From: Alphaproteobacteria bacterium
GTDB taxonomy: Bacteria > Pseudomonadota > Alphaproteobacteria > Rs-D84 > SZUA-605
Assembly: GCA_031549385.1 (NCBI GenBank)
Contig: JAVBPW010000001.1
Coordinates: 390,661 to 454,660 of the forward strand
DNA: 64,000 nt
Direction: 5' to 3'
How positions within the stretch are numbered: the stretch's first letter is position 1; the number at the start of each line of letters is the position of its first letter. The notes beneath the pieces are model-generated. The model was not told where the DNA came from, searched no databases, and was given only the letters and a program-made list of their open reading frames with translations. This document shows positions 1 through 64,000 of this stretch, piece by piece. The translations under genes were made by a program, and so were the position numbers.

Positions 1-132
1 ACAATAATAAAAGTATAGATAGTTTTTTCAAAACAGTACTCCTTTGGTGCTATTATTATATCAAATTTTTGACCTCCTTGCAACTGCTTTATTGGGCTTG
101 ACAAAAGTCTGATTTTTGTAGATATTATAACA

Positions 133-954
133 ATGATTAAATTGATAAATCTTATTGGAAAATTTTTTGGATATGTGAAAGTTTTGTTCCTAACTTCACT
201 GGTTGCTTTTTTAATTAGCTCTTTTTATACAATGTATCATTTTCATGTTATTGCGCCTGTTGCTGTGTTTGCTAATTTGATTGCTGTACCGTTTTTTTCT
301 TTCTTTATTATGCCTCTTTGTACTTTGATTTTATTTTTGTTGCCTATTAATGGAGCTGAAATTCCTCTTCAAATTTTAGATCAACTATATTTTGTATTTA
401 AAAACATTTCTCAGTTTTTTGATTCTTGGGATTGGAATTTTATGGTTGGAGCTATGCCTTCTTGGACTTTGGGATTTTTTTCTTTTTCTTTTTATTTTTT
501 TATTGCTTTTAATAACAAATGGGTAAAAAGATTTTGTGTTTTTGTTATGCTGCTATGTTTTGCTTCTCCTCTTTTTTATAAAACACCTAATATTTGGATT
601 GCAGAAAATGGTCAGTTGATTGCTGTTAAAAAAGAAGATGGAAGATTGCAATTTTTTGGAAATGTTTCTCTTAATAAGTTTATTGCTGATGAATGGATAA
701 GAATTAATGGACAGGAAAATATACTTAAGTCTGAGAAAAATTATTGTTCACGTAAAAAGTTTTGTTATTATCAAGTTGATGGAAAAACTTTATATATTTT
801 AAATGATTTTTTTGATATCTATAGAAATATTATGATTGCTTGCGATGATGAAAATGGTATTATTGTTTCATCTTATGAAATAAATAATCCTGCTTGTAAA
901 GCTCAGTTAATCGACAAAAAATATCTTCAAGATAATGGATATCAAACTTTTTAA
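133..954 (+). CDS. ComEC/Rec2-like polytopic membrane protein, probably a C-terminal fragment or pseudogene. Upstream frames are closed and a hydrophobic stretch continues in another frame in the first 100 nt.
   Basis: Multi-TM N-terminal half with 'ANLIAVPFFSFFIMPLCTLILFLLP', which matches the conserved ComEC helix motif aNllavPl..vPlalla. No metallo-beta-lactamase domain. Stops occur in all frames before position 133. Confidence 0.4.
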   Translation: MIKLINLIGKFFGYVKVLFLTSLVAFLISSFYTMYHFHVIAPVAVFANLIAVPFFSFFIMPLCTLILFLLPINGAEIPLQILDQLYFVFKNISQFFDSWDWNFMVGAMPSWTLGFFSFSFYFFIAFNNKWVKRFCVFVMLLCFASPLFYKTPNIWIAENGQLIAVKKEDGRLQFFGNVSLNKFIADEWIRINGQENILKSEKNYCSRKKFCYYQVDGKTLYILNDFFDIYRNIMIACDDENGIIVSSYEINNPACKAQLIDKKYLQDNGYQTF

Positions 955-1000
955 TTCATTGACAATTTGAATTTTCGTTGGTAAGTATCTATATATTAGG

Positions 1001-1009
1001 TGTTATAAT
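1001..1009 (+). promoter_or_regulatory. Extended -10 promoter element TGtTATAAT
   Basis: Exact TGnTATAAT consensus at 1001-1009. A TTGACA hexamer sits at 959-964 but is too far away to serve as its -35. The predicted TSS is about 1016-1018. Confidence 0.3.
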
Positions 1010-1016
1010 AATTCAA

Positions 1017-1425
1017 ACTTAAATTTAAAACATATGTACCATACTTTAGTGTCTGATGTTGATAGGAAATTTTATGAGGGTGGTTGGTCAAATTCATATG
1101 AATTGGAAAATGAATCACCATTTATTTCGATTTTTGAACGAAAAGTGTGTATTTGTAAAAATATCACTCACCGTGAGACAGGGGCCAAGGATTTATTCCT
1201 TTATTTTCCCCGCCAACCCTTTATTCAAGAGGATGCCTTTGTTGGTGACCAAGAAGTAAGGAATAGTTTGCTTGGTTTTAAATCAGCTGTTTTTAATGGA
1301 TTGCGTGATCAAAGAACTTGGTTCAAGGTTGAGAAAAATGAAGGCGCAGATCTGTTATATACAGGCTGGGGTGGGTAATTCATTTACAAAAAATTTAGGC
1401 TGGAATTTCCAGCCTTTTTTATTTC
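1017..1425 (+). ncRNA. Candidate non-coding transcript (about 400 nt) or degenerated gene remnant, running from the promoter to the intrinsic terminator
   Basis: The segment 1100-1390 is GC-elevated. The only ORFs (114 and 67 aa) have no recognisable protein features. It is bounded by an extended -10 promoter and a perfect terminator. It contains a degenerate reverse-oriented piece of the intergenic repeat around 1090-1160. Confidence 0.25.
1397..1425 (+). terminator. Rho-independent terminator (AGGCTGGAA/TTCCAGCCT stem plus T6)
   Basis: Perfect 9-bp inverted repeat followed by TTTTTT. Confidence 0.7.
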
Positions 1426-1970
1426 CCTTTTAAACCTAGCTGATAAATTTTTTCTAACATTTTTAATCTTTTTTCTTGGCTTACAAATTGTACACTGTAA
1501 AGAGGTGTTCTTTTTGCCTTAAATCCACAAAATTTAAAAATATGTCTGTTTAAACATTTCCATGTTACAAAGCCTGTTATTAATTGGTAAATCCAAGGTC
1601 CATTTAATGTATAAATAAAACGTACAGTTTTACCTTTCATTAATTTTGCTGGAATCATTCCTTTTCCATATTTGAAAAATACTCCGTGAACTATTGTTTT
1701 GTCTATCCAACCTTTGAATAAAGCAGGAACTGTGCCCCACCAAATAGGACTTTCAATTACTATATGGTCAGCCCATAAAAACCATTTTTGATGTTCTTGT
1801 ATGACTGGTTCAACCATCATGTTGCTGTTTGCAAGTGGGTCGAATTTTGTATCACGTAAAACTATTTTATTTACTTTGTTTTCTTTTTTTGCACCTTTTT
1901 CATAAGCTTCTATTAAGGCTTGTCCGAATGAGCCATGGAATGGGTGGGTGTCTATAATCAGTATATTCAT
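1419..1970 (-). CDS. Flavodoxin-like-fold NAD(P)H dehydrogenase (quinone), KefF/MdaB/general stress protein 14-like
   Basis: 'MNILIIDTHPFHGSFGQALIEAYEKGAKKENKVNKIVLRDTKFDPL' has the N-terminal flavodoxin_2 pattern, with ...WWGTVPALFKGWIDK downstream. AAGGAG RBS on the minus strand at 1977-1982. Confidence 0.6.
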   Translation of the reverse strand: MNILIIDTHPFHGSFGQALIEAYEKGAKKENKVNKIVLRDTKFDPLANSNMMVEPVIQEHQKWFLWADHIVIESPIWWGTVPALFKGWIDKTIVHGVFFKYGKGMIPAKLMKGKTVRFIYTLNGPWIYQLITGFVTWKCLNRHIFKFCGFKAKRTPLYSVQFVSQEKRLKMLEKIYQLGLKGK

Positions 1971-1990
1971 AATTTATCTCCTTGGGGGTA

Positions 1991-2115
1991 CGTTGAATTT
2001 TGGTTACGATTCAAAAGGATTTAAAATTTAAAGACGCATCACGTAGCCATATGTACGCTCAGGTCTTAAAATTTTAAATACTTTCGTTCTCACTCAAAAT
2101 TGAACGACCAATGAT
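1991..2115. repeat. MITE-like intergenic palindromic repeat, copy A (subfamily 1)
   Basis: Terminal inverted repeats CGTTGAATTTTGG...CTCAAAATTGAACG. Internal long hairpin with arms TTTAAAATTTAAAGAC/GTCTTAAAATTTTAAA around the palindromic core CGTAGCCATATGTACG. About 70% identical to copy F. Confidence 0.7.
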
Positions 2116-2242
2116 TTAATATCATTTTAATTATATCAAATTTTTGAATCCTTTACAATATGACAATATTCTCTTAAAAAAGATTGCAAAATTGTTATTT
2201 TTTTTCTATTATTGACCTTTGAATAAAAAAAGGAAAAAGACT

Positions 2243-5200
2243 ATGGCATATCCAAAAACTAATGTATCTGTAAACTTTGTAGAAATAGAAAAAAATATCC
2301 AAAAATTTTGGGAAGATAATAAGATTTTTATGAAGTCAATTGATATTAGAAATGGAGCAGAGGATTTTGTGTTCTTTGATGGACCTCCTACTGGTAATGG
2401 TTTGCCTCATTATGGACATTTGGCAGTGTCTGCTATGAAAGATTGCGTTTGTCGTTATAAGACTATGCAAGGGTACCGAGTTATTAGAAATTTTGGTTGG
2501 GATTGTCATGGACTTCCTGTTGAAATAGAAGTTTGTAAAGAACGTGGACTTGCTGATAGAGATGCTATTTTATCTTATGGTATAGAAAAGTTTAACGGCG
2601 AATGTAAAAAAGATGTTATGAAATATCGTTCTATTTGGGTTGATACTTTAAATAGAGTTGGCAGATGGGGTAACTTTGATGCTGAATATAAGACTATGGA
2701 TTTTTCTTATATGGAATCTGTTATGTGGGCTATTTCTGAGCTTTATAAAAATGATTTACTTTATCAAGGTTATAAAGTTATGGCTTATTCTTATGGAGCT
2801 GAAACATCACTTTCTAATTCAGAAGCTAAGATGGAATATAAGGATAAAGTTGATCCTGCTATTACTGTTGCTTTTAAATTAAAAGATGATTTCTTAAGTA
2901 AGGAAACTCATGTTCTTGTTTGGACTACTACACCTTGGACACTTTGCACTAATTTAGCTTTGGTTGTTGGAAAGGATATTGATTATTCTGTTATGGAAGA
3001 AGATGGAACACAATATATTCTTGCTTCTGCTTTGGTTGCTAATTATAAAAAACAATTAGAAAATGCTACTCTTGTTAAAACTATTAAAGGTTCGGATTTA
3101 TTAGGTAAAGAATATGTGCCTATGTTTGATTATTATGCTCATCTTGAATTTAATAACGCTTTTAAAATCTATGATGCTGATTTTGTTTCAATAACTGATG
3201 GAACTGGAATTGTGCATATGGCTCCTTATGGAGAAGATGACTTTGAAGTTTTAAAGAAAAATAGTATTCCTGTTGTTTCTCCAGTTGACGGAAAAGGTTT
3301 GTTTAATTCAGAAGTTAAAGATTATGCTGGTATGCTTGTTTTTGATGCATCAGAAAAAATTATTCAAGATTTAAAAGAAAGAGGAGTGTTGATAAAAAAA
3401 GAAAACTATACTCACTCTTATCCTTATTGTTGGAGAACTAAAACTCCACTTATTTATAGACCTATGGAATCTTGGTTTGTGAATGTGGAAAAAATAAAAC
3501 AAAATATTATTGATGAAAACAAAGAAATAACTTGGGTGCCTGAACATCTTCGTGATGGACGTTTTGGTAAATGGTTAGAGGGTGCTAAAGATTGGGGTAT
3601 TTCAAGAAATCGTTTTTGGGGATGTCCGCTTCCTATTTGGGTAAGTGATAATCCTGATTTCAAAAGAATTGATGTTTTTGGATCATACGAAGAAATTGAA
3701 AAAGTTTCTGGTCAAAAAATTAGTGATCCACATAAACCTTTTATAGATGAAATTACTTATAAAAATCCTGATGATCCTTCTGGAAAAACTTTGATGAAGA
3801 GAATTCCTGATGTTTTGGATTGTTGGTTTGAAAGTGGAGCTATGCCTTTTGCTGCTCTTCATTATCCGTTCGAAAACAAAGAATTGTTTGAGGAAAGATT
3901 CCCTGCTGACTTTATTGTCGAAGGACAAGACCAAACACGTGGATGGTTTTATACTTTGATGGTGCTTGCTGTTGCATTATTTGGAAAGAAAGCATTTAAG
4001 GTTTGTATGGTTAATGGATTGGTTTTAAATGTTGAAAAGAAAAAACTTTCTAAATCAGAAAAGAATTATGTTTCACCTGATGTATTATTTGAAAGTTTAG
4101 GGGCTGAAGCTTTTAGATGGTATATGCTTAGTTCACCTTTGTTTAAAGCTGAATCTGTGGCATTTGATGAAAAGTTAACTGCTAAGGCTATGAGAGATGC
4201 TTTGATACCTTTATGGAATAGCTATCACTTCTTTACACTTTATGCTAATGCTGATAATGTTGATGCAAAAGAAATTGTAACTTCTTCAAATGTACTTGAT
4301 AGATATATTTTAGCAAAACTTAAAAAATTGTCTGTTGATGTTAAATCTAATATAGATAATTGGTCAGTTGATAAAGCATGTGTTAAAATTGTTGATTTCT
4401 TAGACGTTTTAAATAATTGGTATATCAGACGTTCTCGTGATAGATTCTGGGGGACTGGAATAACTAAAGAAATGTCAATGGAGGCGTTTAATACTCTTTA
4501 CACTGTACTTGTTAATGTGTGTAAAACTATTGCTCCTATTATGCCTCATGTGTCAGAATTTATTTATAAAAATTTAACTAATGAAGAAAGTGTGCATTTA
4601 GTTTTATGGCCAGATTTATCAACAATAGCTGATGAAGATGATTTGATTAAGGCTATGGATCAAGTGCAAGATGTTTGCAGATGTGGTAAATTTATACGTG
4701 AAGAAGAAAGTTTGCGTAACAGATTGCCTCTTGCTTCTGCTACTGTGGTTGGAATCGAATTGGAAGATTATTCTGATGTTATTGCTGATGAGTTAAATGT
4801 TAAAAAAGTTATATTCGATAAAAATCTTCCTCAGTATGCTGATAAGTTTTTGTATTTGATTACTCCTAAGATTGGGGAACGCTTAGGTGGAGCTTTAAAA
4901 GATATTATTCCTGCTTCTAAAAAAAGTGAATATAAACTTGCTAATGGAAAGTGTATTGTTGCTGGGTTTGAATTGAATAATGATGAATTCGAAGAAAGAC
5001 TTGTTTTGAAAAATGGAGTGCATGGAAAAGCATTATCTGATAACAGTGCTGTTGTTATGCTTGATTTAGTTGTTACTCCTGAATTGAAAAAAGAAGGAAT
5101 GGTTCGTGATTTTGTTAGAGCTGTTGCTGATGAAAGAAAAGAAATAGGTTTGGAAGTTACTGACAGAATTAAGCTTTATTATGAAACAGATAATAACGAA

Positions 5201-5338
5201 GTTATAGATGCTTTTAATACTTATTCAGGATATATAAAAGAACAAGTTCTTGCAGAAGTTTTTGAGAAAAATAAGATGGCTAAAAAAGAAGTTTTATTAG
5301 GAGATGTTAAAATATATTTATATTTAACTAAAAATTAG
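2243..5338 (+). CDS. ileS: Isoleucyl-tRNA synthetase, type 2 (eukaryote-like)
   Basis: HYGH motif ('PPTGNGLPHYGHL') and KMSKS motif ('KKLSKSEKN'). The ORF-track start at 2219 is TTG; ATG at 2243 is preceded by an AAGGAAA RBS. Confidence 0.95.
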   Translation: MAYPKTNVSVNFVEIEKNIQKFWEDNKIFMKSIDIRNGAEDFVFFDGPPTGNGLPHYGHLAVSAMKDCVCRYKTMQGYRVIRNFGWDCHGLPVEIEVCKERGLADRDAILSYGIEKFNGECKKDVMKYRSIWVDTLNRVGRWGNFDAEYKTMDFSYMESVMWAISELYKNDLLYQGYKVMAYSYGAETSLSNSEAKMEYKDKVDPAITVAFKLKDDFLSKETHVLVWTTTPWTLCTNLALVVGKDIDYSVMEEDGTQYILASALVANYKKQLENATLVKTIKGSDLLGKEYVPMFDYYAHLEFNNAFKIYDADFVSITDGTGIVHMAPYGEDDFEVLKKNSIPVVSPVDGKGLFNSEVKDYAGMLVFDASEKIIQDLKERGVLIKKENYTHSYPYCWRTKTPLIYRPMESWFVNVEKIKQNIIDENKEITWVPEHLRDGRFGKWLEGAKDWGISRNRFWGCPLPIWVSDNPDFKRIDVFGSYEEIEKVSGQKISDPHKPFIDEITYKNPDDPSGKTLMKRIPDVLDCWFESGAMPFAALHYPFENKELFEERFPADFIVEGQDQTRGWFYTLMVLAVALFGKKAFKVCMVNGLVLNVEKKKLSKSEKNYVSPDVLFESLGAEAFRWYMLSSPLFKAESVAFDEKLTAKAMRDALIPLWNSYHFFTLYANADNVDAKEIVTSSNVLDRYILAKLKKLSVDVKSNIDNWSVDKACVKIVDFLDVLNNWYIRRSRDRFWGTGITKEMSMEAFNTLYTVLVNVCKTIAPIMPHVSEFIYKNLTNEESVHLVLWPDLSTIADEDDLIKAMDQVQDVCRCGKFIREEESLRNRLPLASATVVGIELEDYSDVIADELNVKKVIFDKNLPQYADKFLYLITPKIGERLGGALKDIIPASKKSEYKLANGKCIVAGFELNNDEFEERLVLKNGVHGKALSDNSAVVMLDLVVTPELKKEGMVRDFVRAVADERKEIGLEVTDRIKLYYETDNNEVIDAFNTYSGYIKEQVLAEVFEKNKMAKKEVLLGDVKIYLYLTKN

Positions 5339-5419
5339 TAATTTACCTGATAAAAAACCTCTTGTGTTGATGTTAAAATTATGGTATATTTAATACATCA
5401 ATAAAAAGAGAGGAAAATT

Positions 5420-5917
5420 ATGATAAAAGTTTCTTACGTTATTTTAGCATCTGTTTTGCTAGTATCTGGCTTTGCAGAAGCACAAAGAACAAATGATGGT
5501 ACAGCTTCACGTGCTGGAGTTAGCCGTTTAAATACTGGTGTTGCAAAACCTGCAGCGTCATCTGAAATCAGACCTGCTATTGCTAAACCGACTGTTGCTA
5601 CTGCAGTGAAACCTGTGGAAGCTCAAAAAGTTACTGAAATTGTAGAACCTGTTAAAACTACTGCTATTATAGAAGATACAGAATTAATCAAAAAGAAACA
5701 GGAAGAGTTGGCTAATAAGCAAGCTTTGAAAGAACAATTAGAACTTGAAATCTCTCAAATAGAATCTGAACAAAAACGTTGCGATAAGCAAAAGAAGAAC
5801 TGGACTATTGCAACAGTTGCTGGGTCTGTGGGAACAGTTGCTGGTACTGTGGGTGCTGTTATTCAAGGTAAAGACTTAAAAGAAAAGAAAGAAACACTTA
5901 ACGAGTTAAAGAATTAA
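5420..5917 (+). CDS. Secreted coiled-coil protein with a C-terminal glycine-zipper helix (paralog family member 1)
   Basis: Signal peptide ...SGFAEAQ. N-terminal 'AQRTN..SRAGVSR' is like that of the 731-aa protein. Coiled coil present. C-terminus 'KRCDKQKK..TVAGSVGTVAGTVGAVIQG'. Confidence 0.7.
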   Translation: MIKVSYVILASVLLVSGFAEAQRTNDGTASRAGVSRLNTGVAKPAASSEIRPAIAKPTVATAVKPVEAQKVTEIVEPVKTTAIIEDTELIKKKQEELANKQALKEQLELEISQIESEQKRCDKQKKNWTIATVAGSVGTVAGTVGAVIQGKDLKEKKETLNELKN

Positions 5918-5929
5918 AGGAATTTGAAC

Positions 5930-7213
5930 ATGAAAAAAAGTATATTAATTTTATCAGGCTTGTTGGTTTCACTTAATGCATATGCGCAACAATCAACTAA
6001 ACCTACTGGACTTGTTTTAGAAAAACCAGTTGCACCAACTGCTTCTGGAGTTTCTGCTGTATCAATAAATAGTGAAATTGAACTTGATAATGCAATATTA
6101 AAATTAGATAAAGAAATTAAAACACTTTCTGAAACTCGTCAAAAGAAAGAAGATGAACTTGATAAGTGTTCTAAATCAGTTAAAGGATTTAAAGTTGCTG
6201 GTATTTCCACTTTGTCTGCTACTGGTGTGCTTGCAGGTGTTAATATTTACCAAGGTGTTCAACAAGGTAAATTGAAAGATGAAATTAGAGATGCTTCTGT
6301 TATTAAAGCAGAAAGAGAAAAATTAGTTCAAATTATTAAAACTATTCAATCTACAAGAACAATTACTATGGATCAAATGAGAACTTTGAGAAGTAATTTG
6401 GATAAGTTAACAGAACAAGATAAAGCAGATCTTAGAACTGCTTTAACAGGAAGTAAGATTACTGTTAATTCTGAACGAGAAAAATCAGAAATGGAAGATT
6501 TCTTAAAGATGTTAGATGTTGCTGGTTATACAGTTAATGTTAATCCATTTGTTACAGTTGGTGGACATTGTGTTACTCCTGTAGAAATTTTACAATTTTC
6601 TAATCAAATTCAATATTTAGATACACCAGAAAAGTGCTGTGGAGAACATTTAGTTTGGAATGATGGTAATAATCCAGAAACTAGAAATACAAAAAATATA
6701 AGACCTTATCCAAGATGTGAATTAGATAAAGCTGGATTAGAAAAAGTTCTTGAGTTTGTTTGTAAAAATAATTTAAGATACCATAATACATACGATAATA
6801 TTTATAATTATACAAAAGAAGCCCAAGATTTATTTGAAGAAGCTTCAGGTAAAAAAGGAACTTCAGAAAAAGAATCTCTAGCAAAGATGAAAGCTTATTG
6901 CAAGAAACTTAATTTCAATAATGATTATAAATTTATAAATACAATAGAAGAAGTAAAAAAAGTTGATAATACTTTTGCAACTTTTACAGAAAAATATAAT
7001 GCTATGAAAGATAAATCAGAATTAGTGTTTGGTGATATTCAGTTTTTAATGTGGAATAAAGATTATGTTAAAAATGCTAAAGATAATGCTGTTAGAACAA
7101 GTTTAAAAGGTAAAAAAGTTGTTTTAACTGATAATGAAAAAAAACAAGCTGACCCTTGGATTAAAGAGTTAGAACTTGAATTAACAATTGAGGTTAAGGA
7201 ATCTAAGAAATAA
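5930..7213 (+). CDS. Secreted coiled-coil protein with K-C...glycine-zipper motif (family member 2)
   Basis: Signal peptide ...LNAYAQQ. Motif 'DKCSKSVKGFKVAGISTLSATGVLAGVNIYQGVQQ' is nearly identical to the one in the next gene. ATG at 5930 (track start 5924 is TTG). Confidence 0.7.
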   Translation: MKKSILILSGLLVSLNAYAQQSTKPTGLVLEKPVAPTASGVSAVSINSEIELDNAILKLDKEIKTLSETRQKKEDELDKCSKSVKGFKVAGISTLSATGVLAGVNIYQGVQQGKLKDEIRDASVIKAEREKLVQIIKTIQSTRTITMDQMRTLRSNLDKLTEQDKADLRTALTGSKITVNSEREKSEMEDFLKMLDVAGYTVNVNPFVTVGGHCVTPVEILQFSNQIQYLDTPEKCCGEHLVWNDGNNPETRNTKNIRPYPRCELDKAGLEKVLEFVCKNNLRYHNTYDNIYNYTKEAQDLFEEASGKKGTSEKESLAKMKAYCKKLNFNNDYKFINTIEEVKKVDNTFATFTEKYNAMKDKSELVFGDIQFLMWNKDYVKNAKDNAVRTSLKGKKVVLTDNEKKQADPWIKELELELTIEVKESKK

Positions 7214-7271
7214 TATCAATAAAAAATAAGGGGGGCTTGAGAAAGCCCTCTTTTTATTGTATAATATCTTT

Positions 7272-8066
7272 ATGAAAATTTTATTAGCACTATTATTGTT
7301 TTTTTCTTTTAATGGGTTTGCTCAGTCTGTTGATGCTCAGCTTTTATCTGTTAATGAAAAAATTGAAGAATTGATAAAAATAAAAGATAAAAAATTAATT
7401 GAACTTAATAAATGTGCTAGGTCTGTAAAAGGTTTTAAGGTTGCAGGGATTACTACTTTAACTGCGACTGGTGCTTTGGCAGGGGTTAATGTTTATCAAG
7501 GGGTTGAACAAATTAAAACTCAGAATGCTATTAATGATGAAAAGAGTAGATTAGAAGCTTTAAAACAAGATGAAATAAAGATTATTATTGTTCCAGGGGA
7601 AACTACTGATAGTTTAGTAAAAGATAAAAATAAAACAGAAGAAGAACTTAGAGAGCGTATTAAGAATATGACTCCTGAAGAACGACAAAAATATATAGAT
7701 AGTCAATACTGGCAAAATACTTCAGAAAAAGATATGTATGAAGCAGGTGTTGCTTATTTGGAAAAAGGTCAAAATCAAACTGCTATTGAAAGATTTAATA
7801 AGGCTTTAGAAATGAATCCTAATAATCCTTTTTCTTACTATGGAAGAGGGGCTGCAGAATATCATATAGGAAAATTAAATGAAGCTAAAGCTGATATAGA
7901 AAAATCGCTTGAACTTTGGGTGTTGGATGTAAAATTACCTTTTCATGATTTGAATGTAATATGTTTTAAATGTAGTGCTAAATATGATGAGGTTAAAAAG
8001 GTTTGCTACCGAACAGCTTCTGATGGAAAGCGAGCTGATTTGACTGATTTAAATAAATGTAAATAA
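7272..8066 (+). CDS. Secreted protein with K-C...glycine-zipper motif plus a C-terminal TPR repeat (family member 3)
   Basis: Signal peptide ...NGFAQS. Motif 'NKCARSVKGFKVAGITTLTATGALAGVNVYQGVEQ'. TPR-like segment 'AYLEKGQNQTAIERFNKALEMNPNNPFSYYGRGAAEYHIGKLNEA'. ATG at 7272 (track start 7257 is TTG). Confidence 0.65.
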   Translation: MKILLALLLFFSFNGFAQSVDAQLLSVNEKIEELIKIKDKKLIELNKCARSVKGFKVAGITTLTATGALAGVNVYQGVEQIKTQNAINDEKSRLEALKQDEIKIIIVPGETTDSLVKDKNKTEEELRERIKNMTPEERQKYIDSQYWQNTSEKDMYEAGVAYLEKGQNQTAIERFNKALEMNPNNPFSYYGRGAAEYHIGKLNEAKADIEKSLELWVLDVKLPFHDLNVICFKCSAKYDEVKKVCYRTASDGKRADLTDLNKCK

Positions 8067-8070
8067 AAAT

Positions 8071-8092
8071 AGCCCCATAAGGGGCTTTTTTT
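8071..8092. terminator. Bidirectional intrinsic terminator between convergent genes
   Basis: AGCCCCATAAGGGGCT hairpin flanked by T/A runs on both strands. Confidence 0.7.
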
Positions 8093-8927
8093 AAAACTTC
8101 ACTGGAATATTTTTTGCAACTGAGTCAATCAGTTTCAGTTTTTCCAGTAATGACTTCATGTCTTCCAACCTGATGGAGTTTGGTCCGTCAGATGGAGCAT
8201 TGTCAGGATCGTCATGCGTTTCAAGGAACACACCCGCCATTATTCCTGTAGAAAGCGCGGCACGAGCTAATACTTCCACATGGTCTCTGTTTCCTCCTGT
8301 AGTTGCACCTGCACTGCCCGGTTGTTGGACTGCATGAGTTGCATCAATAATCAGAGGGTAACCAGCGTGACCCATTATGGGAAAGCCTGTTATGTCTACC
8401 ACCAAACCGCCGAAGCCAAATGTAGTTCCCCGTTCAGTGAACATAATATTATCGTTCCCTGTTGAGGCTGCTTTTGCAGCTAAGTTTTGCATCATTTGAG
8501 GGCCTAAAAATTGACCCTTTTTGATGTTAACAACTTTTCCGGTTTCTGCAGCTGCAATCACCAAATCGGTTTGGCGACAAAGAAACGACGGGATTTGCAG
8601 AATATCTGCTACCTGCGCTGCCTTTTCACACTGAATTGTCTCATGCACATCGGTGATTATGGGAAGATTTAATTCTTCCTTAATCCCTTTAAGGATACGT
8701 AATCCTTCTTTCATGCCTACACCTCTTTTTGAGGTGAGGGAAAGCCGGTTTGCTTTGTCGTATGATGATTTGAATATAAGGTTTATATTCAAATCTGTGC
8801 AGACTTTTTTTAGGTGTTCTGCTATCATAAAGCAATGAGCTTCACTTTCAATCTGGCAAGGGCCAGCAATCAATGTGAATGGCAGGTTATTTGCCATTAA
8901 GAAGTTTTTTATTTTAATTGTTTTCAT
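8091..8927 (-). CDS. kdsA: 2-dehydro-3-deoxyphosphooctonate aldolase (KDO-8-phosphate synthase)
   Basis: N-terminus 'ANNLPFTLIAGPCQIES' aligns to the E. coli KdsA 'ANDLPFVLFGGMNVLES'. Length is DAHP/KDO8P-synthase-like. Confidence 0.9.
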   Translation of the reverse strand: MKTIKIKNFLMANNLPFTLIAGPCQIESEAHCFMIAEHLKKVCTDLNINLIFKSSYDKANRLSLTSKRGVGMKEGLRILKGIKEELNLPIITDVHETIQCEKAAQVADILQIPSFLCRQTDLVIAAAETGKVVNIKKGQFLGPQMMQNLAAKAASTGNDNIMFTERGTTFGFGGLVVDITGFPIMGHAGYPLIIDATHAVQQPGSAGATTGGNRDHVEVLARAALSTGIMAGVFLETHDDPDNAPSDGPNSIRLEDMKSLLEKLKLIDSVAKNIPVKF

Positions 8928-9072
8928 GTTTATGTTTAATTTTTAAGTTTATGGCTTTAATATAGTGGAAAAATTATTATTTGTCAATATTTTACAAAAA
9001 TATATTATAATATGAATAAAGTAAAAAAATAACTCTATTTTCATAGAGTTATAATCTATTATAGATTAAATA

Positions 9073-10551
9073 TTACTTTTCTTCCTTTTTCTTTTCTGGT
9101 TTTAAAGTTGGAAAGGCAATAATATCACGTATGTTTTGATTGTTTGTTAGGAACATTATCAATCTGTCTATTCCTATTCCCATTCCGCCTGTTGGAGGCA
9201 TACCATATTCAAGAGCTGTGATGAAATCTTCATCCAAATCCTCAGCTTCATCGTTTCCTGCTTTGGATTGTCTTACTTGGTCTTCCATACGTTCTCTTTG
9301 ATCCCTTGGATCTGTTAATTCAGTGTATGCATTTGATACTTCTTTTCCATTTATTCTTGTTTCAAAGCGTTCTACTAAACGAGGATGTAGGCGATGCTCT
9401 TTTGTTAATGGTGAAATGTCTTTTGGATAGTCTATTACATGAATTGGTTGGATTAGTTTTGGTTCTACTAATTCAAAAATTGCTTCAATTATTTGACCCC
9501 AATTCTTTCCTTCTTCTACAAAAACTTCTAATTCATCTGCTATTTTTCTTACATCTTGGACAGTTGAATCTAATGAAATATCTCTGCCTAAATATTCTTT
9601 TATTAATTCAAACATTGTTGCGCGTCGAAAAGGTGGTTTGAAATTAATTAAATTTTCACCAACTTGAACTTCATATGTGCCATTGAATTTTAGACATAGA
9701 TGGCCTATTAAATCTTCAAGTAATTTCATCATGTCATTATAGTCTGCATATTGTTCGTATAATTCCATCATTGTGAATTCTGGATTGTGTGTTAGGTCTA
9801 TACCTTCGTTTCTAAACATTTTTCCAATTTCGAAAATCTTTTCATATCCACCTATGATTAATCTTTTTAAATATAATTCTGGAGCAATACGCAAAAACAT
9901 ATCCATATCAAGAGTGTTGTGATGTGTTATAAATGGTCTTGCTGCTGCACCTGTTTTTGTTGTTTGTAGGATTGGTGTTTCTACTTCTATGAATCCAAGA
10001 TTAATTAAAAAATTTCTTATTTCTTGAATCATTAAAAAACGAGTCATAAGAGTATCTCTTGTTTCTTTATTTGAAATCATATCTAAATATCTTTGGCGAT
10101 ATTTTACTTCGTGATCTACTAGCCCATGGAATTTTTCAGGTGGTGGTAATAAATTCTTTGAAAGCATTGTTATAGCTTTTGTACGTACTGTTAATTCACC
10201 AGCTTTTGTTTTAGAAATGATACCTTCTACTCCAACTATATCACCCACTGAAATAGATTTTAGTATCTTTTGGTTTAATTCGTCTAAATCATTTTTGTAT
10301 GAAAATATTTGTATCTTTCCTGTTTGGTCTTGCATGTCCATGAACATGCCAGAATTACGATATGCATAAACACGGCCTGCTACTTTTACTACATCAGTTG
10401 TTGTTTCTTCTGGTTGTAAATTTTTATATTTTTCTTGCAAATCACCGGCTTTTGCTGATGGTTTGAAGATATGTGGGTAGGCATTAATATTTAATTCTTC
10501 TAGTTGTGCTAGCTTTTCTAATCTTGAATCTCTTTGTGGGTTTTGGCTCAT
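9073..10551 (-). CDS. lysS: Lysyl-tRNA synthetase, class II
   Basis: 492 aa. N-terminal OB anticodon-binding region and class II motifs ('FRNEGID', 'GGMGIGIDRLIMFLT'). Confidence 0.95.
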   Translation of the reverse strand: MSQNPQRDSRLEKLAQLEELNINAYPHIFKPSAKAGDLQEKYKNLQPEETTTDVVKVAGRVYAYRNSGMFMDMQDQTGKIQIFSYKNDLDELNQKILKSISVGDIVGVEGIISKTKAGELTVRTKAITMLSKNLLPPPEKFHGLVDHEVKYRQRYLDMISNKETRDTLMTRFLMIQEIRNFLINLGFIEVETPILQTTKTGAAARPFITHHNTLDMDMFLRIAPELYLKRLIIGGYEKIFEIGKMFRNEGIDLTHNPEFTMMELYEQYADYNDMMKLLEDLIGHLCLKFNGTYEVQVGENLINFKPPFRRATMFELIKEYLGRDISLDSTVQDVRKIADELEVFVEEGKNWGQIIEAIFELVEPKLIQPIHVIDYPKDISPLTKEHRLHPRLVERFETRINGKEVSNAYTELTDPRDQRERMEDQVRQSKAGNDEAEDLDEDFITALEYGMPPTGGMGIGIDRLIMFLTNNQNIRDIIAFPTLKPEKKKEEK

Positions 10552-10613
10552 TTTTTTCTCCGTTAACTTTTTCTTTTCTATTATATTTGAGGCAATTTAA
10601 AATACAATAAAAA

Positions 10614-10640
10614 AAGCCCATGAAGGGCTTTCTTTTATTT
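10614..10640 (-). terminator. Intrinsic terminator for rpsT (minus strand)
   Basis: AAAGCCCTTCATGGGCTTT hairpin followed by a U-run on the minus strand. Confidence 0.65.
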
Positions 10641-10658
10641 ATCTTAAAAGCCCTGAAA

Positions 10659-10922
10659 TTATTTCATAGATTTTAATTTAGCTGCCATTCTTGCTGTCTT
10701 TCTTGACGCAGTATTCTTTTTTACTAAACTCTTTGAAGAACCTTTTGCAAGTTGACTTTGTGCTTCATTAAAAGCAGATGACGCTTCTTCTTTATTTCCT
10801 GAAGTGAAAGCTGTTTCAAACTTTTTAACAAAAGTTCTTAATGCTGAAATAACACTTTTGTTTGATTGTCTTTTAGCTTCATTTCTTGTTATTCTTTTTT
10901 TTGCAGATTTATGATTTGCCAT
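10659..10922 (-). CDS. rpsT: 30S ribosomal protein S20
   Basis: 'MANHKSAKKRITRNEAKRQSNKS...' is a typical S20. Confidence 0.95.
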   Translation of the reverse strand: MANHKSAKKRITRNEAKRQSNKSVISALRTFVKKFETAFTSGNKEEASSAFNEAQSQLAKGSSKSLVKKNTASRKTARMAAKLKSMK

Positions 10923-10934
10923 AATTAACTCCTA

Positions 10935-11583
10935 TTATTTCTTTGGTTTTGCTGCTTTTGCTGCGGCTGCTGGTGCAGATGATGCTGCAGGAGCTGCTTT
11001 TTCTTCTTCCATTCTTGAAACACGTGATGGGAGTAAGTTTGCAATTGTATAGTTTATTTTTGTGTCATATAACTTTGCACCTTCTGGAAGATTTAGGTCA
11101 AATAATTTTACAGCACTGTTTGCTGCAAGTGGAGCTAAATCAACTATGATTTGATTTACTATTTTATCAGCATCACATAATAATTTTACAGCACGGATAA
11201 TTACATTTAATGTTCCACCTTGTTTTAAAGCTGTGTTCTTATCACGATTTTCAAAAATAACTGGAACAGAAACTTTTACTTTCTTGTCTTTTGAAATTCT
11301 TAAAAAATCTATATGTAATGGAGTATCTTTTACTGGGTGAAATTGTACGTTTTGGCAAATACATGTTTCTTTTTTGCCGTCGCAGTCAATTTCGAAAACT
11401 CTAGTTTTGAAACCAGGTTTTGTTAATTCCATCATTAATGTTTTTGGATCTGTATTGATTAATACAGGATTTGCATTGTTTCCATAAATTACGCCGGGTA
11501 CAAGGTCTGATCTTCTTGCAGCTCTTGCGGCCCCCTTACCAGCTTCTTTACGGACTTGCACTTTTAAGTTTGTTTTATTCATT
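10935..11583 (-). CDS. rplY: 50S ribosomal protein L25, general stress protein Ctc form (long)
   Basis: 'MNKTNLKVQVRKEAGKGAARAARRSDLVPGVIYG' plus an Ala/Lys-rich C-terminal tail. ATG at 11583; the track start at 11627 is extended. Confidence 0.9.
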
Positions 11584-11711
11584 GCTTTGTCCTTTTTTGT
11601 TATTACGAGTGCCTCCAAGGGTGTCACTCAGGAGTGAGATTATGAAGTAGATTTTACTTAAAGTCAAGAAATATCTTGAATTTTTTTACAATTTGCAGTA
11701 ATGTTAGCCCT

Positions 11712-13391
11712 ATGATAGTTAAAGATAAAATATTGAATTTATTTGGGGATTTAGGGCTGGATTTCATTAATATTAGGAAGTCTGATAGACCTGATTTATC
11801 TGATTTTGCATCTACTGATTGCCTACGTATGGCAAAAGTATTAGGAAAAAAGCCTTTAGATATTGCTAATGAAGTTAAGGAAAAAGTGTCTGGATATGAT
11901 GTTTTTGAAAGTTTATCAGTTGATGGACCTGGTTTTTTAAACTTCAAAATGTCTCAAAATTTTTGGATGGATTGTGTAAATGAGCTTGGAGATGGTAACT
12001 TTATTTATAAAGAAGTTAGTCCTCGTAAGATTATTATTGATTATGGTGGACCTAATATTGCTAAACCTTTACATGCTGGACATTTGCGTTCTGCTGTTAT
12101 TGGGGAAGCTTTAAAGAGGATATTAAAAGAGCCTGGAAATGAAGTTATTGCAGATATTCATCTTGGAGATTGGGGTCTTCAAATGGGATTAGTGTTTGTT
12201 GGGTTGGAAGAAGAAGGTTATAATGCTGATGATATAACTATGGATTTACTTAATGATATTTATCCTAAATATTCTAAATTATCGAAAGAAGATGAATCAC
12301 TTTTAAAGAGAGCTCAAAATTATACATATTTACTTCAAGAAGGTGATAAAAAGTTAAAAACTTTGTGGCAAAAATGTTATGATGTATCTGTTGCTGCTAT
12401 TAAAGAAAATTATGAAAAATTAGATATAACTTTTGATCTTTTTTTAGGAGAATCAGATTCAGAAAAAGTGCTTGTTAATTTGGTTAATGAATTGAAGAAA
12501 AAAGAAGAACTTACTTTTTCAGAAGGTGCTTATGTATTAGAAGTTAAGGAAGATAATGATAAAAAAGAAATGCCTCCACTTCTTATTGTAAAGAGTAATG
12601 GAGCTTTTGGATATCATGGTACAGATTTAGCTACAATTAAACAAAGAGAAGATGATTATCATCCAGATGAAATAATTTATGTTACAGATTTTCGTCAAAA
12701 TTTACATTTTGAACAGGTTTTTAGAGCTGCTAAAAAAGTTGGTGTAATTCGTAAAGAAGTTGGTTTAGTTCATGTTGGTTATGGAACTATGAATGGAACA
12801 GATGGAAAGCCATTTAAAACTCGTGATGGTGGGATTCTTCGTTTAGGTGATTTTATTGAGATTGTTAAAAGAGCTGGTCTTTCTAAAATTAAAGAAGATA
12901 AAATATCTGATACTAATGAAAAGAATCAATTAGCATTAGATATTGGTGTTGCCGCACTTAAATTTGGTGATTTATCTAATGTGGCTACTTCTGATTATGT
13001 TTTAGATTTAGATTCTTTTACTTCATTTGAAGGAAAAACTGGACCTTATATTCAATATAGTGCCGTTAGAATTAAATCATTGCTTGAAAAAGTTGGTAAG
13101 GTTTATAGCGAGATAAAATTCTATAATGAATATGATTTGGATTTAGCTAAGGCTATTTTAGAATTTGATGATGCTTTTGTTGAAGCATACCAAAAATTAG
13201 AACCTCATCATATTTGTTTGAAGGCTTATGAAATTGCTCAAAAGTTTAATACATTTTATCACTTCTGTCATATAGTTTCTGAAACTGACGAAGAGAAGAA
13301 AAACTCTTGGGTGGCTTTATCGTCTTTAACTTTAAAAGTATTTGAAAAGTTCGCTGATTTGGTTGGATTTAAAATAGTGGATAAAATGTAA
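11712..13391 (+). CDS. argS: Arginyl-tRNA synthetase
   Basis: 'PNIAKPLHAGHLRSAVIG' HIGH motif and class I ArgRS C-terminus. Start is uncertain: 11676 in the track, or ATG at 11712. Confidence 0.9.
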   Translation: MIVKDKILNLFGDLGLDFINIRKSDRPDLSDFASTDCLRMAKVLGKKPLDIANEVKEKVSGYDVFESLSVDGPGFLNFKMSQNFWMDCVNELGDGNFIYKEVSPRKIIIDYGGPNIAKPLHAGHLRSAVIGEALKRILKEPGNEVIADIHLGDWGLQMGLVFVGLEEEGYNADDITMDLLNDIYPKYSKLSKEDESLLKRAQNYTYLLQEGDKKLKTLWQKCYDVSVAAIKENYEKLDITFDLFLGESDSEKVLVNLVNELKKKEELTFSEGAYVLEVKEDNDKKEMPPLLIVKSNGAFGYHGTDLATIKQREDDYHPDEIIYVTDFRQNLHFEQVFRAAKKVGVIRKEVGLVHVGYGTMNGTDGKPFKTRDGGILRLGDFIEIVKRAGLSKIKEDKISDTNEKNQLALDIGVAALKFGDLSNVATSDYVLDLDSFTSFEGKTGPYIQYSAVRIKSLLEKVGKVYSEIKFYNEYDLDLAKAILEFDDAFVEAYQKLEPHHICLKAYEIAQKFNTFYHFCHIVSETDEEKKNSWVALSSLTLKVFEKFADLVGFKIVDKM

Positions 13392-13903
13392 TGGATTTGA
13401 AAAACATTAAACTTATTGTTGGGCTTGGTAATGTTGGTGATAAATATAAAAATACTCGTCACAACGCTGGTTTTATTCTTGTTGATAATATTCATGATAA
13501 ATATAATGGTTCTGATTGGAAAACTAAATTCAAAGGTGAAATTTCTGATGTTAAAATAGATGGAAATAAAATATACCTCCTAAAACCTTCTACCTATATG
13601 AACTTGTCTGGGGAAAGCGTTTGTGAGGCTGTGAAATTTTTCAAAATAAAAATAGAAGAAGTATTAGTTGTCCATGATGAAATAGATTTAGAATTTGGGC
13701 AAATTAAAATTAAACAAGGTGGTGGAAATGCTGGTCATAATGGACTTAAAAGTATTTCTCAAATTTGTGGAAATGACTATTTTAGATATAGAGTAGGGGT
13801 TGGTCATCCGCGAGATATTATTCCTGGAATGGAAGTTGCTGATTATGTGTTGAGTAAGTTTAGTTTAGAAGAATTGAAAGAAATTAAACAATTGACTTTC
13901 TGA
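13391..13903 (+). CDS. pth: Peptidyl-tRNA hydrolase
   Basis: 'LIVGLGNVGDKYKNTRHNAGF' is the canonical Pth N-terminus. The ATG overlaps the argS stop (TAATG). Confidence 0.95.
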   Translation: MDLKNIKLIVGLGNVGDKYKNTRHNAGFILVDNIHDKYNGSDWKTKFKGEISDVKIDGNKIYLLKPSTYMNLSGESVCEAVKFFKIKIEEVLVVHDEIDLEFGQIKIKQGGGNAGHNGLKSISQICGNDYFRYRVGVGHPRDIIPGMEVADYVLSKFSLEELKEIKQLTF

Positions 13904-13957
13904 GTTCTTAGCATTAGCTTTTAGTTAAAATAAAATTTCAAATTTAAAAAATCGTAT

Positions 13958-14503
13958 ATGGATAAATTAATTAGTAGGGATAAGTTCCCTTTGATGTGTA
14001 TGGTGTTTGCACAAATACCTGAGGTATATTGGTCCGTTTATAAAAAAGGCGTTTACACTTTAAATATTGGCTTTCGACAGTTTGCAAACTGTTTTGACTA
14101 TGAAATAACTGAGGTTGTAAATGACTTTGAGAAACTTACTATATCTGACCTTAAAAGTTGGTACAAAGTTTTTCAAAAAATTGAAGAGGTTGAAGAAATT
14201 GATGTTGATGGAACTACTTTTAGGAAATTTAAAATAGGAAGCGATTTTTTCTATTTTAGGAAATTGTGGCGAAATGTTTTCCTTTTTGCTGTTCCATATT
14301 GCAAATGCTGCCAGCCGGATACTCAATCTGAAGCTTTTAAGACTTCTAATAAACGGCTTAAGTATGAAAGGCTTCGTACTTCTTCATATATGTATGGAGA
14401 TTTTGTGTATGAACATACATCAACAACTTGTCGGAATAGTCCTGTTGGAGGACGAGGGACTAGTTTTTTGGTGGTACGACACAGTTCGTATCATTGTCCG
14501 TAA
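13958..14503 (+). CDS. Hypothetical protein; coding status uncertain, 3' third compositionally atypical (GC-rich, Cys/Arg-rich)
   Basis: 181-aa ORF ending at a plus-strand intrinsic terminator. No recognisable motifs. The GC-rich 14280-14500 stretch was scanned for tmRNA, RNase P and SRP signatures without a match. Confidence 0.3.
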   Translation: MDKLISRDKFPLMCMVFAQIPEVYWSVYKKGVYTLNIGFRQFANCFDYEITEVVNDFEKLTISDLKSWYKVFQKIEEVEEIDVDGTTFRKFKIGSDFFYFRKLWRNVFLFAVPYCKCCQPDTQSEAFKTSNKRLKYERLRTSSYMYGDFVYEHTSTTCRNSPVGGRGTSFLVVRHSSYHCP

Positions 14504-14518
14504 AATGTTATTAATCAA

Positions 14519-14550
14519 TAAGGGGCTTTATGCTCCTTATTTTTTTCTGA
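14519..14550 (+). terminator. Intrinsic terminator (AAGGGGC-UUUAU-GCUCCUU plus U7)
   Basis: 7-bp stem with one G-U pair, followed by ATTTTTTT. Overlaps the 3' end of the convergent minus-strand gene. Confidence 0.6.
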
Positions 14551-14995
14551 AATCATCAAGTGATATGATTTTATCTTCTTCTTGAATGAAACCTAGTTCA
14601 GGGTCTGTTTCATAGTTTGAAAAATCTTTTGTTTCTGGAAGTGAAAATTGTAATGTGAATTTTACACTTGGGTCTGAGAAATTTATTATTGCTTCAAATG
14701 GAACATGTACATAATAATTTTTATTATTAAAACGAAGAGTTACTGCAAATTCTCTTTCAGATACATGTAAGTTTGAAAATTCATATTGTAATACTAATGT
14801 TATAGTGTCTGGATGTTTTGCTAATAAAAATTCTGGGAGTTTTACACCTGGGTGTTGGGTTTTTAAAGTTATGTAAAAATGATGGTTTCCAGGAAGTCCC
14901 TTTTTTTCAATTTCTTTTAATGTTTTTTTTACTACCTCTAGGAGAGCTAGCTCAATCATTTCTTGGTAGTCGATAGTATCATTTTTAATAATCAT
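14537..14995 (-). CDS. SspB-like ClpXP adaptor, alphaproteobacterial type (tentative)
   Basis: 152 aa. 'LPGNHHFYITLKTQHPGVKLPEFL...ITLVLQYEF..L.V.E.EFAVTLRFNNK...VPFEAIINFSDPSVKF' resembles alphaproteobacterial SspB homologues. Called from memory only. Confidence 0.4.
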   Translation of the reverse strand: MIIKNDTIDYQEMIELALLEVVKKTLKEIEKKGLPGNHHFYITLKTQHPGVKLPEFLLAKHPDTITLVLQYEFSNLHVSEREFAVTLRFNNKNYYVHVPFEAIINFSDPSVKFTLQFSLPETKDFSNYETDPELGFIQEEDKIISLDDFRKK

Positions 14996-15094
14996 TTATA
15001 AACTCCATATTGTGGACTGCAAATCATGTTTGTATTAAAAAATCCACTTTATCAGTATCTATAACATAGGAAAGTTTTGGTTTTTTTGCAATGA

Positions 15095-16027
15095 TTATTT
15101 TTTTGATAATGGATGGTATTTCATATAAACTTCTTTTAAATGATTATCTTGAAGTTTTGTGTAAACTTGGGTTGTTGATAAATTAGCATGACCTAATAAT
15201 TCTTGAATAGATCTTAAATCAGCTCCATTTTTTAATAAATGTGTTGCAAATGAATGTCGCAGTGAGTGTGGTGTTATGTCTTCTGGAAGACCAACATGCC
15301 TTCTGATTTTTTCAATTAACCTTTGAATTTGACGTGGGTTTAATTGTTGTCCATTTAAGCCTATAAATACTGGGTCGCCCATAGGGTTTCCATAGGGTTT
15401 TATTCTTATATAATTTTCTACTTCTTGGATTACTTGGTCTATTAATGGAACTAGTCTTTCTTTATCGCCTTTTCCTCGTATTCTTAATATACCAGATGTT
15501 TCTGCACCATACCAATCATTGAATGTTAATTCTAATGCTTCTGAGATACGAAGACCACAGCCATAAAGTAAATATAGAATTGCTTTGTCTCTTGCTGCTA
15601 TCCATGGAGTTTTATCGAATTCTTCTACACTTTTAAAGAAGGCATCTATATCAACTTCTGATACTGTTTTTGATAGTTTCTTTTGTACTTTTGGTGCTTT
15701 AAGAAGTTCTATTTCAGAGTTTTCTGTTTCATATTCATTATACAAAAATCTGTAAAATGTTTTTATAGCTGAAATATTACGGGCTATACTTTGGTTTGAT
15801 AAGTTATTTTCTTTACGGGAAAATAAGAATGAACGAAACTCTGTTATTGTTACTTTTGATAAGCTTTCTGGTGTTACATCTTCATTTGTTGCTTTTTTTA
15901 GGAATATTAGGAAAAATGTTAAATCCCTTACATAGCTTGATGCTGTGTGTTTGGAAAACCTTTTTTCGGCTAGTAAATATCTTTCAAAAGATTTTGTTAA
16001 TTCTTGTATCATGAGTGTATTATACAA
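15095..16027 (-). CDS. Tyrosine site-specific recombinase, XerC/XerD family
   Basis: C-terminal catalytic region 'HSLRHSFATHLLKNGADLRSIQELLGHANLSTTQVYT' carries the R...HxxR...Y signature. Confidence 0.85.
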   Translation of the reverse strand: MYNTLMIQELTKSFERYLLAEKRFSKHTASSYVRDLTFFLIFLKKATNEDVTPESLSKVTITEFRSFLFSRKENNLSNQSIARNISAIKTFYRFLYNEYETENSEIELLKAPKVQKKLSKTVSEVDIDAFFKSVEEFDKTPWIAARDKAILYLLYGCGLRISEALELTFNDWYGAETSGILRIRGKGDKERLVPLIDQVIQEVENYIRIKPYGNPMGDPVFIGLNGQQLNPRQIQRLIEKIRRHVGLPEDITPHSLRHSFATHLLKNGADLRSIQELLGHANLSTTQVYTKLQDNHLKEVYMKYHPLSKK

Positions 16028-16151
16028 CTTTTTATATTAATTTGAAAAGAAGAAAAAGTTTCTAGTAGTGCTTAAAATAAGTTGACATTATTGATTGTTG
16101 CTTTATAGTGGGGAAAGATATTAAAAGTTCAAACTTAAAAAATCAAAAATT

Positions 16152-16706
16152 ATGTTAACAAGAGATGCAATATTGCAACAAGTCATGTTGGGTAATATAG
16201 TTATTACTCCATTTGATGAAAAATGCATTGGAAGCAATTCGTATGATTTGCATCTTTATAAGATGCTTAAGGTTTACGATTGTGCTGAGCTGGATTGCCG
16301 GAAGCAAAATCCTACTATTGAATTTGAAATTCCCGAAGAAGGGTTTGTTTTACAGCCGGGTATTTTATACTTGGGAAGTACTATTGAGTATACTGAAACA
16401 GACTTGCATATTCCGGAAATCAATGGGAAATCTTCCCTCGGCCGGTTGGGGTTGGATATTCATAAGACTGCTGGGTTTGGCGACCTTGGTTTTAGAGGTC
16501 AATGGACTTTGGAAATGGTGGTTGTTCTTCCTCTTCGAATTTACCCTGGTCAGAAGATTGCACAATTGCAATTTGATGTTCCGGTGGGGCCTATTACACA
16601 TTTGTATAGGAATAAACCCGATCAGAAGTATGCAAACCAATCTGGTCCGACGGCTTCAAAAATGCATGAAAACTTTTCAAATGCGGAAAGTAATGGTTTA
16701 GGTTGA
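16152..16706 (+). CDS. dcd: dCTP deaminase
   Basis: 'GKSSLGRLGLDIHKTAGFGDLGFRGQWTLEMV...PGQKIAQLQF' matches Dcd/dUTPase-fold motifs. The gene is noticeably GC-richer than its flanks. Confidence 0.85.
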   Translation: MLTRDAILQQVMLGNIVITPFDEKCIGSNSYDLHLYKMLKVYDCAELDCRKQNPTIEFEIPEEGFVLQPGILYLGSTIEYTETDLHIPEINGKSSLGRLGLDIHKTAGFGDLGFRGQWTLEMVVVLPLRIYPGQKIAQLQFDVPVGPITHLYRNKPDQKYANQSGPTASKMHENFSNAESNGLG

Positions 16707-16731
16707 TTGAAAAATCAACCTATTTTTTTAT
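16701..16731 (+). terminator. Intrinsic terminator (GGTTGATT-GAAA-AATCAACC plus T-run)
   Basis: Perfect 8-bp stem followed by TATTTTTTTATT. Confidence 0.6.
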
Positions 16732-17468
16732 TCTTCGTCATCCATATCTACATCAAAACTTGATGTGTCATTCTTTTTATCTGATTTATATAAATCATTT
16801 ATTTCATAATAACTGTTTTGTTGGTACATTGATTTTGAGGCTTCGTAGAAGTCTATACTTTGCTTTTTCAAGCTTTCTACCGTTTCATAGCTTCTTGCAT
16901 ATGATGTGAATAAGTCTGAGCCTGTTAATACTGTTTCAACAAAAAATGATTTTGGTATTAAGATTGTTGGATCAAGTATTGCATTTAATCCCATTGCAAC
17001 AAAGTCTCTTGTATTTGTTGGTCTTATGAATGGAACTGCTAGATAAGGACCATCTGCTACATTCCACTTTCCAAGTGTTTGGTTGAATCTTTGGCGGTGT
17101 CTTTGAAGGCCTATTTGATCTGCTATTTCAAATGTTCCTGCGAATCCTAGTGTTGAGTTTATTGCAAATCTAGCTACTGTCTTTCCACTTTCTATGAATT
17201 GCAATTGCAAAATGTTATTTACAAAAGTTAGTGGCTCTTCTAAATTTTTAAAGAAATTATTTATGTTATATTGGAATGTTTCTGGGACTATATACAAATA
17301 TCCTCTTACTACTGGGTCTAAAAATGTTTCTTCCATATACATGTTAAATGCAAAAACTTTACGGTTTGTTTTTTCATATGGGTCGTATGTATTATCTGGT
17401 TGAGTTGCAGCACAACCTGATAATATTGAAATAAAAGTTACCAAAGAAAATAGTTTTTTAATTTTCAT
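16728..17468 (-). CDS. mlaA: MlaA/VacJ outer-membrane lipoprotein
   Basis: Lipobox '...ILSGCAAT'. Conserved MlaA core ('FAINSTLGFAGTFEIADQIGL', 'GPYLAVPFIRPTNTRD'). Confidence 0.85.
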   Translation of the reverse strand: MKIKKLFSLVTFISILSGCAATQPDNTYDPYEKTNRKVFAFNMYMEETFLDPVVRGYLYIVPETFQYNINNFFKNLEEPLTFVNNILQLQFIESGKTVARFAINSTLGFAGTFEIADQIGLQRHRQRFNQTLGKWNVADGPYLAVPFIRPTNTRDFVAMGLNAILDPTILIPKSFFVETVLTGSDLFTSYARSYETVESLKKQSIDFYEASKSMYQQNSYYEINDLYKSDKKNDTSSFDVDMDDEE

Positions 17469-17527
17469 TTTATTAATTATAGAAAATATTTCTTAAATTT
17501 CAAAGGTTTTTATGGTATAAGTGGTTT

Positions 17528-18211
17528 ATGATATCTGTTGAATATATAAAAAAGATTTTTGATAAAACTGTTCCTTGTGTTTTACATAAGGATGATGATA
17601 AGGCATCGGCTGCCAAATTATGCAAGACTGCTATTGATATGGATTTCAAAAAACTTTGTGTAAAACAATCTTTATATGATTTTACTTTTAATTGTTTGGA
17701 TAGAAAAGGTAAAGACTTAGCTTTGTACCTTGTTGGAAAGTCTATTGGTGATATGCAAAAAAATATTTTAATGTACAAAGATTATAATGTTAAAAATATA
17801 TTTGTGATGTTTGATAAAGAAGTTATAGAGCTTTCTGATATTGATTCTGTGTTTGGTGAATTAAAAGGTGTGTTTGAATTATCTAAGATTGTTTTTTGTA
17901 TCAGGTCCGATGATTTTATTTTGTTTGATGATATTGGAAAATTTGTACAAAAATTGAAAAGCTATGGAATAAAGAAAATTAATATTATTGAGAGGGGTCA
18001 TAAAATTACTATCTCTGCTTATGATTATTTGAAATATTTGCATGATGAAAATTTGAGTGTGGTTCTTTATTTTACTCCAGATGTTTATGATGATGCCGAA
18101 CTAATTTATCGAATTTATGAAAGTAAGCGAATCGTAAATCCTAATCAAAAGATTTATTTCTGCTTTCCTTTGAGTATGGCTATTACTCGTAATATTACTT
18201 TGGTAGAATAG
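17528..18211 (+). CDS. Hypothetical cytoplasmic protein (possible degenerate DeoC-like TIM-barrel; weak)
   Basis: 227 aa, no signal peptide or TM helix. 'HKDDDKASAAKLCKTAIDMDFKKLCV' loosely recalls the DeoC N-terminus. Confidence 0.4.
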   Translation: MISVEYIKKIFDKTVPCVLHKDDDKASAAKLCKTAIDMDFKKLCVKQSLYDFTFNCLDRKGKDLALYLVGKSIGDMQKNILMYKDYNVKNIFVMFDKEVIELSDIDSVFGELKGVFELSKIVFCIRSDDFILFDDIGKFVQKLKSYGIKKINIIERGHKITISAYDYLKYLHDENLSVVLYFTPDVYDDAELIYRIYESKRIVNPNQKIYFCFPLSMAITRNITLVE

Positions 18212-18306
18212 GTTAATGTTCCTATTGACATAATTAAACTTATGTCATATTAGGAAATAATAGAACAATAATGTTTTAAGTTAATAAATATATAAATTTC
18301 TAAATA

Positions 18307-18567
18307 ATGGGTAAAAAAGTTCCACATGAGAATGGTGGTGATGCCACTTGGTCTCAAGTTATTAATAATGCTGAAAGGTGGTTAGGAGATGATTCTCGCC
18401 AATCTGATGATAATAAGTCTCAAGTTTCTGCAGATGGAACAAGAGCTATTCGTATGGGAGATCATGAAACAAAAACAGATACACCTCATGTACATTTTGA
18501 AGTACGTGCTGAAGATGGGGTAACTGTTATCGCTGATAATCGGGTTAATATAACCAGTTATGATTGA
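18307..18567 (+). CDS. Small GC-rich ORF with an M23-peptidase-like 'PHVHFEVR' zinc-ligand motif (fragment, or minimal toxin-like domain)
   Basis: 86 aa. 'TKTDTPHVHFEVRAEDGVTVIADNRVN' versus M23 'TGxSTGPHLHFEVRxNGxxVNP'. Lacks a canonical HxxxD motif and a signal peptide. GC clearly above local background. Confidence 0.4.
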   Translation: MGKKVPHENGGDATWSQVINNAERWLGDDSRQSDDNKSQVSADGTRAIRMGDHETKTDTPHVHFEVRAEDGVTVIADNRVNITSYD

Positions 18568-18932
18568 TTTTTGAGGGGGAGTTTTTCCCCTTCATTAATA
18601 TAGGAGTTAAAATGGGGTATGTTCAAAAAAGATCTGAAAAGTTTTATTTAGATAAGTCTAAAGATGAGTATATTGTTTTATTTAAAGGGTATAATGATGA
18701 TCCTGTTGATGGCAATATTCATTATTTGTTTGAATATTATTATGAGGGTAGAATAGAAGGTGATAGTTTTATTGCTGAAAGAAAACTAAATGATAAACTA
18801 TATAAGTTTGGAGCTAAAATAAATTCAGCATTAAATTTAAATGATTTAATTTATGGTATAATTAAATTTGCTATGGACACATATGAGGTTCATATAGACA
18901 GAAATGATATTATAGATTTTGTTGAATTTTAA
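18564..18932 (+). CDS. Small acidic hypothetical protein, overlapping the previous ORF by 4 nt (immunity-like partner?)
   Basis: 122 aa, no signal or TM. ATGA overlap suggests translational coupling. Confidence 0.4.
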   Translation: MIFEGEFFPFINIGVKMGYVQKRSEKFYLDKSKDEYIVLFKGYNDDPVDGNIHYLFEYYYEGRIEGDSFIAERKLNDKLYKFGAKINSALNLNDLIYGIIKFAMDTYEVHIDRNDIIDFVEF

Positions 18933-18933
18933 C

Positions 18934-20439
18934 CTATTTTTTCTTTTCACTTTTTTTCACAATGTTTAAAACAAAAGTTATTCCAAGCAATAATACACAA
19001 AATATAAATAATGGGATTTGCTTGGTTACTGAGTAAATGGTTGCATATCCTCTGTCTGGAATTTTAAAGTCTATTATTCCTGATGTGTTTAATGGAAGAG
19101 ATTTTAAAATTCTTCCGTTTGAATCTATTACTGCTGATATTCCATTATAGCCTGCGCGAATCACTGGTTTGCCTTCTTCGATGGCTCTTAGTTGTGCTTC
19201 TACTAAATGTTGATATGGGCCACGTGATAAGCCATACCATGCATCATTAGTTAATATAAGTATGAAGTTTGGGTTGGTGTTCTTTTGAACTACTTGGCCT
19301 GAGAATATTCCTTCATAACAAATTAATGGTGAGAATGAAAAGCCGTCTGCTGTTATTGTTTCTAATCCTTCACCTGGTGTTAAATCAGTTAATTGATTTG
19401 TTATTGTTTTCATTGGGATATATTTTTTAAATGGAATGTATTCGCCAAACGGAACTAAATGTGATTTTGCATAGGTGGCTATTACTCCACTTTTGTTAAA
19501 TAAGCCCACCATATTAAATAGTTTTCCAGAATTGTCTGCATGAGGGAAGCCTGTAATTAAATAATTATTTTCATTTAATATTGAAGTTGCTAATGTTCTT
19601 GCAGTTGTTGCATTGATTAAATCATATGAAACTGCTGTTTCTGACCAGATTATGAAGTCTGCTTTTTCACCTTGTTTAGAGAATTCTAAATGAGTTAGAA
19701 AATTTCTTTCTACTTCTTCTGGTTTCCATTTTAATTTTTGTTGGATTCCTGGTTGAACTATTTTTACTGTTTGGTCTGTTAGTTTTATTGGTCTGATTGT
19801 TATGGTGTTTATTACCATTAATCCCATTACAGCAAGAGAAGTAAAACCTATTAATGAAGAAATAGATTTTTTGTTTTGTTGAAAGTTAAATATTAAATAT
19901 ACAAAACAGCCTAATAGTATTGTTAGGAATGTTAGACCGTTTGTTCCTATGATTGATGCGCTTTGTAGAATGTAGTTATAGTCTGACCAGATTGCGCCTA
20001 TTTTATTCCATGGGAAGCCTGTTAGTAAACATTCACGCAATATTTCTAGAATAGTAAATGATGATGTGAATATTAAAACTTTTGAAAGGGAGTTTTTACC
20101 AAAGTAGGCTAATAATGATGGAATTGCAAAGAATAAACCAAAGACTATACCAACACCTGCATAGAAAAATGGAATTAGCCAACTGAAGGTGTCTATTGTA
20201 AATTCGTCTATTAGTAATGCGTTTGTTATCCATGATAGACCAAATACAAAATGTGAGAATCCAAAAATATATCCATAAAGAAATGCTTGTTTTTTGTTTT
20301 GTGCATTAAATACTATGAATGTGAAGATTATGAATGGTATGAAAAATGCTGGTAAAAAGTTGTTTGGAGCGAATCCATGGTTTGATATAAATCCTTTTAG
20401 AGCTAGGGCTATGTATTTTAAAATTTCTTTTATCTTCAT
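18934..20439 (-). CDS. lnt: Apolipoprotein N-acyltransferase
   Basis: N-terminal multi-TM region plus C-terminal CN-hydrolase domain ('LICYEGIFSGQ'). Confidence 0.9.
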   Translation of the reverse strand: MKIKEILKYIALALKGFISNHGFAPNNFLPAFFIPFIIFTFIVFNAQNKKQAFLYGYIFGFSHFVFGLSWITNALLIDEFTIDTFSWLIPFFYAGVGIVFGLFFAIPSLLAYFGKNSLSKVLIFTSSFTILEILRECLLTGFPWNKIGAIWSDYNYILQSASIIGTNGLTFLTILLGCFVYLIFNFQQNKKSISSLIGFTSLAVMGLMVINTITIRPIKLTDQTVKIVQPGIQQKLKWKPEEVERNFLTHLEFSKQGEKADFIIWSETAVSYDLINATTARTLATSILNENNYLITGFPHADNSGKLFNMVGLFNKSGVIATYAKSHLVPFGEYIPFKKYIPMKTITNQLTDLTPGEGLETITADGFSFSPLICYEGIFSGQVVQKNTNPNFILILTNDAWYGLSRGPYQHLVEAQLRAIEEGKPVIRAGYNGISAVIDSNGRILKSLPLNTSGIIDFKIPDRGYATIYSVTKQIPLFIFCVLLLGITFVLNIVKKSEKKK

Positions 20440-20441
20440 TT

Positions 20442-20885
20442 TTAATCCTTATATGGGTTTTTGATATTTAACTTTTTTAAAAGTTCAATTTCTTTTTGTT
20501 CCATTTTATTTGCATCTTTATCTTTTATATGGTCAAGACCTTGTAAATGCAAAATCCCGTGTATTAGCAAATGAATAAAATGATCGTCTGTTTTTTTACC
20601 TTGTTTCTTTGCTTCACTTCTTATTTTATCAATAGATATTATAATGTCACCTAAATAATTTTGGTCTTTTGTTTCAAAAGATAATACGTTTGTTGGTTTA
20701 TTTTGATTCCTGAACTCTTTGTTTAGTTTTTGAACTTCTTTGTTGTTATCTATTACTAATGTTAGTTCTTTTTTGTCAGATTTAAATAAAGGTAGAACTT
20801 TATTAATCAGTTTTTGAATGTCTGAGAGATAGAACCATGTTTTTATTTTACAATTATTGATTAAATTAATCTGCATTGATTTCAC
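20442..20885 (-). CDS. ybeY: Endoribonuclease YbeY (rRNA maturation factor)
   Basis: 'HLLIHGILHLQGLDH' zinc-binding H3xH5xH motif. Confidence 0.9.
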   Translation of the reverse strand: MKSMQINLINNCKIKTWFYLSDIQKLINKVLPLFKSDKKELTLVIDNNKEVQKLNKEFRNQNKPTNVLSFETKDQNYLGDIIISIDKIRSEAKKQGKKTDDHFIHLLIHGILHLQGLDHIKDKDANKMEQKEIELLKKLNIKNPYKD

Positions 20886-22149
20886 CTCTTAGGGAACTTT
20901 GAGTTCCTGATGTTATTTTTACTTTTTGAATTGTGTTTGTTAATTTTGGACTTCCTTCCAATATAACATTTTGCATATAAATAGTGCGGCCAGATAGTTT
21001 TGTTTTGGTTTTATCATAGCCGTCTATTAAAACATCCATTGTTTTACCTACACATGATTGATTGAATTCTTTTTGATTTTTTAATAATGCGGTTTGTAGT
21101 CTTTTTAATCTTTCTTCTTTTATAGGATCGTCTACATCATCTTTTAAGATATATGCAGCTGTATGAGGACGTGGTGAATATTTGAATGAAAAGGAAGTTA
21201 TGAACTTTACTTTTTCTACTATATCCAATGTATCTTCAAAGTCTTTTTCAGTTTCTCCTGAGAAGCCTACTATAAAATCAGATGAGATTTGAATGTTTGG
21301 GTTTGTCTTTTTTAGTTTTTCTATGATACCTAAATATTCTTCTCTTGTATATCTGCGGTTCATTCTTTTCAAAATTTTATTTGAGCCTGCTTGAATTGGA
21401 AGATATATAAATGGAACTAGCTTTGGAGTTGTTGCAAATAATTCAATTTGTTCATCTGTTAAATATGATGGGTAAGATGTTGTAAAGCGAATCTGTTTTA
21501 CTTTATCTATCTTTGCTGTCTGGTTTACTAAATCAACTATTGTATAATTTTCATATTTGTAGTTGTTTACATTTTGGCCTAAGAAATTTATTTCTAATGC
21601 TCCATTTGCAACCAAATTATTTACTTCTTCCATTATATCTTCAAAAGGTCTAGAAAATTCACGGCCTCTTGTGTATGGAACTATACAATATGTGCAAAAA
21701 TTATCACAACCTTCCATGATTGAAACAAAACCAGTTGAAGTTTGATTTTTTGATTGTGGAAGAGAATCGAATTTTTCTATACCACGATAATTAGTATCAA
21801 TTACTTTTAAATCGTTTTTTAATGCAGTTAGAAGTATATGCCATGATTGTGGTCCAAAAACATAGTTAACATATGGAGCTCGTTTGAATATTTCATTTTC
21901 AGCTTCTTTTGCTACACATCCTATTACTGCTATTTTAGCTTCTTCTTTTTTTGCTTTTTTAAAACGACCAAGTTGAGAAAATATTTTGTCTGTTGCTTTT
22001 TTTCTTACAGCACAGGTGTTTACTATTAATAAATCTGCTTCTTTTAAATCAGTTGTTTCTTTCCATCCTTCTTTTATTAATGCATCAGATAAACGAGTAG
22101 AATCGTAAACGTTCATTTGACAGCCAAAAGTCTTTATTAAAAAGTTCAT
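20866..22149 (-). CDS. miaB: tRNA-2-methylthio-N6-dimethylallyladenosine synthase
   Basis: 'FLIKTFGCQMNVYDS' MTTase N-terminus. Radical-SAM 'CDNFCTYCIVP'. TRAM C-terminus. Confidence 0.9.
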   Translation of the reverse strand: MNFLIKTFGCQMNVYDSTRLSDALIKEGWKETTDLKEADLLIVNTCAVRKKATDKIFSQLGRFKKAKKEEAKIAVIGCVAKEAENEIFKRAPYVNYVFGPQSWHILLTALKNDLKVIDTNYRGIEKFDSLPQSKNQTSTGFVSIMEGCDNFCTYCIVPYTRGREFSRPFEDIMEEVNNLVANGALEINFLGQNVNNYKYENYTIVDLVNQTAKIDKVKQIRFTTSYPSYLTDEQIELFATTPKLVPFIYLPIQAGSNKILKRMNRRYTREEYLGIIEKLKKTNPNIQISSDFIVGFSGETEKDFEDTLDIVEKVKFITSFSFKYSPRPHTAAYILKDDVDDPIKEERLKRLQTALLKNQKEFNQSCVGKTMDVLIDGYDKTKTKLSGRTIYMQNVILEGSPKLTNTIQKVKITSGTQSSLRGEINAD

Positions 22150-22290
22150 TTATTCACCTGTTTGATATTCAACTGTGTTTGTTACTATTTTTTGTTTCAT
22201 TTTTGGAATGAAAAAACATAAAAATATTGCGATTACAATTAATATTATTTTAAAATATTTTCTGTGTTTGTTTTTACGAAATCTTGGCAT
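22150..22290 (-). CDS. 46-aa small membrane protein directly upstream of, and abutting, miaB (TAAATG junction)
   Basis: MPRFRKNKHRKYFKIILIVIAIFLCFFIPKMKQKIVTNTVEYQTGE: basic N-terminus plus one TM helix. Below the ORF-track size cutoff. Confidence 0.3.
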   Translation of the reverse strand: MPRFRKNKHRKYFKIILIVIAIFLCFFIPKMKQKIVTNTVEYQTGE

Positions 22291-22428
22291 TTTAACCTTC
22301 TTTATAATTTTAATTGCTTATATTATAGAAAGTATTTTATAAAAAACATTAAAAATTTAATAAAAGTGCTTTTTTTTTGTCCATTTTTGTGATATTATCT
22401 TTGTAGAGAGAAATAAAAGGAGATTTTT

Positions 22429-24624
22429 ATGAATAAAAAGTTTTTTATAGGATTGGGCGTTTTAGTAGTTGTTTTAGGTTTTAGTGCTAATGCTTATGCT
22501 CAACGTGCTAATACATCTGCAGCTGTGAAAAAACAACAAACTGGTAGAGCAGGAGTTGCACGAGCAGGAATTACACGTATAACAACTGTTGCGACAAAAG
22601 TTCCAACAAGTGGTGGTACAACTACAGATACAACAACTGATGATACAAAATTAGATTCACTTGCTTGTTCAAAAGCTTTTTATAATAAACTTGTTGAAAG
22701 TGGAGTTTGTGGGGGAGCCAACTTATCTACATGTAATGCTGATTTCAAAGTTTCTTTGATGAATGGGGATTATACAGCTTTTATGGCAAGTAAAGGTTAT
22801 ATAGCTCAAACAGTATTTACAAATTGTGATTGTGGAACTGACAGTGCTGGAACTGCTTTGGATTGTAAGAAGGTTGCTGCTATGTATGTTGGTTCTGTTA
22901 TGACTGATGGAATTATTAAAGATTATTATTCTTGCCAAAGAAGTTTTAATTCTTGTGCTAATGCAGTTTGTGGAACTGATTATGCTAATTGTGCTGATCT
23001 GTTAACAGAAAAAACTTATCCAACTGATGGAGTTGAATCTGCTCAAGCTATTTCTAGAGAATTAGAAAAGTTATTAGGTGAATTAAACTCAGGTAGTGCT
23101 TATGCTTCTACTATTTCAGGAGTTGGTACAAGACTTCAAAAAAGATTAGGAGAATGTCGCGCTAATATCTTAGATAAGTGTGAAATCGCTTCTGCTGATG
23201 GTACTTCTGATAATGCTACAAGAAGACAAGAAATCTTTGATGAATATAGAGATGGATTAATCAGAAATGGTTCAAAAGCTTTGATTGCTCGTTATGGTAA
23301 TGATGCTAAGAAAAGTATTATGGATGCATATTCATGTGTTGATTCAGTTGATGCTTGTATGAAAAAACAATGTGGAAGTGACTATAACAAATGTTTAAAT
23401 GATGACTTTACAGTTAATACTTCTGCTGTAAATAACTTCAAATCACTTTGCCAACAAGATCTTATTTCTTGTGCTGAAGTAAGAGCATTGGCTCAGTTAG
23501 AGGGATACCAATACTTAGCTGATGTTAAGGTTGACGGTGTTGCTCAAGTATGGAATGATTTTATTACAAACAGAGTGCTTGCTTATGCTAATGCAAAAGC
23601 TGTGGATCGTAAGAAATTAGAAGAAAAATTAGAAAATCTATTATCATTTGCTCAAAAGAGCTGTCAAGATAATGGTGGTGTAGTTCAATTTATCCAAGAA
23701 AAATTGGCTATCTACGACGCAAAATATGGTACATCACGTACAAACGATCAGGTTGCTAATGATACTGGATTGTTTGGAACTACTACAGTTGATGGTGATT
23801 TAGAATATTCAACAACTGCAAATGATGGAGCTCGTAAAGGGGATAGATTTTATAACAAAATGGTTTGTGCGTTCCCGTTAACAGGAAACAAAGATGCTAA
23901 TTCAAATATGCCAAAAATCATATTAATGGGTGAAAGCAAGGTTTGTGATGCTACATTCTTTGATGTTGATAAAAAAGCTGGTGGAAGAATTGTAGGTTCT
24001 ATCGTTGGTGCTGGAGTTGGTACTGCTGCTGGATTGTTGACAAGTGGTGCATTGAAGAAAGACCCATCAAAAGATATTGCTGATATTAACATAGCTATTC
24101 TTAAAGTAGAAGAATGTATAGCAGCAAAAGATGATGTTAATAAATATGATAAACTTAGAGAAGAAGCAGCTAATTTAGTTAATAAGGCTGGTGTTATGGT
24201 AACTGTTGATAATGCTTGTGATTCTGGAACAAAAGCGAGTTTGACTAAAAAGTTAGATCAAGGTGGTGGAAAATTAATTGAAAATCAAAAAGCTCAAAAT
24301 GCTGTACTTGGTACTGCTGGTGGGTTAGCTCTTGGTGCTGCTGGATTTGGTGTTGGTTCTGCTATTGATAAAAAGAATGCTGAAAAGAAACAAGATGAAT
24401 TGAAGTGTGTTGTTGGTGGAAAACAATATGCAATTGGAGAAACAATTACTGTTGCAAGAAGCTCAGCTTTCAGAGAACTTGAAGATTTCTATCAACAAAA
24501 TCCTAACTTGTTGGCAGAAAGAGGTGAATACATCAATTCTAAGTACAGAGGTGAATCTGTAGTTGCTGGACCTCAAGGAGATCAGAAAGATAGCAATATT
24601 AAGAATGAAAGTTTATTCCAATAA
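22429..24624 (+). CDS. Large secreted Cys-rich protein (731 aa) carrying two glycine-zipper helices of the 5.4-8.1 kb family
   Basis: Signal peptide ...ANAYAQR. N-terminus 'AQRAN..TGRAGVARAGITR' resembles the 5420 protein. About 30 Cys in paired CxnC spacing. 'GGRIVGSIVGAGVGTAAGLLTSGALKK' and 'NAVLGTAGGLALGAAGFGVGSAIDKK'. Strong RBS. Confidence 0.75.
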   Translation: MNKKFFIGLGVLVVVLGFSANAYAQRANTSAAVKKQQTGRAGVARAGITRITTVATKVPTSGGTTTDTTTDDTKLDSLACSKAFYNKLVESGVCGGANLSTCNADFKVSLMNGDYTAFMASKGYIAQTVFTNCDCGTDSAGTALDCKKVAAMYVGSVMTDGIIKDYYSCQRSFNSCANAVCGTDYANCADLLTEKTYPTDGVESAQAISRELEKLLGELNSGSAYASTISGVGTRLQKRLGECRANILDKCEIASADGTSDNATRRQEIFDEYRDGLIRNGSKALIARYGNDAKKSIMDAYSCVDSVDACMKKQCGSDYNKCLNDDFTVNTSAVNNFKSLCQQDLISCAEVRALAQLEGYQYLADVKVDGVAQVWNDFITNRVLAYANAKAVDRKKLEEKLENLLSFAQKSCQDNGGVVQFIQEKLAIYDAKYGTSRTNDQVANDTGLFGTTTVDGDLEYSTTANDGARKGDRFYNKMVCAFPLTGNKDANSNMPKIILMGESKVCDATFFDVDKKAGGRIVGSIVGAGVGTAAGLLTSGALKKDPSKDIADINIAILKVEECIAAKDDVNKYDKLREEAANLVNKAGVMVTVDNACDSGTKASLTKKLDQGGGKLIENQKAQNAVLGTAGGLALGAAGFGVGSAIDKKNAEKKQDELKCVVGGKQYAIGETITVARSSAFRELEDFYQQNPNLLAERGEYINSKYRGESVVAGPQGDQKDSNIKNESLFQ

Positions 24625-24636
24625 AATTTAAAAATT

Positions 24637-24666
24637 AAAGCCCCATTTTATGGGGCTTTTTTATAT
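24637..24666 (+). terminator. Intrinsic terminator (AAAGCCCCAT-TTT-ATGGGGCTTT plus T-run)
   Basis: Hairpin followed by TTTTTT. Confidence 0.7.
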
Positions 24667-24757
24667 CTTTAATATTAAAATATTTTTTAATTTTCTTTAT
24701 TTTAAATAAGTAATCTTTATAATCAATTTATATAATTAGTAAAAAGATGAGGATAAA

Positions 24758-25426
24758 ATGAAATCATATAAATATCTTTCTGTAATATCAGGTTTGTTTG
24801 TTATGACGTTGATTCTATCAAACGTATTGGATACAAAAATTTTTAATTTATTTGGTTTTATCGACTTACCAACTGGTATTTTAATATTTCCACTTGCTTA
24901 TGTGTTTGGAGATGTGTTGACTGAGGTTTATGGATATGCTGCATCCCGTAAGGTTATTTGGACTGGATTTATCTCTCTTATAGCTTTTACTTTATTTACA
25001 ACTTTGGCGATACATTTACCTGCAAGTTCAGGTTGGACATTGCAAACTGAATTTGCTTCAGTATTTTCCCATATGCCAAGAATTGTGCTTGCAAGTATAA
25101 TTGCATATTTTTGTGGTGAGTTTGTGAATTCTTATATCGTTGCAAAAATGAAAGTTTTTACTGATGGGAAAAGAATGCCATTGCGATTTGTTGTATCAAC
25201 TATATTTGGAGAATTTGTAGATATGATATTGTTTGCAGTAATTGCGTTTGCAGGGGTATTGCCATTTAAGTTGTTAATTTCATTAGGACTTTGTGCTTGG
25301 GCCTTTAAAATTGTATGGGAAATTATAGCTTTGCCAATAACATTACCATTAGTAAAAAGATTAAAGAAAATTGAAAACGAAGATTATTTTGATCAAAAAA
25401 CAGATTTTAATCCTTTCAAATTATAA
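24758..25426 (+). CDS. yhhQ: Queuosine-precursor transporter, YhhQ family
   Basis: 'FPLAYVFGDVLTEVYGYAASRKVIWTGF' conserved YhhQ motif. Six or more TM helices. Confidence 0.8.
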   Translation: MKSYKYLSVISGLFVMTLILSNVLDTKIFNLFGFIDLPTGILIFPLAYVFGDVLTEVYGYAASRKVIWTGFISLIAFTLFTTLAIHLPASSGWTLQTEFASVFSHMPRIVLASIIAYFCGEFVNSYIVAKMKVFTDGKRMPLRFVVSTIFGEFVDMILFAVIAFAGVLPFKLLISLGLCAWAFKIVWEIIALPITLPLVKRLKKIENEDYFDQKTDFNPFKL

Positions 25427-25445
25427 TTAAATAATTTGTAATTAT

Positions 25446-26438
25446 TTATGGGTTGGTTAGCTGGAATTCTATACGTCTGTTGTATTTTCTGTGTGCTGGA
25501 GTGTCGTTTGGAGCCAATGGTTGATATTCCCCAAAGCCTGTTGGAACTAGGTATTTTGCAGGAACACCTTTTTGTGTTAGGTAAGTTACTACTGCTCTTG
25601 CTCTTGCATAAGAAAGGTCGAAATTGTCTTTAAATCTTGTATTTGTTTTGCTTAATGGAACGTTATCTGTGTGGCCGTCTACACGAACTATCCAATCTAT
25701 ATTTTCTGGAATCTTTTGAATAATATTTTTTAATATTGTCGCTACTTTATCAAGTTCTTTTTTACCATTTAATCCTATATTATCTGAACCTGGAGCAAAT
25801 AGTAATTCACCTTGTAATACAAATCTGTCACCTTTTTTTTCTATGGCTTCTTCTGAACCAATTGAGGAATTTAATTCTTGAAAGAATTGTGAACGAACTT
25901 CCATTAAGTCTGCTGTCTTATTTGCCAAAGCTCGGTTTAATTGTTTTCCTAGTTCAACAATTTCTACATCTCTTTTTAGCATTTCTACTCTATCGTTTTC
26001 TAATATAATACTTAGCTTTGATATTTCATTTGTTAATTCTTGAATCCTTCCTTTCATAGCTGTCTTTGTTAGGTTTTCTTGATTTAATAGACTGTCGTTT
26101 TCTATGATTTTGCCTTCTAGTGATGCTATTACTTGATTGTATTTATCAATTTGATCTTTGTAGGAAGTTAATTCACTTTCTTTATTATTCATATTTGATG
26201 ATAGTTGATTTATTCTGTTTTGTAGGAGAGCTATTTCTTGTTGTTTCTTTAAGTTTTCTTTGTGCAATACTTCAAAGCTTGCTTGTTGCTTTGTGGTTGT
26301 TGATAATTTGTAATTAAGTAAGAATTGAAACATTACAAATATGAATAGAAAGAATAATAATAGAGCTATTGTATTTGAAAATAAGTCTATAAATCCTGAA
26401 CCGTATGCTTCTTCAACTGTTTGGTTTTGTCTTCTCAT
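25446..26438 (-). CDS. MotB/OmpA-like protein: N-terminal TM helix, ~150-aa coiled coil, C-terminal OmpA-type peptidoglycan-binding domain
   Basis: TM 'IALLLFFLFIFVMFQFLL'. Heptad-rich residues about 45-200. C-terminus 'VRVDGHTDNVPL...LSYARARAVVTYL...NRRIEF' is an OmpA_C-like motif. Confidence 0.75.
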   Translation of the reverse strand: MRRQNQTVEEAYGSGFIDLFSNTIALLLFFLFIFVMFQFLLNYKLSTTTKQQASFEVLHKENLKKQQEIALLQNRINQLSSNMNNKESELTSYKDQIDKYNQVIASLEGKIIENDSLLNQENLTKTAMKGRIQELTNEISKLSIILENDRVEMLKRDVEIVELGKQLNRALANKTADLMEVRSQFFQELNSSIGSEEAIEKKGDRFVLQGELLFAPGSDNIGLNGKKELDKVATILKNIIQKIPENIDWIVRVDGHTDNVPLSKTNTRFKDNFDLSYARARAVVTYLTQKGVPAKYLVPTGFGEYQPLAPNDTPAHRKYNRRIEFQLTNP

Positions 26439-27409
26439 TATCCGTTCTTTTTATTCTTTATTGATTTACTTAATATTTTAATGTCATTTGAAAGTTGTGA
26501 TTTCATTATTTTTAAATCTGCTTCTACATTTGATGAACTTTCTAATCTTTTTGCTGTTACCATAAATTGTAAAGATAAGTCTTGTAAGTTTTTAATTGTT
26601 TCTGATAAAGATTTTTCTGAATTTATAATTGTATTTTCAAGTTTGTTTATTGTTTCTGCATTTTGTTCAAGCAAAGATAGAAGATATGGGGAAACATCAC
26701 CACTTGATGCTACGTTTGCATTTGAAATGATTGTTAGGGCTGAAAGATTTTCTTCTATGTAATTGTAAAAATCATTTTGAGCCAAACTTATTTGTTGATT
26801 TATGAAACTTAATATTAGGGAACATGAAAGACCTATGAATGAAGAAGAGAAAGCAATAGACATTCCATTTAATGGTTTTGATAAATCATTTTTTAATGCA
26901 TCAAATACAAGAGTGAAATCTGTTGATGTTACTGAGAAGTCTGTAATAACGCCTGATATAGAATGAATTGTTATTAAAAGGCCTAAGAATGTTCCTAAGA
27001 GGCCTAAAAAGATTAATAGGTTGGAGAAATAACGACCTGTTTCTTTGTTGTCTTGTAAACGTGAATACATTATGTCTAAGATTGATTGCAAAGAAGTTGA
27101 GTTGAGTAAAAACTTTTTTTGATTTTTTGTTATCTCATATAAAGGTAGTAAAATCTTAGGTTGTTGATTATTTGGCTTTTTATTTAAAAAATTTTTAAAC
27201 CATACTAATTCTGGTTCAAGTGTTAAAAAGTATGTGAATGATTTATATAATCCTACACTAAATACACAAATAATGATTAAATTTAGTTCTGGATTTGATA
27301 AAAATAATTTTATAAATTGCGGGAAAAATGCAAGAACTATTATTGCTATTGCTAATATAAATAACATTATATATTTGAAATATTTATCTAAAAAATTTTT
27401 TGAATTCAT
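26438..27409 (-). CDS. MotA/TolQ/ExbB-family proton-channel-like protein with a C-terminal coiled-coil tail
   Basis: Four predicted TM helices including 'FLGLLGTFLGLLITI' (MotA/ExbB GLLGT signature) and 'MSIAFSSSFIGLSCSLILSFIN'. About 120-aa coiled-coil tail. Its stop overlaps the start of the downstream MotB-like gene (TAATG). Confidence 0.75.
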   Translation of the reverse strand: MNSKNFLDKYFKYIMLFILAIAIIVLAFFPQFIKLFLSNPELNLIIICVFSVGLYKSFTYFLTLEPELVWFKNFLNKKPNNQQPKILLPLYEITKNQKKFLLNSTSLQSILDIMYSRLQDNKETGRYFSNLLIFLGLLGTFLGLLITIHSISGVITDFSVTSTDFTLVFDALKNDLSKPLNGMSIAFSSSFIGLSCSLILSFINQQISLAQNDFYNYIEENLSALTIISNANVASSGDVSPYLLSLLEQNAETINKLENTIINSEKSLSETIKNLQDLSLQFMVTAKRLESSSNVEADLKIMKSQLSNDIKILSKSIKNKKNG

Positions 27410-27557
27410 TACTAGCCCTTTTGTTATGACTACTTTTATAGCAAAAATGCAGAATTGTCAAATTAAATTTTTCTCTCTGTAAAGTATTAATTCACTATGG
27501 ACAAATCAATTTGTGAATGCTAAACTCGCTTAAAGGATATCTTTAAGAGGGGTAAGG

Positions 27558-28553
27558 ATGAAGAAATTTTTAATACTATTTTCTGTATGCTTTATGGCAA
27601 TTAGCAGCTCTTATGCTGGATTGCTTGATTGGTTTTCAAGTGATGAAGATTATACTACTACTATTGCTGATTATACAGGGGAACCTGATGTTAGAGTTGT
27701 TAGTGCTGAAGAACGATATGAACTTGATAGTTATCAAGTGCCTTTTTATGTGAAAGAAGAACCTTATGCTGTGCCTGAAGTGAAAACTCCTCCTGTTCTT
27801 TGGGGAAAAGATGATCTTTATTACCCTTATCAATTAGAACCACATGTTTCTAAAAAATCATTTCAACAAGTAACTGCTCAGCGACCTTTTGCTCAAACAG
27901 CACAAAATGTTACTGTGGTTTGTAGAAAGGCTGGGTGTACTCGTCTTAATGATAAAGTTACACGTCAATTCTTATTCAGTAACTTATTAAATGTATTTAT
28001 TAATAATAAATTTACACAAGTTAGTATGTGTGAAGCTGATCCTAATTCACGAGCTTGTTTGTCTAATTCAATCCGTTTTGGTGGAAGAGTTGGTGGAACT
28101 GCTTCTTTAATTCAAATTTATTCTGCTTATGTAGCTGATTTGCGTTTTACTAAATCTATGAATAAATTGGATATTTATTTGATGTATAATGTTTATATTA
28201 ATGGTGTTAAATCACAATGTAGTGGCGCTTTGACTGCAGTTGAAGTTTTTTCTAATGACCAAGTTATTATGAGAGATGAAAGTTATAAATGCCAATTGAC
28301 TTCTGGTGTACCTACAACAGTGTTTTCTATGTTCAATGTTGATTATATCGACCTTGATTATGGTTTGATCGGTGGATATTATTCTATTGGTCTTTCTGGT
28401 GAATCTGCAGCTGGTGGAAATGGTTATGTTTTAATGAAATTTACTAAAAACACTAGGAATTCAGCTTTCAGAGAAAATCCAAAAGATGGTGAAGGGTTTG
28501 CTGGATACGAAGTTCCTGCTGGTGAATATGAAGTTAGACCTTTAGCAGAATAA
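27558..28553 (+). CDS. Secreted hypothetical protein (331 aa)
   Basis: Signal peptide 'MKKFLILFSVCFMAISSSYAG'. No recognisable domain. Confidence 0.6.
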   Translation: MKKFLILFSVCFMAISSSYAGLLDWFSSDEDYTTTIADYTGEPDVRVVSAEERYELDSYQVPFYVKEEPYAVPEVKTPPVLWGKDDLYYPYQLEPHVSKKSFQQVTAQRPFAQTAQNVTVVCRKAGCTRLNDKVTRQFLFSNLLNVFINNKFTQVSMCEADPNSRACLSNSIRFGGRVGGTASLIQIYSAYVADLRFTKSMNKLDIYLMYNVYINGVKSQCSGALTAVEVFSNDQVIMRDESYKCQLTSGVPTTVFSMFNVDYIDLDYGLIGGYYSIGLSGESAAGGNGYVLMKFTKNTRNSAFRENPKDGEGFAGYEVPAGEYEVRPLAE

Positions 28554-28671
28554 AATTTATTGATAAATCAATATTTTAAGAATATTATTATAATTTTATT
28601 GACAAATAATATGTTTTGAGTTATATTTTAATTATAGATAATATTAAACCTAAATCTTAAAAACACCAGCA

Positions 28672-28884
28672 ATGAAAGAATTTATTAATATGTACAAATG
28701 GTGGTTATTGATACCACCGGTGGCTTTTGTAATAGCTGCGTTCTTGATAGAAAAACATACATTTATTGCCTACATCTTTTTGGCAATAGGAGCATTTGCA
28801 ATGGGCTGCTTTATAGCCTGGTTTTCTGGAAAACAAAAAACCATCCGAAGGGTGGAGAAACTAGTTAAAAACATTAAATATTAG
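28672..28884 (+). CDS. Small two-TM membrane protein (70 aa)
   Basis: Two hydrophobic helices. Followed by an intrinsic terminator. Confidence 0.4.
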   Translation: MKEFINMYKWWLLIPPVAFVIAAFLIEKHTFIAYIFLAIGAFAMGCFIAWFSGKQKTIRRVEKLVKNIKY

Positions 28885-28910
28885 GAGCCGAAATGCTCCT
28901 TTATTTTTTT
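28884..28910 (+). terminator. Intrinsic terminator (GGAGC-CGAAAT-GCTCC plus T-run)
   Basis: Hairpin followed by TTTATTTTTTT. Confidence 0.55.
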
Positions 28911-28950
28911 CAGGTTTGACAAAATTCGTTTTTTTACCTATACTTTAAGA

Positions 28951-29628
28951 ATGGAAAAACTGGCTACTGTTTTAGTTGTAGATGATGATGTTAAGTTGCT
29001 TAATCTTATTAAAACCTATTTAGAAAATAATGGGTTTGAAGTTTATACAGCTGAAAATGGAATCGATGCTCTTAGAGTTCAAGATTTCTATGTTTTTGAT
29101 ATTATTGTTTGTGACTGGATGATGCCTGTGATGGATGGTATGGAATTTGTTACAAAACTTAGAGAAAAAAATTCTGTTCCTGTACTTATGCTTACTGCTC
29201 TTTCTGAATTAGATAATAAAGTTATGGCTTATGAAGGTGGGATTGATGATTATATGGCAAAACCTTTTGAACCTAAAGAATTATTACTTAGAATTAAAAG
29301 TATTTTAAAACGTTCAAATTCTTCTAAACCAAATAAAAAAGAAGTTATGTTTGGTAATTATATTTTTAATGTTTCTGATTTAACTTTATTTAAAAATAAA
29401 GAACAAATTATACTTACTGATGCAGAAAAAACTGTTTTGAAAATACTGTCATCAAAGTATGGTGAAATAGTTAGTCGTGAAGCTTTGGCTGATGCTCTTA
29501 ATTATGGTAATGAACTTAGAGGAGTTGATGTAGTTATTGTTAGACTTAGAAAAAAAATTGAAGATAACCCTAAGAAATCTTTATTCTTACAAACTGTTAG
29601 AAATAAAGGGTATCTGTTAAAAGGATAA
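28951..29628 (+). CDS. Two-component response regulator, OmpR/PhoB family
   Basis: Receiver domain 'VLVVDDD...D' plus C-terminal winged-helix ('VDVVIVRLRKKIE...TVRNKGY'). Confidence 0.85.
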   Translation: MEKLATVLVVDDDVKLLNLIKTYLENNGFEVYTAENGIDALRVQDFYVFDIIVCDWMMPVMDGMEFVTKLREKNSVPVLMLTALSELDNKVMAYEGGIDDYMAKPFEPKELLLRIKSILKRSNSSKPNKKEVMFGNYIFNVSDLTLFKNKEQIILTDAEKTVLKILSSKYGEIVSREALADALNYGNELRGVDVVIVRLRKKIEDNPKKSLFLQTVRNKGYLLKG

Positions 29629-29630
29629 AT

Positions 29631-30950
29631 ATGAGATTGAGATTTAGACATTTTTTACCTAGAACTTTTTTATGGAGAACTATTTGTCTTACTATATTGC
29701 CTTTATTGATTGCTGATATTTTACTTGCTCAATTCTTTTTAGATAGACATTGGAATGCTATTGGTGAACAGTTGGCGACTAATTTAGTTTCTGAAGTTAG
29801 TTTGCTTTTAAAAGACTTTGATGAAGTTGAATCAAGTGAATATCATAAGGTGTTTAATAAATATAGAGATACTTTTGATTTCCATATTGGATATGTAGAA
29901 GAGGCACCTGATTATAACTCGTTTAAAAAACAAAAGAAATTTCAAACAGCTTATTTGCGTGATGCTGTTAAGAAGAAAATTCCTTATCCTACACTTGTTT
30001 CTTTGCAAAATAAAAAACAATTAGAAATTTATATTTGGCATCCAAAAGGGTTGATTACTGTTGATACTATATTATCACGTGTTTATGCATCAACTACACA
30101 TTTGTTTTTTGCTTGGATGATTGGAACTTTGTTAGGTATTATTTTAATTGTTATTCCTTTTATTAGGGGGCAAGTGAGGTCTATTAAAAAATTATCTGTG
30201 GCTGCTAATAAGTTTGGTAAGGGAGAAGATTTTTATTATTCACCTTCTGGATCTGCAGAAATTCGACAAGCAGGACAGGCTTTCTTAATTATGAAAGCAC
30301 GTATTTCTAGATTTATTGAAGGAAGAACTCAAATGCTTTCTGCTGTGTCTCATGATATTAGAACTCCGCTTACTCGTATGAGATTATCTTTGGAATCAGT
30401 TAAAGATAAAAAAGTTAAGCAAGATTTATTAGATGATATTAAAGATATTGAAATTATGGTTAATTCTTATCTTGATTTTGTTAGAGATGAAATTAAGGAA
30501 GATCCTAAAAAAATAGATCTTAAAATTTTCTTGGAAGATATAAATAAAGATGTAATTTGTAATGGCAAAAGAATAGAAAGTGTTAATTTGAAAAAGGGTA
30601 TTAAATGCAAATTATTTGTTAGAGAAAATGAGTTTAAAAGAGCTTTAATAAATGTTTTAAATAATGCTTGTAGATATGCTAAATCCAAAACTTTAGTATC
30701 TTATATTAATAATGGAAAGTATATTGAAATTTATATTGAAGATGATGGTCCAGGAATTCCAAAAGATAGACGTGATGAAATGTTTAAGCCTTTTGCAAGG
30801 ATGGATAAATCACGTAATAAAGATAATGGTGGTGTGGGATTAGGCCTTACTATTGCAAAAAATGTTATTCAACATCATGGTGGAAAAATTACACTTCTTG
30901 GAAGTGAAAAACTTGGTGGATTAAAAGTTAAAATAGTATTACCAGTATAG
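29631..30950 (+). CDS. Sensor histidine kinase (EnvZ/PhoR-like)
   Basis: Two TM helices and a HAMP-like region. H-box 'LSAVSHDIRTPLT'. N, G1 and G2 boxes ('NNACRYA', 'DDGPGIP', 'GGVGLGL'). Confidence 0.85.
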   Translation: MRLRFRHFLPRTFLWRTICLTILPLLIADILLAQFFLDRHWNAIGEQLATNLVSEVSLLLKDFDEVESSEYHKVFNKYRDTFDFHIGYVEEAPDYNSFKKQKKFQTAYLRDAVKKKIPYPTLVSLQNKKQLEIYIWHPKGLITVDTILSRVYASTTHLFFAWMIGTLLGIILIVIPFIRGQVRSIKKLSVAANKFGKGEDFYYSPSGSAEIRQAGQAFLIMKARISRFIEGRTQMLSAVSHDIRTPLTRMRLSLESVKDKKVKQDLLDDIKDIEIMVNSYLDFVRDEIKEDPKKIDLKIFLEDINKDVICNGKRIESVNLKKGIKCKLFVRENEFKRALINVLNNACRYAKSKTLVSYINNGKYIEIYIEDDGPGIPKDRRDEMFKPFARMDKSRNKDNGGVGLGLTIAKNVIQHHGGKITLLGSEKLGGLKVKIVLPV

Positions 30951-30959
30951 GAAGAGATT

Positions 30960-31961
30960 ATGAAAAATAATAAGCCTAAAATATCTTTGATTATTCCTGT
31001 TTATAATTCGGAAAAATACTTGCCTGAATGTTTAGATTCTGTTTTAGAACAAACGTTCAAAGATTTTGAAGTTGTTTGTGTAAATGATGGATCAACAGAT
31101 AGTTCTTTATCTATATTAAAAAAGTATGCTGCAAAAGATGCACGAATCGTTATAAAGAGTCAAAATAATGCAGGTGTTAGTGCTGCAAGGAATGCAGCTC
31201 TTGAATTGGCTAAAGGTAAATATATTGCTTTTTTAGATTCTGATGATTTTATACATCCTGATTATTTGAAAGTTTTATATGAAACTATGGAATTGAAAAA
31301 AGCTGATTTAGTTTGGTGTGGATTTCTACGAGTTAATCAAAATATATTAAGACAAGAAGTTAAAGTTTTAGTTGGAAAAAGATATCCTATTAAAGTATAT
31401 GATAATATTTTTGATGATTTTATAAAGGGCAATATTAACCCAGAAGTCGCTTTATGGAATAAGTTGTATAAATCTGATTTGGCTAAACAAATAAAGTTTG
31501 TTGAAAACATTGCTGCTAGTGAAGATTTTCTTTATGTGGTTTCTTATTTGTACAAAACTAATAAAGTTGCTTTTGTTAATGCTGAATTGTTGTTTTATAG
31601 AGTTACTGATACAGGGCTTACTCATAAACCTGTAAAAGCTAAATATATTGAAGATCATTATAATATGTGTCTTTACTTGAATAATTTTTTTAAAAACGAG
31701 ACTTTAAAAGAAGATGTTAGAAAAGCATTGGATGAAAGAATTGCTAAGACTTTATTTAAAGCCTCCATAACTTGGCCTTATAAGAGGTCAGCGAAAGATT
31801 CCTATATGGATTATTGGAAGATTTATTGTGTAAAATTGTTAAAAATGAAGGAAAATGGGATTTATAAGCCAGAATTGCTTAATTCAATAGATAGGTATAA
31901 ATCTGACCTTTATATTAATAAAAAGTTCGGATTATTAAGGTTCTTATTACTTTTTACTTGA
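30960..31961 (+). CDS. Family-2 glycosyltransferase
   Basis: 'ISLIIPVYNSEKYLPECLDSVLEQTF.DFEVVCVNDGSTD' is the GT2 N-terminus. DxD motif 'FLDSDD'. Confidence 0.8.
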   Translation: MKNNKPKISLIIPVYNSEKYLPECLDSVLEQTFKDFEVVCVNDGSTDSSLSILKKYAAKDARIVIKSQNNAGVSAARNAALELAKGKYIAFLDSDDFIHPDYLKVLYETMELKKADLVWCGFLRVNQNILRQEVKVLVGKRYPIKVYDNIFDDFIKGNINPEVALWNKLYKSDLAKQIKFVENIAASEDFLYVVSYLYKTNKVAFVNAELLFYRVTDTGLTHKPVKAKYIEDHYNMCLYLNNFFKNETLKEDVRKALDERIAKTLFKASITWPYKRSAKDSYMDYWKIYCVKLLKMKENGIYKPELLNSIDRYKSDLYINKKFGLLRFLLLFT

Positions 31962-32086
31962 CTTTTGTAAAAGAATTTTATATAATATGTTTATTGTTGG
32001 ATTAGAAGATGAGTAGGTGTTGAGAAGAAAAAACCTCTCATTTTTTTTTGAAAAAAGATTGATATAGAACAAAGGAGTTGAAAGTT

Positions 32087-33655
32087 ATGGATTTTTCAAA
32101 GGCTATGCCAAGACCAGAATTAATTGCTATGGTGCAAACTCTTGCCGAACAAAAAGGGCTAGAGAAAGAAGTAATGTTCCAAATATTAGAAGATGCAATG
32201 TTAAAGATTGCTCGTAACCAATTTGGACATGAACTTGATTTACAAGTTATGATTGATAGAAAAACAGGAGCTATTTTAGTTAAAAGAAAAATGACTGTTG
32301 TTCCTGATGACTATGTAACAAAAACTGAAGTTATAGAAGCGCCAGATGATGGTACAGAACCTGAAATAATCGATCTTTTTAACGAAAATAGAAATTTAAC
32401 TTTAACACAAGCTAAAAAGAAAGATAAAAATCTTAAAGTTGATGATGTTGTTGAAGACTACTTACCAGCTCTTTATTTTGGAAGACAAGCTTTCCAATCT
32501 GTACGCCAAATTGTTATGGCTAAAATCAAAGGTGCTGATAGAGAAAAGCAATATGAAGAATTTAAAGATAGAATCGGCGAAGTTGTTAACTGTGTTGTTA
32601 AACAAAATGAATATGGAAACTTATATGTTGAAATAAATAATAAAGCTGAAGGATATATCAAAAGAAATGAATTAATACCAAGAGAAATGCCTCATACAGG
32701 AGATCGTTTCAGAGCTTTGGTTTTATCTGTGGAAAAATCTACATCTGGTCCTCAAATCTTTTTATCACGTTCACATCCTAATTTTATGGCAAAACTTTTT
32801 GCTATGGAAGTTCCAGAAATTTATGAAGGAACTATTGAAGTTAGAGCTGTTGCAAGAGATCCAGGGTCACATGCTAAAGTTGCTGTTTGGTCAAAAGATC
32901 CTTCACAAGATCCTGTTGGAACTTCTGTTGGTATGAGAGGTTCAAGAATCCAACCTATCATAAATGAATTGCAAGGTGAAAAAATCGACGTTATTGCTTG
33001 GTCTGATGATGTTGCGGAATTAGCTGTTAGAGCTATTACTCCTGCTAAAGCATTAAAAGTTGTTGTTGATGAAGAAGACCATAAAATTGAAATTGCTGTT
33101 GCTCAAGATAACTTGTCTCAAGCTATTGGCCGTGGTGGACAAAATGTTCGTTTGGCTTCTAAATTAGTTGGATGGCAAATCGATGTTATGAGTGAAGAAA
33201 AAGAAGCTGAAATCAGAACTAAAGAAATTAATGAAAGAATATCATTGTTTATTGCAGCTTTGGATATCGATGAAGTTATTGCAAGATTACTTTTATCTGA
33301 AGGTTTCAGAAATATTGAAGAAATTGCTTATGTTGATAAATCTGAACTTACTTCTATTAACGGTTTTGAACCTGAACTTGTTGATGAATTACAAATCAGA
33401 GCTCAAGCTTACTTGAATGCAAAACAACAAGAATTCGATAAGAAAGTAAAAGAACTTAAGATTGATAAATCTTTAATTGATTTCGAAGATGTTAATATGG
33501 ATCAAAAAATTCTTTTAGCTAATAGTGATGTTAGATCTCGTGAAGATTTAGCTGATTTATCTACTGAAGAATTACAAGCTATATTAACTGATTTAGATGA
33601 AAATCAAATTAACAAAATTATTATGAAGGCTAGAGAAATCTGGTTTAATGAATAA
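32087..33655 (+). CDS. nusA: Transcription termination/antitermination factor NusA
   Basis: S1 and KH domains ('AIGRGGQNVRLAS') and a C-terminal acidic repeat region. ATG at 32087 with AAGGAG RBS (the track start at 32078 is TTG). Confidence 0.95.
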   Translation: MDFSKAMPRPELIAMVQTLAEQKGLEKEVMFQILEDAMLKIARNQFGHELDLQVMIDRKTGAILVKRKMTVVPDDYVTKTEVIEAPDDGTEPEIIDLFNENRNLTLTQAKKKDKNLKVDDVVEDYLPALYFGRQAFQSVRQIVMAKIKGADREKQYEEFKDRIGEVVNCVVKQNEYGNLYVEINNKAEGYIKRNELIPREMPHTGDRFRALVLSVEKSTSGPQIFLSRSHPNFMAKLFAMEVPEIYEGTIEVRAVARDPGSHAKVAVWSKDPSQDPVGTSVGMRGSRIQPIINELQGEKIDVIAWSDDVAELAVRAITPAKALKVVVDEEDHKIEIAVAQDNLSQAIGRGGQNVRLASKLVGWQIDVMSEEKEAEIRTKEINERISLFIAALDIDEVIARLLLSEGFRNIEEIAYVDKSELTSINGFEPELVDELQIRAQAYLNAKQQEFDKKVKELKIDKSLIDFEDVNMDQKILLANSDVRSREDLADLSTEELQAILTDLDENQINKIIMKAREIWFNE

Positions 33656-33668
33656 GAGGTAGTAATAT

Positions 33669-36023
33669 ATGGAAGATACAAGAAAAAAATTAACTTTATC
33701 TATTAAATCTGCTCCAGTTAGCAATGCGCCTGGTGGAGTTAAGATAGAACGTAGAAGAAAAATTTTTAAGCCTGGAGAAAGTGTTGTTTCCAGTACTAAC
33801 TTGTCGTCTTCTGCTTCTGCAGAGCGATTGAAAAATATTTTAGATCAGGCGAAAAAAACTGATGAAAATAAATTAGATTTTTCTGCTCTTGATTCTAAGA
33901 GAAGAACTCTTATTGAAGAAGATAATCAAATCAGACAAGAAAGACAAAAGAAAGTCGAAAGTATTGTTGAAGAAGAAAAGAAAGAAGAAACTTCTAAACA
34001 ACCATCTCATGATTCTGGAAAAACCTTTAAAAGAACTGAAGAAGAACAACCAAAATCTTCTTTTATTAAAGAAGTGCCTAAAAACTTTAAGAAAGCAGAT
34101 AATTTTGATAAAAGAAAAATTACTGTTAAAGATATTTATGTTGATAATGGTGATGAATCAGGTGATGTTGTTGTTAGAGAAAGAAGACGCTCAATTGCAT
34201 CTTTCCAACGTAAACTTGAAAAACAACGTTTGAAAAATCTTGAAAAACAAACTGAATTAAAGCCTGTTATTAAAGAAGTTGAAATCCCTGATTTCATTTC
34301 TGTAAAAGATTTAGCGAATCGTATGTCTGTTGTTTCAGCACAAGTAGTAAAAAAATTAATGGAAATGGGTGTTATGGCTACTCTTAACCAAATTATTGAT
34401 GCCGATACTGCTCAATTAATTGTTGAAGAATTTGGTCATAAATTTAAACGTGTTGGTGAAGAAGAAACTATTGAAGGTACATTGAAAACTAAAGATGATG
34501 AAGCAACTCTAAAATCACGTCCACCTGTTGTGACTATTATGGGGCATGTTGATCATGGTAAGACTACATTATTAGATGCTTTGCGTGAAACTGATGTTGT
34601 GTCTACTGAAGCTGGTGGAATTACTCAACATATTGGTTCATATCAAATTGAAACAAAAAGTGGAAAACGAATCACTTTTATAGATACTCCTGGACACGCT
34701 GCATTCTCTGCTATGCGTGCAAGAGGTGCTAATATCACTGACATAGTTGTTTTAGTGGTTGCTGCTAATGATGGAATTATGCCACAAACAGTTGAAGCTA
34801 TTAGTCATGCTAAAGCTGCTGGAGTACCTATTATTGTTGCTATTAATAAGATTGATTTGGCAGAAGCAAATCCAACTAAAGTTAGATCTGAGTTATTAAC
34901 TCACGGGTTGGTTACTGAAGAATTTGGTGGAGATATTTTATCTGCTGAAATTTCTGCTAAGAAAAAAATGAATCTAGATAAGCTTGAAGATTTAATTTTA
35001 TTACAAGCTGAGATGTTGAATTTAAAAGCAAACCCTGATCGTAGTGCTGAAGGGGTGGTTATTGAAGCTGAAGTTGAAAAAGGATTTGGTTCTGTTGCTA
35101 CTGTTTTAATTCAAAAAGGTACTTTGAAGATTGGAGATGTTTTTGTTTCTGGTCAACAATGGGGACGTGTTAGAGCTTTAACTGATGCTTATAAAAATAA
35201 ATTAATTTCTGCTGGACCTGCTTTCCCTGTTATTGTTCTTGGATGGACTGGAAATTCTTCTGCTGGAGATGATTTTGTTGTAGTGGAAAATGAAGCAAAA
35301 GCTAGAGATATTGCAGCATATCGTGAAAAGAAATATAAAGAACATTTATTGGCTATTAAATCTAAATCTATGATGGAACAATTAATGAATGGTGTTAAAG
35401 ATGGAGATGTTAAAAAACTTACTATTTTGATTAAGGCTGACGTGAATGGATCAGCTGAGGCTATTCAAACTTCTATTATGCAAATTAAATCTGATAAAGT
35501 TAAACCTGAAGTTATTATGAGTGGGGTTGGTGAAATAAACGAATCAGATATTACTTTAGCTAAAACTGCTCGTGCTCTTGTTATTGGATTTAATGTTAGA
35601 GCTAATGCAACTGCTAAAGAATTGGCTAAACAAGAAGGAATTGATATAAGATATTATTCTATTATTTATAACTTACTTGATGATATTAAAATGGCTATGG
35701 AAGGTTTGTTAACTCCAGAAATAAAAGAAAATATTATTGGTACTGCAGATGTGCTTCAAGTATTTACAGTTGGTAAAGGAACTAAAGTTGCAGGGTGCAG
35801 AGTTGCAGAAGGTATTATTAAAAGAAATGCTAAAATACGTTTAGTTAGAGATAATATAGTTTTATACCAAGGTGAAATAGGACAAATGAAGCATGGTATG
35901 GACGATGTTAAAGAACGTAAAGAAGGCCAAGAATGTGGATTGTCATTTGATAAGTATAATGATATACAAGTGGGTGACAAAATAGAATGTTATGAAGAAG
36001 AATCAATCAAAAGTTCATTATAA
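33669..36023 (+). CDS. infB: Translation initiation factor IF-2
   Basis: G-domain '[14 protein letters not shown]', 'DTPGH', 'NKID'. Lys/Glu-rich N-terminal region. Confidence 0.95.
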
Positions 36024-36036
36024 TGGACTTGGGGCG

Positions 36037-36169
36037 CATTGAATTTTGGTTGCAAAGCAAAAGAGAAACTAAAAAATTTAACTTCACCGTATTTTAATAC
36101 GCCATCGTCAAATTTTTTAATTTACTTTTGTTTTCACTCAAAATTGAATGGTCAATGATATGTTTAAGA
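36037..36169. repeat. MITE-like intergenic palindromic repeat, copy B (subfamily 2)
   Basis: Head 'CATTGAATTTTGGTTGCAAAGCAAAAGAG', central palindrome 'CGTATTTTAATACG' flanked by inverted arms, tail 'CACTCAAAATTGAATGGTCAATGAT'. The tail is the inverted complement of the head (TIR). Confidence 0.7.
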
Positions 36170-36215
36170 AAAGTTTTTAATAAAAAATAAATATAAATTT
36201 AAAACTTAAAATTCT

Positions 36216-36860
36216 ATGAATGAAAATCAATATTATCGAATCGATGAAGGAAATCCTACTTATCTTCCTAATAAGTCTTTGAAGGTCTTTATGGAACTTT
36301 CTTCTCATAAAGGAGTTTATATCTTTAAGGAAATAGGTAAGTTTTATAAAGTAGACGTGTATGAAAAGAAATATAAAATTCTTTTTCATATTCCGGCTTC
36401 AGATGAAATGTTTCTTTATGATAAATATTCTTTGTCATATGAGAAAATTTTTGAAGGAGAAACTGGTGTTTCTTTTGAGATTAAGGAAACTTTTTATGAA
36501 GGTGGATTTTTGATAAAGAGGAATGATGAATTCTTCTTAACTAATTACTTTGCAGAAGTTACTTTGCTTGGTATGGAAGTTGGGCTTAATTGTTTTCTTA
36601 AAAAAGAGCAAAATCCAAATAAGCCGGAATTGAAGTATAAAATTTCAACAATTTATAAAGATGGTGTTGGAGAAGATCGTTGTTGCAGTTATGTTTTGGA
36701 AAAAGGATTTGTAGTTTGTAAGGATTTAAATAATCAATTACAAGTTTATCCAAGAGCTCCTGGGCAATATATTATTGAAGAAAACAATGAAATACGGGTT
36801 TATGTTTGTAAAGGTTCCTATTGGATATTGGAAAAATTCAATGTTCCAAGTAAAGAGTAA
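36216..36860 (+). CDS. Hypothetical protein (214 aa), island gene
   Basis: No signal or TM. No homology recognisable by eye. Ends at a bidirectional terminator. Confidence 0.5.
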   Translation: MNENQYYRIDEGNPTYLPNKSLKVFMELSSHKGVYIFKEIGKFYKVDVYEKKYKILFHIPASDEMFLYDKYSLSYEKIFEGETGVSFEIKETFYEGGFLIKRNDEFFLTNYFAEVTLLGMEVGLNCFLKKEQNPNKPELKYKISTIYKDGVGEDRCCSYVLEKGFVVCKDLNNQLQVYPRAPGQYIIEENNEIRVYVCKGSYWILEKFNVPSKE

Positions 36861-36863
36861 AAA

Positions 36864-36892
36864 AGCTCCCCGAAAGGGGAGTTTTTATTTTT
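36864..36892. terminator. Bidirectional intrinsic terminator (AAAAGCTCCCC-GAAA-GGGGAGTTTTT)
   Basis: Perfect hairpin with A/T runs on both sides, between convergent genes. Confidence 0.7.
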
Positions 36893-37556
36893 GTTTAGTA
36901 TTTGTTAAGAGCCATTGTTTGAATTCTACTATATCTTTTACTTCAGGAATCCAATTTAAATCTTCTGGTAAGTCTGTTGTAAATTCACAACGCATTCTTA
37001 TTGGATGAGCACCAACATTAATTGCTGCATGTTGATTATAGATTCTGTCATCTACTAGTATAGTTTCTTCAGCTTTTAATCCATATTTTTCAAAACAACT
37101 TTTTAACATATCTTCTTTTGCTGTGTCATGCATGAATTGTCTATGTTGTACGCATTCTATTGTAAGAAAATCTGTTACATCTTTTAAAAGTTCATTTAAT
37201 AGTTTCTTTTTTGTTTCTACATCAAAAGTAGCTGACATTGTGAATTGTTTGTAGCCTAATTCATTTAATTCTTTTAATGTTTCAATTACATTTGGATATA
37301 ATGGGCGATTGTTAAAGAATTCTAAACTGCTTGTAAAATCTTTATCCATTTGAGTTCCAAGTTCTGGATGAGTTTTTAATTCTAGTGCTCCATATTTTGG
37401 ACTTATTGGTAAAACTTTTGGTAGTTCTTCCCATTTAATTTTTCCATATTTATCTGAATAATTTGGATGTTTTGTTAAAAAATTAAAATATGCATAGTTT
37501 AAATTTGCTAATACTCCGTCTACATCCCAAAAAATGTTTTTTATTGTTTTTTTCAT
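36885..37556 (-). CDS. HAD-superfamily 5'(3')-deoxyribonucleotidase-like hydrolase
   Basis: HAD motif I 'IFWDVDGVLAN' (DxDGVL, as in the NT5C-type family). Downstream 'VDD' motif. Confidence 0.6.
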   Translation of the reverse strand: MKKTIKNIFWDVDGVLANLNYAYFNFLTKHPNYSDKYGKIKWEELPKVLPISPKYGALELKTHPELGTQMDKDFTSSLEFFNNRPLYPNVIETLKELNELGYKQFTMSATFDVETKKKLLNELLKDVTDFLTIECVQHRQFMHDTAKEDMLKSCFEKYGLKAEETILVDDRIYNQHAAINVGAHPIRMRCEFTTDLPEDLNWIPEVKDIVEFKQWLLTNTKQK

Positions 37557-37587
37557 GCTATTTAGTTTACCTGCTAAATTGTTATAA

Positions 37588-37950
37588 TCAATGGTTATTT
37601 AAAAACCTATAAAGTTGACTGGGTGTTAGAATCCAAAATTTCCTTATTCCTAAGATTTTCTTTATTAAGCCTACACATGAAAATCCAAAGAAGTACCATT
37701 TGGTTGATGGGCCGTAGAATTTTGTTTGTAATATTTTATATTCTTTTTTGAATTTTTTTAATGTGTCTTTTTCTTTTGTAAAGATTATTTGCGTCCAGCC
37801 TAGAAGGGGGTCTATGTATAGAAACCCTTCTTTGTTTTGTAACAATAGACTGCAATGTCTTTTTCCTTTTTTTAATGGTTTTAACATAATTAAATCACTA
37901 TCTTTAAAAAGAACATAAGCTTTTTTCCAATTACTTAGAGTTAGCTTCAT
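37588..37950 (-). CDS. Hypothetical small protein (120 aa), middle gene of the minus-strand island operon
   Basis: Overlaps the upstream ORF by 20 nt. Basic, with one hydrophobic segment 'WYFFGFSCVGLIKKILGI'. Confidence 0.45.
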   Translation of the reverse strand: MKLTLSNWKKAYVLFKDSDLIMLKPLKKGKRHCSLLLQNKEGFLYIDPLLGWTQIIFTKEKDTLKKFKKEYKILQTKFYGPSTKWYFFGFSCVGLIKKILGIRKFWILTPSQLYRFLNNH

Positions 37951-38296
37951 ATATAAATCCTTTCTTTTTGAAAATTACTGTTAGTTTATCTATGGCATCG
38001 TCCCACCATAGGGCGTGCAAAGATTCCTCTTTTATTCTGTAATCTGGAATGTAATAAAGATTTCCATATTTTGTTAATGTGTTTATATGTCGCTTTTGTA
38101 AGATACCTGCTAGGTTTAATTGTAGAACTATTTGTAAAATGTCATCAGGTGAACATGGGCGAATCGGTGAATATGAATTCTTTTCAAATCTGCTTAATTC
38201 TTGCCTTGCTTTTTGTGATCTGCAAAACCAAAACCATATTTCTTCTGCATTGTTGAATAATGTGTATCTTACTTCTTCTTGACTATGTATTTTCAT
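37931..38296 (-). CDS. Hypothetical small protein (121 aa), first gene of the island operon
   Basis: Trp-rich ('EEIWFWFCRSQKARQEL'). No recognisable domain. Confidence 0.45.
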   Translation of the reverse strand: MKIHSQEEVRYTLFNNAEEIWFWFCRSQKARQELSRFEKNSYSPIRPCSPDDILQIVLQLNLAGILQKRHINTLTKYGNLYYIPDYRIKEESLHALWWDDAIDKLTVIFKKKGFIYEANSK

Positions 38297-38451
38297 TTTG
38301 TATTTTCCCCTTCCTTATTAGAACAAAACTAGAACAAACATAACAGTGTAAAAATTAAATGTCAATATGTGAAAAGGAAAAAATTCTTTTTATTGTTGAT
38401 TTTTATCCTATAATATAGTATTACTAGAATAAAGAAAAAGAGGTATATTAT

Positions 38452-38682
38452 ATGAATCATGAACAAATATGGGTTGCTATAGATAAATTGGCTGAAATGA
38501 AGCATGTGTCTGTGTCTAGACTGGCTAGAGATGCTGGTTTAGATCCTACATCGTTTAATAAAAGTAAGAGAGTTAATTTTTGTGGGAAGAAAAGATGGCC
38601 TACTACTGAAAGCTTGGCTAAGGTGTTGGATGCAACTGGGGTTGATATTATGACTTTTGCTAAATTAGTTAATGGAAAATAA
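38452..38682 (+). CDS. Phage-repressor-like HTH DNA-binding protein (N-terminal domain only, no S24 peptidase domain)
   Basis: 'IWVAIDKLAEMKHVSVSRLARDAGLDPTSFNKSKR...RWPTTESLAKVLDATGVDIMTFAKL' resembles the N-termini of alphaproteobacterial CI/LexA-like prophage repressors. Divergent from the minus-strand operon. Confidence 0.55.
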   Translation: MNHEQIWVAIDKLAEMKHVSVSRLARDAGLDPTSFNKSKRVNFCGKKRWPTTESLAKVLDATGVDIMTFAKLVNGK

Positions 38683-38752
38683 TTTATATAAAATACTTGA
38701 CAAATAATGATTTTGTACTATATTAACAATATAAACTTAAAAAATATATAAC

Positions 38753-39028
38753 ATGAACACCAAATTTTTTATTAGGGCTCCAAAGGCTACACCATGTATT
38801 TTAATGAATTTTTTAAAATTCGTGGCAACAGATCAACCGGTTGAACAAATGATAGACGAAGGTAAGATGGATCTTAAGAAAGATTATAATCTTACTGAGG
38901 ATTTAATCATGTTCTTTGCTACTATTGTTGCTTTGAACACACCGTTGATTTTTAACGAAAGGGCAATGGAAATACTGGCTCAGAAGGAAAGCGTGCCGTA
39001 TGAGCAATTCTGTAAAATGTTTACATAA
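38753..39028 (+). CDS. Hypothetical small protein (91 aa)
   Basis: ORF followed by an intrinsic terminator about 39057-39088. Confidence 0.35.
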   Translation: MNTKFFIRAPKATPCILMNFLKFVATDQPVEQMIDEGKMDLKKDYNLTEDLIMFFATIVALNTPLIFNERAMEILAQKESVPYEQFCKMFT

Positions 39029-39088
39029 AATATAGTGTGAAAAGGTTAGTTGAGAGATAAGGTCGGAATTTACGGCCTTATTTTTTTA

Positions 39089-39439
39089 TTAAAATGCGTT
39101 TTTAATGTGTTTTGGAAGGGTGGTTTTGCTGAATGCTATGCAATCGAATCGATAGTTTGATTTTTGATATTTTGGGTTTTGCTTTATATATAAATTTGCA
39201 TTGTTTCTTATTCTTTGTTTTTGATTTTCAGATACTGAATGTAATGAATCTGACATGTTTTTCCTGAATTTAATTTCTATAAAACAAATTGTGTTTTTCT
39301 TTTTTGCGATTAGGTCTATTTCACCATTGGAACCTTTTTGACCGTGGCCGAATCGATGTTGCAATATTTCATAACCTTTTAATGCTAAGATTAACATTGC
39401 AACATATTCAGCTAATAATCCTTTTTTATTTCTTTGCAC
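39089..39439 (-). CDS. yraN: YraN-family (UPF0102) endonuclease
   Basis: 'GLLAEYVAMLILALKGYEILQHRF...GEIDLIAKKKNTICFIEIKFRKN' is the UPF0102 signature. Confidence 0.75.
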   Translation of the reverse strand: MQRNKKGLLAEYVAMLILALKGYEILQHRFGHGQKGSNGEIDLIAKKKNTICFIEIKFRKNMSDSLHSVSENQKQRIRNNANLYIKQNPKYQKSNYRFDCIAFSKTTLPKHIKNAF

Positions 39440-41222
39440 TCTTTTTAGTTTTTTTGTCTTGTGTTTTGAATTGTAAATTATACAAAGAATAATATGTTCC
39501 TTTTTTCTTCAATAATTGTTCGTGAGAACCTTGCTCTGTGATTTGACCTTTGTCTACTACATAAATTATATCTGAATTTATAATTGTTGATAGACGGTGA
39601 GCAATTGTGATTGTTGTTCGGGTCTTTATCAAATTATCAAGTGATTGTTGAACCAATTTTTCTGATTCAGTATCTAATGCAGATGTTGCTTCATCAAGAA
39701 GTAGAATTGGAGCATCTTTTAATATTGCACGTGCAATTGAAAGACGTTGCTTTTGTCCGCCTGATAGACGTATTCCTGCTTCACCTATTACTGTTTCATA
39801 ACCTTCAGGTAATTCAGAAATAAATTTATGTGCATTTGCTAAACGAGCTGCATTATAAATATCTTCTTTTGAAAATCTTTTGTTTGTTCCATAAGCAATG
39901 TTATTGAATATTGTATCATCAAATAAGATTACATCTTGTGATACTAAACCTATTTTATCATGTAAAGAATGTTGAGTTATTTCTTTTATGTTTTGATCAT
40001 CAATATATATTCCACCTTTGATAGTATCATAAAATCGTGGTATCAATTTTAATATAGTTGATTTACCACCACCTGATGGACCTATTAATGCTATGCTTTG
40101 CCCATGTTTGATTTTCATGTTAACATTTTTTAAAATAGGTTCTTCTGGATTGTAATGAAAGTCTACATTTTTGAATTCTATGTCACCTTTTTTGAACTTT
40201 AATTCTGGAGCATGTTTTACATCTTTGATTTCTGGTTCAAGGTCGAATACTTCAAACATTCTTTCTGCATTCTTTAGGGATGTTTGCATTTCTGCTACTA
40301 TTTTCGATAGACCTTTTAATGGACGATAACATGCAAATAAAGCTGTTAAAAATGTTGCAAATTGACCAGTTGTTAGTACTCCTAAAGATATTTGCCAGCT
40401 TCCAAAAACCATTGCACCTGCGATTGCAAATCCGCCTACCATTTCAAGAACAGGGCGATTGATTGCTCTTACTTTTAAATCTTTTTTGTTGATAGAATAC
40501 ATATATTCTATAATTTCACCAGCTCTTTTCTTTTCTGTGTTTTCTTTATTATAGATTTTTACAATAGGAATACTTTTGAATATTTGTGTTAAGTAACTTG
40601 TTATAATTTCATTTTGTACCATGCTTTTTCCAAATAACTTACGAACTCTTTTACCAAATCTTGATAAAGGAAGAATTACTGCTGGAAGGACTACTAGGAT
40701 TATTAATGACATTTGCCATGATTGAAATACCATTAAAACAAGTAAACAAATTATTGTTAATATTTCTTTCATGAAATCTGTGAAGAAATTTTGTAATACT
40801 TTATTTACTGCTTGAGAGTCTATTGTGTAGTTTGTTAGTAATGTTCCTGTTGATTTAGTATGAAAAAAATTTACATCCATTTTCATAAAATGACCAAACA
40901 TTCTGCTTTGAACTTCTTTTGTTATTTTTAATCCTGCTATACCCATTATATATGTATGAGCAAATAAAGATAAATTTTTTACACAGAACATTGCAACTAC
41001 TTGGAAAGCTATTATGTTTATCATTTTATAGTTTTGAACTAAAAATCCTTCATCAAAAATATCTTTCAAAAATGAATATGTGTAGGCTTCTGATGCTGCT
41101 GAAATTACCATAAAAATTACTGCGAAAATAACATATTTTACATATCTTTTTAGTGCAAAATTCCAGAGCTTTTTTATTAATTTAACATTGTCTTTAGTTA
41201 GTGTAAATTTTTCTTTTGCCAT
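39426..41222 (-). CDS. ABC transporter, fused permease and ATPase, MsbA-like lipid exporter
   Basis: Six-TM N-terminal domain. Walker A 'GPSGGGKST', ABC signature 'LSGGQKQR', Walker B 'ILLLDEATSALD'. Confidence 0.85.
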   Translation of the reverse strand: MAKEKFTLTKDNVKLIKKLWNFALKRYVKYVIFAVIFMVISAASEAYTYSFLKDIFDEGFLVQNYKMINIIAFQVVAMFCVKNLSLFAHTYIMGIAGLKITKEVQSRMFGHFMKMDVNFFHTKSTGTLLTNYTIDSQAVNKVLQNFFTDFMKEILTIICLLVLMVFQSWQMSLIILVVLPAVILPLSRFGKRVRKLFGKSMVQNEIITSYLTQIFKSIPIVKIYNKENTEKKRAGEIIEYMYSINKKDLKVRAINRPVLEMVGGFAIAGAMVFGSWQISLGVLTTGQFATFLTALFACYRPLKGLSKIVAEMQTSLKNAERMFEVFDLEPEIKDVKHAPELKFKKGDIEFKNVDFHYNPEEPILKNVNMKIKHGQSIALIGPSGGGKSTILKLIPRFYDTIKGGIYIDDQNIKEITQHSLHDKIGLVSQDVILFDDTIFNNIAYGTNKRFSKEDIYNAARLANAHKFISELPEGYETVIGEAGIRLSGGQKQRLSIARAILKDAPILLLDEATSALDTESEKLVQQSLDNLIKTRTTITIAHRLSTIINSDIIYVVDKGQITEQGSHEQLLKKKGTYYSLYNLQFKTQDKKTKKSAKK

Positions 41223-41271
41223 TTTTTCTCTTTTATTTATTTGTTAAATTGAAGTGTATTATAAAAAGAAC

Positions 41272-42510
41272 TTAAAGTAAAGTTCCTTGTTTTAATTTAG
41301 TTTGAACTTGAACTTTGCCGTCAAAGAATTCTATTTCATTTATCTCTTGGTTCTGAGAAGATTCAAGAGATGTTATTAATTTATCATTTTTATCACGTAT
41401 GATTGCGAATCCACGTTTTAAAACATTTTTAAATGAATAACTTTGAAGTAGTGAATTGAAACTTGTTATTTTATTTGAAGCTAATTCAAACTTTTGTTTG
41501 ATTATTCTTTGTATCTTGTCTGTCTTTTCATCAATTATTCTTAAGTATTCTTCTATGATTCTTGAAGGTGTTAAAATCTTTGATGATGAAGCTTGAAGCT
41601 TTAATCCATGTTTTTCTATAAAATTATATATACTAGTTCTTATTCTTTTTTCTTTTGTTAATAGTAGTTGTTCAACTTCTATTTTGACTGGGGTTGCATA
41701 TTCGGCTGCACCTGTCGGAGTTGGAGCACGAAGGTCTGAAGCAAAGTCTATTAATGTTGTATCTGTTTCATGGCCGACTGCTGATATTATTGGAATTACA
41801 GAATTTGCTGTTGCACGAACTACATTTTCTTCGTTAAATGGCATGAGGTCTTGAAATGAACCTCCACCACGAGCTACTATTATCACTGTTGGTCTTATAC
41901 TTTCTTCCATAGTGTTAAAATGATTAATTGCGTTTGATATATACACATCAGCCCCTGAACCTTGAACAGGTACAGGGTAGACTATTATTCTTGTTGGAAA
42001 GCGTTCTGTTATTCTGTGAATGATATCTTTGATTACTGAGCCTGTTGGGGATGTTACTACACCAATGATTTTTGGCATAAATGGAATTGATTTCTTTTTT
42101 GATTGATCAAATAAACCTTCTTTTGATAATCTTGCTTTTCGCTCTTCAATTTGTTTTAAAAGAGCGCCTATACCTGATACTTCAATTGCTTCAACTGTTA
42201 ATTGATAGTTTGACTGACCTGCATAGGTTGTTATTTTTCCGGTTGCTACTACTTCAAGTCCATTTTCTGGTATTGTTGATAATCTTGTCCATTTCCAAAC
42301 TACTGATTTTAATATGTAGTCTTTTCCACCAAAACTTTCTTTTAAATCAAAATAATAATGTCCATTACTGTGTTTTTTTAATCCACTGATTTCACCTTTG
42401 ATGCGAACTTTGGCAAATGCTGTTTCTACAACTGTTTTTAATACCTCTGAAAGTTGAGATACTGAGAGTTCTGTTGTGGAATTTACTATAGGATTTGGTT
42501 TTTCTATCAT
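41272..42510 (-). CDS. xseA: Exodeoxyribonuclease VII large subunit
   Basis: N-terminal OB fold ('VRIKGEISGLKKHSNGHYYFDLKE') and central catalytic region ('VIIVARGGGS'). Confidence 0.85.
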   Translation of the reverse strand: MIEKPNPIVNSTTELSVSQLSEVLKTVVETAFAKVRIKGEISGLKKHSNGHYYFDLKESFGGKDYILKSVVWKWTRLSTIPENGLEVVATGKITTYAGQSNYQLTVEAIEVSGIGALLKQIEERKARLSKEGLFDQSKKKSIPFMPKIIGVVTSPTGSVIKDIIHRITERFPTRIIVYPVPVQGSGADVYISNAINHFNTMEESIRPTVIIVARGGGSFQDLMPFNEENVVRATANSVIPIISAVGHETDTTLIDFASDLRAPTPTGAAEYATPVKIEVEQLLLTKEKRIRTSIYNFIEKHGLKLQASSSKILTPSRIIEEYLRIIDEKTDKIQRIIKQKFELASNKITSFNSLLQSYSFKNVLKRGFAIIRDKNDKLITSLESSQNQEINEIEFFDGKVQVQTKLKQGTLL

Positions 42511-42600
42511 TGTTGTATTATATGAGGGAAAATAGATGTTTTCAATAAATAATTTGACAAGAGAGCCAGAATTTACGATAATAGAACTATGCGACTTAGA

Positions 42601-43689
42601 ATGCCTCGTATTATTAGTTTTTATTTAATTTCTCAATTTTTGAGAAACTTTTTTATTTTAATGTTTTCATTTACTGGAATCGTTATGATTGGGGTGTTTA
42701 TTGAAAAGTATAAAAAATATGAAAGTTTAGATTTTATTAATGCTATTGGACTTATAGTTATGCAATTGTTTGAATTTATACATCCGGTTGTGCCATTATC
42801 TGTTTTGATTGCTATTATGATGACTTTTTGGAAAATGACTAGAACTTCTGAAATGGTGGTTATTAGAGGGTCTGGTATGTCTGTGTGGGGAATTCTTCGA
42901 CCTTTTATTACTTGTGTGTTTGTTATTGGACTTCTTGATATTTTTGTACTTAATCCTTTTACAGTTTATCTTAATAAGAAAGTAGAGGTATTACATTATA
43001 AGTATGGTATTTCTGCACAATCACCTTTTGCTTTATCAGAAAAAGGATTTTGGCTTCGTGAAAAAAAAGAAGATGGATATAATATCCTTTATGCTGATAA
43101 AATTAAGCAGGTTGAAAATAAGCTTTATTTGAATTCTATTATAATTTTTTATACTGACTTCGACCATAACTTTGTTAAAAGAGTGGAAGCAACAACTGGA
43201 GTGTTAGATAATTATTCTATATCATTTAAAAATGTTAAAGAAATTGCCCCTGGAAAAAAGATTGTTAGTTTAAAGCATCTTGTTATTCCTACACAACTTT
43301 CTATTCAAAAAATTAAAGATACTTATGCTTCAACAGATATTATTTCTTTTTGGGAATTGCCTGGACTTATTAGTTTCTTTAAAGATTTGGGTTTTTCTGT
43401 AAGACGACAGGTTTCATATTTTCTTAGCTTACTTATATTTCCATTATTTTTAGTTTCATTTGTTTTGATTGGAGCATGTTTTTCTTTGACTACACAACCC
43501 CGTGGAACTAAATTTTTTGCTAAGATGTCGCTGGGTATTGGGTGCGGATTTATAGCATATTTTATGGATCAAATTGTTTCTTCAATGGGTGCCAGTGGTG
43601 GTTTGCCAGTAATTCTTGGAGTTATTGGAATTCCTATGATGGCGATTTTCTTTTCTGTGTGGGGGTTATTTTACCTCGAAGAAGGGTAA
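42601..43689 (+). CDS. LptF/LptG-family LPS export permease (YjgP/YjgQ)
   Basis: 'RIISFYLISQFLRNFFILMFSFTGIVMIGVF' is the LptF/G N-terminus. Six TM helices with a periplasmic beta-jellyroll insert. Confidence 0.75.
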   Translation: MPRIISFYLISQFLRNFFILMFSFTGIVMIGVFIEKYKKYESLDFINAIGLIVMQLFEFIHPVVPLSVLIAIMMTFWKMTRTSEMVVIRGSGMSVWGILRPFITCVFVIGLLDIFVLNPFTVYLNKKVEVLHYKYGISAQSPFALSEKGFWLREKKEDGYNILYADKIKQVENKLYLNSIIIFYTDFDHNFVKRVEATTGVLDNYSISFKNVKEIAPGKKIVSLKHLVIPTQLSIQKIKDTYASTDIISFWELPGLISFFKDLGFSVRRQVSYFLSLLIFPLFLVSFVLIGACFSLTTQPRGTKFFAKMSLGIGCGFIAYFMDQIVSSMGASGGLPVILGVIGIPMMAIFFSVWGLFYLEEG

Positions 43690-43700
43690 AAATTTAATAC

Positions 43701-43795
43701 TATGGTCTGCAAATAATATTTTCATAAAATTTCCCAACATTGATGTATGCCAATACGTCTTCGTCGTTCAATTTTGTGAGAAATATCATTGTTCA
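43701..43795. repeat. MITE-like intergenic repeat, copy D (subfamily 2, 3' modules inverted)
   Basis: 'TGGTCTGCAAATAAT...GTATGCCAATACGTCTTCGTCGTTCAATTTTGTGAGAAATATCATTG'. The central palindrome is conserved. The tail submodules are present as reverse complements of those in copy B. Confidence 0.5.
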
Positions 43796-43823
43796 ACTCA
43801 TACTATTAAATTTTTTTAATTGA

Positions 43824-44624
43824 ATGTTTTTTAAGTTTGTTTTAATATGCATGTCTATGAGGGAGTTTAAATTTATTATTATAGCTTTATTGCTTATGTC
43901 ATCTGTTGCTTTTGCACAAAAAGTAAATACAGAAGATTTTAATTATATGGCTCCTGTCGATATTATGGGATTTTCTTATATTAAAAATACTAATGGAAAA
44001 GATTCTGTTAAAGGCAAAATACATGAGGTTATTAATAAATTTGCTAAAGAACAAAATAGAAAAGCTAATTTTATAACTGATTCAAAACTTAATTATAATA
44101 AAATTATTAGTTCTGTTATGGAAGGTAGTTTTGGAACAAATCGAATCGATTTTGTTGGTGGAATTTACTATGATGAACAAAATCTCCGTTATTTGAAATA
44201 TGTTAATAGACCTATTGCTCAGGATAATTTTATAGTTGTTTATAGACGTGATTTGAAAAATAAATATGTAGGTCTTAATGATTTTGAAAAATTAGTTAAT
44301 TCGTCAGCTAATTTGATAGTTATTGATGGGCAGGGATTTGAAGAGCTTTTGACTAATAAGTCAGTTGCTTCATATAATGATATGAAAACTTGCTTAGATA
44401 GAATTATGAAAAAAGATGAGATATTTGTAGGAAGTGAGAGAAATTTGAAGTCTTTTATTTTGAATAATCCTGAATATAAAGATCAAATAGTTGCTTTTAA
44501 TCTTAAAAGAGATGGTAAAATACTAACCCGTCGCCTTTACTTTGCTTTTAATAGAGATTTCTTAGATATGCCTGAAAATGCTGACCTTTTTAAGAATTTC
44601 TTCAATTTTCTCAAGAATTACTAG
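43824..44624 (+). CDS. Secreted or periplasmic hypothetical protein (266 aa)
   Basis: Signal peptide 'IIIALLLMSSVAFAQ'. No confident domain call. Confidence 0.55.
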   Translation: MFFKFVLICMSMREFKFIIIALLLMSSVAFAQKVNTEDFNYMAPVDIMGFSYIKNTNGKDSVKGKIHEVINKFAKEQNRKANFITDSKLNYNKIISSVMEGSFGTNRIDFVGGIYYDEQNLRYLKYVNRPIAQDNFIVVYRRDLKNKYVGLNDFEKLVNSSANLIVIDGQGFEELLTNKSVASYNDMKTCLDRIMKKDEIFVGSERNLKSFILNNPEYKDQIVAFNLKRDGKILTRRLYFAFNRDFLDMPENADLFKNFFNFLKNY

Positions 44625-44760
44625 AATTTAATATAAGTTTCCCTAATTTCCGGCTGTTTTATGGCCTAACTGTAATATATTGTAACATTTATTGATTTGT
44701 AAAAAGGCTGGTTTGGCTTTATCTTTAGAGTAGAAATAATACAAAGAAAGAGAAGTTATA

Positions 44761-45612
44761 ATGAAAGAATTTATGAACAATATAACACCATTAGTTGGAA
44801 AAGGCAATATCCATCCATCTGCTATTATCCATCCTACAGCAATTATAGAAGCTGGGGCTGTTATTGAAGCTGATGTTAAAGTTGGACCATACTGTGTTGT
44901 TGGTGCTGAAGTTATATTGCAAAAAGGTGTAGAATTAAAATCTCATGTGGTGGTTGCTGGGGTAACTACTGTTGGGGAAAATTCTTGTATCTATCCTTTC
45001 GCTGTTATTGGTGAAATTTCTCAAGATATGAAATTCTATGCTTCAAAAGAATACACTCCACTTGTAATTGGAAAAAATAATATTATTCGTGAACATGTAA
45101 CTATGCATATGGGAACACCTGCATCAACTGGAACAATTATTGGTGACAATAACTTATTCATGGTTGGAGTACACGTTGCACACGATTGTATAGTTGGAAA
45201 TAACTGTTTCTTAGCTAATAATGTAGGTTTAGCTGGACACGTTGAAGTTGATGATTTTGCTATTATCGGCGGTCAAACAGGAGTTTTACAATTTACTAAG
45301 ATTGGAAGAAACGCTATGGTTGGCGGTCAAACAGGATTACGTCAAGACGTATTACCTTATTCTATTGTTGAAGGAGCTCCTGCTTACTGGCAAGGTTTAA
45401 ACTTGGTTGGTTTGAAACGTAAAGGTTTTACTTTAGATCAAATTAAATCTATGCAAGAAGCTTATAATATCCTTTTCTCAGATAAAGGTGTTGTTGCTGA
45501 CAGAGTGAAAGAAATGAAAGAAAAATATTCTGATTTACCTGAAATAGCAGAAATTGTTAAGTTTATTGAAACAGGTTCAAAACACTCATTCCATCAACCT
45601 GTTAGAAAATAG
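44761..45612 (+). CDS. lpxA: UDP-N-acetylglucosamine acyltransferase
   Basis: Left-handed beta-helix hexapeptide repeats. 'MHMGT...HVAHDC' catalytic His region. Confidence 0.9.
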   Translation: MKEFMNNITPLVGKGNIHPSAIIHPTAIIEAGAVIEADVKVGPYCVVGAEVILQKGVELKSHVVVAGVTTVGENSCIYPFAVIGEISQDMKFYASKEYTPLVIGKNNIIREHVTMHMGTPASTGTIIGDNNLFMVGVHVAHDCIVGNNCFLANNVGLAGHVEVDDFAIIGGQTGVLQFTKIGRNAMVGGQTGLRQDVLPYSIVEGAPAYWQGLNLVGLKRKGFTLDQIKSMQEAYNILFSDKGVVADRVKEMKEKYSDLPEIAEIVKFIETGSKHSFHQPVRK

Positions 45613-45632
45613 TTTTCAAAAGTGGTAAAAAA

Positions 45633-45668
45633 ATCCCTTGTTTTCATTCAAGGGATTTTTTGTTTTTC
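45633..45668 (+). terminator. Intrinsic terminator between lpxA and lpxB
   Basis: AAATCCCTTG-TTTTCATTC-AAGGGATTT hairpin plus TTTTTGTTTTT. Confidence 0.65.
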
Positions 45669-45715
45669 AGTTTTTAAAGCTTTCTTTTATTATTAATTTT
45701 TGATATAATAATGCT

Positions 45716-46858
45716 ATGGCACAAAAGAAAATTTTCGTTATTGCAGGTGAAGCTTCAGGAGATATTTTAGCAGCTTCCGTTATTAGACAACTTAAGAATA
45801 AGGGTTGTATTATTAAGGGTCTTGGAGGAGCTGAAATGGAAAAGGTTGGAGTGAAGTCTATTGCTTCTATTGCCCCTATTTCTGTTATGGGAATTATGGA
45901 AGTTATTCCTAATCTTTTTAAAATTAAAAAACTATTTAAGAAAGTTATGAAGTCTATTAATAGATTTAAACCTGATTGTGTTTTAACTGTTGATTCTACT
46001 GGTTTTAATTTTATGATTGCTAAAGAATTACGTAAGCAAAATTATAAAGGGAAAGTTATTCACTTTGTATCACCTCAGATTTGGGCTTGGAAGGAAAAAA
46101 GAAAATATAAGGTTGCTAAGTTATATGATGAACTTCTTTGTCTTTTCTCTTTTGAAAAACCTTATTACAAAGGATTGAAATTAAAAGTACAAGTTGTTGG
46201 ACATCCTATTGTTGAACAAGGTGCTGATATGGGAAATGCGTTTAAATTTAAACGTAGAAATAAAATAAAAGATAATTCATTTATATTTGGAATTTTACCA
46301 GGTTCTCGTATGAGTGAGGTTTCTAAATTACTACCTGTGTTTTTAGAAACTGCTAAAAATATTTATCAAAAACATAAGGATGCTTTGTTTGTTATTCCTG
46401 TACTTCCTAATACTAAAAAGTTTATTAAAGAAGAAGTTAAAAAATACAAACTTCCTATTAAAATAGTTGAAGTTAATAAACATGATCGTTATGATATGTT
46501 TGCTGCACTTAATGGTGCTATATCTGCTTCTGGTACTGTTTCACTTGAACTTGGGTTAGCACGTGTGCCTCATTGTATATCTTATAAGATTAATGCTTTA
46601 ACTTATTTTATGGTAAGGCTTTTAATTAAAGTTAAGTATGCTAATATTTTTAACTTACTTGCGAATCGATTTTTAGTAAAAGAATATATTCAAAATGATT
46701 GTAATGTTAAGGATTTAACTGAATTTGGAGAAAGTCTTTTTGATAAAAGACAAACTGCTAAAATGAAAGAAAATTTAAAATATGGTGTGCAATTGTTAAG
46801 AGCAAATCATTTGTCACCTTCAAGAAAAGCTGCTCGAGAAATTTTAAAGGAGATTTAA
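45716..46858 (+). CDS. lpxB: Lipid-A-disaccharide synthase
   Basis: 'KIFVIAGEASGDILAASVIRQLK' is the LpxB N-terminus. GT-B fold, about 380 aa. Confidence 0.9.
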   Translation: MAQKKIFVIAGEASGDILAASVIRQLKNKGCIIKGLGGAEMEKVGVKSIASIAPISVMGIMEVIPNLFKIKKLFKKVMKSINRFKPDCVLTVDSTGFNFMIAKELRKQNYKGKVIHFVSPQIWAWKEKRKYKVAKLYDELLCLFSFEKPYYKGLKLKVQVVGHPIVEQGADMGNAFKFKRRNKIKDNSFIFGILPGSRMSEVSKLLPVFLETAKNIYQKHKDALFVIPVLPNTKKFIKEEVKKYKLPIKIVEVNKHDRYDMFAALNGAISASGTVSLELGLARVPHCISYKINALTYFMVRLLIKVKYANIFNLLANRFLVKEYIQNDCNVKDLTEFGESLFDKRQTAKMKENLKYGVQLLRANHLSPSRKAAREILKEI

Positions 46859-46859
46859 G

Positions 46860-47468
46860 ATGAAAAAAAATGGCGTTAATTTTTGGACCATTCCAAATAT
46901 TTTAACTTATATACGAATTATATCTATTGCACCTATGATTTGGTTGATGTTCTTGGCTAAAGGGTCTAATAATTATTTTGATATTTTTTTCTTTGGTAAT
47001 GTAGAATTTATGAGTTTTTTAGCTGCTTTCATTTATGCTTATGGAGCAGTGACTGATTGGCTTGATGGATATATTGCTAAGAAATATAATCAATTTTCTG
47101 ATTTTGGAAGAGCATTGGATCCTATTGCTGATAAGTTAATTGTTATAGCTGTTTTAATGGTTTTGTGTTTTACTAAATTTAATGCTTTTGAAGTTGTTCT
47201 TGCTTACTTGATTGTGTTTAGAGAAATTCTTATTTCTGGTTTTAGAGAAGCATTGGCTGATTATAATATGAAGATGCCTGTTATATTTGTTGCTAGAGTA
47301 AAAACATATATTCAAATGTTTGCTGTAGGCTTTTTAATGGCTTTTGATAGAACCAATATTTGGTATGATGTTGGTTTCTGGTTATTAGTTGTTGCTGTGG
47401 TGCTTACTCTTTATACTGGAGTGATATATATGAATACTATTATAAAAACACTTGTAGGAAAGAAGTAA
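46860..47468 (+). CDS. CDP-alcohol phosphatidyltransferase (PgsA-like)
   Basis: 'DWLDGYIAKKYNQFSDFGRALDPIADK' is the CDP-OH P-transferase motif D-x2-DG-x2-AR...G-x3-D-x3-D. Confidence 0.8.
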   Translation: MKKNGVNFWTIPNILTYIRIISIAPMIWLMFLAKGSNNYFDIFFFGNVEFMSFLAAFIYAYGAVTDWLDGYIAKKYNQFSDFGRALDPIADKLIVIAVLMVLCFTKFNAFEVVLAYLIVFREILISGFREALADYNMKMPVIFVARVKTYIQMFAVGFLMAFDRTNIWYDVGFWLLVVAVVLTLYTGVIYMNTIIKTLVGKK

Positions 47469-47470
47469 AC

Positions 47471-47588
47471 ATTTGAAAATTGGCTGCAAAGCAAAAAGAG
47501 TTAAAAGATTGCTTCACAATCACGTATATTAATACGCTCATGCGAAGACAACTTCCAACTTTTTAGTTTTCGCTCTATTTTGAAATGT
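47471..47588. repeat. MITE-like intergenic repeat, copy C (subfamily 2)
   Basis: 'TTGAAAATTGGCTGCAAAGCAAAAAGAG...CACGTATATTAATACGCTCATGCG...TTTTAGTTTTCGCTCTATTTTGAAATG'. Lies between convergent genes. Confidence 0.65.
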
Positions 47589-47593
47589 TTTAA

Positions 47594-48373
47594 TTAAAGA
47601 TAGGAAGAAAAGGTTATTAGTTTTTTAAAGCTTGGTAATTTAAACTTTTCTTTTGAGTTAGAGGTTTGTGCAAGGTTTTGTGAAGGAAGAGTGGCAAATG
47701 TCCATCCTTTCTTTTTTAATTCTGTGATTGCTTTTTTTAATCCTTCATAGGTTTCTGATTCTGGATGATTCATGTGAGCTATGATAATGTCACCAGATTT
47801 TACTTTGATTGTATTTTTATAAACTTGTTCCTTTTTTAATTTAGCACCTTGATCTGCGTTGATTGCAAAGCCTGCTATTTTGATGTGTTGAGATGATATT
47901 ACTTTTATTCCATTCTTATCATAAGTAGCAGTTCCTGAACGAAACCATGATGGTTTTGTGTGAGTTAATTTTTCTATTTCTTTTGAATTGTCTGTAATTT
48001 CATTAATTAATTCTTCTTTGGACTTTGTTCCTTTTATTCCATATACTGTTGTTTCTGTGGTTGATGCTGGTTTGTGATTTGTTCCATGATTTTCTATTTT
48101 AAATAATGGATTTAAAGATAATTTTTTTGCAATTTCAGGATTCTTTTTAATCCATTTACCTGATAAAAATAAAGTTGTTGGAATTTTGTTTTGAGTTAGA
48201 AAAACTATTAACCTTTTATCTGTTTTTCCATTGCAAGCATCTAAAGTTAAATATGCTATTTTTTCTTTTGTTGGAATGTTTGTTATGATTTCTGAAGAAT
48301 TAGAAATCATTGCAGCAAAAGACGTGCAAGAAAAACTCATTAAAAATGAGAATAATAGAATAGCTTGTTTCAT
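47594..48373 (-). CDS. Polysaccharide deacetylase (CE4/NodB-like), secreted
   Basis: Signal peptide. 'YLTLDACNG' resembles the NodB-type 'TFDDG' motif 1 (TLDA for TFDD). His-rich 'IENHGTNH' and 'IIAHMNHPE'. Confidence 0.6.
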   Translation of the reverse strand: MKQAILLFSFLMSFSCTSFAAMISNSSEIITNIPTKEKIAYLTLDACNGKTDKRLIVFLTQNKIPTTLFLSGKWIKKNPEIAKKLSLNPLFKIENHGTNHKPASTTETTVYGIKGTKSKEELINEITDNSKEIEKLTHTKPSWFRSGTATYDKNGIKVISSQHIKIAGFAINADQGAKLKKEQVYKNTIKVKSGDIIIAHMNHPESETYEGLKKAITELKKKGWTFATLPSQNLAQTSNSKEKFKLPSFKKLITFSSYL

Positions 48374-48378
48374 ATATT

Positions 48379-48690
48379 TTAAAATAATCCTGGTGGAATT
48401 GGTAAATTGCCAGTTGCAGATTTCATTTCTTTTTCTGAAGCTTCTGCTACTTTTGATAAAGCGTCTTTCATTGCAATTAATACTAAATCTTCTAATGTTT
48501 CTTTGTCGCTTAAAAGTTTGTCTGATATTGAAATTGATAATGGTTCTCTTTTACCATTTAATTTTATTGATATTAAATCATTTGAAGCAGAACTAGTAAA
48601 TTCCATAGCATTTAATTTTTCTTGTGCTTCTTTTATTTTTCTTTGTAGTTCCTGTGCCTTTTTTATCATATCAAACATTTTAAACTCCAT
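48379..48690 (-). CDS. ybaB: Nucleoid-associated protein YbaB/EbfC
   Basis: 'MFDMIKKAQELQRKIKEAQEKL...' is the YbaB signature. Follows dnaX as in many bacteria. Confidence 0.85.
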   Translation of the reverse strand: MEFKMFDMIKKAQELQRKIKEAQEKLNAMEFTSSASNDLISIKLNGKREPLSISISDKLLSDKETLEDLVLIAMKDALSKVAEASEKEMKSATGNLPIPPGLF

Positions 48691-48750
48691 CTTATTGGTT
48701 GCAAATAATGATAAAATTTTTGATTTTATACATTATTTTCTTTTTTATTT

Positions 48751-50286
48751 CTAATTGTTACTAATTGTTTCTATTTTTGCTCCTAAGCTATTGATGAGTT
48801 CGTTTACTACATCATTGTTTTGAGCGATTTCTTTTTTCTTTGTTTCTATTGAGCCTTTTAAGGTGCTTGGAATTATTTCTATGTTCCAATTGTCATCTGT
48901 ATAAGTGGCTAAGAAAGTTTTTAACTTTAATACAACAGATTCATTTTCTTTGATTGGAACTGTGATTGAAATTTTTCCTTTCACAAAGTTTTCAAATATT
49001 ACTTTTGTTTCTAAATCTTTTTTGAAAATTGCTTCGTTTTTTTCATCAAGTATTTTTAAAAGAGTTTCTAAATTAGGTATTTCATGAACTTCTTTTATTT
49101 TTTTTACTGAAGCAATTTCTGGTTTTTTAATTTCTGTATTTGTTAACTTATTTACTATATCAATAGGAAGTGGTTGTGTTGAAATATAACACATTCTTAC
49201 TGTTATCATTTGTAAGGCTGTCAATGATTGGTTGGAGATTCTTATTTCTTCCATACCTTTTAATAACATTTGCCACATGCGTGATAGAGAGGCTATTGAT
49301 AATATCTCTGATAATTCTTTTATTTGGTCTAAATGTTCTGGTGAAAATAAAAATGAGTCTATATTTTTTGATATTTTATATCTCATTATCCAATAATTAA
49401 TGTCTAATAAATCAGCAATTATAGATTCTGGATTTCCACCTAAGTCATAAAGTTTTTGTGTTATTTCAATTGCAATTTCTGCTTCACCTTTATTTATTGA
49501 TTTGAATAAATCAAAGATTTTTGTGCGGTCTACTAAGCCCAACATGTCTGAAATTATTTGTGTTGTTAGTTCCCCACTTGATAATGATATTCCTTGATCA
49601 AGAAGTGATAAGCCGTCACGGATAGAGCCATCTGCTGCATTTGCTATTAATGAAATAGCTTCGTCTTCATATTTTATGTGTTCTGAATTTAAAACATTTT
49701 TGTAATGGTTCATTAAAGTTTCTACTTTAACGCGTGGAAGGTCGAATCGTTGGCAACGTGACAATATAGTTACTGGAACTTTTTGAATGTCTGTTGTTGC
49801 AAGGATAAATACTACATGAGCAGGTGGTTCTTCTAATGTTTTTAATAGTGCATTAAAAGCACTTTTTGAAAGCATGTGAACTTCGTCGATGATATATACT
49901 TTATAACGTCCTAATACTGGAGCGTAACTTATTGTGTCTATAATATCTCTAATATTATCTATACCTGTGTTTGATGCAGCGTCAATTTCAAGAACATCCA
50001 AATGTTGTGATGCTGCAATTGCTTTACAATTAGAACAGACTCCGCATGGAGTTGTTGTTGGTTCTTTATTGTTACCATCTGCTCCTAAACAATTTAGAGC
50101 TTTTGCAAATATACGAGCGGTTGAGGTTTTTCCTACACCACGAATACCAGTTAGTATATAACCATGTGCTATTCTTTTTTGATTTATTGCATTTTTTAAT
50201 GTTTGCACGAGAACGTCTTGGCCTATTAGGTCATCGAATGTTTGAGATCTGTATTTTCTGGCTAAAACTTTATAATCGTGTTCCAC
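48751..50286 (-). CDS. dnaX: DNA polymerase III subunit tau/gamma
   Basis: AAA+ 'GIRGVGKTSTARIFAKALNC'. Zn module 'CGVCSNCKA'. Box VII 'SRCQRF'. Confidence 0.9.
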   Translation of the reverse strand: MEHDYKVLARKYRSQTFDDLIGQDVLVQTLKNAINQKRIAHGYILTGIRGVGKTSTARIFAKALNCLGADGNNKEPTTTPCGVCSNCKAIAASQHLDVLEIDAASNTGIDNIRDIIDTISYAPVLGRYKVYIIDEVHMLSKSAFNALLKTLEEPPAHVVFILATTDIQKVPVTILSRCQRFDLPRVKVETLMNHYKNVLNSEHIKYEDEAISLIANAADGSIRDGLSLLDQGISLSSGELTTQIISDMLGLVDRTKIFDLFKSINKGEAEIAIEITQKLYDLGGNPESIIADLLDINYWIMRYKISKNIDSFLFSPEHLDQIKELSEILSIASLSRMWQMLLKGMEEIRISNQSLTALQMITVRMCYISTQPLPIDIVNKLTNTEIKKPEIASVKKIKEVHEIPNLETLLKILDEKNEAIFKKDLETKVIFENFVKGKISITVPIKENESVVLKLKTFLATYTDDNWNIEIIPSTLKGSIETKKKEIAQNNDVVNELINSLGAKIETISNN

Positions 50287-50369
50287 TTTCTATCCTCGTT
50301 TTTTATCTGTTTTGATTATAAGAGTTTTGAAATATATTGCAATAAAAAAGAGCCTTTTAAGACTCCTTT

Positions 50370-50897
50370 TTATTGTGAAATTATCATTGATAGTTTTTTA
50401 CCTTCCATCAAAGGTTCTTTTTCTATTTTAAAGTTGCCTTGTAGGTCAGCCTTGAACTTTTGTAGTAAATCATAACCCTTTTGTTTGAATTGTAGATCAC
50501 GACCTTTGAAACGTACTGTTAATTTTACTTTATCACCATGTTCTAAAAACTTTTGTGCTGCTTTAAGTTTTACTTCATAGCCTTCGCCTTCTATTGATGG
50601 ACCAAATGTTAATTCTTTTAGTTTTGTTATAACTTGATTCTTTTTTGCTTCTTGTTTCTTTTTTTGTTTTTCAAATTTGAAACGTCCATAATCCATGATT
50701 TTACATACTGGTGGCTCAAGGTTTGGTGAGATTTCGACTAGGTCTAGTCCTGCATTGTCAGCCATTGATAGAGCTTGAGATAGAGAGATTACTCCTATGT
50801 TTTCCCCGTTTTCGTCGATAAGACGTATTTGAGAAGCTCTGATTTCTTTGTTTTTTCTTAATTCATCTTCTTTTTTTACAAATTTTTTGTTGTCCAC
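50370..50897 (-). CDS. infC: Translation initiation factor IF-3
   Basis: 'KEIRASQIRLIDENGENIGV...DLVEISPNLEPPVCKIMDYGRFKFE'. GTG start in the track. A non-canonical AUU/AUA start upstream is possible, as is typical for infC. Confidence 0.9.
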   Translation of the reverse strand: MDNKKFVKKEDELRKNKEIRASQIRLIDENGENIGVISLSQALSMADNAGLDLVEISPNLEPPVCKIMDYGRFKFEKQKKKQEAKKNQVITKLKELTFGPSIEGEGYEVKLKAAQKFLEHGDKVKLTVRFKGRDLQFKQKGYDLLQKFKADLQGNFKIEKEPLMEGKKLSMIISQ

Positions 50898-51002
50898 ATT
50901 TATCCTTTTTATATGGTTATATCTATATTTTATAATATAGATTTGCTTTAGTCTAGTAAAAGTTGTGAGTTTTTAAGAAAAGTTTTAGTATTACAGGCAA
51001 AA

Positions 51003-51179
51003 CTATTTTGGTTGTTTTGCTTCTGTAAATTCAACATGCTTTCTTAATTTTTTGTCATACTTTTTGAACTTCAATTTTTCTTGAGTATTCAAGCTTTTAG
51101 GATTCTTTTTAGTTACGTAATAAGTTCCTGTTTCTTTGTTCATTAAACGTATGAAAATTGCATTTGCTTTTGTTGCCAT
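51003..51179 (-). CDS. rpmG: 50S ribosomal protein L33
   Basis: Translation MATKANAIFIRLMNKETGTYYVTKKNPKSLNTQEKLKFKKYDKKLRKHVEFTEAKQPK matches the L33 pattern (..TG.FY.T.KN......KL...KYD...RKHV.F.E.K). Below the ORF-track cutoff. Confidence 0.8.
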   Translation of the reverse strand: MATKANAIFIRLMNKETGTYYVTKKNPKSLNTQEKLKFKKYDKKLRKHVEFTEAKQPK

Positions 51180-51337
51180 TTTTTAAATTCCTTTATTCTT
51201 TGTGTGAATATAATAAACAATTACTTTTGAAATTTCAAGCAAAAAATAGGCTTTATTGACAAATTGACTTTTTGGGTTTAGATTGATTTGGAAAATATAT
51301 AGTCAAACTTAAATTTAAATCAAAAACATTAAAACAA

Positions 51338-51676
51338 ATGAAAGTAAATCTTTGGCAAGAAACTGAAGCTGCCTTGAAGGAGCATGATATCGATTTTGAC
51401 CGCGACGTTAATAATGTCGTTATCAATGGTCATCTTATAAATAAAGGTGATTTTATGCGGTTGGCTGAACGAACTAATTATGAAGATGTTTATGCCACTA
51501 AGTTTGAAATTAATCCAACGCTTATGATTGTTGGTGGAACTTGGTGGATGAAACGTTCAAGTTCACCTTCACAAAGCATTGGATCAGTGGAAGGTTGGGA
51601 GTTTCATAGACAACCTGAAGTGCCTGTTGTTTATAAGGAAATTAAAACCTTGATGAACACAAAAAAATATGAATAG
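51338..51676 (+). CDS. Hypothetical protein (112 aa), slightly GC-enriched
   Basis: ORF ending at a strong bidirectional terminator. No recognisable domain. Confidence 0.4.
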   Translation: MKVNLWQETEAALKEHDIDFDRDVNNVVINGHLINKGDFMRLAERTNYEDVYATKFEINPTLMIVGGTWWMKRSSSPSQSIGSVEGWEFHRQPEVPVVYKEIKTLMNTKKYE

Positions 51677-51687
51677 TTTTAAACATT

Positions 51688-51716
51688 AAAAAACCCCCAA
51701 ATTGGGGGTTTATTTT
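51688..51716. terminator. Bidirectional intrinsic terminator (AAACCCCCAA-ATT-GGGGGTTT)
   Basis: Perfect GC-rich hairpin with A/T runs on both sides, between convergent genes. Confidence 0.75.
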
Positions 51717-51891
51717 ATTCTGGATCGATTGCATTAACCGGACAAACTTGAGCGCACATGCCACAGCTTACGCATTTTTCTGGGTCAATTTTTTCTTTTC
51801 CATTTGGTTGTCTTGCAATTGCCATTTGTGGGCAGATAGCTTCACAACTTCCACAACCTATACATTTTACTTCGTCTATTTTATATGCCAT
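51715..51891 (-). CDS. Small 2x[4Fe-4S] ferredoxin (58 aa)
   Basis: Translation MAYKIDEVKCIGCGSCEAICPQMAIARQPNGKEKIDPEKCVSCGMCAQVCPVNAIDPE has two CxxCxxCxxxCP motifs. Below the ORF-track cutoff. Confidence 0.7.
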   Translation of the reverse strand: MAYKIDEVKCIGCGSCEAICPQMAIARQPNGKEKIDPEKCVSCGMCAQVCPVNAIDPE

Positions 51892-51909
51892 TTTATTTTT
51901 TTCCTTTTA

Positions 51910-52623
51910 TTATTTTCTGTCCCCACCACCTGTTAAGCGTAAGATTGCTAAGAACAAGTTGATGAAATCTAAGTACAATGTTAATGCTCCAAATACTGCT
52001 ACATTTTCTGATTTTGAACTTCCACCCATTTGAGTGTGAATTACTTTTAGTTTTTGGATGTCATATGCAGTAAAGCCTACAAAGATTATTACTGTTAATA
52101 TATCAATTATAAAACTCATTTGAGCTGAACCTAAGAAGATGTTGATGATTGATGCTATGATTACTCCAATTAATCCCATGAACATGAATGAACCAACAGA
52201 TGTTAAGTCTTTCTTTGTTGTGTATCCATAGATAGACATTGCACCAAAAGTTGATGCTGTGATTAAAAATGCACGAGCAATGCTTACTACTGAATAGCCT
52301 AGTAATGAAATGCTTAATGATAATCCCATTAATACTGAGAAAGCAAAGAACATGCCTTTTGCTTTAGCTGGTTCCATGGTATAAAGTTTGTTTGCTATGA
52401 AAAACAAGAATATCAATGGAGAGAATATTACTAAGTAACCTAGTAATGAAAGTGATGCTCCATTTGCTGATACTTTTATAAATAATGTTATTAGGTTAAA
52501 ATTTATTGTTAAAAATGCTGTAAGAGCACTTATTAATAAACCTGCACCCATATAGTTAAATGTGTTTAGTATAAAGCTCTTTAAGTCGGTTTTTTGAGCA
52601 ACTACTGTTGTTTTGTTTTTCAT
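51910..52623 (-). CDS. Bax-inhibitor-1/YccA-family (TMBIM) membrane protein
   Basis: 237 aa with seven TM helices. The C-terminal pattern is typical of the BI-1 family. Confidence 0.7.
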   Translation of the reverse strand: MKNKTTVVAQKTDLKSFILNTFNYMGAGLLISALTAFLTINFNLITLFIKVSANGASLSLLGYLVIFSPLIFLFFIANKLYTMEPAKAKGMFFAFSVLMGLSLSISLLGYSVVSIARAFLITASTFGAMSIYGYTTKKDLTSVGSFMFMGLIGVIIASIINIFLGSAQMSFIIDILTVIIFVGFTAYDIQKLKVIHTQMGGSSKSENVAVFGALTLYLDFINLFLAILRLTGGGDRK

Positions 52624-52857
52624 TTTTCATCTCCGTTTTTTAAGGTTAGTATTAATATATCTTTCAAAAAGGGGTATTTCAAGCACAAAATTTTATTTTT
52701 TTCTTGTAATTTCAAATATTTTTGTTTATATATTATCTATCTTTTTGAAATAAAAAGAAATTCACATGTTGCAAATGGGCCTTTAAAAAAACCTAACGGT
52801 GCTCGAAAGAGTGTAGTGCAACAGAGGTTAACCGGTAAATATAAAGGAGTCATTAAA

Positions 52858-53664
52858 ATGAGTTTACCAAACGTTGATATTAAAGAATTAATTGAAGCTG
52901 GTGTTCACTTCGGACATCAATCTCGTCATTGGAATCCTAAGATGTCTAAGTACATCTATGGAACAAAAAATAAAGTGCATGTTATTGATCTTCGCCAAAC
53001 TGTGGTGATGATGCAAGATGCTCTTAAAAAATTAGAAGAAATTGCTGCAAATGGTGGAAAGTTCCTTTTTGTTGGAACAAAAAGACAAGCTGCTGACTTA
53101 GTTAGAGATGAATCTGAAAAAGTTGGTCAATACTATGTTAACCATAGATGGTTGGGTGGTATGTTGACTAATTGGAAAACTGTTAGTGCAAGTATTAGAA
53201 AAATGAAGCAAATCGAAAAACAAATCGAAAATGCTCAAGAACTTAAATTAACTAAAAAAGAAATCTTAAATTTAACTCGTGAAAGCGAAAAATTAAGAAT
53301 GGTATTAGGTGGTATTATGGATTTAGATGGAACTCCATCTGCATTAATTGTTATTGATGTACCACGTGAAAAATTGGCTATTGCTGAAGCAAATACTTTA
53401 GGTATTCCTGTTTTTGCTATTTGTGATACTAATGCAAATCCTGATGGAATTGATTATATAATTCCTGGTAACGATGACGCTTTTAGAGCTATTTCAGTTT
53501 ACCTTGATTTGATGACTAAAGCTATACTTTCTGGATTTGAAAAAAGAGTTGGAAATATGGAAGCTAAATCATCTGCTAAAGTAGAAGTTAAAAAGGCTGA
53601 AAAAGTTGAAGTTAAAAAAGAGGAAGTTGTTGCTACAGAAACTAAAGAAAATAAAGGAGAATAA
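52858..53664 (+). CDS. rpsB: 30S ribosomal protein S2
   Basis: 'LIEAGVHFGHQSRHWNPKMSKYIYG' is the canonical S2 N-terminus. ATG at 52858 with AAAGGAG RBS. The track ORF is extended upstream to 52594. Confidence 0.95.
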   Translation: MSLPNVDIKELIEAGVHFGHQSRHWNPKMSKYIYGTKNKVHVIDLRQTVVMMQDALKKLEEIAANGGKFLFVGTKRQAADLVRDESEKVGQYYVNHRWLGGMLTNWKTVSASIRKMKQIEKQIENAQELKLTKKEILNLTRESEKLRMVLGGIMDLDGTPSALIVIDVPREKLAIAEANTLGIPVFAICDTNANPDGIDYIIPGNDDAFRAISVYLDLMTKAILSGFEKRVGNMEAKSSAKVEVKKAEKVEVKKEEVVATETKENKGE

Positions 53665-53666
53665 TT

Positions 53667-54530
53667 ATGGTACAAATTACAACACAAATGATTACTGAAT
53701 TACGCGCTAAAACAAGTGCTGGAATGATGGATTGCAAAACTGCTTTAGTTGAATGCAATGGTGATTTCGAAGCTGCTGTTGATTGGTTACGTAAAAAAGG
53801 TTTAGTTAAAGCTGGTAAAAAATCTGAAAGAGTTGCTGCTTCTGGATTGGTTTCATTTGATGTTGAACCAGGTAGAGGTGTTATTGTTGAAGTAAACTGC
53901 GAAACTGATTTTGTGGCTAAAAATATTGATTTCCAAAATTTAGTTAGACAAGTTGCTAACAGTGCTTTGGTTGTTGATGGTGATTTAGAAAAAACTAAAG
54001 AAATCCAAGCTGATGCTGTTGCTAATGCTATTGCTACAATTGGTGAAAATATTCAAATCAGAAGAACTGCTTTTATTAAAGCTCCTGTGATTGCAAGTTA
54101 CTTACATACAGAAACTGCTCCAAGAATGGGTAAGATTGTTGTGCTTGTTGGACTTGAAGGTGATGATCAAAAATGTGCAGAAGTTGGACGTAAAGTTGCT
54201 ATGCATGTTGCTGCTTCTAAACCTGATTATTTAGATATCGAATCTGTTCCTTCAAATGTAGTAGAAAAAGAAAGAGATTTCCAAAGAGAACAATCTTTAG
54301 CTTCTGGAAAACCTGCTGACATTGTTGAAAAAATGTTAACTGGTAGAATTCAAAAATTCTATGAAGAAATTGTACTTTTAGAACAACCTTTTGTTATGGA
54401 TCCTGCTAAAAAAGTTAAAGATGTTTTGGAAGGATGTAAGGTTACTGGTTTCAAGATGTTAATTCTTGGAGACGGAGTCGAAAAGAAACAAGAAGATTAT
54501 GCATCTGAAGTTGCTTCTATGCTAAAATAG
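53667..54530 (+). CDS. tsf: Elongation factor Ts
   Basis: 'ITTQMITELRAKTSAGMMDCKTALVECNGDFEAAVDWLRKKG' is the EF-Ts N-terminus. Immediately follows rpsB. Confidence 0.95.
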   Translation: MVQITTQMITELRAKTSAGMMDCKTALVECNGDFEAAVDWLRKKGLVKAGKKSERVAASGLVSFDVEPGRGVIVEVNCETDFVAKNIDFQNLVRQVANSALVVDGDLEKTKEIQADAVANAIATIGENIQIRRTAFIKAPVIASYLHTETAPRMGKIVVLVGLEGDDQKCAEVGRKVAMHVAASKPDYLDIESVPSNVVEKERDFQREQSLASGKPADIVEKMLTGRIQKFYEEIVLLEQPFVMDPAKKVKDVLEGCKVTGFKMLILGDGVEKKQEDYASEVASMLK

Positions 54531-54551
54531 TTTTCTTGAAAAACAAATTTT

Positions 54552-54590
54552 AAACCTCTGAGAAATCAGGGGTTTAATTTTTTTATTTTT
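54552..54590 (+). terminator. Intrinsic terminator after tsf
   Basis: AACCTCTGA-GAAA-TCAGGGGTT hairpin plus a T-run. Confidence 0.65.
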
Positions 54591-54655
54591 TATCTGTGGA
54601 TAATTATCAAAAAATATGTATTTTTAATGTTGGAAATTTTGAGAAGGAGGTAAAC

Positions 54656-55147
54656 ATGAAAACTTTTATAACTGGTCCTATGTTTAGTGGAAAAACTACT
54701 GTGCTTTTGATGTTTTATAATAATTATAAAGGTAAGAAAATGCTGTTTAAGCCCTCTGTGGATAATAGAGAAGGAACTTGTAAGGTTGTATCTCGTGATG
54801 GGTTGGTTGCTGATTGCCAATTTATAGAAAATGAATTTCCTAATGTAGATAAAGGTGTTCATATTTTTATTGATGAAGCTCAATTTTTAAGTGAAGAAGT
54901 TTTAAAAGAAATATTAAAATATGAAAATGTTACTTTTTGTGGGCTTAACACTGATTGGCAAGGTAATAAATGGCCTTATTTAAATGTGGTTGATGAAATT
55001 AGACCTCTTAAAACTATTACTTGTTCTGCTGTTTGTGATTGTGGAAAACCTGCTTATTTTAGTAAAAGACTTAGCAAATCTGTTTATTTGGTTGATGTTG
55101 GGCATGAATATAAACCTGTATGTGAAGATTGTTTCAAGAATAAATAG
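54656..55147 (+). CDS. tdk: Thymidine kinase
   Basis: 'MKTFITGPMFSGKTT' P-loop. C-terminal Zn ribbon 'CSAVCDCGKPAYF...CEDCF'. ATG at 54656 with GAAGGAGG RBS (the track start at 54596 is GTG). Confidence 0.85.
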   Translation: MKTFITGPMFSGKTTVLLMFYNNYKGKKMLFKPSVDNREGTCKVVSRDGLVADCQFIENEFPNVDKGVHIFIDEAQFLSEEVLKEILKYENVTFCGLNTDWQGNKWPYLNVVDEIRPLKTITCSAVCDCGKPAYFSKRLSKSVYLVDVGHEYKPVCEDCFKNK

Positions 55148-55210
55148 TTGACAAAATTGAATATATTCAATATGTTTTAGGTAAAATATAAAATCAAATT
55201 TAAATAATAT

Positions 55211-55687
55211 ATGAAAAAGTTAAAAGATTTACGGATAGGGGATTGTCTTTATCATGACTGTAGTTATTTTTTTATTTCAGAAAAGTTAACTAGGAAAGAA
55301 GTTAAGGATAGAGTACTAACCTATCATGGGTGTGTTTTTGAAGTAGGTAGTAGCAAATTGGCTTTATCACCGGATCTTCGGGTTTCGCAATCTGAAGATT
55401 GTGTGAAAAGATATTTGGAAGAGATTGCTGGAGTTGAATATATGCAGCTTCCTGACCCTGTTGATGTTGCTAAGGCTTTTATGGAGCATACCTTTATTTT
55501 TAAATCATTTGAGGAGCGTTTTTGGCTTCGTACATTTTCTCATAACCGAATGCTTGCAAGTGTTGAGCCGCAAGGTTTTATTTGCGAAAGTTCTTTGACT
55601 GCTGAATTGGCGGTTATAAAAATGGTCTATGATTTAAATAAAATCAAAGATTGGCATCCGAGTATGAAAGAGATAGGAGTGGTTTAA
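55211..55687 (+). CDS. Hypothetical protein (158 aa)
   Basis: No signal or TM. No recognisable motif. Confidence 0.4.
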   Translation: MKKLKDLRIGDCLYHDCSYFFISEKLTRKEVKDRVLTYHGCVFEVGSSKLALSPDLRVSQSEDCVKRYLEEIAGVEYMQLPDPVDVAKAFMEHTFIFKSFEERFWLRTFSHNRMLASVEPQGFICESSLTAELAVIKMVYDLNKIKDWHPSMKEIGVV

Positions 55688-55779
55688 CCACTCTTTTTTT
55701 ATTCATTGACAAAAGATAGGATTCAAAATAAGGTTTGAAGTAATCAAGTAAAAATTAAAATTAAAAAATCAATATAGAT

Positions 55780-56616
55780 ATGAGAATGATGACAGAAGAG
55801 TTGGGGAAGAGGATTCTGACTCATAGTAGCGAAACAATGAGTGTTTACAATTTTCTTTATTATGGTGTGTTTGATCCTAAAGAAGAAAATGGACCTAGCC
55901 GCCCGGGAAGTTATTTCAGTGCATATGAACAAATCTTTGAACAATTAAGTTCAAAACAAATTTGCATTGGAAATTCAGTGAAATGGTTGCATTTTGAAAA
56001 ATTGGATAATTTGAAGATTTTTGATTATGCAAAAACCATTGAAAGTTTTCCTATTATGGCTGTGTGTGCACGCAATTTTTACCCGTTTAACGCTGGGTAT
56101 CATTGCTATGATTGGAATTATTTGCTTCCTATCATTGAAATGGCAATTGAGCAAAAACAAGAAGAGTTTTTATTCTATCTTATTTATGCAAACCTTTTGC
56201 CGTTTGATAGAGTAAATCAATTGTGGCATGCGGCGTGTGAAAATGATTTTTATCATATTATGTTTCTTTTGTTGAAGCTGTATGGTAATAAGTCAAACAA
56301 CTTCAATTTGAAAATTATCCAATGGATTCTTGAAAAGCCTAAAGATCCTGAGAAGGATAAATTAGCAATTAAATTGCTTTTTTATTTTACTGATCTTTGG
56401 TCTCAAGGTTACCTACATGTAGGTAAAGATACTTATCCTATGGAGGCTGTTTGGGCAGTGCAAGATACTTATGTTGTTTGGTGGCAGAGTATTTTTAAAA
56501 ACTTGCAAAATTATTATACTGTTCGAAGAGCTTTTGCAATAGAAACAGGGTATAGTCTTTTGAATTATATTTTTAAAAGTAATTATGGTCCTGATTATTT
56601 GTTGAAACAGTTGTAA
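55780..56616 (+). CDS. Hypothetical protein with degenerate ankyrin-repeat-like segments (effector-like)
   Basis: 'NQLWHAACENDFYHIMFLLLKLYGNKSNN' and 'NYLLPIIEMAIEQKQEEFLFYLIYANLLP' resemble the ANK consensus (-LH-A---G----V--LL--GA--N). No signal peptide. Confidence 0.4.
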   Translation: MRMMTEELGKRILTHSSETMSVYNFLYYGVFDPKEENGPSRPGSYFSAYEQIFEQLSSKQICIGNSVKWLHFEKLDNLKIFDYAKTIESFPIMAVCARNFYPFNAGYHCYDWNYLLPIIEMAIEQKQEEFLFYLIYANLLPFDRVNQLWHAACENDFYHIMFLLLKLYGNKSNNFNLKIIQWILEKPKDPEKDKLAIKLLFYFTDLWSQGYLHVGKDTYPMEAVWAVQDTYVVWWQSIFKNLQNYYTVRRAFAIETGYSLLNYIFKSNYGPDYLLKQL

Positions 56617-56626
56617 ATTTATTATG

Positions 56627-56656
56627 GGTAGCTAATTTTAGCTACCTATTTTTTGT
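56627..56656 (+). terminator. Intrinsic terminator (GGTAGCTAA-TTT-TAGCTACC plus T-run)
   Basis: Perfect 9-bp stem followed by TATTTTTTG. Confidence 0.65.
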
Positions 56657-56734
56657 CAATGTAAATATAGTTGTAATTGAAAATTTTATCCTTATAATTT
56701 CTTGCATATTTAATTTAAAAGGAAAGGGTTTATC

Positions 56735-57043
56735 ATGTTTATTAGTAATGCTTTTGCTCAAACTGAAGTGGCTGCTGTTGCTGCTGGCTTTAATTGGATT
56801 GGAACTGTATTTTATATAATTGCTTTAGGAATTTTGTTTTTCTTCTTGTTTATAAGACCTCAAAGAAAACAAATGTTAATGCATAAGCAAATTATAGAAT
56901 CTCTTAAAGTTGGTGATGAAGTTTTAACTAACTCTGGGATTGTTGCAACAATTAAAAAAATAAAAGAAAAAGAATTTGTTATTGAAATTGCTAAGGGAGT
57001 AGAAGTTACTATTCTTAAAGCATATATCGTTGGAAAAGTTTAA
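56735..57043 (+). CDS. yajC: Preprotein translocase subunit YajC
   Basis: Single TM helix plus '...RPQRKQMLMHKQIIESLKVGDEV.T..GI.G.I'. Precedes secD-secF. Confidence 0.85.
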   Translation: MFISNAFAQTEVAAVAAGFNWIGTVFYIIALGILFFFLFIRPQRKQMLMHKQIIESLKVGDEVLTNSGIVATIKKIKEKEFVIEIAKGVEVTILKAYIVGKV

Positions 57044-57055
57044 GGAGAATTTATT

Positions 57056-58603
57056 ATGAAGAAGAACTGGTTAAAACCTGCGCTTGTTGCTTTTTGTAGT
57101 TTGATTGCATTCTTTATTGCATCAGCTAATTTTGTGCCACAAAATATTTTACAACATTATCCTTCTTGGGCTCAACCTATATCTCTTGGACTTGACCTTA
57201 AAGGCGGAGCTTATATATTAATGGATGTTGATATGGATACTGTTCTTAAAGACAGGGTTGAACAACTTCGTATCAGTGTTAGAGAAGCTATGCTTGCTCC
57301 TAAAGAAAAAATCAGATTTTCTGGGCTTCGTGTTATTAATAATAAAGTTATGTTTTCTGTAAAAGATGAAAATCAACTTTCAGATTTAAGAAAAAAAATC
57401 AGAACATTAGATGAAGATATCAATATTGATACTGATGGAAATAATTTGACTGTTTATTATTCTGAAAAAGGAATAAAAAAATTAAAAGTTGATGCTATGA
57501 ATCGTAGTATAGAAATTGTTAGACGAAGAATCGACGCTTTGGGAACTAAAGAACCTATTATTACTGCTCAGGGGGAGAGAAGAATTTCTATTCAACTTCC
57601 TGGAGTTTCAAACCCTGAAGAAGTTAAATCATTAATTGGTAAAACTGCTAAGATGACTTTCCATAAGGTTGTTGAAAATGGTGATGGTTTAGGAGTTGAT
57701 ACTATGGTTGTTCCTTATTTAGGTAATGAAGAGCAAACTGTTAGAGTTTATAAAGAAGTTGTTGTTAGTGGTGAATATTTAACAGATTCAAGAGTTGCTT
57801 ATCAACAAGATGGACAACCTGCTGTTACAACTACATTTAATGGAATCGGAGCTAAAAGATTTGCTGATTTGACAGCTGCTAATATTGGTAAAAGATTTGC
57901 TATTGTGCTTGATGGTAAAGTTTTATCTGCACCTGTTATTCAAAGTCCTATTTTAGATGGACATGGACAAATTACAGGTGGATTTACTGCTGAAGGAGCT
58001 GCAGAACTTTCTATGTTACTTCGTTCAGGAGCACTTCCTGCACCTTTAACTGTTGTTGAAGAAAGAACTGTTGGTGCTGGATTAGGGGCTGACTCTATTA
58101 CTGCTGGTGCTGTATCTTGTGTGATTGGTCTTTTACTTGTTATGATCTCTATGTTTGTAGTTTATGGATTGTTTGGAAATTTTGTTAATTTAATATTATT
58201 CTTAAACATTGCATTAATTTTATCAGTATTAAGTTTGTTTGGTGCTACTCTTACACTTCCAGGTATTGCGGGAATTCTTTTGACGATTGCTATGGCGGTG
58301 GATGCTAACATTATTATATTTGAGAGAATGCGAGAAGAGGCGGTTAATAGATTGAGTGTAAAACAAACTATTTCTATGGCTTACAGTAATGCATTATCAA
58401 CTATTATGGATGCTAATATTACTACTATTATTGCTGCAGTTGTGTTATTCCAATTTGGAACAGGGCCTATTAAAGGATTTGCTGTGACACTTGGAGTTGG
58501 TGTTATTACATCACTTATCACATCTGTTTATGTATCAAGAATCATTATGGATGTGTGGGCTAAGAATAAAAGATCTCTCCCTATTGTAAGAAATGAAAAA
58601 TAA
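57056..58603 (+). CDS. secD: Protein translocase subunit SecD (short form)
   Basis: 515 aa, with a periplasmic domain and a C-terminal six-TM RND-like bundle ('LTIAMAVDANIIIFERMREE'). Confidence 0.9.
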   Translation: MKKNWLKPALVAFCSLIAFFIASANFVPQNILQHYPSWAQPISLGLDLKGGAYILMDVDMDTVLKDRVEQLRISVREAMLAPKEKIRFSGLRVINNKVMFSVKDENQLSDLRKKIRTLDEDINIDTDGNNLTVYYSEKGIKKLKVDAMNRSIEIVRRRIDALGTKEPIITAQGERRISIQLPGVSNPEEVKSLIGKTAKMTFHKVVENGDGLGVDTMVVPYLGNEEQTVRVYKEVVVSGEYLTDSRVAYQQDGQPAVTTTFNGIGAKRFADLTAANIGKRFAIVLDGKVLSAPVIQSPILDGHGQITGGFTAEGAAELSMLLRSGALPAPLTVVEERTVGAGLGADSITAGAVSCVIGLLLVMISMFVVYGLFGNFVNLILFLNIALILSVLSLFGATLTLPGIAGILLTIAMAVDANIIIFERMREEAVNRLSVKQTISMAYSNALSTIMDANITTIIAAVVLFQFGTGPIKGFAVTLGVGVITSLITSVYVSRIIMDVWAKNKRSLPIVRNEK

Positions 58604-58620
58604 GAAAGGAAAATAAAAAC

Positions 58621-59514
58621 ATGTTGAAAATGTTAGGAAAATTAAAATTAGTTAACTTTATCCCTATTACTGTTAATGTAAACTTTTTAAGATTTAGAAA
58701 ATTAGGATATTTAATTTATGCAATATTAATTGCTGCAACTATTGGACTTATGGTAACTAAAGGTTTCAATTATGGAATCGATTTCTCAGGTGGAATTGTT
58801 GTTGAAATTAAAACTGATGAATCTATTGAATCTTTAAGACATAGACTTTCTTCATTCGATCCAGAACTTCAAACTTTTGGTGAAAATTTAATTTCTATTC
58901 GACTTCCTGCTGCAGGGGATAATGAAGATGCTCAAATGTCAAAACTTTCAGAATTGAAAAATGCATTGGGTGATAATGTAGAATATAGAAATACTGAAGT
59001 AGTTGGACCAAAAGTTGGTGCTGAATTGATTAGAGATGGTATACTTGCATTTATTATTGCTATGGTTGCAATTGCTGCATATATTTGGATAAGATTTGAT
59101 TTTGCATTTGGATTTTGTGCGTTCCTTGGTCTTGTAGTTGATCTTTTAGTAACTATTGGATTTTTATCATTATTTCAACTTCCGTTTTCACTTGTATCTA
59201 TTGCTGCTATTTTAACAGTTGTTGGATATTCTATTAATGATACGGTGGTGGTTTATGATAGAATCCGTGAAAATCTTAAAAAATATAAAACTAAAAGTGA
59301 AAAAGAAATTATTGATTTGAGTATGAATGAAATGTTTGCAAGAACTACATTTACCACACTTACAACTATGATTGCAATTGTTGCAATTACTATTTGGGGT
59401 GGAATAGTGTTAGAAAGTTTTGCATATACTTTATTGTTCGGAATTGGAGCAGGTGTTTTTTCATCTATATTTATGGCAGCACCGATGCTACTTAATTTTA
59501 AATTAAGAGGATAA
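58621..59514 (+). CDS. secF: Protein translocase subunit SecF
   Basis: 'GFNYGIDFSGG' is the SecF N-terminal motif. Six TM helices. 'GYSINDTVVVYDRIRE'. Confidence 0.9.
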   Translation: MLKMLGKLKLVNFIPITVNVNFLRFRKLGYLIYAILIAATIGLMVTKGFNYGIDFSGGIVVEIKTDESIESLRHRLSSFDPELQTFGENLISIRLPAAGDNEDAQMSKLSELKNALGDNVEYRNTEVVGPKVGAELIRDGILAFIIAMVAIAAYIWIRFDFAFGFCAFLGLVVDLLVTIGFLSLFQLPFSLVSIAAILTVVGYSINDTVVVYDRIRENLKKYKTKSEKEIIDLSMNEMFARTTFTTLTTMIAIVAITIWGGIVLESFAYTLLFGIGAGVFSSIFMAAPMLLNFKLRG

Positions 59515-59528
59515 TTCAAATTTATCTA

Positions 59529-59635
59529 ATTGGCTCAAGCCAAAAGGATTGAAAATTTTGCCACACATCATGTATGTTTAATATACTCAGGTGGCAAAAT
59601 TTACAATACTTTCGTTTTTGCTCAATTATCTGAAT
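59529..59635. repeat. MITE-like intergenic palindromic repeat, copy F (subfamily 1)
   Basis: About 70% identical to copy A. Hairpin arms 'TTGAAAATTTTGCCAC/GTGGCAAAATTTACAA' carry compensatory changes relative to A (AAAGAC/GTCTT becomes TGCCAC/GTGGCA). Tail 'ATACTTTCGTTTTTGCTCAATTATCTGAAT'. Confidence 0.65.
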
Positions 59636-59775
59636 TTGCTTGGAAAAATATAAATTTTAAAAGTGTTTTCTTTATTAACGCTTGACAAAGTATGTATTTT
59701 TTTGATACATTTCCCCGATATGGCCAGGGAAATAAATCTAAGGCCAAATTGTTAACTAAAAAAAAGGTGTAAAAA

Positions 59776-60006
59776 ATGACTACTTTTGAAAAAGTGAAAT
59801 CTATCGTTGTTGAAAATTTAAATGCTGATCCAGAAAAAGTTACTCCAGAAGCTAGCTTTATTGGCGACTTAGGTGCTGATAGTTTAGATACTGTGGAACT
59901 TGTTATGGCATTCGAAAAAGAATTCAGCGTAGAAATTCCAGATTCAGTTGCTGAAAAAATCCAAACAGTTGGAGACGCTGTTAAATTTATAGATGAAAAT
60001 AAATAA
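59776..60006 (+). CDS. acpP: Acyl carrier protein
   Basis: '[22 protein letters not shown]' carries the phosphopantetheine-attachment DSLD motif. Confidence 0.95.
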
Positions 60007-60031
60007 TTAATTTTTTGTGGGCGAGGTATTT

Positions 60032-61291
60032 ATGAGAAGAGTTGTTGTTACTGGTCTTGGTTTGTTAACTCCATTAGGTTATGGGGTTAAAAAAAACTGG
60101 GAAAGTTTAATTGCTGGAAAGTCTGGTATTCGCAAAATCACATCATTTGACGTTTCACAATATCCTGTGCAAATTGCAGGTACTATCCTTAAGGGTACAG
60201 GTGAAGGTGAGTTTAATGCTGATGAAGTTGTGGAACCAAAAGAACAAAGACGCATGGATAACTTTATCGTATATGGCCTTGCTGCCGCAAAAGAAGCTAT
60301 TGAAGATTCTGGTTGGATGCCAGCTGATAAAGAAGATTTAGAAAGAACAGGTGTTCTTGTTGGATCTGGTATCGGTGGGCTTCAAACTATATCTGAAGGG
60401 GCAAATGTTTTAAGAGAACAAGGATTTAGAAGGTTATCACCTTTCTTTATTCCTTCTGCTTTGATTAATCTTTTGTCTGGATTTATTTCTATAAAATATG
60501 GCTTTGCTGGTCCTAATACAGCTGTTGTTACAGCTTGTGCGACTGGTACTCATGCTATTGGAGATGCATCTCGAATCATCGCTTATGGTGATGCTGATGT
60601 TATGATTGCTGGTGGGGCTGAAAATCCCGTTTGTGATTTAGGTCTTGCTGGATTTATTGCACTTCGTGCTCTTTCTTCTGGTTATAATGATACCCCTGAA
60701 AAGGCTTCTCGTCCTTGGGATACTGGTCGTGATGGTTTCGTTATGGGAGAAGGTTCTGGTATTGTTGTATTGGAAGAATATGAACATGCTAAAGCTCGTG
60801 GTGCCAAAATTTATGCTGAAGTTGTAGGGTATGGAATGTCAGGTGACGCTTACCATATTACTGCACCTCGTGAAGATGGAGATGGTGGATTTAGAGCTAT
60901 GAGAGCTGCATTAAATAATGCAAAACTTCAACCGTCTGATATTGACTATATTAATGCTCATGGAACTTCAACTCCTCTTGGAGATATGTTGGAATTTAGA
61001 GCTGTGCAAAGATTATTCGGTGAAGATTTAAGTGGAGCTTCTATGTCATCTACTAAATCCGCAACTGGACATTTATTAGGGGCTGCTGGGGCAGTTGAAG
61101 CAATATATTCTATATTGTCGATTGTTAACCAAGAAGTGCCACCTACATTAAACTTGGACAACCCTGAGGAGGGAACAAAAGGTGTTGATTTAGTTCCACT
61201 AAAAGCTAAATCAAGAAAAGTTGATTATGCTTTATCAAATTCTTTTGGATTTGGGGGAACCAATGCGTCAGTTATCTTTAAAAAGATTTAG
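60032..61291 (+). CDS. fabF: 3-oxoacyl-ACP synthase II
   Basis: 'RRVVVTGLGLLTPLG'. Active-site Cys 'AVVTACATGTHAIG'. 'HGTSTPLGD'. 'GHLLGAAG'. ATG at 60032 (the track start is upstream). Confidence 0.95.
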   Translation: MRRVVVTGLGLLTPLGYGVKKNWESLIAGKSGIRKITSFDVSQYPVQIAGTILKGTGEGEFNADEVVEPKEQRRMDNFIVYGLAAAKEAIEDSGWMPADKEDLERTGVLVGSGIGGLQTISEGANVLREQGFRRLSPFFIPSALINLLSGFISIKYGFAGPNTAVVTACATGTHAIGDASRIIAYGDADVMIAGGAENPVCDLGLAGFIALRALSSGYNDTPEKASRPWDTGRDGFVMGEGSGIVVLEEYEHAKARGAKIYAEVVGYGMSGDAYHITAPREDGDGGFRAMRAALNNAKLQPSDIDYINAHGTSTPLGDMLEFRAVQRLFGEDLSGASMSSTKSATGHLLGAAGAVEAIYSILSIVNQEVPPTLNLDNPEEGTKGVDLVPLKAKSRKVDYALSNSFGFGGTNASVIFKKI

Positions 61292-62291
61292 TAAGTTTTT
61301 TATAAAGAATCTCTGGAAATTTATTGTTCTTGGAGTTGTTATTCTTTATATTATGTTTTTTATGCATTCTTCATTAAAAGAAGATAAAGTTGTATTTATT
61401 GAAAAAGGTTCTTCGCTTAATCAAATTGCAACTAAATTAAAAAGTGAAGATGTAATTTATAGCAGAATTTTATTTAAAGTTTTTTCCTATCTTAATGGAA
61501 CTCAAAGCGATTTGAAAGCAGGTGAATATTTATTTACTAAAAATATTTCACTTTATAGAGTTAATCAAACTTTGGTTTGGGGAAGAGTTTTTGTTTATCC
61601 TTTAATTATTCCTGAAGGATATACTAATCAACAAATTTTTGAAATAATAAGAAACGCTAGTGTGTTAACTGGTGATATAGATGAAACTTTATATCGCGAA
61701 GGACAATTAATGCCTAATACATATTATGTTGTTAGAGGAATGACACGTGCTGGAATTCTTGAACAAATGAAAAGTTTGATGGATTATGTTTTGGAAGAAG
61801 AATGGCAAAGCAGAGCTCCTGGACTTCCATACAAAAATAAATATGAAGCTTTAATTATGGCTTCTATTGTAGAGAAAGAAACTGGAATCGAATCAGAGAG
61901 AAATTTAATTGCTGGTGTTTTTGTAAATAGATTGAAAAAGGGAATGAAGTTACAAACTGATCCTACTGTTGTTTATGCTATTACAAAAGGTTATGGAAGT
62001 ATGAGAGGGCAAGCTCTTTATAGAAAAGATTTAAGTGTAGATAGTAAATATAATACTTATAAATATTATGGTTTACCAATTGGACCTATTTGTAATCCTG
62101 GGGCAGCTGCTATTAATGCTGCATTGCATCCAGAAGATACTGAATATTTGTATTTTGTTGCTAATGGAAATGGTGGACATAAATTTTCAATAGATTATAA
62201 ATCTCATCAAGATGCTCATCAAGAATGGAGAGAAATTAAAAAAAGTAATGGAGGAAATTCTTCTGTTATAAAACCATTACCTAATAATTAA
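61263..62291 (+). CDS. mltG: Endolytic murein transglycosylase MltG (YceG-like)
   Basis: N-terminal TM helix plus YceG domain ('LQTDPTVVYA', 'YNTYKYYGLPIGPICNPG'). Overlaps the 3' end of fabF. Start is uncertain (61221 in the track, or ATG at 61263). Confidence 0.8.
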   Translation: MRQLSLKRFSKFFIKNLWKFIVLGVVILYIMFFMHSSLKEDKVVFIEKGSSLNQIATKLKSEDVIYSRILFKVFSYLNGTQSDLKAGEYLFTKNISLYRVNQTLVWGRVFVYPLIIPEGYTNQQIFEIIRNASVLTGDIDETLYREGQLMPNTYYVVRGMTRAGILEQMKSLMDYVLEEEWQSRAPGLPYKNKYEALIMASIVEKETGIESERNLIAGVFVNRLKKGMKLQTDPTVVYAITKGYGSMRGQALYRKDLSVDSKYNTYKYYGLPIGPICNPGAAAINAALHPEDTEYLYFVANGNGGHKFSIDYKSHQDAHQEWREIKKSNGGNSSVIKPLPNN

Positions 62292-62316
62292 ATATATAAT
62301 TTTGGGTATGAAATTT

Positions 62317-62346
62317 TAGAGAGAAAATTTTCTCTCTTTTTTATTT
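62317..62346 (+). terminator. Intrinsic terminator after mltG
   Basis: AGAGAGAAAATTTTCTCTCT hairpin plus TTTTTATTTT. Confidence 0.65.
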
Positions 62347-62504
62347 TATTATTATGTTATATTAAACATTTGAATCGCAAAAACATATATTTATAAAAAT
62401 TATTTTCATTTAGATATTTACTGAATCTAAAAAATTGATAAAGGACTCTTTTTTTTTGTTTTTAAATATGATAGTATGATAGTAGAGATAAGAGGAGAAA
62501 CAAT

Positions 62505-64000
62505 ATGTTTAAGAAAGTAATATTTGGATTAGTTGGGATTATTAGTTTTATTATGACAGATGCAAATTCTGCAACTTGGTCAGGAGTTAATACTGCAATT
62601 GTTGGTGGAAGTTTTTCTTGTGGTGGAAGTATAGACGGTGGAGTTAATGATTGTGTAACGACTGCTGCAGCTTCTTCTTTTAATTTAAGTATAAGTGGAG
62701 TTGGTTCTTTTTCAAATTATGCTAATTTAATTATAAATCATGATTTAAGTACAACAATAAATACTGTACCTCTTATAGAAGCAGGTACAGCAGCAAATTA
62801 TTTAAATATTGTTAATAATGCTTTAATACTTGGAGGAAATTTTGCTATAGCGAGGTGGGGTCCTGCAGAATATGGAAATATAACTAATATGGGGCTTCTT
62901 TATGCTTTAAGCGGAGGTGGTATTGCACTTGCTAATTATACTGGGTCTGTTTTTAATGGATATAATGGTACTACGATAAATTCAGATGCAGCTATTTCTT
63001 CTAGTTCTGCATATACAAGTTCAAATCCAAAATATGGTATTACTTTTACTGGGACTTATAATAATGTAATAATAGATAATTATGGTATTATTGGTAGTTA
63101 TGTAGATTCTTCTAGTCTATTTAGAGAGGTTTACTATTCTCTTTATTTACAGGGTGTAGTAGGAAGCCTAGAAAATCCTTCAAAATTTATAAATAGGCAA
63201 GGTGGTATTATTTCTGGACAGAATGCTGCTATTACTGTTATGTGGACAAATGCTAATGTATATGCTGATTTTACAAATTTAAGTTCTATTATTGGTTATG
63301 CAGGTCCTGGTTTTAATGTATCAGAAGGGGCTAGTTTAAATGGTAATTTATATAATGGATGGAATGGAGTTAATGGAGCAGGGTCTGTAATAGATATAAA
63401 CGCTAAAATTAAAGGTACTACGGCTATTGGAATCAATTCTAATAATGCTACGGTAGGGTTGGTAAAACTTAATATTTTTAATTATGCTATTATAGGGGGT
63501 GATTTTCAAACACTTACAGGTACTATAAAAACAGCTGGAGTTGCTATTAATGTGCTTAATTGGCTACCAGCAAGAATTGATCCTGTATATTTAAATATTT
63601 ATAATTATAGTAGTGGTAGTATAACAGGAGGTACTGCAATATCCTTTAATGGAAAAGTTGAAGGAAATATAAGTAACTTAGGAATTATTGAAGGAACAAC
63701 TAATCATGGTATAGTTTTATCAGGTGGTACATTTACGGGTTCTATTGTTAATGGGGCTTCTAATAATTCAACAGCTTTTATAACTAGTCAAACATCTACT
63801 ACAGGAAATAGAGGTATAAATATTTTATCTGATATAGTTGGAAATATTGAAAATTATGGAATTATTCAAGGAATGCATGCAGGAATATATTTTGATACAA
63901 ATGTAAATTTTACTGGAAAAATAATAAATTATGATGGAGGTGTTATAAAAACAGCATGGCCAACAAGTTATTATTCTATATACAATGCTTCATTAAACCA
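62505..64000 (+). CDS. Partial (5' end) large secreted beta-helix surface protein, autotransporter passenger / Pmp-like; continues beyond the window
   Basis: RBS AGAGGAG. Signal peptide 'VIFGLVGIISFIMTDANSA'. Gly/Asn/Ser/Thr-rich repeats with recurring 'NYGII', 'GG(T/I)AI..N' and 'GxIxG' units typical of parallel beta-helix passengers. No stop codon before position 64000. Confidence 0.6.
   Translation, partial: MFKKVIFGLVGIISFIMTDANSATWSGVNTAIVGGSFSCGGSIDGGVNDCVTTAAASSFNLSISGVGSFSNYANLIINHDLSTTINTVPLIEAGTAANYLNIVNNALILGGNFAIARWGPAEYGNITNMGLLYALSGGGIALANYTGSVFNGYNGTTINSDAAISSSSAYTSSNPKYGITFTGTYNNVIIDNYGIIGSYVDSSSLFREVYYSLYLQGVVGSLENPSKFINRQGGIISGQNAAITVMWTNANVYADFTNLSSIIGYAGPGFNVSEGASLNGNLYNGWNGVNGAGSVIDINAKIKGTTAIGINSNNATVGLVKLNIFNYAIIGGDFQTLTGTIKTAGVAINVLNWLPARIDPVYLNIYNYSSGSITGGTAISFNGKVEGNISNLGIIEGTTNHGIVLSGGTFTGSIVNGASNNSTAFITSQTSTTGNRGINILSDIVGNIENYGIIQGMHAGIYFDTNVNFTGKIINYDGGVIKTAWPTSYYSIYNASLN

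Follow-up and report, generated by a model that had tools for sequence, protein, structure and literature searches.

Two imperfect palindromes, copy A (1991-2115) and copy F (59529-59635), in the 64-kb stretch of DNA that was analyzed (the window) are best read as two of four copies of an element in the class of dispersed bacterial hairpin repeats, to which REP, ERIC, and RPE belong, and not as MITEs defined by transposase ends. The favored explanation, to which we give a probability of about 45%, is that the element is a mobile or formerly mobile hairpin repeat, which is kept as a co-transcribed 3'-end structure and whose loop is read by a conserved protein. Copies would arise by insertion via an enzyme and would persist at sites where they are transcribed together with the upstream gene, as its 3' tail or as an inter-cistronic spacer. 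The hairpin may be a barrier or a processing mark at the mRNA 3' end, as described for REP and ERIC hairpins. Along the long stem, the sequence drifts with the arms staying complementary. The conserved 4x4 mismatch that interrupts the stem near the tip would be the docking site for the protein which mobilizes or reads the element.

A wider claim is possible, if doubtful. The tip module may mark an undescribed, bacteria-wide class of structured elements of ~120 nt, which stand in a fixed orientation 45-65 nt past stop codons, occur in one to many copies per genome, and are occasionally inserted in frame. Its module would be a variable helix, a conserved UCA/CUC mismatch (on the other strand GAG/UGA, a tandem G.A stack), and a short apical stem. 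Such a class would be either a new general 3'-end "punctuation" signal for a conserved reader protein or a new hairpin-dependent mobile element whose mobilizing enzyme is conserved. Short palindromic repeats are commonly dismissed as junk of single lineages or taken for local regulators. The best conserved part of this element is common to an obscure Rickettsiales-like genome, to Firmicutes-type loci, one of which lies beside spo0A, and to DNA of 30-71% GC. If the wider claim is true, one partner, whether an RNase, a mobilizing enzyme, or a protein that binds RNA or DNA, would read the same loop across much of bacteria, and the element would be a handle for finding this partner. It would also bear on how message ends are marked in bacteria without obvious terminators, and on the origin of Rickettsia-style "protein-coding palindromes". 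For annotation, these are 120-nt hairpins without an Rfam family, which lengthen proteins on landing in genes such as nadD.

Copies in the window and in related genomes

Both palindromes lie where the original prediction had placed them, and the terminal inverted repeats CGTTGAATTTTGG and CTCAAAATTGAACG and the arm sequences it quoted were found. Their extent had been given slightly too short; the hairpins reach 1987-2109 (A) and 59517-59638 (F). The predicted identity of ~70% agrees with the global alignment, in which 73 of 105 aligned columns (69.5%) are identical. The identities correspond to 57% of the alignment length, above all of 60 shuffles (32 ± 8%, maximum 44%). When both strands were folded, a check proposed with the prediction, A and F each formed a single long hairpin either way. 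Their minimum free energies are -33.8 to -37.9 kcal/mol, with z of -4.4 to -6.1, and none of 200 shuffles was as stable. The arms had been said to differ between the copies and yet to stay complementary, and this was borne out. In the homologous columns, 13 pairs are identical, four show double, pair-preserving substitutions, and none shows a single-sided change. The four compensated pairs are 2022/2076 (TA to GC), 2031/2067 (AT to GC), 2032/2066 (AT to CG), and 2033/2065 (GC to CG).

The description as a dispersed palindromic intergenic repeat holds, but the copy number of two does not. With a profile built from the copies, nhmmer detected four in the window (A, 1985-2120; C, 36031-36165; D, 47464-47596; F, 59516-59642), all on the plus strand, with E-values between 1e-22 and 6e-31. 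The repeat unit in these copies is an imperfect palindrome of 120-135 bp without coding capacity. The relaxed core ATCAYGTA-N4-10-TAYRCTCA occurs three times in the window, against an expectation of 0.00. A narrower, window-specific pattern (CAAAAG...ACTTTYGTTYTYRCTCAA) gave seven scattered, chance-like matches in the genome contigs that were scanned. The window copies are only 60-70% alike, indicating that they are old. The two additional copies in the window, together with further copies in three related or distant lineages, argue against the possibility, raised with the prediction, that A and F form an isolated pair or belong to a duplicated segment that includes gene sequence.

Neighboring genes were assigned by Pfam. 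Three of the copies (C, D, and F) start 0-4 nt past a stop codon. Copy C (36028-36159, plus strand) starts 4 nt past the stop codon of infB (36021-36023). Its tip (36084-36107) is degenerate, TCAC-CGTA-TTTTAA-TACG-CCATCG, and the copy was not detected by the covariance model of the wider family described below. Copy D (47469-47588, plus strand) starts at the base after the stop codon (47466-47468) of a CDP-alcohol phosphatidyltransferase (pgsA-like) gene. It fills the spacer up to the stop codon (47594-47596) of the convergent polysaccharide deacetylase gene, and its tip is at 47519-47542; the copy is recovered by the covariance model with an E-value of 7e-6. Copy F (59517-59638, plus strand) starts 2 nt past the stop codon of secF (59512-59514), and the promoter-like site for acpP (59682-59711) is downstream of it. 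In the tip (59567-59591), ATCA-TGTA-TGTTTAA-TATA-CTCA-GG, the first pair of the apical stem is compensated; the covariance model match of the copy is marginal (E = 1.3).

Copy A (1980-2115, plus strand; nhmmer E = 4.5e-30, covariance model E = 7e-4) separates the start of a flavodoxin-like NAD(P)H dehydrogenase gene (1419-1970, minus strand) from ileS (2243-5338, plus strand). Its conserved tip (2038-2063, plus strand) is ATCA-CGTA-GCCATATG-TACG-CTCA-GG. The unpaired ends, CTTGGGG (1980-1986) and CAATGAT (2109-2115), are common to A and C. Thus, the grouping of A and F as one subfamily was not upheld, as the ends of A are closer to those of C than to those of F.

Copy A is a positional exception, as it occupies a divergent promoter region and does not follow a sense gene. 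The promoter-like sites near the copies are consensus matches only. The best one near A is on the minus strand (2158-2130); it has TTGTAA, 17 nt, TATAAT, and a TG extension, giving 10 of 12 matches together with an extended -10. The ribosome-binding site AAGGAG of the flavodoxin-like gene (1978-1983) abuts copy A. From this arrangement of sequence signals, copy A probably forms the 5' leader of the flavodoxin-like gene, with transcription on the opposite strand. The promoter-like site for ileS (2184-2212) lies downstream of copy A, and therefore regulation of ileS by copy A appears unlikely. The predicted location of A in a promoter region agrees with these sites, but the suggested modulation of ileS does not; for the dehydrogenase gene, the putative minus-strand promoter would put A in its 5' leader.

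From sequence comparison, the host is a deep Rickettsiales-like lineage. Its SecF has one relative at 76% identity, labeled as a "Rickettsiales bacterium" MAG, and others at no more than 51%, labeled Alphaproteobacteria. Homologue searches with the flavodoxin-like protein and PgsA found no close relatives. In the locus with the 76% identical SecF (L008), a family member directly follows secF, in the same position as copy F, and another directly follows fabF. Both were detected by the covariance model. There is no copy after fabF in the window. In a relative whose SecF is 49% identical, a copy directly follows secD, and its tip is ATCA-TGTA...TACA-CTCA. The first pair of the apical stem thus covaries from C-G to U-A, and the flanking loop is kept.

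The conserved tip and the wider family

The best conserved part of the element is the tip, in which a variable helix is followed by a 4x4 mismatch and then by a short CGTA/TACG stem. On the gene-sense strand, the mismatch is ATCA opposite CTCA; on the other strand it is UGAG/UGAU, i.e., U.U, tandem G.A/A.G, and G.U. The hairpin is capped by the stem, which has 4-6 bp and whose first pair covaries to TGTA/TACA, and by a free loop.

Metagenome contigs were scanned with the tip pattern ATCACGTA-N5-9-TACGCTCAKG, and at least 120 loci were found, for which 122 matches were listed. Complementary arms (at least 6 of 8 pairs) flank the core in 86 of the 122 listed matches, against an estimated ~4 by chance. 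The 86 fall into 30 sequence groups at 85% identity, from DNA of 30-71% GC, or 29 groups after one chance match (L033) was dropped. Further common features are the outer stems and the sequences GCGTTG (5' side) and CGCCT(T/A)G (3' side). The search pattern was derived from the cores of A and D, which in part accounts for the invariant tip of the metagenome set, and the sample is biased to one tip sequence. Variants independent of the pattern, CTCA...CTCG in L063 and GTCA...CTCC in L119, keep the central UC/UC positions, and in both the outer position of the loop has become a Watson-Crick pair.

A covariance model trained on 17 metagenome sequences only recovered 75 elements in 100 loci. In its alignment, 91.8% of cells are paired, compared with 70.7% in shuffles and 29-48% with slid partners. 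In the variable helix, double changes are observed at all 15 of the variable pairs. The link between the window copies and the wider family rests on the tip module. The conservation of structure claimed in the original prediction exceeds chance, but propagation templated by the hairpin, which it had named as the other possibility, fits less well with a loop that persists while the stems turn over. This pattern argues against mere hairpin-templated homogenization and for selection on the loop, or for a specific partner. A K-turn or C/D-box loop was considered and set aside. The bases on either side of the loop covary (C-G or A-U), indicating a symmetric loop and not a 3-nt bulge.

The element was not matched to any described family in the resources searched. 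Neither the window nor 20 family loci have a match in Rfam 15 at the gathering threshold, and the E-value mode gave only noise, all far below gathering scores. Among plasmids and phages, BLAST found nothing similar to copy A or to a high-GC member, and a scan of viral contigs gave five matches, taken as chance level. A full-text literature search with the core sequence retrieved unrelated primers only. The literature on REP, MITE, and RPE yielded general works, none of which describes the tip motif.

Placement, insertion, and comparison with known repeats

In 23 of the 27 distinct elements that are not cut off by a contig end, an ORF of at least 100 aa on the same strand ends 20-140 nt before the core, mostly 45-65 nt before it. 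By the same test on the other side, a convergent gene is present at only 11 of the 25 loci that could be tested. Its distance varies from locus to locus, and most of these loci are in high-GC DNA, which is rich in spurious ORFs and in which ORF calls are crude. Among the four elements without a sense ORF, that of L119 follows another copy, the two lying in tandem behind the stop codon of fabG, and L056 may be a similar tandem case. For the window copies and their relatives, the spacing from the stop codon to the core is 43-60 nt. The spacing is narrow for stop codons of all three kinds. Since the core nearly always starts 43-64 nt past the stop codon, the foot of the hairpin abuts or contains it, and at several loci the stop codon and the codons just before it are part of the outer stem.

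The upstream genes are mutually unrelated housekeeping genes, encoding NrdA, MreB, GAPDH, iPGM, E2 acyltransferase, and acyl-CoA dehydrogenase. Others encode a DASS transporter, a glycogen debranching enzyme, and Spo0A, the last of which places one locus in Firmicutes. The 35 loci with a copy behind nrdA form a single orthologous cluster, in which the copy occupies the nrdA-nrdB spacer. This copy is retained, with compensatory turnover, across NrdA proteins that are 83-100% identical. This retention and that after secF (in the window and L008) indicate that a retained function fits at least as well as selfish spread. In the contigs of ~70% GC from one metagenome, 11 or more copies lie behind different genes. 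Five or more of these start 1-2 nt past TAG or TGA, and most of the copies have inverted-repeat ends in common.

Mobility is implied in some cases. The copy after fabF is present in L008 and absent from the window, and tandem copies are observed in L081, L119, and L123. None of the four window copies is intragenic, a point on which the original prediction had asked for a check; in the wider family, one copy is inserted in frame in nadD of L063. This copy corresponds to an insert of 49 residues, in the orientation opposite to the gene. The NadD of L063 aligns to that of B. subtilis (PDB 1KAM) as residues 18-114 and 164-261, and chain residue 103 of 1KAM is on both sides of the break. By eye, there are no direct repeats at the flanks of A, C, D, or F that would be target-site duplications. 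In other lineages, palindromic ends CTAG or TTAA are indistinguishable from an extended stem. Neither a transposase nor a recurrent neighboring protein was found near the copies; only the synteny of the nrd cluster recurs. The case for mobility thus rests on presence/absence and one intragenic copy, because neither a target-site duplication nor a transposase was seen.

Four families of repeats resemble the element. RPEs (Ogata et al. 2000, as reported in PMC10969869 and PMC3733652) have several features in common with it: both are palindromic repeats of 100-150 bp in AT-rich, Rickettsiales-type genomes, with several diverged families per genome. RPEs became notable for lying in frame within protein-coding genes, and in the wider family the nadD copy of L063 does so. 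The host here is, however, not Rickettsia, and the four window copies are all intergenic. The tip is common to Firmicutes-type and high-GC loci, a feature undescribed for RPEs in the sources cited. The comparison covered the described features of RPEs; by sequence, the element may belong to one of the families RPE-1 to RPE-10.

REPs, with the composite BIMEs and REPINs and the associated RAYT in E. coli and Pseudomonas (PMC3733652, PMC3116915), are likewise asymmetric extragenic palindromes. They are found mostly behind coding regions, between co-directional or convergent genes, and are probably transcribed. They are also tandem or clustered and show compensatory changes, and mRNA stabilization has been proposed for them. 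However, a REP unit is 20-40 nt long with a GTAG/CGTC tag at its foot, and a REPIN consists of two inverted REPs with a variable center. The present element is one hairpin of 110-135 nt with a conserved center and without a GTAG/CGTC foot. REP sequences are lineage-specific, whereas the tip here spans 30-71% GC. No RAYT gene was seen near the copies, in the 64 kb of the host or in the fetched loci. The CGTC/GTAG REP superfamily, which was suggested by GCGTCGTC in some copies, was ruled out by the published definitions.

ERIC/IRU and Correia (NEMIS/CREE) elements are imperfect palindromes of ~100-170 bp that are transcribed and intergenic and often overlap gene ends. Reports on ERIC in Yersinia and on Correia elements in Neisseria describe effects on mRNA processing and stability that depend on orientation. 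In contrast to the present element, these families are confined to Enterobacteria/Vibrio or Neisseria and have conserved termini (26-bp terminal inverted repeats and a TA duplication in Correia elements), and they lack the conserved apical mismatch loop. Here the host and the ends are different and no TA duplication is seen by eye. The likening to Correia elements in the original prediction is therefore not followed.

The attC sites of integrons also show similarity. They, too, are imperfect palindromes (57-141 bp) that immediately follow the stop of an ORF on the same strand, their structure is conserved more than their sequence, and the strand antisense to the ORF folds better or acts. In attC, the R''/R' core sites (RYYYAAC / GTTRRRY) at the foot are conserved, the tip is variable, and the cassette genes lie beside an integrase. 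In the present element, by contrast, the tip is conserved, the foot varies and does not fit RYYYAAC/GTTRRRY, and the neighbors are housekeeping genes. The combination of a cross-phylum tip loop and a stereotyped distance from the stop codon is what makes the element differ from REP/REPIN, Correia, attC, terminators, and MITEs.

Acting strand and other explanations

Of the two strands, the one antisense to the upstream gene gives the more stable fold in 28 of 29 elements (mean -61.9 versus -49.8 kcal/mol). This advantage seems to come mainly from the conserved loops. Wobble pairs were also considered as a means of assigning the strand, and this was abandoned. The counts of 73 versus 39 fell to 22 G.U pairs for the antisense strand against 18 for the sense strand (other mismatches, 43) once the nrdA cluster was removed and the set dereplicated. 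G.U pairs are therefore no commoner on either strand, and the usual signature of RNA structure is missing. The context favors the sense strand, because the sense version would be the one co-transcribed. Independent antisense sRNA genes were dropped as an interpretation, as the neighborhoods of C, D, and F have no promoter-like site on the minus strand.

Raw GC skew is confounded by the coding strand. Its replication component is positive on the plus strand of the element in all six loci with genes on both strands. In L063, the sign is the same as in the other loci though all genes are on the other strand. Only L063 truly separates replication from transcription. The agreement with replication skew indicates that replication rather than transcription could set the orientation.

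These observations are the ground of a rather unlikely alternative, in which the element is a hairpin of single-stranded DNA or antisense RNA. It would be moved by an enzyme of the HUH/Y1 kind, as IS200/IS605 or REP with RAYT, or made through a cDNA-like intermediate. The acting strand would be antisense to the upstream gene, with the loop as a compact stack of U.U, tandem G.A, and G.U. Replication would set the orientation, and the link with genes would be a by-product of genes co-oriented with replication. The better folding of the antisense strand, the skew, and the lack of a strand-specific wobble signature agree with it. So do the invariant positions of the loop, which read GAG...UGA on that strand, with the outer position Watson-Crick in the variants. 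The single orientation of the four window copies, even though A does not follow a sense gene, and that of the nadD insertion, opposite to its gene, point the same way. However, no HUH, RAYT, or IS200-like gene was seen near any copy, though none needs to adjoin. The 23 sense placements out of 27 at 45-65 nt are hard to obtain from replication direction alone, and a single locus distinguishes this direction from that of transcription. The lack of minus-strand promoters beside C, D, and F also counts against this alternative.

The strand itself raises a further difficulty for that alternative. In transposition of the IS608 type, the active strand is on the lagging-strand template. Here, this strand would be the G-rich plus strand and not the better-folding one.

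An unlikely explanation is also a non-mobile, cis-acting RNA which evolves in place. It would be a "punctuation" hairpin of 3' UTRs and inter-cistronic spacers, with the AUCA/CUCA loop recognized by a conserved RNase or RNA-binding protein. Its role would be to set or protect the 3' end of the message from the upstream gene, or to uncouple neighboring cistrons, and chloroplast 3' inverted repeats are a functional analogy. The stereotyped distance from the stop codon and the sense orientation are expected from such an RNA, as are retention at orthologous sites (secF in two lineages, nrdA across a clade) and a loop conserved across phyla between covarying stems. The inclusion of the stop and last codons in the outer stem at several loci also fits. 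But copies within a genome are more alike than the structure needs, including in their unpaired ends (A and C, and most of the at least 11 copies of ~70% GC), which indicates copying. Evolution in place is also at odds with the in-frame nadD copy, the tandem copies, the presence/absence at fabF, and the position of copy A in a promoter region, and G.U pairs are not in excess over A.C mismatches.

A classical MITE, i.e., a deletion derivative of an IS which is moved in trans by a DDE transposase acting on its terminal inverted repeats and leaves target-site duplications, is very unlikely. MITEs are 50-500 bp long, non-coding, and present in several copies (PMC10969869), and four copies of 120-135 bp in 64 kb, with terminal inverted repeats and an intergenic location, agree with this. 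However, the inverted ends differ among the copies (an A/C type, an F type, and a D type) and among lineages, and the center is conserved, which is the reverse of what recognition of ends by a transposase would give. Neither the window nor the fetched loci contain an IS with matching ends, and the strong orientation rule is unexpected of a symmetric element. With the termini least conserved, no target-site duplication seen by eye at the four copies, and no transposase adjoining, the term MITE as used in the original prediction is not supported in the strict sense.

That the copies are ordinary intrinsic (Rho-independent) terminators which resemble each other by coincidence is hardly credible: the location at gene ends and the stable hairpins fit, but the stems are AT-rich and ~50 bp long, a scan of all four copies for G+C-rich stems with a T-run found neither a terminator-like site nor a U-tract, copy A is placed in a promoter region, and canonical forms occur elsewhere in the window.

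Examples of the canonical hairpin-plus-T-run in the window are those at 8060-8093 and 10604-10641.

The fatty-acid synthesis cluster

The fatty-acid synthesis cluster holds or adjoins copies of the hairpin repeat in three separate lineages. In the window, copy F (59517-59638) is found in the order secF-element-acpP-fabF. The same order is seen in L008, the locus of a relative labelled 'Rickettsiales bacterium', where a further element follows fabF (2235-2365 and 4131-4250). In the metagenome locus L119, two tandem elements occupy 4594-4830, in the order fabG-two elements-acpP-fabF. This placement may be a coincidence, or the elements may favour the spacer that precedes acpP.

The copy behind secF in L008 contains an additional G+C-rich, hairpin-like segment (gattggcttgcgggctcctcataaacgggcaaagcccgaactcgtcggag; region 2330-2420) ahead of the terminal ATTATCTGAATTT motif, which also terminates copy F. 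The additional segment may represent either a repeat of a second type or an insertion nested within the copy. The secF-fabF region of L008 is flanked by genes for an N6/N4 DNA methyltransferase and a DUF559 protein (89-814 and 4527-4874), both of which are absent from the corresponding place in the window.

Putative terminators, RNA gene search and unassigned ORFs in the window

Three G+C-rich hairpins with A and T runs on their flanks are present in the window at 8060-8093, 10604-10641, and 50341-50376; their form is AAAAAGCCC...GGGCTTTTT. They are similar to one another and look like canonical intrinsic terminators, possibly bidirectional. If they are terminators, the genome uses ordinary terminators at some gene ends.

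ARAGORN detected no tRNA or tmRNA gene across the whole 64 kb window, and no Rfam family reached the threshold anywhere in it. No T-box or other leader lies upstream of ileS; the product of this gene is a long IleRS that ends in a C-terminal DUF5915 domain. Pfam gave no match for two ORFs, one at 1034-1378 (114 aa) and one at 36216-36860 (214 aa), the latter immediately downstream of copy C. A collection of 5.8 billion proteins contains no homologue of the flavodoxin-like protein adjoining copy A at more than 38% identity.

A possible expansion, and tandem copies

The metagenome Ga0315912 has at least 11 copies, each on a separate contig of ~70% GC (L009, L015, L021, L022, L037, L048, L054, L083, L086, L087, and L096). 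Most of them have the long ends GCGGGGGCGGCGGACGGCCATCTGCGGCG ... CATCTGGCCATCCGGCGCTCCCCGC in common, and several start 1-2 nt past TAG or TGA. They look like a recent expansion within one high-GC organism.

Tandem copies at a spacing of 146-177 nt were found in L074, L104, L081 (24-45 and 201-222), and L123, whose two cores lie 146 nt from one another. In the loci of ~40% GC, each unit is preceded by a small GCCC-GAAG-GGC hairpin, which suggests a composite repeat.

Insertion in nadD

In the metagenome locus L063, a family member lies in frame (9403-9549) within the minus-strand gene nadD (9103-9891). The element contributes ~49 extra residues, and the positions on either side of them are direct neighbours in NadD of B. 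subtilis (PDB 1KAM). The coding strand of this nadD is the better-folding strand of the inserted element.

Follow-up and report, generated by a model that had tools for sequence, protein, structure and literature searches.

Type IV pilins and pseudopilins carry a conserved hydrophobic helix of ~21 residues that follows a [K/R]-G-F context and packs helix to helix, with a variable head that is often disulfide-bonded; in type IV pilins this helix bears Glu5 and follows immediately on a class III signal, a short leader on the cytoplasmic side. Lambda Rz-type i-spanins combine a transmembrane (TM) helix with periplasmic coiled coils that form intermolecular disulfides via a coiled-coil Cys, and a small partner is encoded beside or within the gene; the TM helix of Rz is N-terminal, there is no cleaved signal peptide, and the partner, Rz1, is an unrelated lipoprotein. 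In TpsA/CdiA two-partner secretion proteins and polymorphic toxins, a signal peptide and a conserved N-terminal module precede extremely variable C-termini, and two-peptide bacteriocins are encoded by neighboring genes and contain small-xxx-small helices. At the N-terminus of the Agrobacterium tumefaciens type VI secretion (T6SS) effector Tde1, a glycine-zipper module attached to the cargo/toxin domain is needed for membrane insertion or translocation (PMC10240207), and the glycine zipper of the type VII (T7SS) LXG effector TelE is reported to drive toxicity (PMC10434224). Finally, in the 2TM glycine-zipper outer-membrane lipoproteins (PF05433, Rick_17kDa_Anti; E. coli SlyB, YfgH, OsmB and YiaD, and the rickettsial 17-kDa antigen), Gly-rich, marginally hydrophobic helices traverse the Sec translocon, embed and oligomerize (bioRxiv 10.64898/2025.12.22.696046).

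Here we analyze a 64,000-nt stretch of DNA (the window, to which all positions refer) in which three adjacent genes, g1, g2 and g3, encode exported proteins built on a common module. An initial annotation had read them as tandem paralogs of a modular secreted family, and that outline stands: a conserved Cys and a Gly-rich helix are preceded by a coiled coil and followed by C-terminal modules that differ from gene to gene. The module probably serves to tie highly variable, cysteine-rich domains to the cell envelope.

Layout of the locus and anatomy of its proteins

Both the open reading frames and public gene calls bear out three consecutive plus-strand genes of the expected lengths: g1 (5420..5917), an 'A'-type partner of 165 aa in either source; g2 (5930..7213), a 'B'-type protein of 427 aa in the public call, or 429 aa from an alternative TTG start at 5924; and g3 (7272..8066), again 'B'-type, of 264 aa in the public call or 269 aa from an alternative start at 7257. 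A consensus scan predicts a plus-strand terminator-like hairpin with a T-run between g2 and g3 (7228-7253) and, overlapping it, a strong candidate sigma-70-like promoter on the same strand (TTGAGA-17-TATAAT, 7237-7265; joint span 7228..7265). These candidate elements would set a g1-g2 unit apart from g3, which is thus predicted to be its own transcription unit, and they favor the ATG at 7272 as the g3 start. The same kind of scan places a bidirectional terminator-like hairpin (8071..8086) between g3 and a convergent kdsA-like gene on the minus strand (8091-8927).

As read from the sequence, each protein begins with a predicted cleavable signal peptide, in which a hydrophobic core follows the basic n-region and an AxA-type site is succeeded by Gln (FAEA↓Q in g1, AYA↓Q in g2 and GFA↓Q in g3), in keeping with the initial annotation; inspection found no lipobox Cys in or beside these peptides. 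The signal peptide of g1 (aa 1-21) is followed by a Pro/Ala/Val/Lys-rich spacer, a coiled coil (aa ~88-120), Cys121 (nt 5780-5782; the single Cys of the mature protein) in a C-x-K-x-x-K-x-W motif, and a Gly-rich helix (aa ~128-149, nt 5801-5866) with IQG at its end; the last 16 aa form a tail rich in Lys and Glu. In g2, the signal peptide (aa 1-19) and a spacer lead to a coiled coil (aa ~50-79), Cys80 (nt 6167-6169) within the core block (nt 6164-6265), a hydrophobic helix (aa ~87-108) and another helical region. Behind these lies the long C-terminal region that had been put at about 300 aa, which proved to be a domain of ~310 aa with 6 Cys and one outside homolog (P0002, 33% identity), itself the sole full-length homolog of g2. 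The coiled coil of g3 comes right behind its cleavage site (signal peptide aa 1-17) and is followed by Cys48 (nt 7413-7415) within the core block (nt 7410-7511). Next come a hydrophobic helix (aa ~55-76) and a linker, and the protein ends with TPR repeats (about nt 7734-7916) and a tail with 4 Cys. The TPR assignment, also made initially, is confirmed by Pfam TPR_1/TPR_2 (E 2e-10), which match two stretches (aa ~160-215 in the numbering of the 269-aa protein) with scores above gathering (TPR_2, 40.1 bits against a cut-off of 27; TPR_1, 40.1 bits against 27.8).

Homology, spread and gene pairing of the A and B proteins

The near-identical block reported for g2 and g3 is evident in pairwise alignment (BLASTP, 40% identity over 119 aa, E 5e-22), with 27 of the 34 core-block residues identical. 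Because 13 of these 27 are encoded by different codons in the two genes, the comparison indicates that the block is maintained by purifying selection rather than reflecting recent duplication or gene conversion. The variant module proposed for g1 is not significant pairwise (BLASTP not significant; Smith-Waterman p about 0.02) but emerges when families are compared: profile-profile alignment of the g1-type and g2/g3-type families with hhalign gives a probability of 96.7% (E 3.3e-10, 62 ungapped columns) and superposes the Cys, the W/F and the Gln, and cross-BLASTP of A against B proteins reaches about 1e-7 in its best matches. On these alignments g1 is a true distant paralog of g2 and g3. The three genes are therefore homologous, as originally claimed, but they are not equivalent, g1 belonging to a distinct small 'A' subfamily and g2 and g3 to 'B'. 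A B-module HMM scores g2 at 102 bits and g3 at 91 bits, an A-family HMM scores g1 (one of its training sequences) at 96.5 bits, and BLASTP of g1 against the A proteins of 10 other loci gives E values of 3e-14 to 2e-4.

The A/B module comprises ~60 residues: four coiled-coil heptads, an invariant Cys that occupies a 'd' position in the core, a basic collar (K-x-x-K-G-[F/W]), and a hydrophobic helix of ~21 residues that is rich in Gly, Ala, Ser and Thr, is closed by Asn/Gln, and constitutes the single hydrophobic segment per module in A and B alike. All three window proteins fit this definition in their heptads, invariant Cys, K-x-x-K-G-[F/W] motif, Gly/Thr stripe and Asn/Gln end. A search profile built from g2, g3 and P0002 found the module near the N-terminus in 297 protein clusters (E ≤ 1e-3, representatives at 50% identity; 36 at E ≤ 1e-10), all of which match profile positions ~45-135 only, corresponding to residues ~20-110 of proteins 75-1139 aa long. 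What follows the module are unrelated, mostly cysteine-rich C-termini of extreme variety across the family. Carriers are metagenome-assembled genomes (MAGs) and metagenome contigs, those bearing a label being mostly rumen or goat-rumen Alphaproteobacteria; the loci occur in rumen, goat-rumen and other MAGs labeled Alphaproteobacteria, Rickettsiales or proteobacterium, at 31-52% GC, sometimes several per MAG (three in RGIG3440, two in RUG12172) and among housekeeping neighbor genes. The module has no counterpart in Pfam, NCBIfam, PHROGs or the PDB, and no relatives were found in IMG/VR contigs, phage records or plasmids. By alignment and database search, then, the shared block is neither dissimilar between the genes nor a characterized domain, and the module is, on these searches, neither known nor genome-specific. 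The family is also not lineage-specific, as had been supposed, given 297 clusters and MAGs of several labels over that GC range.

A and B genes are paired. Among the 17 loci having upstream DNA, 14 have an A gene directly upstream of the first B gene, and the A stop and B start often overlap (in the window, g1 ends at 5917 and g2 begins at 5930). A single A may precede several B genes, as in the A-B-B arrays of the window and L020, and three loci (L008, L016 and L017) have B without A. A first A model, trained on the window and loci L002, L005, L006, L009 and L010, recognized the A proteins outside its training set (L003, L011/L012, L013 and L014) with E values of 2e-15 to 3e-26.

The cysteines follow a similarly regular pattern. 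Exactly one Cys is present in 11 of 14 mature A proteins. Counting the residues beyond the module Cys, 140/159 B proteins (88%), and 94/104 of the long ones, have an even number of Cys; their C-termini have a median of 12 Cys at a density of 4%. CxxC motifs are rare there (41 among 1494 Cys) and His makes up 0.9%, a combination that points to disulfides rather than Zn sites. Sporadic Pfam matches in the C-terminal domains are to Peptidase_M23, Trypsin, CarboxypepD_reg, Thioredoxin and TPR. The Cys statistics, the low CxxC and His content and the M23, trypsin and CarboxypepD_reg domains together suggest that the B C-termini reside in an extracytoplasmic, oxidizing site.

Heptad phasing holds across the whole module: set in the coiled coil, it passes the invariant Cys and carries on without interruption into the hydrophobic helix. 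Numbered from the Cys (0), conserved hydrophobic positions are -21, -17, -14, -3 and 0 in B and -14, -10, -7 and 0 in A, and the a/d stripe carries on in the helix as F7, G11, T14, T18, G21 and N25 in B (each in 127-167 of 169 sequences) and as W7, T11, G14, T21, A25 and Q28 in A (each in 12-14 of 14), so that Gly, Thr, Asn and Gln fill the core stripe. At core positions -10 and -7 the subfamilies differ, B having K/R (142/169) and K (132/169) and A having I (11/14) and L/I (14/14). An AlphaFold2 (AF2) prediction for g3, made with a 40-sequence alignment, likewise places the coiled coil, Cys48 and the start of the hydrophobic segment on one continuous helix (aa 18-65; pLDDT 93-98 for aa 21-50), in a pair of models whose overall confidence is low (pLDDT 58, for the poor g2 model, and 65). 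The helix is 54-65% Gly/Ala/Ser/Thr, has a Kyte-Doolittle hydropathy of 1.5-1.7 (1.5-2.0 over all estimates, which lies in the TM range), and gives free energies, summed on the scale of Hessa et al. 2005, of about +4 (B) and +3 (A) kcal/mol, sums that are approximate and that some bona fide TM helices of polytopic proteins match in being equally bad. Conservation extends to all faces of the helix, with I9, A10, I12 and I26 off the a/d stripe each exceeding 3 bits; such a pattern might instead arise if a machine recognized the helix or if the helix packed inside a larger ring. Basic residues are more numerous at the N-terminal flank than at the C-terminal one (4.6 versus 2.7 K+R), which under the positive-inside rule misfits a simple N-out inner-membrane anchor and is no proof of an outer-membrane location.

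A possible envelope anchor and its alternatives

A tentative interpretation, to which we give somewhat less than even weight, is that g1, g2 and g3 make up a single locus of a two-component envelope system, widespread but unannotated, in which an exported, disulfide-stapled A-B heteromer anchors variable ectodomains to a membrane. Starting from what the sequences show (the family itself, the homology of A and B, the gene pairing, and the residue and Cys patterns), we infer the following arrangement. The small A (g1) and the larger B (g2, and again g3) would each be exported via a cleavable Sec signal peptide and would form a parallel heteromer, whether a dimer or something larger, with the coiled coil passing without a break into the hydrophobic helix and an A-B disulfide stapling the pair just above the membrane. 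The helix bundle would be membrane-buried, with Gly, Thr, Asn and Gln turned toward the helix-helix interface and Ile, Leu and Val toward lipid. The module may thereby act as a common anchor and oligomerization device that tethers disparate disulfide-rich extracytoplasmic domains to the envelope, the cargo here being the novel 310-aa domain of g2 and the TPR domain of g3. The K/R of B against the I/L of A at core positions -10 and -7 counts for heterotypic A-B specificity, and the three loci with B lacking A, together with the predicted separate transcription of g3, count against an A-B anchor. Because both ends of B appear extracytoplasmic and the helix scores poorly as a Sec stop-transfer segment, we favor insertion after export to a classical inner-membrane type-I anchor; the outer membrane would be the most likely target, the variable domain then being exposed on the cell.

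An unlikely but far-reaching extension of this model is that the module is an unrecognized alpha-helical outer-membrane anchor or export device: disulfide-stapled A-B coiled coils, once exported by Sec, would pass their glycine-zipper helices through the outer membrane as a hetero-oligomeric bundle that presents or even threads the variable Cys-rich domains to the surface. Such a device would parallel the surface display achieved by autotransporters or lipoproteins, but with helices and no lipid anchor, and would be a general 'plug-in' system of the carrier bacteria, found so far in MAGs labeled mostly rumen Alphaproteobacteria. We know of no established precedent for a single fully apolar alpha-helix serving as an outer-membrane anchor without a lipid anchor, and sequence inspection of the A/B proteins found no lipobox or other known outer-membrane targeting signal. 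A partial precedent comes from the SlyB/YfgH-type lipoproteins, whose glycine-zipper helices do sit in the outer membrane (bioRxiv 10.64898/2025.12.22.696046).

Other readings of the module must be weighed against this envelope anchor. The A/B helices might enter a foreign membrane, of a competitor or host, or permeabilize the producer's own outer membrane, forming a pore or transporting the variable C-terminal domain as the N-terminal delivery module of a polymorphic-effector system. A conserved module ahead of highly variable C-termini, a few of them lytic or proteolytic, would suit such a role, as would adjacent paralogous genes whose small-xxx-small helices recall two-peptide bacteriocins and a marginally hydrophobic helix that could remain soluble until membrane contact; glycine zippers also drive permeabilization and translocation in Tde1 (PMC10240207) and, reportedly, toxicity in TelE (PMC10434224). 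Nevertheless, we think a toxin rather unlikely: recognized toxin domains occur in almost none of the 146 members scanned (one Peptidase_M23 and one trypsin domain, though unknown domains could still be toxins), the TPRs and large EGF-like Cys-rich arrays among the C-termini typify proteins that bind or adhere, not ones that kill, secretion-system genes are not consistently adjacent in the window and examined loci, and no conserved small or immunity-like gene follows B in the window, where kdsA comes next on the other strand, or in the other loci. Another alternative is the classical type-I anchor of the inner membrane, in which, after signal-peptide cleavage, the short coiled coil would be periplasmic, the helix a stop-transfer segment, and the K-rich tail of A and the B C-termini cytoplasmic. 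No Sec topology is simpler for a protein with a signal peptide and one hydrophobic helix, and this one agrees with the Kyte-Doolittle values and, for the tail of A, with the positive-inside rule, yet the abundant and mostly even-numbered Cys of the B C-termini, with hardly any CxxC and low His, their M23, trypsin and CarboxypepD_reg domains, the more basic N-flank, and the small-residue composition and unfavorable free energies of the helix make it improbable. We hold to a comparable degree of doubt the idea that the module is a sorting signal that a dedicated machine recognizes and processes, or the buried hydrophobic core of a filament or ring like that of type IV pilins, with A as major or adaptor subunit and B as decorated subunits. 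The all-face conservation of the helix, the invariant K-G-[F/W] at its start, which resembles the [K/R]-G↓F prepilin cleavage context, the sharing of one A among several B genes (window, L020) and three prepilin-like genes downstream in L014 favor it. However, a Sec signal peptide and coiled coil before the helix are incompatible with class III (prepilin) topology, Glu is missing at +5, the pilin-like neighbors are confined to that one locus, and neither the window nor the examined loci show a consistent link to a peptidase, ATPase or sortase-like gene.

The initial annotation had envisaged a four-member, lineage-specific family that included a 731-aa signal-peptide protein encoded elsewhere in the window (22429..24624, plus strand) and was related to rickettsial 17-kDa or Gly-zipper surface antigens, a view that now seems very improbable. 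The 731-aa protein, an orphan with 24 Cys, does have a similar signal peptide (AYA↓Q) and two Gly-rich hydrophobic helices of SlyB-like composition (aa 521-543 and 622-645, 80 residues apart), and a short (S/G)RAG(V/T)..R motif recurs in this protein, in g1 and in the A protein of L015. With the A/B module, though, it has only this Gly-rich hydrophobic composition in common: the claim that it contains the module twice fails against both the A and the B profile (hhalign probability 1-2%, HMM E-values 0.57 to 7), so that its membership is not supported, and the supposed N-terminal match to g1 is a weak one (E 0.25 by BLASTP; p about 0.006 by Smith-Waterman for segments picked by hand). Resemblance to the 17-kDa antigen likewise reduces to composition. 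An hmmscan of g1, g2, g3 and the 731-aa protein against Pfam and NCBIfam at E ≤ 1 returned no Gly-zipper, Rick_17kDa_Anti or YMGG profile, including PF05433, PF13488 (Gly-zipper_Omp), PF13441 (Gly-zipper_YMGG) and PF13436 (Gly-zipper_OmpA), and the Gly-zipper clan is absent among the 25 most often matched of the 26 Pfam families listed for 146 members (E ≤ 1e-3). Membership in these Pfam families is likewise not supported, the module lacking a lipobox and having one helix with a coiled coil and Cys in place of a 2TM hairpin. The family, moreover, extends beyond this lineage.

Implications and relation to described systems

MAGs and metagenomes are the sole source of knowledge on the carriers, whose cell-surface biology is an essentially uncharted field. 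The module appears to be a handle shared by cysteine-rich exported domains of great number and diversity (at least 297 clusters, with several loci in some MAGs). It supplies a signature with which to search for a whole class of envelope or surface proteins now left 'hypothetical' in databases, and it predicts a specific small partner (A) at each locus. It is also a compact natural case of a coiled coil predicted to continue in register into a membrane helix, and its polar core stripe, with what may be charge-coded heteromer specificity, should interest those who design membrane proteins. If the anchor does lie in the outer membrane, it would represent a new mode of protein attachment to the diderm cell surface.

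With TpsA/CdiA proteins the A/B family shares the domain layout and the multiple paralogs per genome, but its module is a ~60-residue helix where they have a beta-helical TPS domain of ~250 aa, its partner is not an Omp85 transporter but a small paralog, and no toxin-immunity pairs were seen at A/B loci. The combination of an envelope TM helix, a coiled coil, a coiled-coil Cys and a small adjacent partner recalls the i-spanins, which differ in lacking a cleaved signal peptide and a paralogous partner; the absence of PHROG matches and of relatives in IMG/VR contigs, phage records and plasmids also speaks against a phage spanin. Type IV pilins likewise have a highly conserved ~21-residue hydrophobic helix after a [K/R]-G-F context, followed by a variable head. 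In A/B, however, a full Sec signal peptide and a 30-residue coiled coil come before the helix, linked genes for an assembly ATPase or peptidase are absent, ~50-85 residues separate the K-G-F motif from the N-terminus, and position +5 is Gly or Thr instead of the Glu of a pilin. Tde1 and TelE are alike in joining a short GxxxG-type helix to a cargo or toxin domain, but they depend on a T6SS or T7SS, have no Sec signal peptide, coiled coil, Cys or partner paralog, and showed no detectable sequence relationship to A/B. The 2TM glycine-zipper lipoproteins are, like A/B, exported envelope proteins, and their composition is like that of the helices of g1 and the 731-aa protein. The A/B proteins differ from them in having signal peptidase I-type sites without a lipobox Cys, one helix in place of a two-helix hairpin and no profile match, and also in a helix that runs in register with a coiled coil and an invariant Cys, in a heterotypic gene pair, and in variable domains carried at the C-terminus.

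Organisation of the three tandem genes

The three genes lie in tandem on the plus strand as ORFs of 165 aa (g1, 5420-5917), 429 or 427 aa (g2, 5924 or 5930-7213) and 269 or 264 aa (g3, 7257 or 7272-8066), and they are called as 165, 427 and 264 aa on a public contig carrying the identical stretch. Judged by eye, each N-terminus reads as a basic n-region leading into a hydrophobic core and then an AxA-type site with Gln directly behind it, in agreement with the tandem of three signal-peptide genes proposed in the initial annotation; the plus-strand ORF of a 731-aa protein elsewhere in the window (22429-24624) starts in the same way. An IleRS gene (2219-5338) flanks the g1 side, a KdsA-like gene on the minus strand (8091-8927) is convergent with g3, and the neighbours on the public contig are housekeeping genes: DAHP_synth_1 (KdsA), LysRS, S20, L25, ArgRS, Pth, SspB, an integrase and MlaA. 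GC content is ~30 % across the whole window, and an Rfam scan of the 64 kb at gathering thresholds found no RNA family (no tRNA, rRNA, riboswitch or leader).

Only 12 nt separate g1 from g2, and the 58-nt spacer between g2 and g3 contains a terminator-like hairpin (7228-7253) that overlaps a strong promoter-like site (7237-7265; sigma-70-like, 11/12 consensus match), so that g1-g2 look like a single unit and g3 like a second one. The same overlap argues against TTG 7257 as the start of g3, which is probably ATG 7272. A bidirectional hairpin (8071-8086) lies 3' of g3.

The g1 protein carries a Pro/Ala/Val/Lys-rich spacer, g2 has a C-terminal domain of ~310 aa with six Cys, matching the earlier estimate of about 300 aa, and g3 combines a TPR domain with a four-Cys tail. 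Pfam, NCBIfam and PHROGs scans of g1, g2, g3 and the 731-aa protein returned TPR in g3, as had been proposed, and nothing else; g3 is the sole protein with Pfam matches, all of them TPR.

The near-identical block ascribed to g2 and g3 is borne out. The two proteins are 40 % identical across 119 residues (E 5e-22) and have in common a 34-residue core, KC(S/A)(K/R)SVKGFKVAGI(S/T)TL(S/T)ATG(V/A)LAGVN(I/V)YQGV(Q/E)Q, encoded on the plus strand at nt 6164-6265 in g2 and 7410-7511 in g3, with 27/34 positions identical. At the nucleotide level the core is just 76 % identical, and the codons differ at 13 of the 27 identical residues, which rules out a recent duplication or gene conversion and points to a real block kept by purifying selection on the protein. 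An HMM of the module to which the block belongs (~60 residues: a coiled coil, an invariant Cys, a K-x-x-K-G-[F/W] collar and a Gly-rich hydrophobic helix) picked out g2 and g3 and no other protein of the window, with g1 at E ~2 in the correct region and the 731-aa protein at E ~7 in the wrong one.

A widespread family of paired genes

A word-indexed protein search with g2 recovered g2 itself and one metagenomic relative, P0002 (33 % identity overall, the block nearly invariant), and a search of the same kind with the module alignment recovered short members only (~90-135 aa). An exhaustive search of 1.84 billion representatives, using a profile of g2, P0002 and g3, returned 297 clusters at E <= 1e-3, 36 of them reaching E <= 1e-10; beyond the queries P0001, P0002 and P0004 (g3), the matches cover the module alone, at residues ~20-110 of 75-1139-aa proteins. 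The common plan is a signal peptide, the module in the form '..QIQMLDxEIxxLxxEKQxKxxELEK-C-AKSVKGFKIAGISTLGLTAVGVGVNIYQA..', often an extra coiled coil, and unrelated C-termini that are mostly very Cys-rich.

Across the 146 members scanned, Pfam recognised no domain within the module and gave sporadic C-terminal matches to Thioredoxin, Peptidase_M23, Trypsin, CarboxypepD_reg and TPR. NCBIfam and PHROGs had no match to the module, IMG/VR contigs, phage records and plasmids held no relatives of it, and sequence and profile searches of the PDB with the module, the g2 C-terminus and the 731-aa protein gave only sub-threshold coiled-coil and ATP-synthase c-subunit noise. Literature and full-text searches with motif strings and related descriptions found no prior description of the family. 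Four B members scored weakly against Pfam KxYKxGKxW_sig (best E 3e-4), for which the K-x-x-K-G-[F/W] collar is the probable cause. A fusion to RecR/Toprim domains in one member is likely to have arisen in assembly or gene calling, since dnaX adjoins the locus in L008 and L014.

A metagenome scan for loci gave 3 loci, and contig matches came from MAGs titled Rickettsiales bacterium, Alphaproteobacteria bacterium (goat rumen; three loci in a single MAG) and uncultured proteobacterium (rumen; two in a single MAG). Two short module-bearing contigs are binned as Muribaculaceae or Bacteroidales, and one family member is named '[Alphaproteobacteria bacterium]' by NCBI; the labelled MAGs and metagenome contigs are mostly rumen or goat-rumen Alphaproteobacteria. 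GC content of the loci ranges from 32 to 52 %. Against their counterparts on two module-bearing contigs, NusA, IF2 and DnaX of the window show 47-53 % identity, so that the organism behind the window is a fairly distant relative.

When the fetched loci were scanned with a broader HMM for the module of g2 and g3 (subfamily B), a small, weakly matching ORF was found ahead of every strong B gene. These ORFs form a clear subfamily, A, to which g1 belongs, with the consensus ..L..I..L......C-E-K-x-[RK]-K-x-W-x-A-A-T-V-I-G-G-V-G-V-V-x-T-G-x-x-A-I-V-Q-G-K.. and then a Lys-rich tail of 15-25 residues. An A HMM trained on six sequences found untrained A genes directly upstream of B in L003, L011/L012, L013 and L014 (E 2e-15 to 3e-26), and a later nine-sequence model found those upstream of B in L015, L018, L019 and L020, outside both training sets; in BLASTP, ten other loci have an A protein that g1 matches (E 3e-14 to 2e-4). 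A stands immediately before the first B in 14 of the 17 loci with upstream DNA, often with stop/start overlap, the remainder being L008, L016 and L017, and the A-B-B order of the window recurs in L020. L017 has four tandem B-type genes (1626-6338) and no A gene upstream; arrays can expand in the absence of A, or the genome may carry A at another site. A profile-profile comparison of A with B gave an ungapped alignment of 62 columns (hhalign probability 96.7 %, E 3.3e-10) in which the Cys and the Gln coincide and the W of A falls on the F of B; single A and B proteins cross-match at ~1e-7. The "variant" module noted in g1 is thus a genuine, ancient paralogue with a role of its own, and the three genes are best seen as one locus of an A/B "coiled-coil-Cys-glycine-zipper" system that is widespread and uncharacterised.

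Other genes accompany some of these loci. A Cys-rich signal-peptide protein, termed F, is encoded downstream of the array in L011 (11510-13375) and L017 (6775-7641, at the contig end); the two are 51 % identical, have the motif C-x6-RC-x-PKCSSGGC, and could represent an additional part of the system. Some B proteins are short and module-only (~115-135 aa), closing with a Gly-rich linker plus a small cluster of Cys; directly after them comes a gene for ~200-227 aa in L011/L012 (L011 8366-9037), L013 (8368-8961), L014 (8419-9102), L018 (6426-7052) and L020 (6082-6711). The products compared, from L011, L013 and L014, represent a conserved gene, C, for a signal-peptide protein with the motif PDK.VWVEK...C.P.NPC, and may be a variable domain supplied in trans. 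At L014 alone, three 400-475-aa proteins are encoded downstream of the A-B-C cluster (9522-13445); two of them (E and F of that locus) have clear prepilin-like N-termini (G|ASMLE.. and G|GMLIE..), and the remaining one (D) has a weaker one, with Gln at +5.

The 731-aa protein had been thought to carry the module twice, and its membership could not be demonstrated. A signal-peptide protein with 24 Cys, it contains C-x6-C-x4-C-x6-C twice (aa 169-188 and 303-322) and, towards the C-terminus, two SlyB-like Gly-rich helices (aa 521-543 and 622-645); these helices align with the A or B profile at an hhalign probability of 1-2 %, and the Cys, K..KG[FW] and Gln landmarks are absent. A word-indexed search of a 5.8-billion-protein set found no homologue beyond itself, Pfam and the PDB gave no match, and comparison with the F proteins of L011 and L017 gave no significant similarity. 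Its proposed N-terminal match to g1 is weak (BLASTP E 0.25). A motif, (S/G)RAG(V/T)..R, does occur right after the signal peptide in g1 (window 5483-5540, aa 22-40), the 731-aa protein (22501-22590) and the long A protein of L015 (731-1228), and is statistically weak, with a Smith-Waterman p of ~0.006 on segments chosen beforehand.

Module anatomy and a model for A-B pairing

Column statistics for 169 non-redundant B and 14 A modules reveal heptad a/d positions at -21, -17, -14, (-10), (-7), -3 and 0, with the invariant Cys (0) at "d" and the a/d stripe running on into the hydrophobic segment. The B stripe (F7, G11, T14, T18, G21, N25, Q/L28) is among the most conserved columns, with G11, T18 and N25 at 4.0-4.2 bits, as are the off-stripe A10 and I9; the A stripe is W7, T11, G14, T21, A25 and Q28. 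The interface between helices is lined by small and polar residues, with Ile, Leu and Val pointing outward, the "inside-out" pattern that would be expected of a coiled coil carrying on through a membrane. AF2 models g3 (40-sequence alignment) with a single continuous helix from 18 to 65 through Cys48, confident only for the coiled coil (pLDDT 93-98 at residues 21-50, ~47-63 past 50 including the hydrophobic segment) and moderate for the TPR part; the g2 model (3-sequence alignment; pLDDT 58, pTM 0.30) was too poor for a fold search. Within the core, position -10 is Lys/Arg in 142/169 B modules and Ile in 11/14 A modules, and position -7 is Lys in 132/169 and Leu/Ile in 14/14, respectively, a distribution that would disfavour B-B and favour A-B pairing.

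The cysteines are distributed in a way that bears on topology. Exactly one is present in 11 of 14 mature A proteins, and the number following the module Cys in B (median 12, density 4 %) is even in 140/159 proteins and in 94/104 long ones. CxxC is rare in B C-termini (41 of 1494 Cys), where CxC and Cx10-13C are the dominant spacings and His makes up 0.9 %; the rarity of CxxC and low His rule out Zn binding as the cause of the even counts and, together with these counts, suggest that the C-terminal domains are disulfide-rich and extracytoplasmic. The module Cys, as the odd one out, would fit an intermolecular bond. The helix is only marginally hydrophobic by composition, with Gly, Ala, Ser and Thr making up 54 % in B and 65 % in A, a Kyte-Doolittle hydropathy of 1.5-1.7, and Hessa-scale values, reportedly those of a 2005 paper, that total ~+4 kcal/mol in B and ~+3 in A, simple sums that are approximate; Lys/Arg number 4.6 in the N-flank and 2.7 in the C-flank.

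The reading we find likeliest is that A and B are exported by Sec, lose their signal peptides and pair in parallel through a four-heptad coiled coil, with specificity coming from the Lys-versus-Ile/Leu core. A disulfide at the "d" Cys would staple the pair, their glycine/threonine-zipper helices would be buried jointly in a membrane, and the variable domain of B would thereby be held at the envelope. In the window, the single A protein, g1, would serve two B proteins, g2 with its novel domain and g3 with its TPR. Insertion would follow export, most plausibly into the outer membrane, so that the coiled coil would lie in the periplasm and the variable domain outside; SlyB/YfgH-type lipoproteins offer a precedent for outer-membrane glycine-zipper helices (bioRxiv 10.64898/2025.12.22.696046). 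The family, the gene pairing and the residue statistics are observations; the heteromer, its disulfide, the embedding and the membrane concerned are inferences from them. Taken as a whole, we regard this stapled anchor as a serious possibility that stops just short of probable.

Post-export insertion is favoured because a single stop-transfer helix behind a cleaved signal peptide would place the B C-terminus in the cytoplasm, in conflict with the Cys data and the helix composition. A classical inner-membrane type-I anchor is accordingly improbable, being contradicted by both the Cys statistics and the types of domain attached. Somewhat less so, though still unlikely, is that A/B forms a membrane-permeabilising delivery or toxin module: Tde1 (PMC10240207) and TelE (PMC10434224) offer an analogy, but recognised toxin domains are almost lacking among the 146 members scanned, no conserved immunity-like gene was seen after B in the window or the loci, and binding-type domains are present. 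Conservation of all helix faces, the K-G-[F/W] motif and the pilin-like genes at one locus would suit a sorting signal or a polymer core as in type IV pilins; a Sec signal peptide ahead of the helix is incompatible with such a role and no linked machinery was found, and we give it little credence. The four-member family resembling Rick_17kDa antigens that the initial annotation envisaged is the hardest to credit of all, since A/B shows no profile match, no lipobox and no 2TM hairpin. That annotation was therefore right in part, in its observations as in its interpretation, with membership of the 731-aa protein and the Rick_17kDa kinship falling away.

Comparison with known systems

Unknown exported families in uncultured bacteria are unsurprising as such; the A/B family is large and has an unusually clear structural logic that lends itself to testing, while its function and location are inferred. 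The tests run gave no homology to type IV pilins, phage i-spanins or TpsA/CdiA-type proteins. The system belongs to no described family, and in kind it falls among glycine-zipper membrane modules and modular envelope proteins. With the Pfam glycine-zipper families it shares a working principle: export of a Gly-rich helix of marginal hydrophobicity, which then embeds itself in a membrane and oligomerises. It resembles type IV pilins in joining a conserved apolar helix to a variable, disulfide-bonded head, i-spanins in combining a TM segment, a coiled coil and intermolecular disulfides, and TpsA/CdiA-type proteins in having a conserved N-terminal module followed by polymorphic C-termini.

Follow-up and report, generated by a model that had tools for sequence, protein, structure and literature searches.

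The analysed stretch of DNA (the window, 64,000 nucleotides of an alphaproteobacterial contig) encodes an 86-aa protein that, as sequence comparison strongly supports, is a free-standing and unusually diverged copy of a C-terminal toxin domain of Rhs proteins. Rhs polymorphic toxins serve in bacterial warfare. This copy is an orphan polymorphic-toxin tip, probably in attenuated form. The reading that we favor, and consider probable, is that of a diverged Rhs toxin tip that would act only inside the cell, with a predicted RNase-type activity and possibly an antidote encoded by the adjoining 106-aa ORF. The features of the locus are as follows.

16728..17468, minus strand: mlaA, left flank, with PF04333 (Pfam MlaA) on record for the identical contig
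17528..18211, plus strand: 227-aa orphan ORF, upstream of the toxin on the same strand
18307..18567, plus strand: 86-aa ORF (orphan toxin tip), with C-terminal end ...TKTDTPHVHFEVRAEDGVTVIADNRVNITSYD
18484..18501, plus strand: codons of the signature strand P60-H61-V62-H63-F64-E65, the core of the string first described as M23-like
18564..18611, plus strand: alternative N-terminal extension of the downstream ORF from a TTG start (122-aa reading), which encodes the hairpin and has no ribosome-binding site
18572..18594, plus strand: 9-bp hairpin, UGAGGGGGA / UCCCCUUCA, with a 5-nt loop, between the toxin stop and the next ribosome-binding site
18602..18606, plus strand: AGGAG Shine-Dalgarno sequence, 5 nt before the ATG at 18612, by sequence inspection
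18612..18932, plus strand: 106-aa acidic ORF in the immunity position, pI 4.83, gene call on record
18934..20439, minus strand: lnt (apolipoprotein N-acyltransferase), right flank, with PF20154 and PF00795 (LNT_N/CN_hydrolase) on record

The 86-aa ORF exists as originally described, with its C-terminal string present in the sequence, and the coordinates place it, its partner and the 227-aa ORF between mlaA and lnt, which lie on the opposite strand.

An exhaustive HMMER search over 1.84 billion representatives recovered 634 homologues of the 86-aa ORF at E<=1e-3 (137 at E<=1e-10). Against a family HMM built without the window sequence the ORF scores 65 bits, a similarity far above what chance would produce. 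Among the best 150 of the 634, the domain ends a median of 2 residues before the end of the protein, in proteins of 76 to 2682 aa. RHS repeats occur in all 15 longer members scanned (509-2682 aa), and Rhs_assc_core (TIGR03696) was identified in five of the six that were also scanned against NCBIfam. Other modules encoded in long family members are PT-TG (P0064), PT-HINT (P0137) and DUF6531. These C-terminal homologues, together with the RHS and pre-toxin modules of the relatives, strongly support the suggestion that the ORF corresponds to the C-terminal tip domain of a polymorphic toxin.

The toxin domain was located at 69 genomic loci in at least 12 phyla, and one relative forms part of a DNRLRE-domain protein on an Exiguobacterium plasmid. 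Free-standing, 5'-complete copies of fewer than 130 aa account for about 10 of the 69 loci. Several of the shorter family genes examined (under ~370 aa) sit 3' of an Rhs gene. The family has the signature S-x-D..R..R...PHVHFE...EN, in which S41, R49, H61 and E65 are invariant and D43, R46, H63 and F64 near-invariant (H63 and F64 at >=90%, with H61 and E65 invariant, across samples of 63 to 148 sequences).

A second family accompanies the first. Directly downstream of the toxin domain, about 90 of 99 related loci (~91%) carry an immunity gene with the signature G-x-Y-L-x-x...DTWH...QA..EF..W, which we refer to as the DTWH family. This one family of downstream ORFs, 72 to 127 aa in length, is present at 60 of 68 genomic and 30 of 31 metagenomic loci and has a median pI of 4.66 and a median length of 91 aa. 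At such canonical loci, the Rhs shell would carry the ~85-residue domain into neighboring cells, and the producer would be shielded by the small acidic DTWH protein encoded immediately downstream. Neither the toxin domain, which has no name, nor the DTWH family has an entry in Pfam or NCBIfam. Clustered at 50% identity, the pairs number at least 634 and span 12 or more phyla, and profiles for the two families would improve the annotation of many Rhs loci.

The original prediction had likened the C-terminal end of the 86-aa ORF to the zinc-ligand block of M23/LytM peptidases, which would make the ORF a pseudogene fragment of a decayed lipoprotein peptidase with PHVHFEVR as its HxH zinc block. 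The string does resemble the M23 block 'PHLHFEVR' (a His-x-His on a beta-strand followed by Phe-Glu, a match of 6 to 8 residues), but the true family conserves no more of it than PHxHFE, and the V66 and R67 that complete 'FEVR' occur in the window copy alone. The Pfam check for Peptidase_M23 (PF01551) that had been proposed found no match: searches of Pfam and NCBIfam at E<=10 returned no M23 profile for the ORF, and none of 63 toxin-family members matched PF01551 at E<=1. The lack of an M23 profile match had been named beforehand as an outcome that would refute the peptidase reading. A lone weak M23 match in the PDB (9gy1_A, E=1.1 over 25 residues), obtained with a 2-sequence profile, was gone once a 63-sequence profile was used. 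There is no M23/LytM fold among the structural neighbors of the AF2 model; the predicted fold and the family context both differ from those of M23 enzymes. By sequence inspection the HxxxD motif is absent from the ORF, as had been stated, the sole candidates (H7..D12 and H53..D58) having the spacing HxxxxD. Given also that the 634 homologues are toxin tips, the likeness to M23 is coincidental, and we regard descent from such a peptidase as extremely improbable.

SH2-like effector domains are known from some intracellular bacteria. A phosphotyrosine-binding effector domain of this type could be read from weak PDB matches of the segment 'NAERWLG..SR...ADGT..R' to the N-SH2 domain of p85-alpha (E 1.5 and 0.04). 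These matches were likewise lost under the 63-sequence profile, no SH2 fold occurs among the structural neighbors, and the family context is that of Rhs toxins with immunity genes; the chance that this reading is correct seems negligible.

The AF2 model of the 86-aa ORF (pLDDT 92.2, pTM 0.81) owes its confidence to the alignment. BECR is an RNase-type fold. The predicted alpha/beta fold is nearest to CdiA-CT of E. coli A0 34/86 (5T86; Foldseek probability 0.80, TM 0.51), which has been described as a BECR fold (bioRxiv 10.64898/2026.05.10.723254). A search of a viral fold library with the model found nothing. The conserved Ser, Arg, His and Glu, with the accompanying Asp, Arg and His, would fit a metal-independent RNase. 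Any resemblance to the 5T86 CdiA-CT/CdiI pair would be structural: the PDB profile search detected no sequence similarity, the structural alignment has 16% identity, and the delivery route is CdiA and the T5SS for that toxin and Rhs for the present family. The 5T86 toxin is itself without a published mechanism. For Rhs2-SciX of Salmonella Typhimurium, the reported catalytic residues are D192...H204, H208 and R224 (bioRxiv 10.64898/2026.05.10.723254). Their spacing differs, by inspection only, from the S-x-D...R-x-x-R...H-x-H-F-E of the present family, and SciX is a CdiI-like protein of ~150 aa, longer than the DTWH proteins (72-127 aa).

The window copy is an orphan tip rather than a complete toxin, because a stop codon lies two codons 5' of its ATG and no Rhs or other N-terminal homology exists in the window. 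The ORF starts ~8 residues ahead of the toxin-domain boundary and includes no delivery or pre-toxin region. The idea that a disrupted N-terminal part might lie 5' of 18307 found no backing: in family members of more than 130 aa, the N-terminal regions matched nothing in 17400-18306, and these regions together with five Rhs bodies showed no similarity to any part of the window. Nor does the 227-aa ORF represent such a part, as it has no match to the same N-terminal regions. The N-terminus of the 86-aa ORF has no hydrophobic segment and therefore no signal peptide, in agreement with the earlier description. As there is no delivery part, pre-toxin module, signal peptide or Rhs gene in the 64 kb, the protein is not exportable as an Rhs effector, and it would act solely inside the producing cell.

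Of 145 family sequences, the window copy is the one that has diverged furthest. It is changed at eight of 20 columns that are >=85% conserved, whereas other members are changed at a median of 1 and a maximum of 5. Among the changes are Q47A, E76A and N77D; in the 28-40 hairpin, Ser replaces the hydrophobic residue at three positions. Given this rank within the family, its activity is probably weakened or changed, and the protein may be inactive or poorly folded. It is also at the hydrophilic extreme of the toxin family (GRAVY -1.03), and sequence inspection recognized no ribosome-binding site ahead of its ATG.

These features raise the question of whether the ORF is simply a dead relic, a still-open leftover of an ancient Rhs toxin/immunity insertion, in which case the 106-aa and 227-aa ORFs would be unrelated, lineage-specific genes or spurious. 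The divergence (including the loss of E76 and N77), the very hydrophilic protein and the missing ribosome-binding site fit such a history. So do the lack of a canonical immunity gene, delivery domain or Rhs gene in the window, and the fact that both neighboring ORFs are orphans without homologues. The reading frame itself points the other way: it is unbroken, with its ATG at the domain boundary and its stop codon shortly after the domain ends. All of the invariant residues S41, R49, H61 and E65 and the near-invariant D43, R46, H63 and F64 are retained. The 106-aa ORF, moreover, is preceded by a strong AGGAG, and its sequence is beta-rich, like that of a folded protein.

Base composition also bears on the question of decay. 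The ORF had been described as markedly GC-richer than its surroundings. The difference is real (38% versus a mean of 31%; z +2.05 among the 51 genes of the window; 4.6% of 261-nt windows have GC as high), but it arises at codon positions 1 and 2 only, and other genes of the window equal it. GC1 is 0.581, above all 51 window genes, and GC2 is 0.419, while GC3, at 0.151 (z -0.70), is typical of the genome. Thus, the excess reflects amino acid composition and not foreign DNA. We infer that the ORF has long been kept as an intact coding sequence, since GC3 is fully AT-adapted while GC1 and GC2 stay GC-rich. Long residence in the present genome is one reading of this pattern; the low GC3 could instead stem from an AT-rich donor. 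Neutral decay would erase the contrast between GC1 and GC2, which are far above genome values, and the equilibrated GC3. The chance of 86 codons staying open at intergenic composition is 4.7e-4, which likewise speaks against a relic. Weighing both sides, we consider the dead relic unlikely, but as an explanation it deserves to be taken seriously.

Under the favored reading of an orphan toxin tip, the ORF that follows occupies the position of an immunity gene. The original prediction gave this ORF 122 aa and an ATGA overlap with the toxin gene. It is acidic (pI 4.8) and on the same strand, as described; its length is more likely 106 aa, and the ATGA overlap does not exist. The 122-aa reading begins with TTG at 18564 (a TTGA overlap) and appears unlikely: the extension lacks a ribosome-binding site, takes in the hairpin and is not part of the gene call on record. 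The ATG at 18560 opens just a 4-codon ORF in another frame. The start is most likely the ATG at 18612, which leaves a gap of 44 nt after the 86-aa ORF. The hairpin in this interval was considered as a terminator, but none was called. No T-tract follows it, and its 81-nt context is statistically usual (z -1.5, not significant).

The 106-aa ORF is not a canonical DTWH immunity protein. The hhalign probability is 0.5%, and its HMM score against the family, 0.4 bits, is reached or exceeded by 227 of 2000 shuffled sequences. A six-frame translation of the window contains no DTWH homologue. Database searches with the 106-aa ORF matched only itself, and Pfam, NCBIfam, PADLOC and the PDB gave no match. 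Some related loci also have non-canonical downstream ORFs: at L038, a 91-aa ATG-initiated copy of the toxin domain is followed by one of 106 aa. No similarity was found between the ORF in the window and this ORF or that of Exiguobacterium plasmid pE73. A single-sequence AF2 model of the 106-aa ORF is unusable (pLDDT 48.5). Since the protein lies outside the DTWH family and has no homologues, its immunity role is putative. Position, size and charge alone suggest that it may be a lineage-specific antidote, and to that extent the proposed toxin/immunity layout holds, without the translational coupling or the family partner. If the 106-aa protein were such a non-homologous antidote, the pair would be toxin-antitoxin-like.

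Such a pair would share several features with the type II toxin-antitoxin systems of RelE/BECR toxins: a ~90-aa cytoplasmic alpha/beta protein with candidate catalytic Arg, His and Glu, a small adjoining acidic partner, and action confined to the producing cell. Unlike those systems, neither ORF matches a toxin-antitoxin family in Pfam, NCBIfam or PADLOC, the 106-aa partner has no recognizable DNA-binding domain, and the relatives of the toxin domain are exported Rhs tips. A stronger form of this idea is that the warhead has been domesticated, the sequence-shifted tip, long resident in an AT-rich lineage, and a de novo acidic partner that replaced DTWH now forming an addiction, stress or anti-phage module or a host-directed effector. 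We view this as rather improbable.

The surroundings of the pair are those of a housekeeping region, with genes for IleRS, IF-2, SecDF and FabF. The third ORF of the group, the 227-aa ORF, matched only itself in the database search and had no match in Pfam, NCBIfam or the PDB, and no link between it and the toxin emerged; the four local proteins that were looked up are all singleton clusters. P0100 was considered as a mirror of the three-part layout, but it proved to be the C-terminal fragment of an Rhs protein, with no relation to either the 227-aa or the 106-aa ORF. A scan of GTDB representatives with Lnt found no relative of the source genome, and an Rfam search of the 64 kb returned no RNA.

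Classical orphan CT/immunity modules occur in arrays beside full-length rhs or cdiA genes and usually have no start codon (PMC9086364); they retain part of the conserved upstream sequence (Poole et al. 2011, summarised in PMC9086364). Like orphan Rhs-CT/RhsI and CdiA-CT/CdiI cassettes, the locus described here consists of a detached toxin domain and then a small acidic ORF on the same strand, and relatives of the toxin domain form such cassettes 3' of Rhs genes. Unlike them, the window copy sits alone between mlaA and lnt, has its own ATG at the domain boundary, and lacks both upstream homology and the family immunity gene.

According to a review (PMC9086364), orphan CT/immunity modules are toxic when expressed and may serve as substrates for locus reorganization. 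By analogy, the window copy could be a functional module held in reserve, able to join a distant rhs or other polymorphic-toxin gene, or exported by another route, for example toward a host. The placement of several shorter family genes elsewhere (under ~370 aa) just 3' of an Rhs gene is compatible with this, and the contig extends over at least 455 kb, of which the window covers 64 kb. The upstream DNA, however, has no Rhs-like sequence or pre-toxin homology region, the surroundings are housekeeping genes, a signal peptide is missing, and the copy is strongly diverged; we consider such a role very unlikely.

The orphan toxin tip thus shows a lone warhead persisting among housekeeping genes without its cognate immunity gene. 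It bears on the loss, taming and re-use of toxin tips and represents no new kind of biology; because orphan toxin cassettes are common, the find is a fairly ordinary one. The locus also illustrates an annotation trap. A 'PHxHFEVR' string is insufficient for an M23 call. Nor does high GC by itself mark a small ORF as foreign DNA; in this window, dcd and kdsA-type genes match the GC content of the 86-aa ORF.

The 86-aa ORF is almost certainly a homologue of a family of Rhs C-terminal toxin domains. Apart from the ORF, a word-indexed search returned a single relative, the 150-aa P0002, which is 47% identical to it within the domain. The two sequences were combined into a profile and searched exhaustively against 1.84 billion representatives; 634 proteins passed E<=1e-3, of which 137 also passed E<=1e-10. 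In the best 150 of the 634, which range from 76 to 2682 aa, the domain almost always forms the C-terminal end (median of 2 residues to the C-terminus). RHS/YD repeats were identified in 15 of 15 longer members scanned (509-2682 aa), with the RHS-associated core domain in several and PT-TG, PT-HINT or DUF6531 in individual ones; the toxin domain proper was matched by no Pfam or NCBIfam model. This pattern is classic for the C-terminal domain of a polymorphic toxin. Scored with a family HMM that excluded the window sequence, the 86-aa ORF still reaches 65 bits, and the family assignment is therefore not circular. The domain position, the RHS/YD-bearing relatives and this score bear out the polymorphic-toxin tip that the original prediction had offered as one alternative. 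One highly repetitive protein (P0091, 747 aa), in which 11 stretches matched only profile positions 4-37, is a false positive caused by its repeats and was left out of the family alignments; the other matches were clean.

With each species represented by one genome, a scan identified 69 loci with the toxin domain, in Gamma- and Alphaproteobacteria, Planctomycetota, Acidobacteriota, Nitrospirota, Chloroflexota, Actinomycetota (many Streptomyces), Myxococcota, Verrucomicrobiota, Bdellovibrionota, Gemmatimonadota, Elusimicrobia and a CPR lineage. On a Bacillota plasmid (Exiguobacterium alkaliphilum pE73, L105 1-4010), the domain ends a very large DNRLRE-domain protein. This plasmid is mobilizable and has a Gram-positive host.

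The other alternative in the original prediction was an M23 peptidase remnant. Nothing matched the 86-aa ORF at E<=10 in Pfam, NCBIfam, PADLOC or PHROGs, so the M23 identity failed on the Pfam comparison. A PDB sequence search with the two-sequence profile gave one M23 chain (E=1.1 over 25 residues) and SH2 domains (E=0.04); both were gone with a 63-sequence profile, and the 63 family members had no meaningful match to any Pfam model. The upstream HxxxD is missing, as had been noted, and only PHxHFE of the M23-like string is conserved in the true family, 'VR' being unique to the window copy. The lost PDB matches and absent Pfam match, and for M23 also the missing HxxxD, effectively exclude the M23 and SH2 readings.

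A confident AF2 model of the 86-aa ORF from the 63-sequence alignment (pLDDT 92.2, pTM 0.81) has the element order beta1, alpha1 and five more beta-strands; a short helical turn separates the fourth strand from the fifth. Foldseek placed the CdiA-CT of E. coli A0 34/86 (PDB 5T86) in second rank (probability 0.80, TM 0.51). This toxin is called BECR-fold and has no mechanistic paper (2026 preprint, bioRxiv 10.64898/2026.05.10.723254). Invariant in the family are S41, R49, H61 and E65; near-invariant are D43, R46, Q47, H63, F64, E76 and N77. By analogy with general knowledge of BECR and microbial RNases, these residues would fit a metal-independent RNase active site.

The ORF lies within a three-ORF block, and the genes around it are housekeeping (IleRS, IF-2, SecDF, FabF and others):

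16728-17468, minus strand, mlaA, left flank of the block
17528-18211, plus strand, 227-aa ORF
18307-18567, plus strand, 86-aa ORF
18602-18606, plus strand, AGGAG, 5 nt before ATG 18612
ending at 18932, plus strand, third ORF, 106 aa from ATG 18612 or 122 aa from TTG 18564
18934-20439, minus strand, lnt, right flank of the block

The 86-aa ORF starts two codons 3' of an in-frame stop and ends in ...TPHVHFEVRAEDGVTVIADNRVNITSYD, as originally described; its N-terminus lacks a hydrophobic segment, in agreement with the reported absence of a secretion signal. The reported ATGA overlap with the next ORF is absent, the ATG at 18560 opening an ORF of 4 codons in a different frame. The 122-aa downstream reading exists, but ATG 18612, the start of the recorded gene call for the identical public contig, is preferred. 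A G/C-rich, 9-bp hairpin (18572-18594) lies directly 3' of the toxin stop and 5' of the AGGAG. It has no T-tract, is statistically not unusual (z -1.5) and could affect coupling or mRNA stability.

The window copy begins ~8 residues ahead of the family 'G-N-x-x-G-G' boundary. Neither upstream nor in the rest of the 64 kb was an Rhs body or a pre-toxin region identified, and the suspected disrupted N-terminal part 5' of 18307 did not materialize, as no Rhs or pre-toxin homology was found there. Free-standing toxin copies of ~90 aa occur in other genomes, some directly downstream of Rhs genes, and the copy at L038 (a Pseudobdellovibrionaceae MAG) is initiated at an ATG of its own close to the domain boundary. 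Free-standing toxin tips are already described as 'orphan modules' (review PMC9086364), and this type of object is well known. A recombination reservoir or an alternatively secreted effector is conceivable and seems very improbable.

None of the other 145 sequences compared is as diverged as the window copy, which also lies at the hydrophilic end of the family. It scores 65 bits, against a median of 124 for the family, and differs at 8 of the 20 columns with >=85% conservation (L19I, Y30S, E32Q, G36N, Q47A, F48I, E76A, N77D; other members, median 1, maximum 5). Kept are S41, D43, R46, R49, H61, H63, F64 and E65. The main rival explanation, which we regard as rather unlikely, is that the ORF is simply a leftover and its neighbours unrelated. 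The kept core residues, high GC1 and GC2, equilibrated GC3 and improbability of 86 open codons (~5e-4 at local non-coding composition) argue for constraint on the protein sequence and not free decay, with the caveat that an AT-rich donor could be the source of the low GC3. The GC-richness claimed for the ORF holds overall (38%, z +2.05, in a window of 30.6% GC), but only codon positions 1 and 2 carry the excess: GC1 (0.58) is higher than in any of the 51 genes compared, GC2 stands at 0.42, and GC3 (0.15) is typical. Asp, Arg, His, Gly and Thr are abundant and Leu, Phe, Tyr and Lys scarce. Amino-acid composition therefore accounts for the high GC, which is no sign of recently imported DNA.

In most of the 69 loci, a small same-strand ORF lies about -30 to +70 nt 3' of the toxin, and 60 of 68 such ORFs form one BLAST-connected family. 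Nearest to the window toxin is a second subfamily of the toxin domain (signature 'RAPEF.GG...SPGRYVSADG.RQVRYG.HE...H.HFE..ENT'), with which a metagenome scan gave 33 loci; 30 of 31 downstream ORFs there belong to the same immunity family, here called DTWH. Its members (72 to 127 aa, median pI 4.66) carry the motif G-x-Y-L-x-x...DTWH...QA..EF...W and matched no Pfam or NCBIfam model. These proteins look like the immunity partners of the Rhs toxin family, and neither family is curated. DTWH proteins lie 3' of ~91% of toxin relatives (L003-L104; e.g., L008 5252-5536 in Pelagibacterium halotolerans, L026 5258-5536 in Stenotrophomonas, and L088 2778-3047).

The toxin/immunity layout originally proposed stands as regards position, size and charge of the 106-aa ORF (pI 4.83), but DTWH membership is undetectable: hhalign probability is 0.5%, and the HMM score of 0.4 bits is equalled or exceeded by 227 of 2000 shuffles. 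This ORF has no homologue in the protein databases searched, and AF2 run on the single sequence gave a model too poor to use (pLDDT 48.5). Neither a canonical immunity gene nor a second toxin-domain copy is present in any frame of the 64-kb window. A minority of relatives have non-canonical downstream ORFs (L038, L062 and pE73, where two hypothetical ORFs of 136 and 132 aa, neither in the DTWH family, lie 3' of the toxin domain), and a non-homologous antidote for the window toxin is therefore possible. The 106-aa ORF is a possible candidate.

On balance, we consider it probable that the 86-aa ORF is the orphaned tip of an Rhs toxin, from a BECR-like family whose members are probably RNases. 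Delivery of this tip would be impossible and its activity is probably partly lost or changed; the lineage-specific acidic ORF 3' of it may act as antidote. Mildly new are the uncurated and uncharacterised toxin/immunity family and a copy that is isolated, self-starting and without a cognate immunity gene. The closest analogue of the layout is an array of small toxin/immunity-like cassettes at L038 (1641-3391), with a 221-aa ORF and 79-aa partner, then a 91-aa ATG-initiated toxin copy, then a non-canonical 106-aa ORF.

Rfam, tRNA families included, gave no family at gathering score over the 64-kb window. Several ORFs lack a Pfam domain:

13958-14503, 181 aa
17528-18211, 227 aa, no homologue in 5.8 billion proteins
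22429-24624, 731 aa
27558-28553, 331 aa

At 90% identity the local Lnt protein forms a singleton cluster, and GTDB species representatives yielded no relative. Together with the orphan ORFs, this suggests a lineage without sequenced close relatives. Also present is a 184-aa ORF (16152-16706, plus strand) for dCTP deaminase (PDB 2qxx, E 9e-27), the most GC-rich stretch nearby. In its place, the recorded gene call for the identical public contig has an overlapping ORF in another frame (16243-16701, 152 aa, without Pfam domain), probably a mis-annotation.
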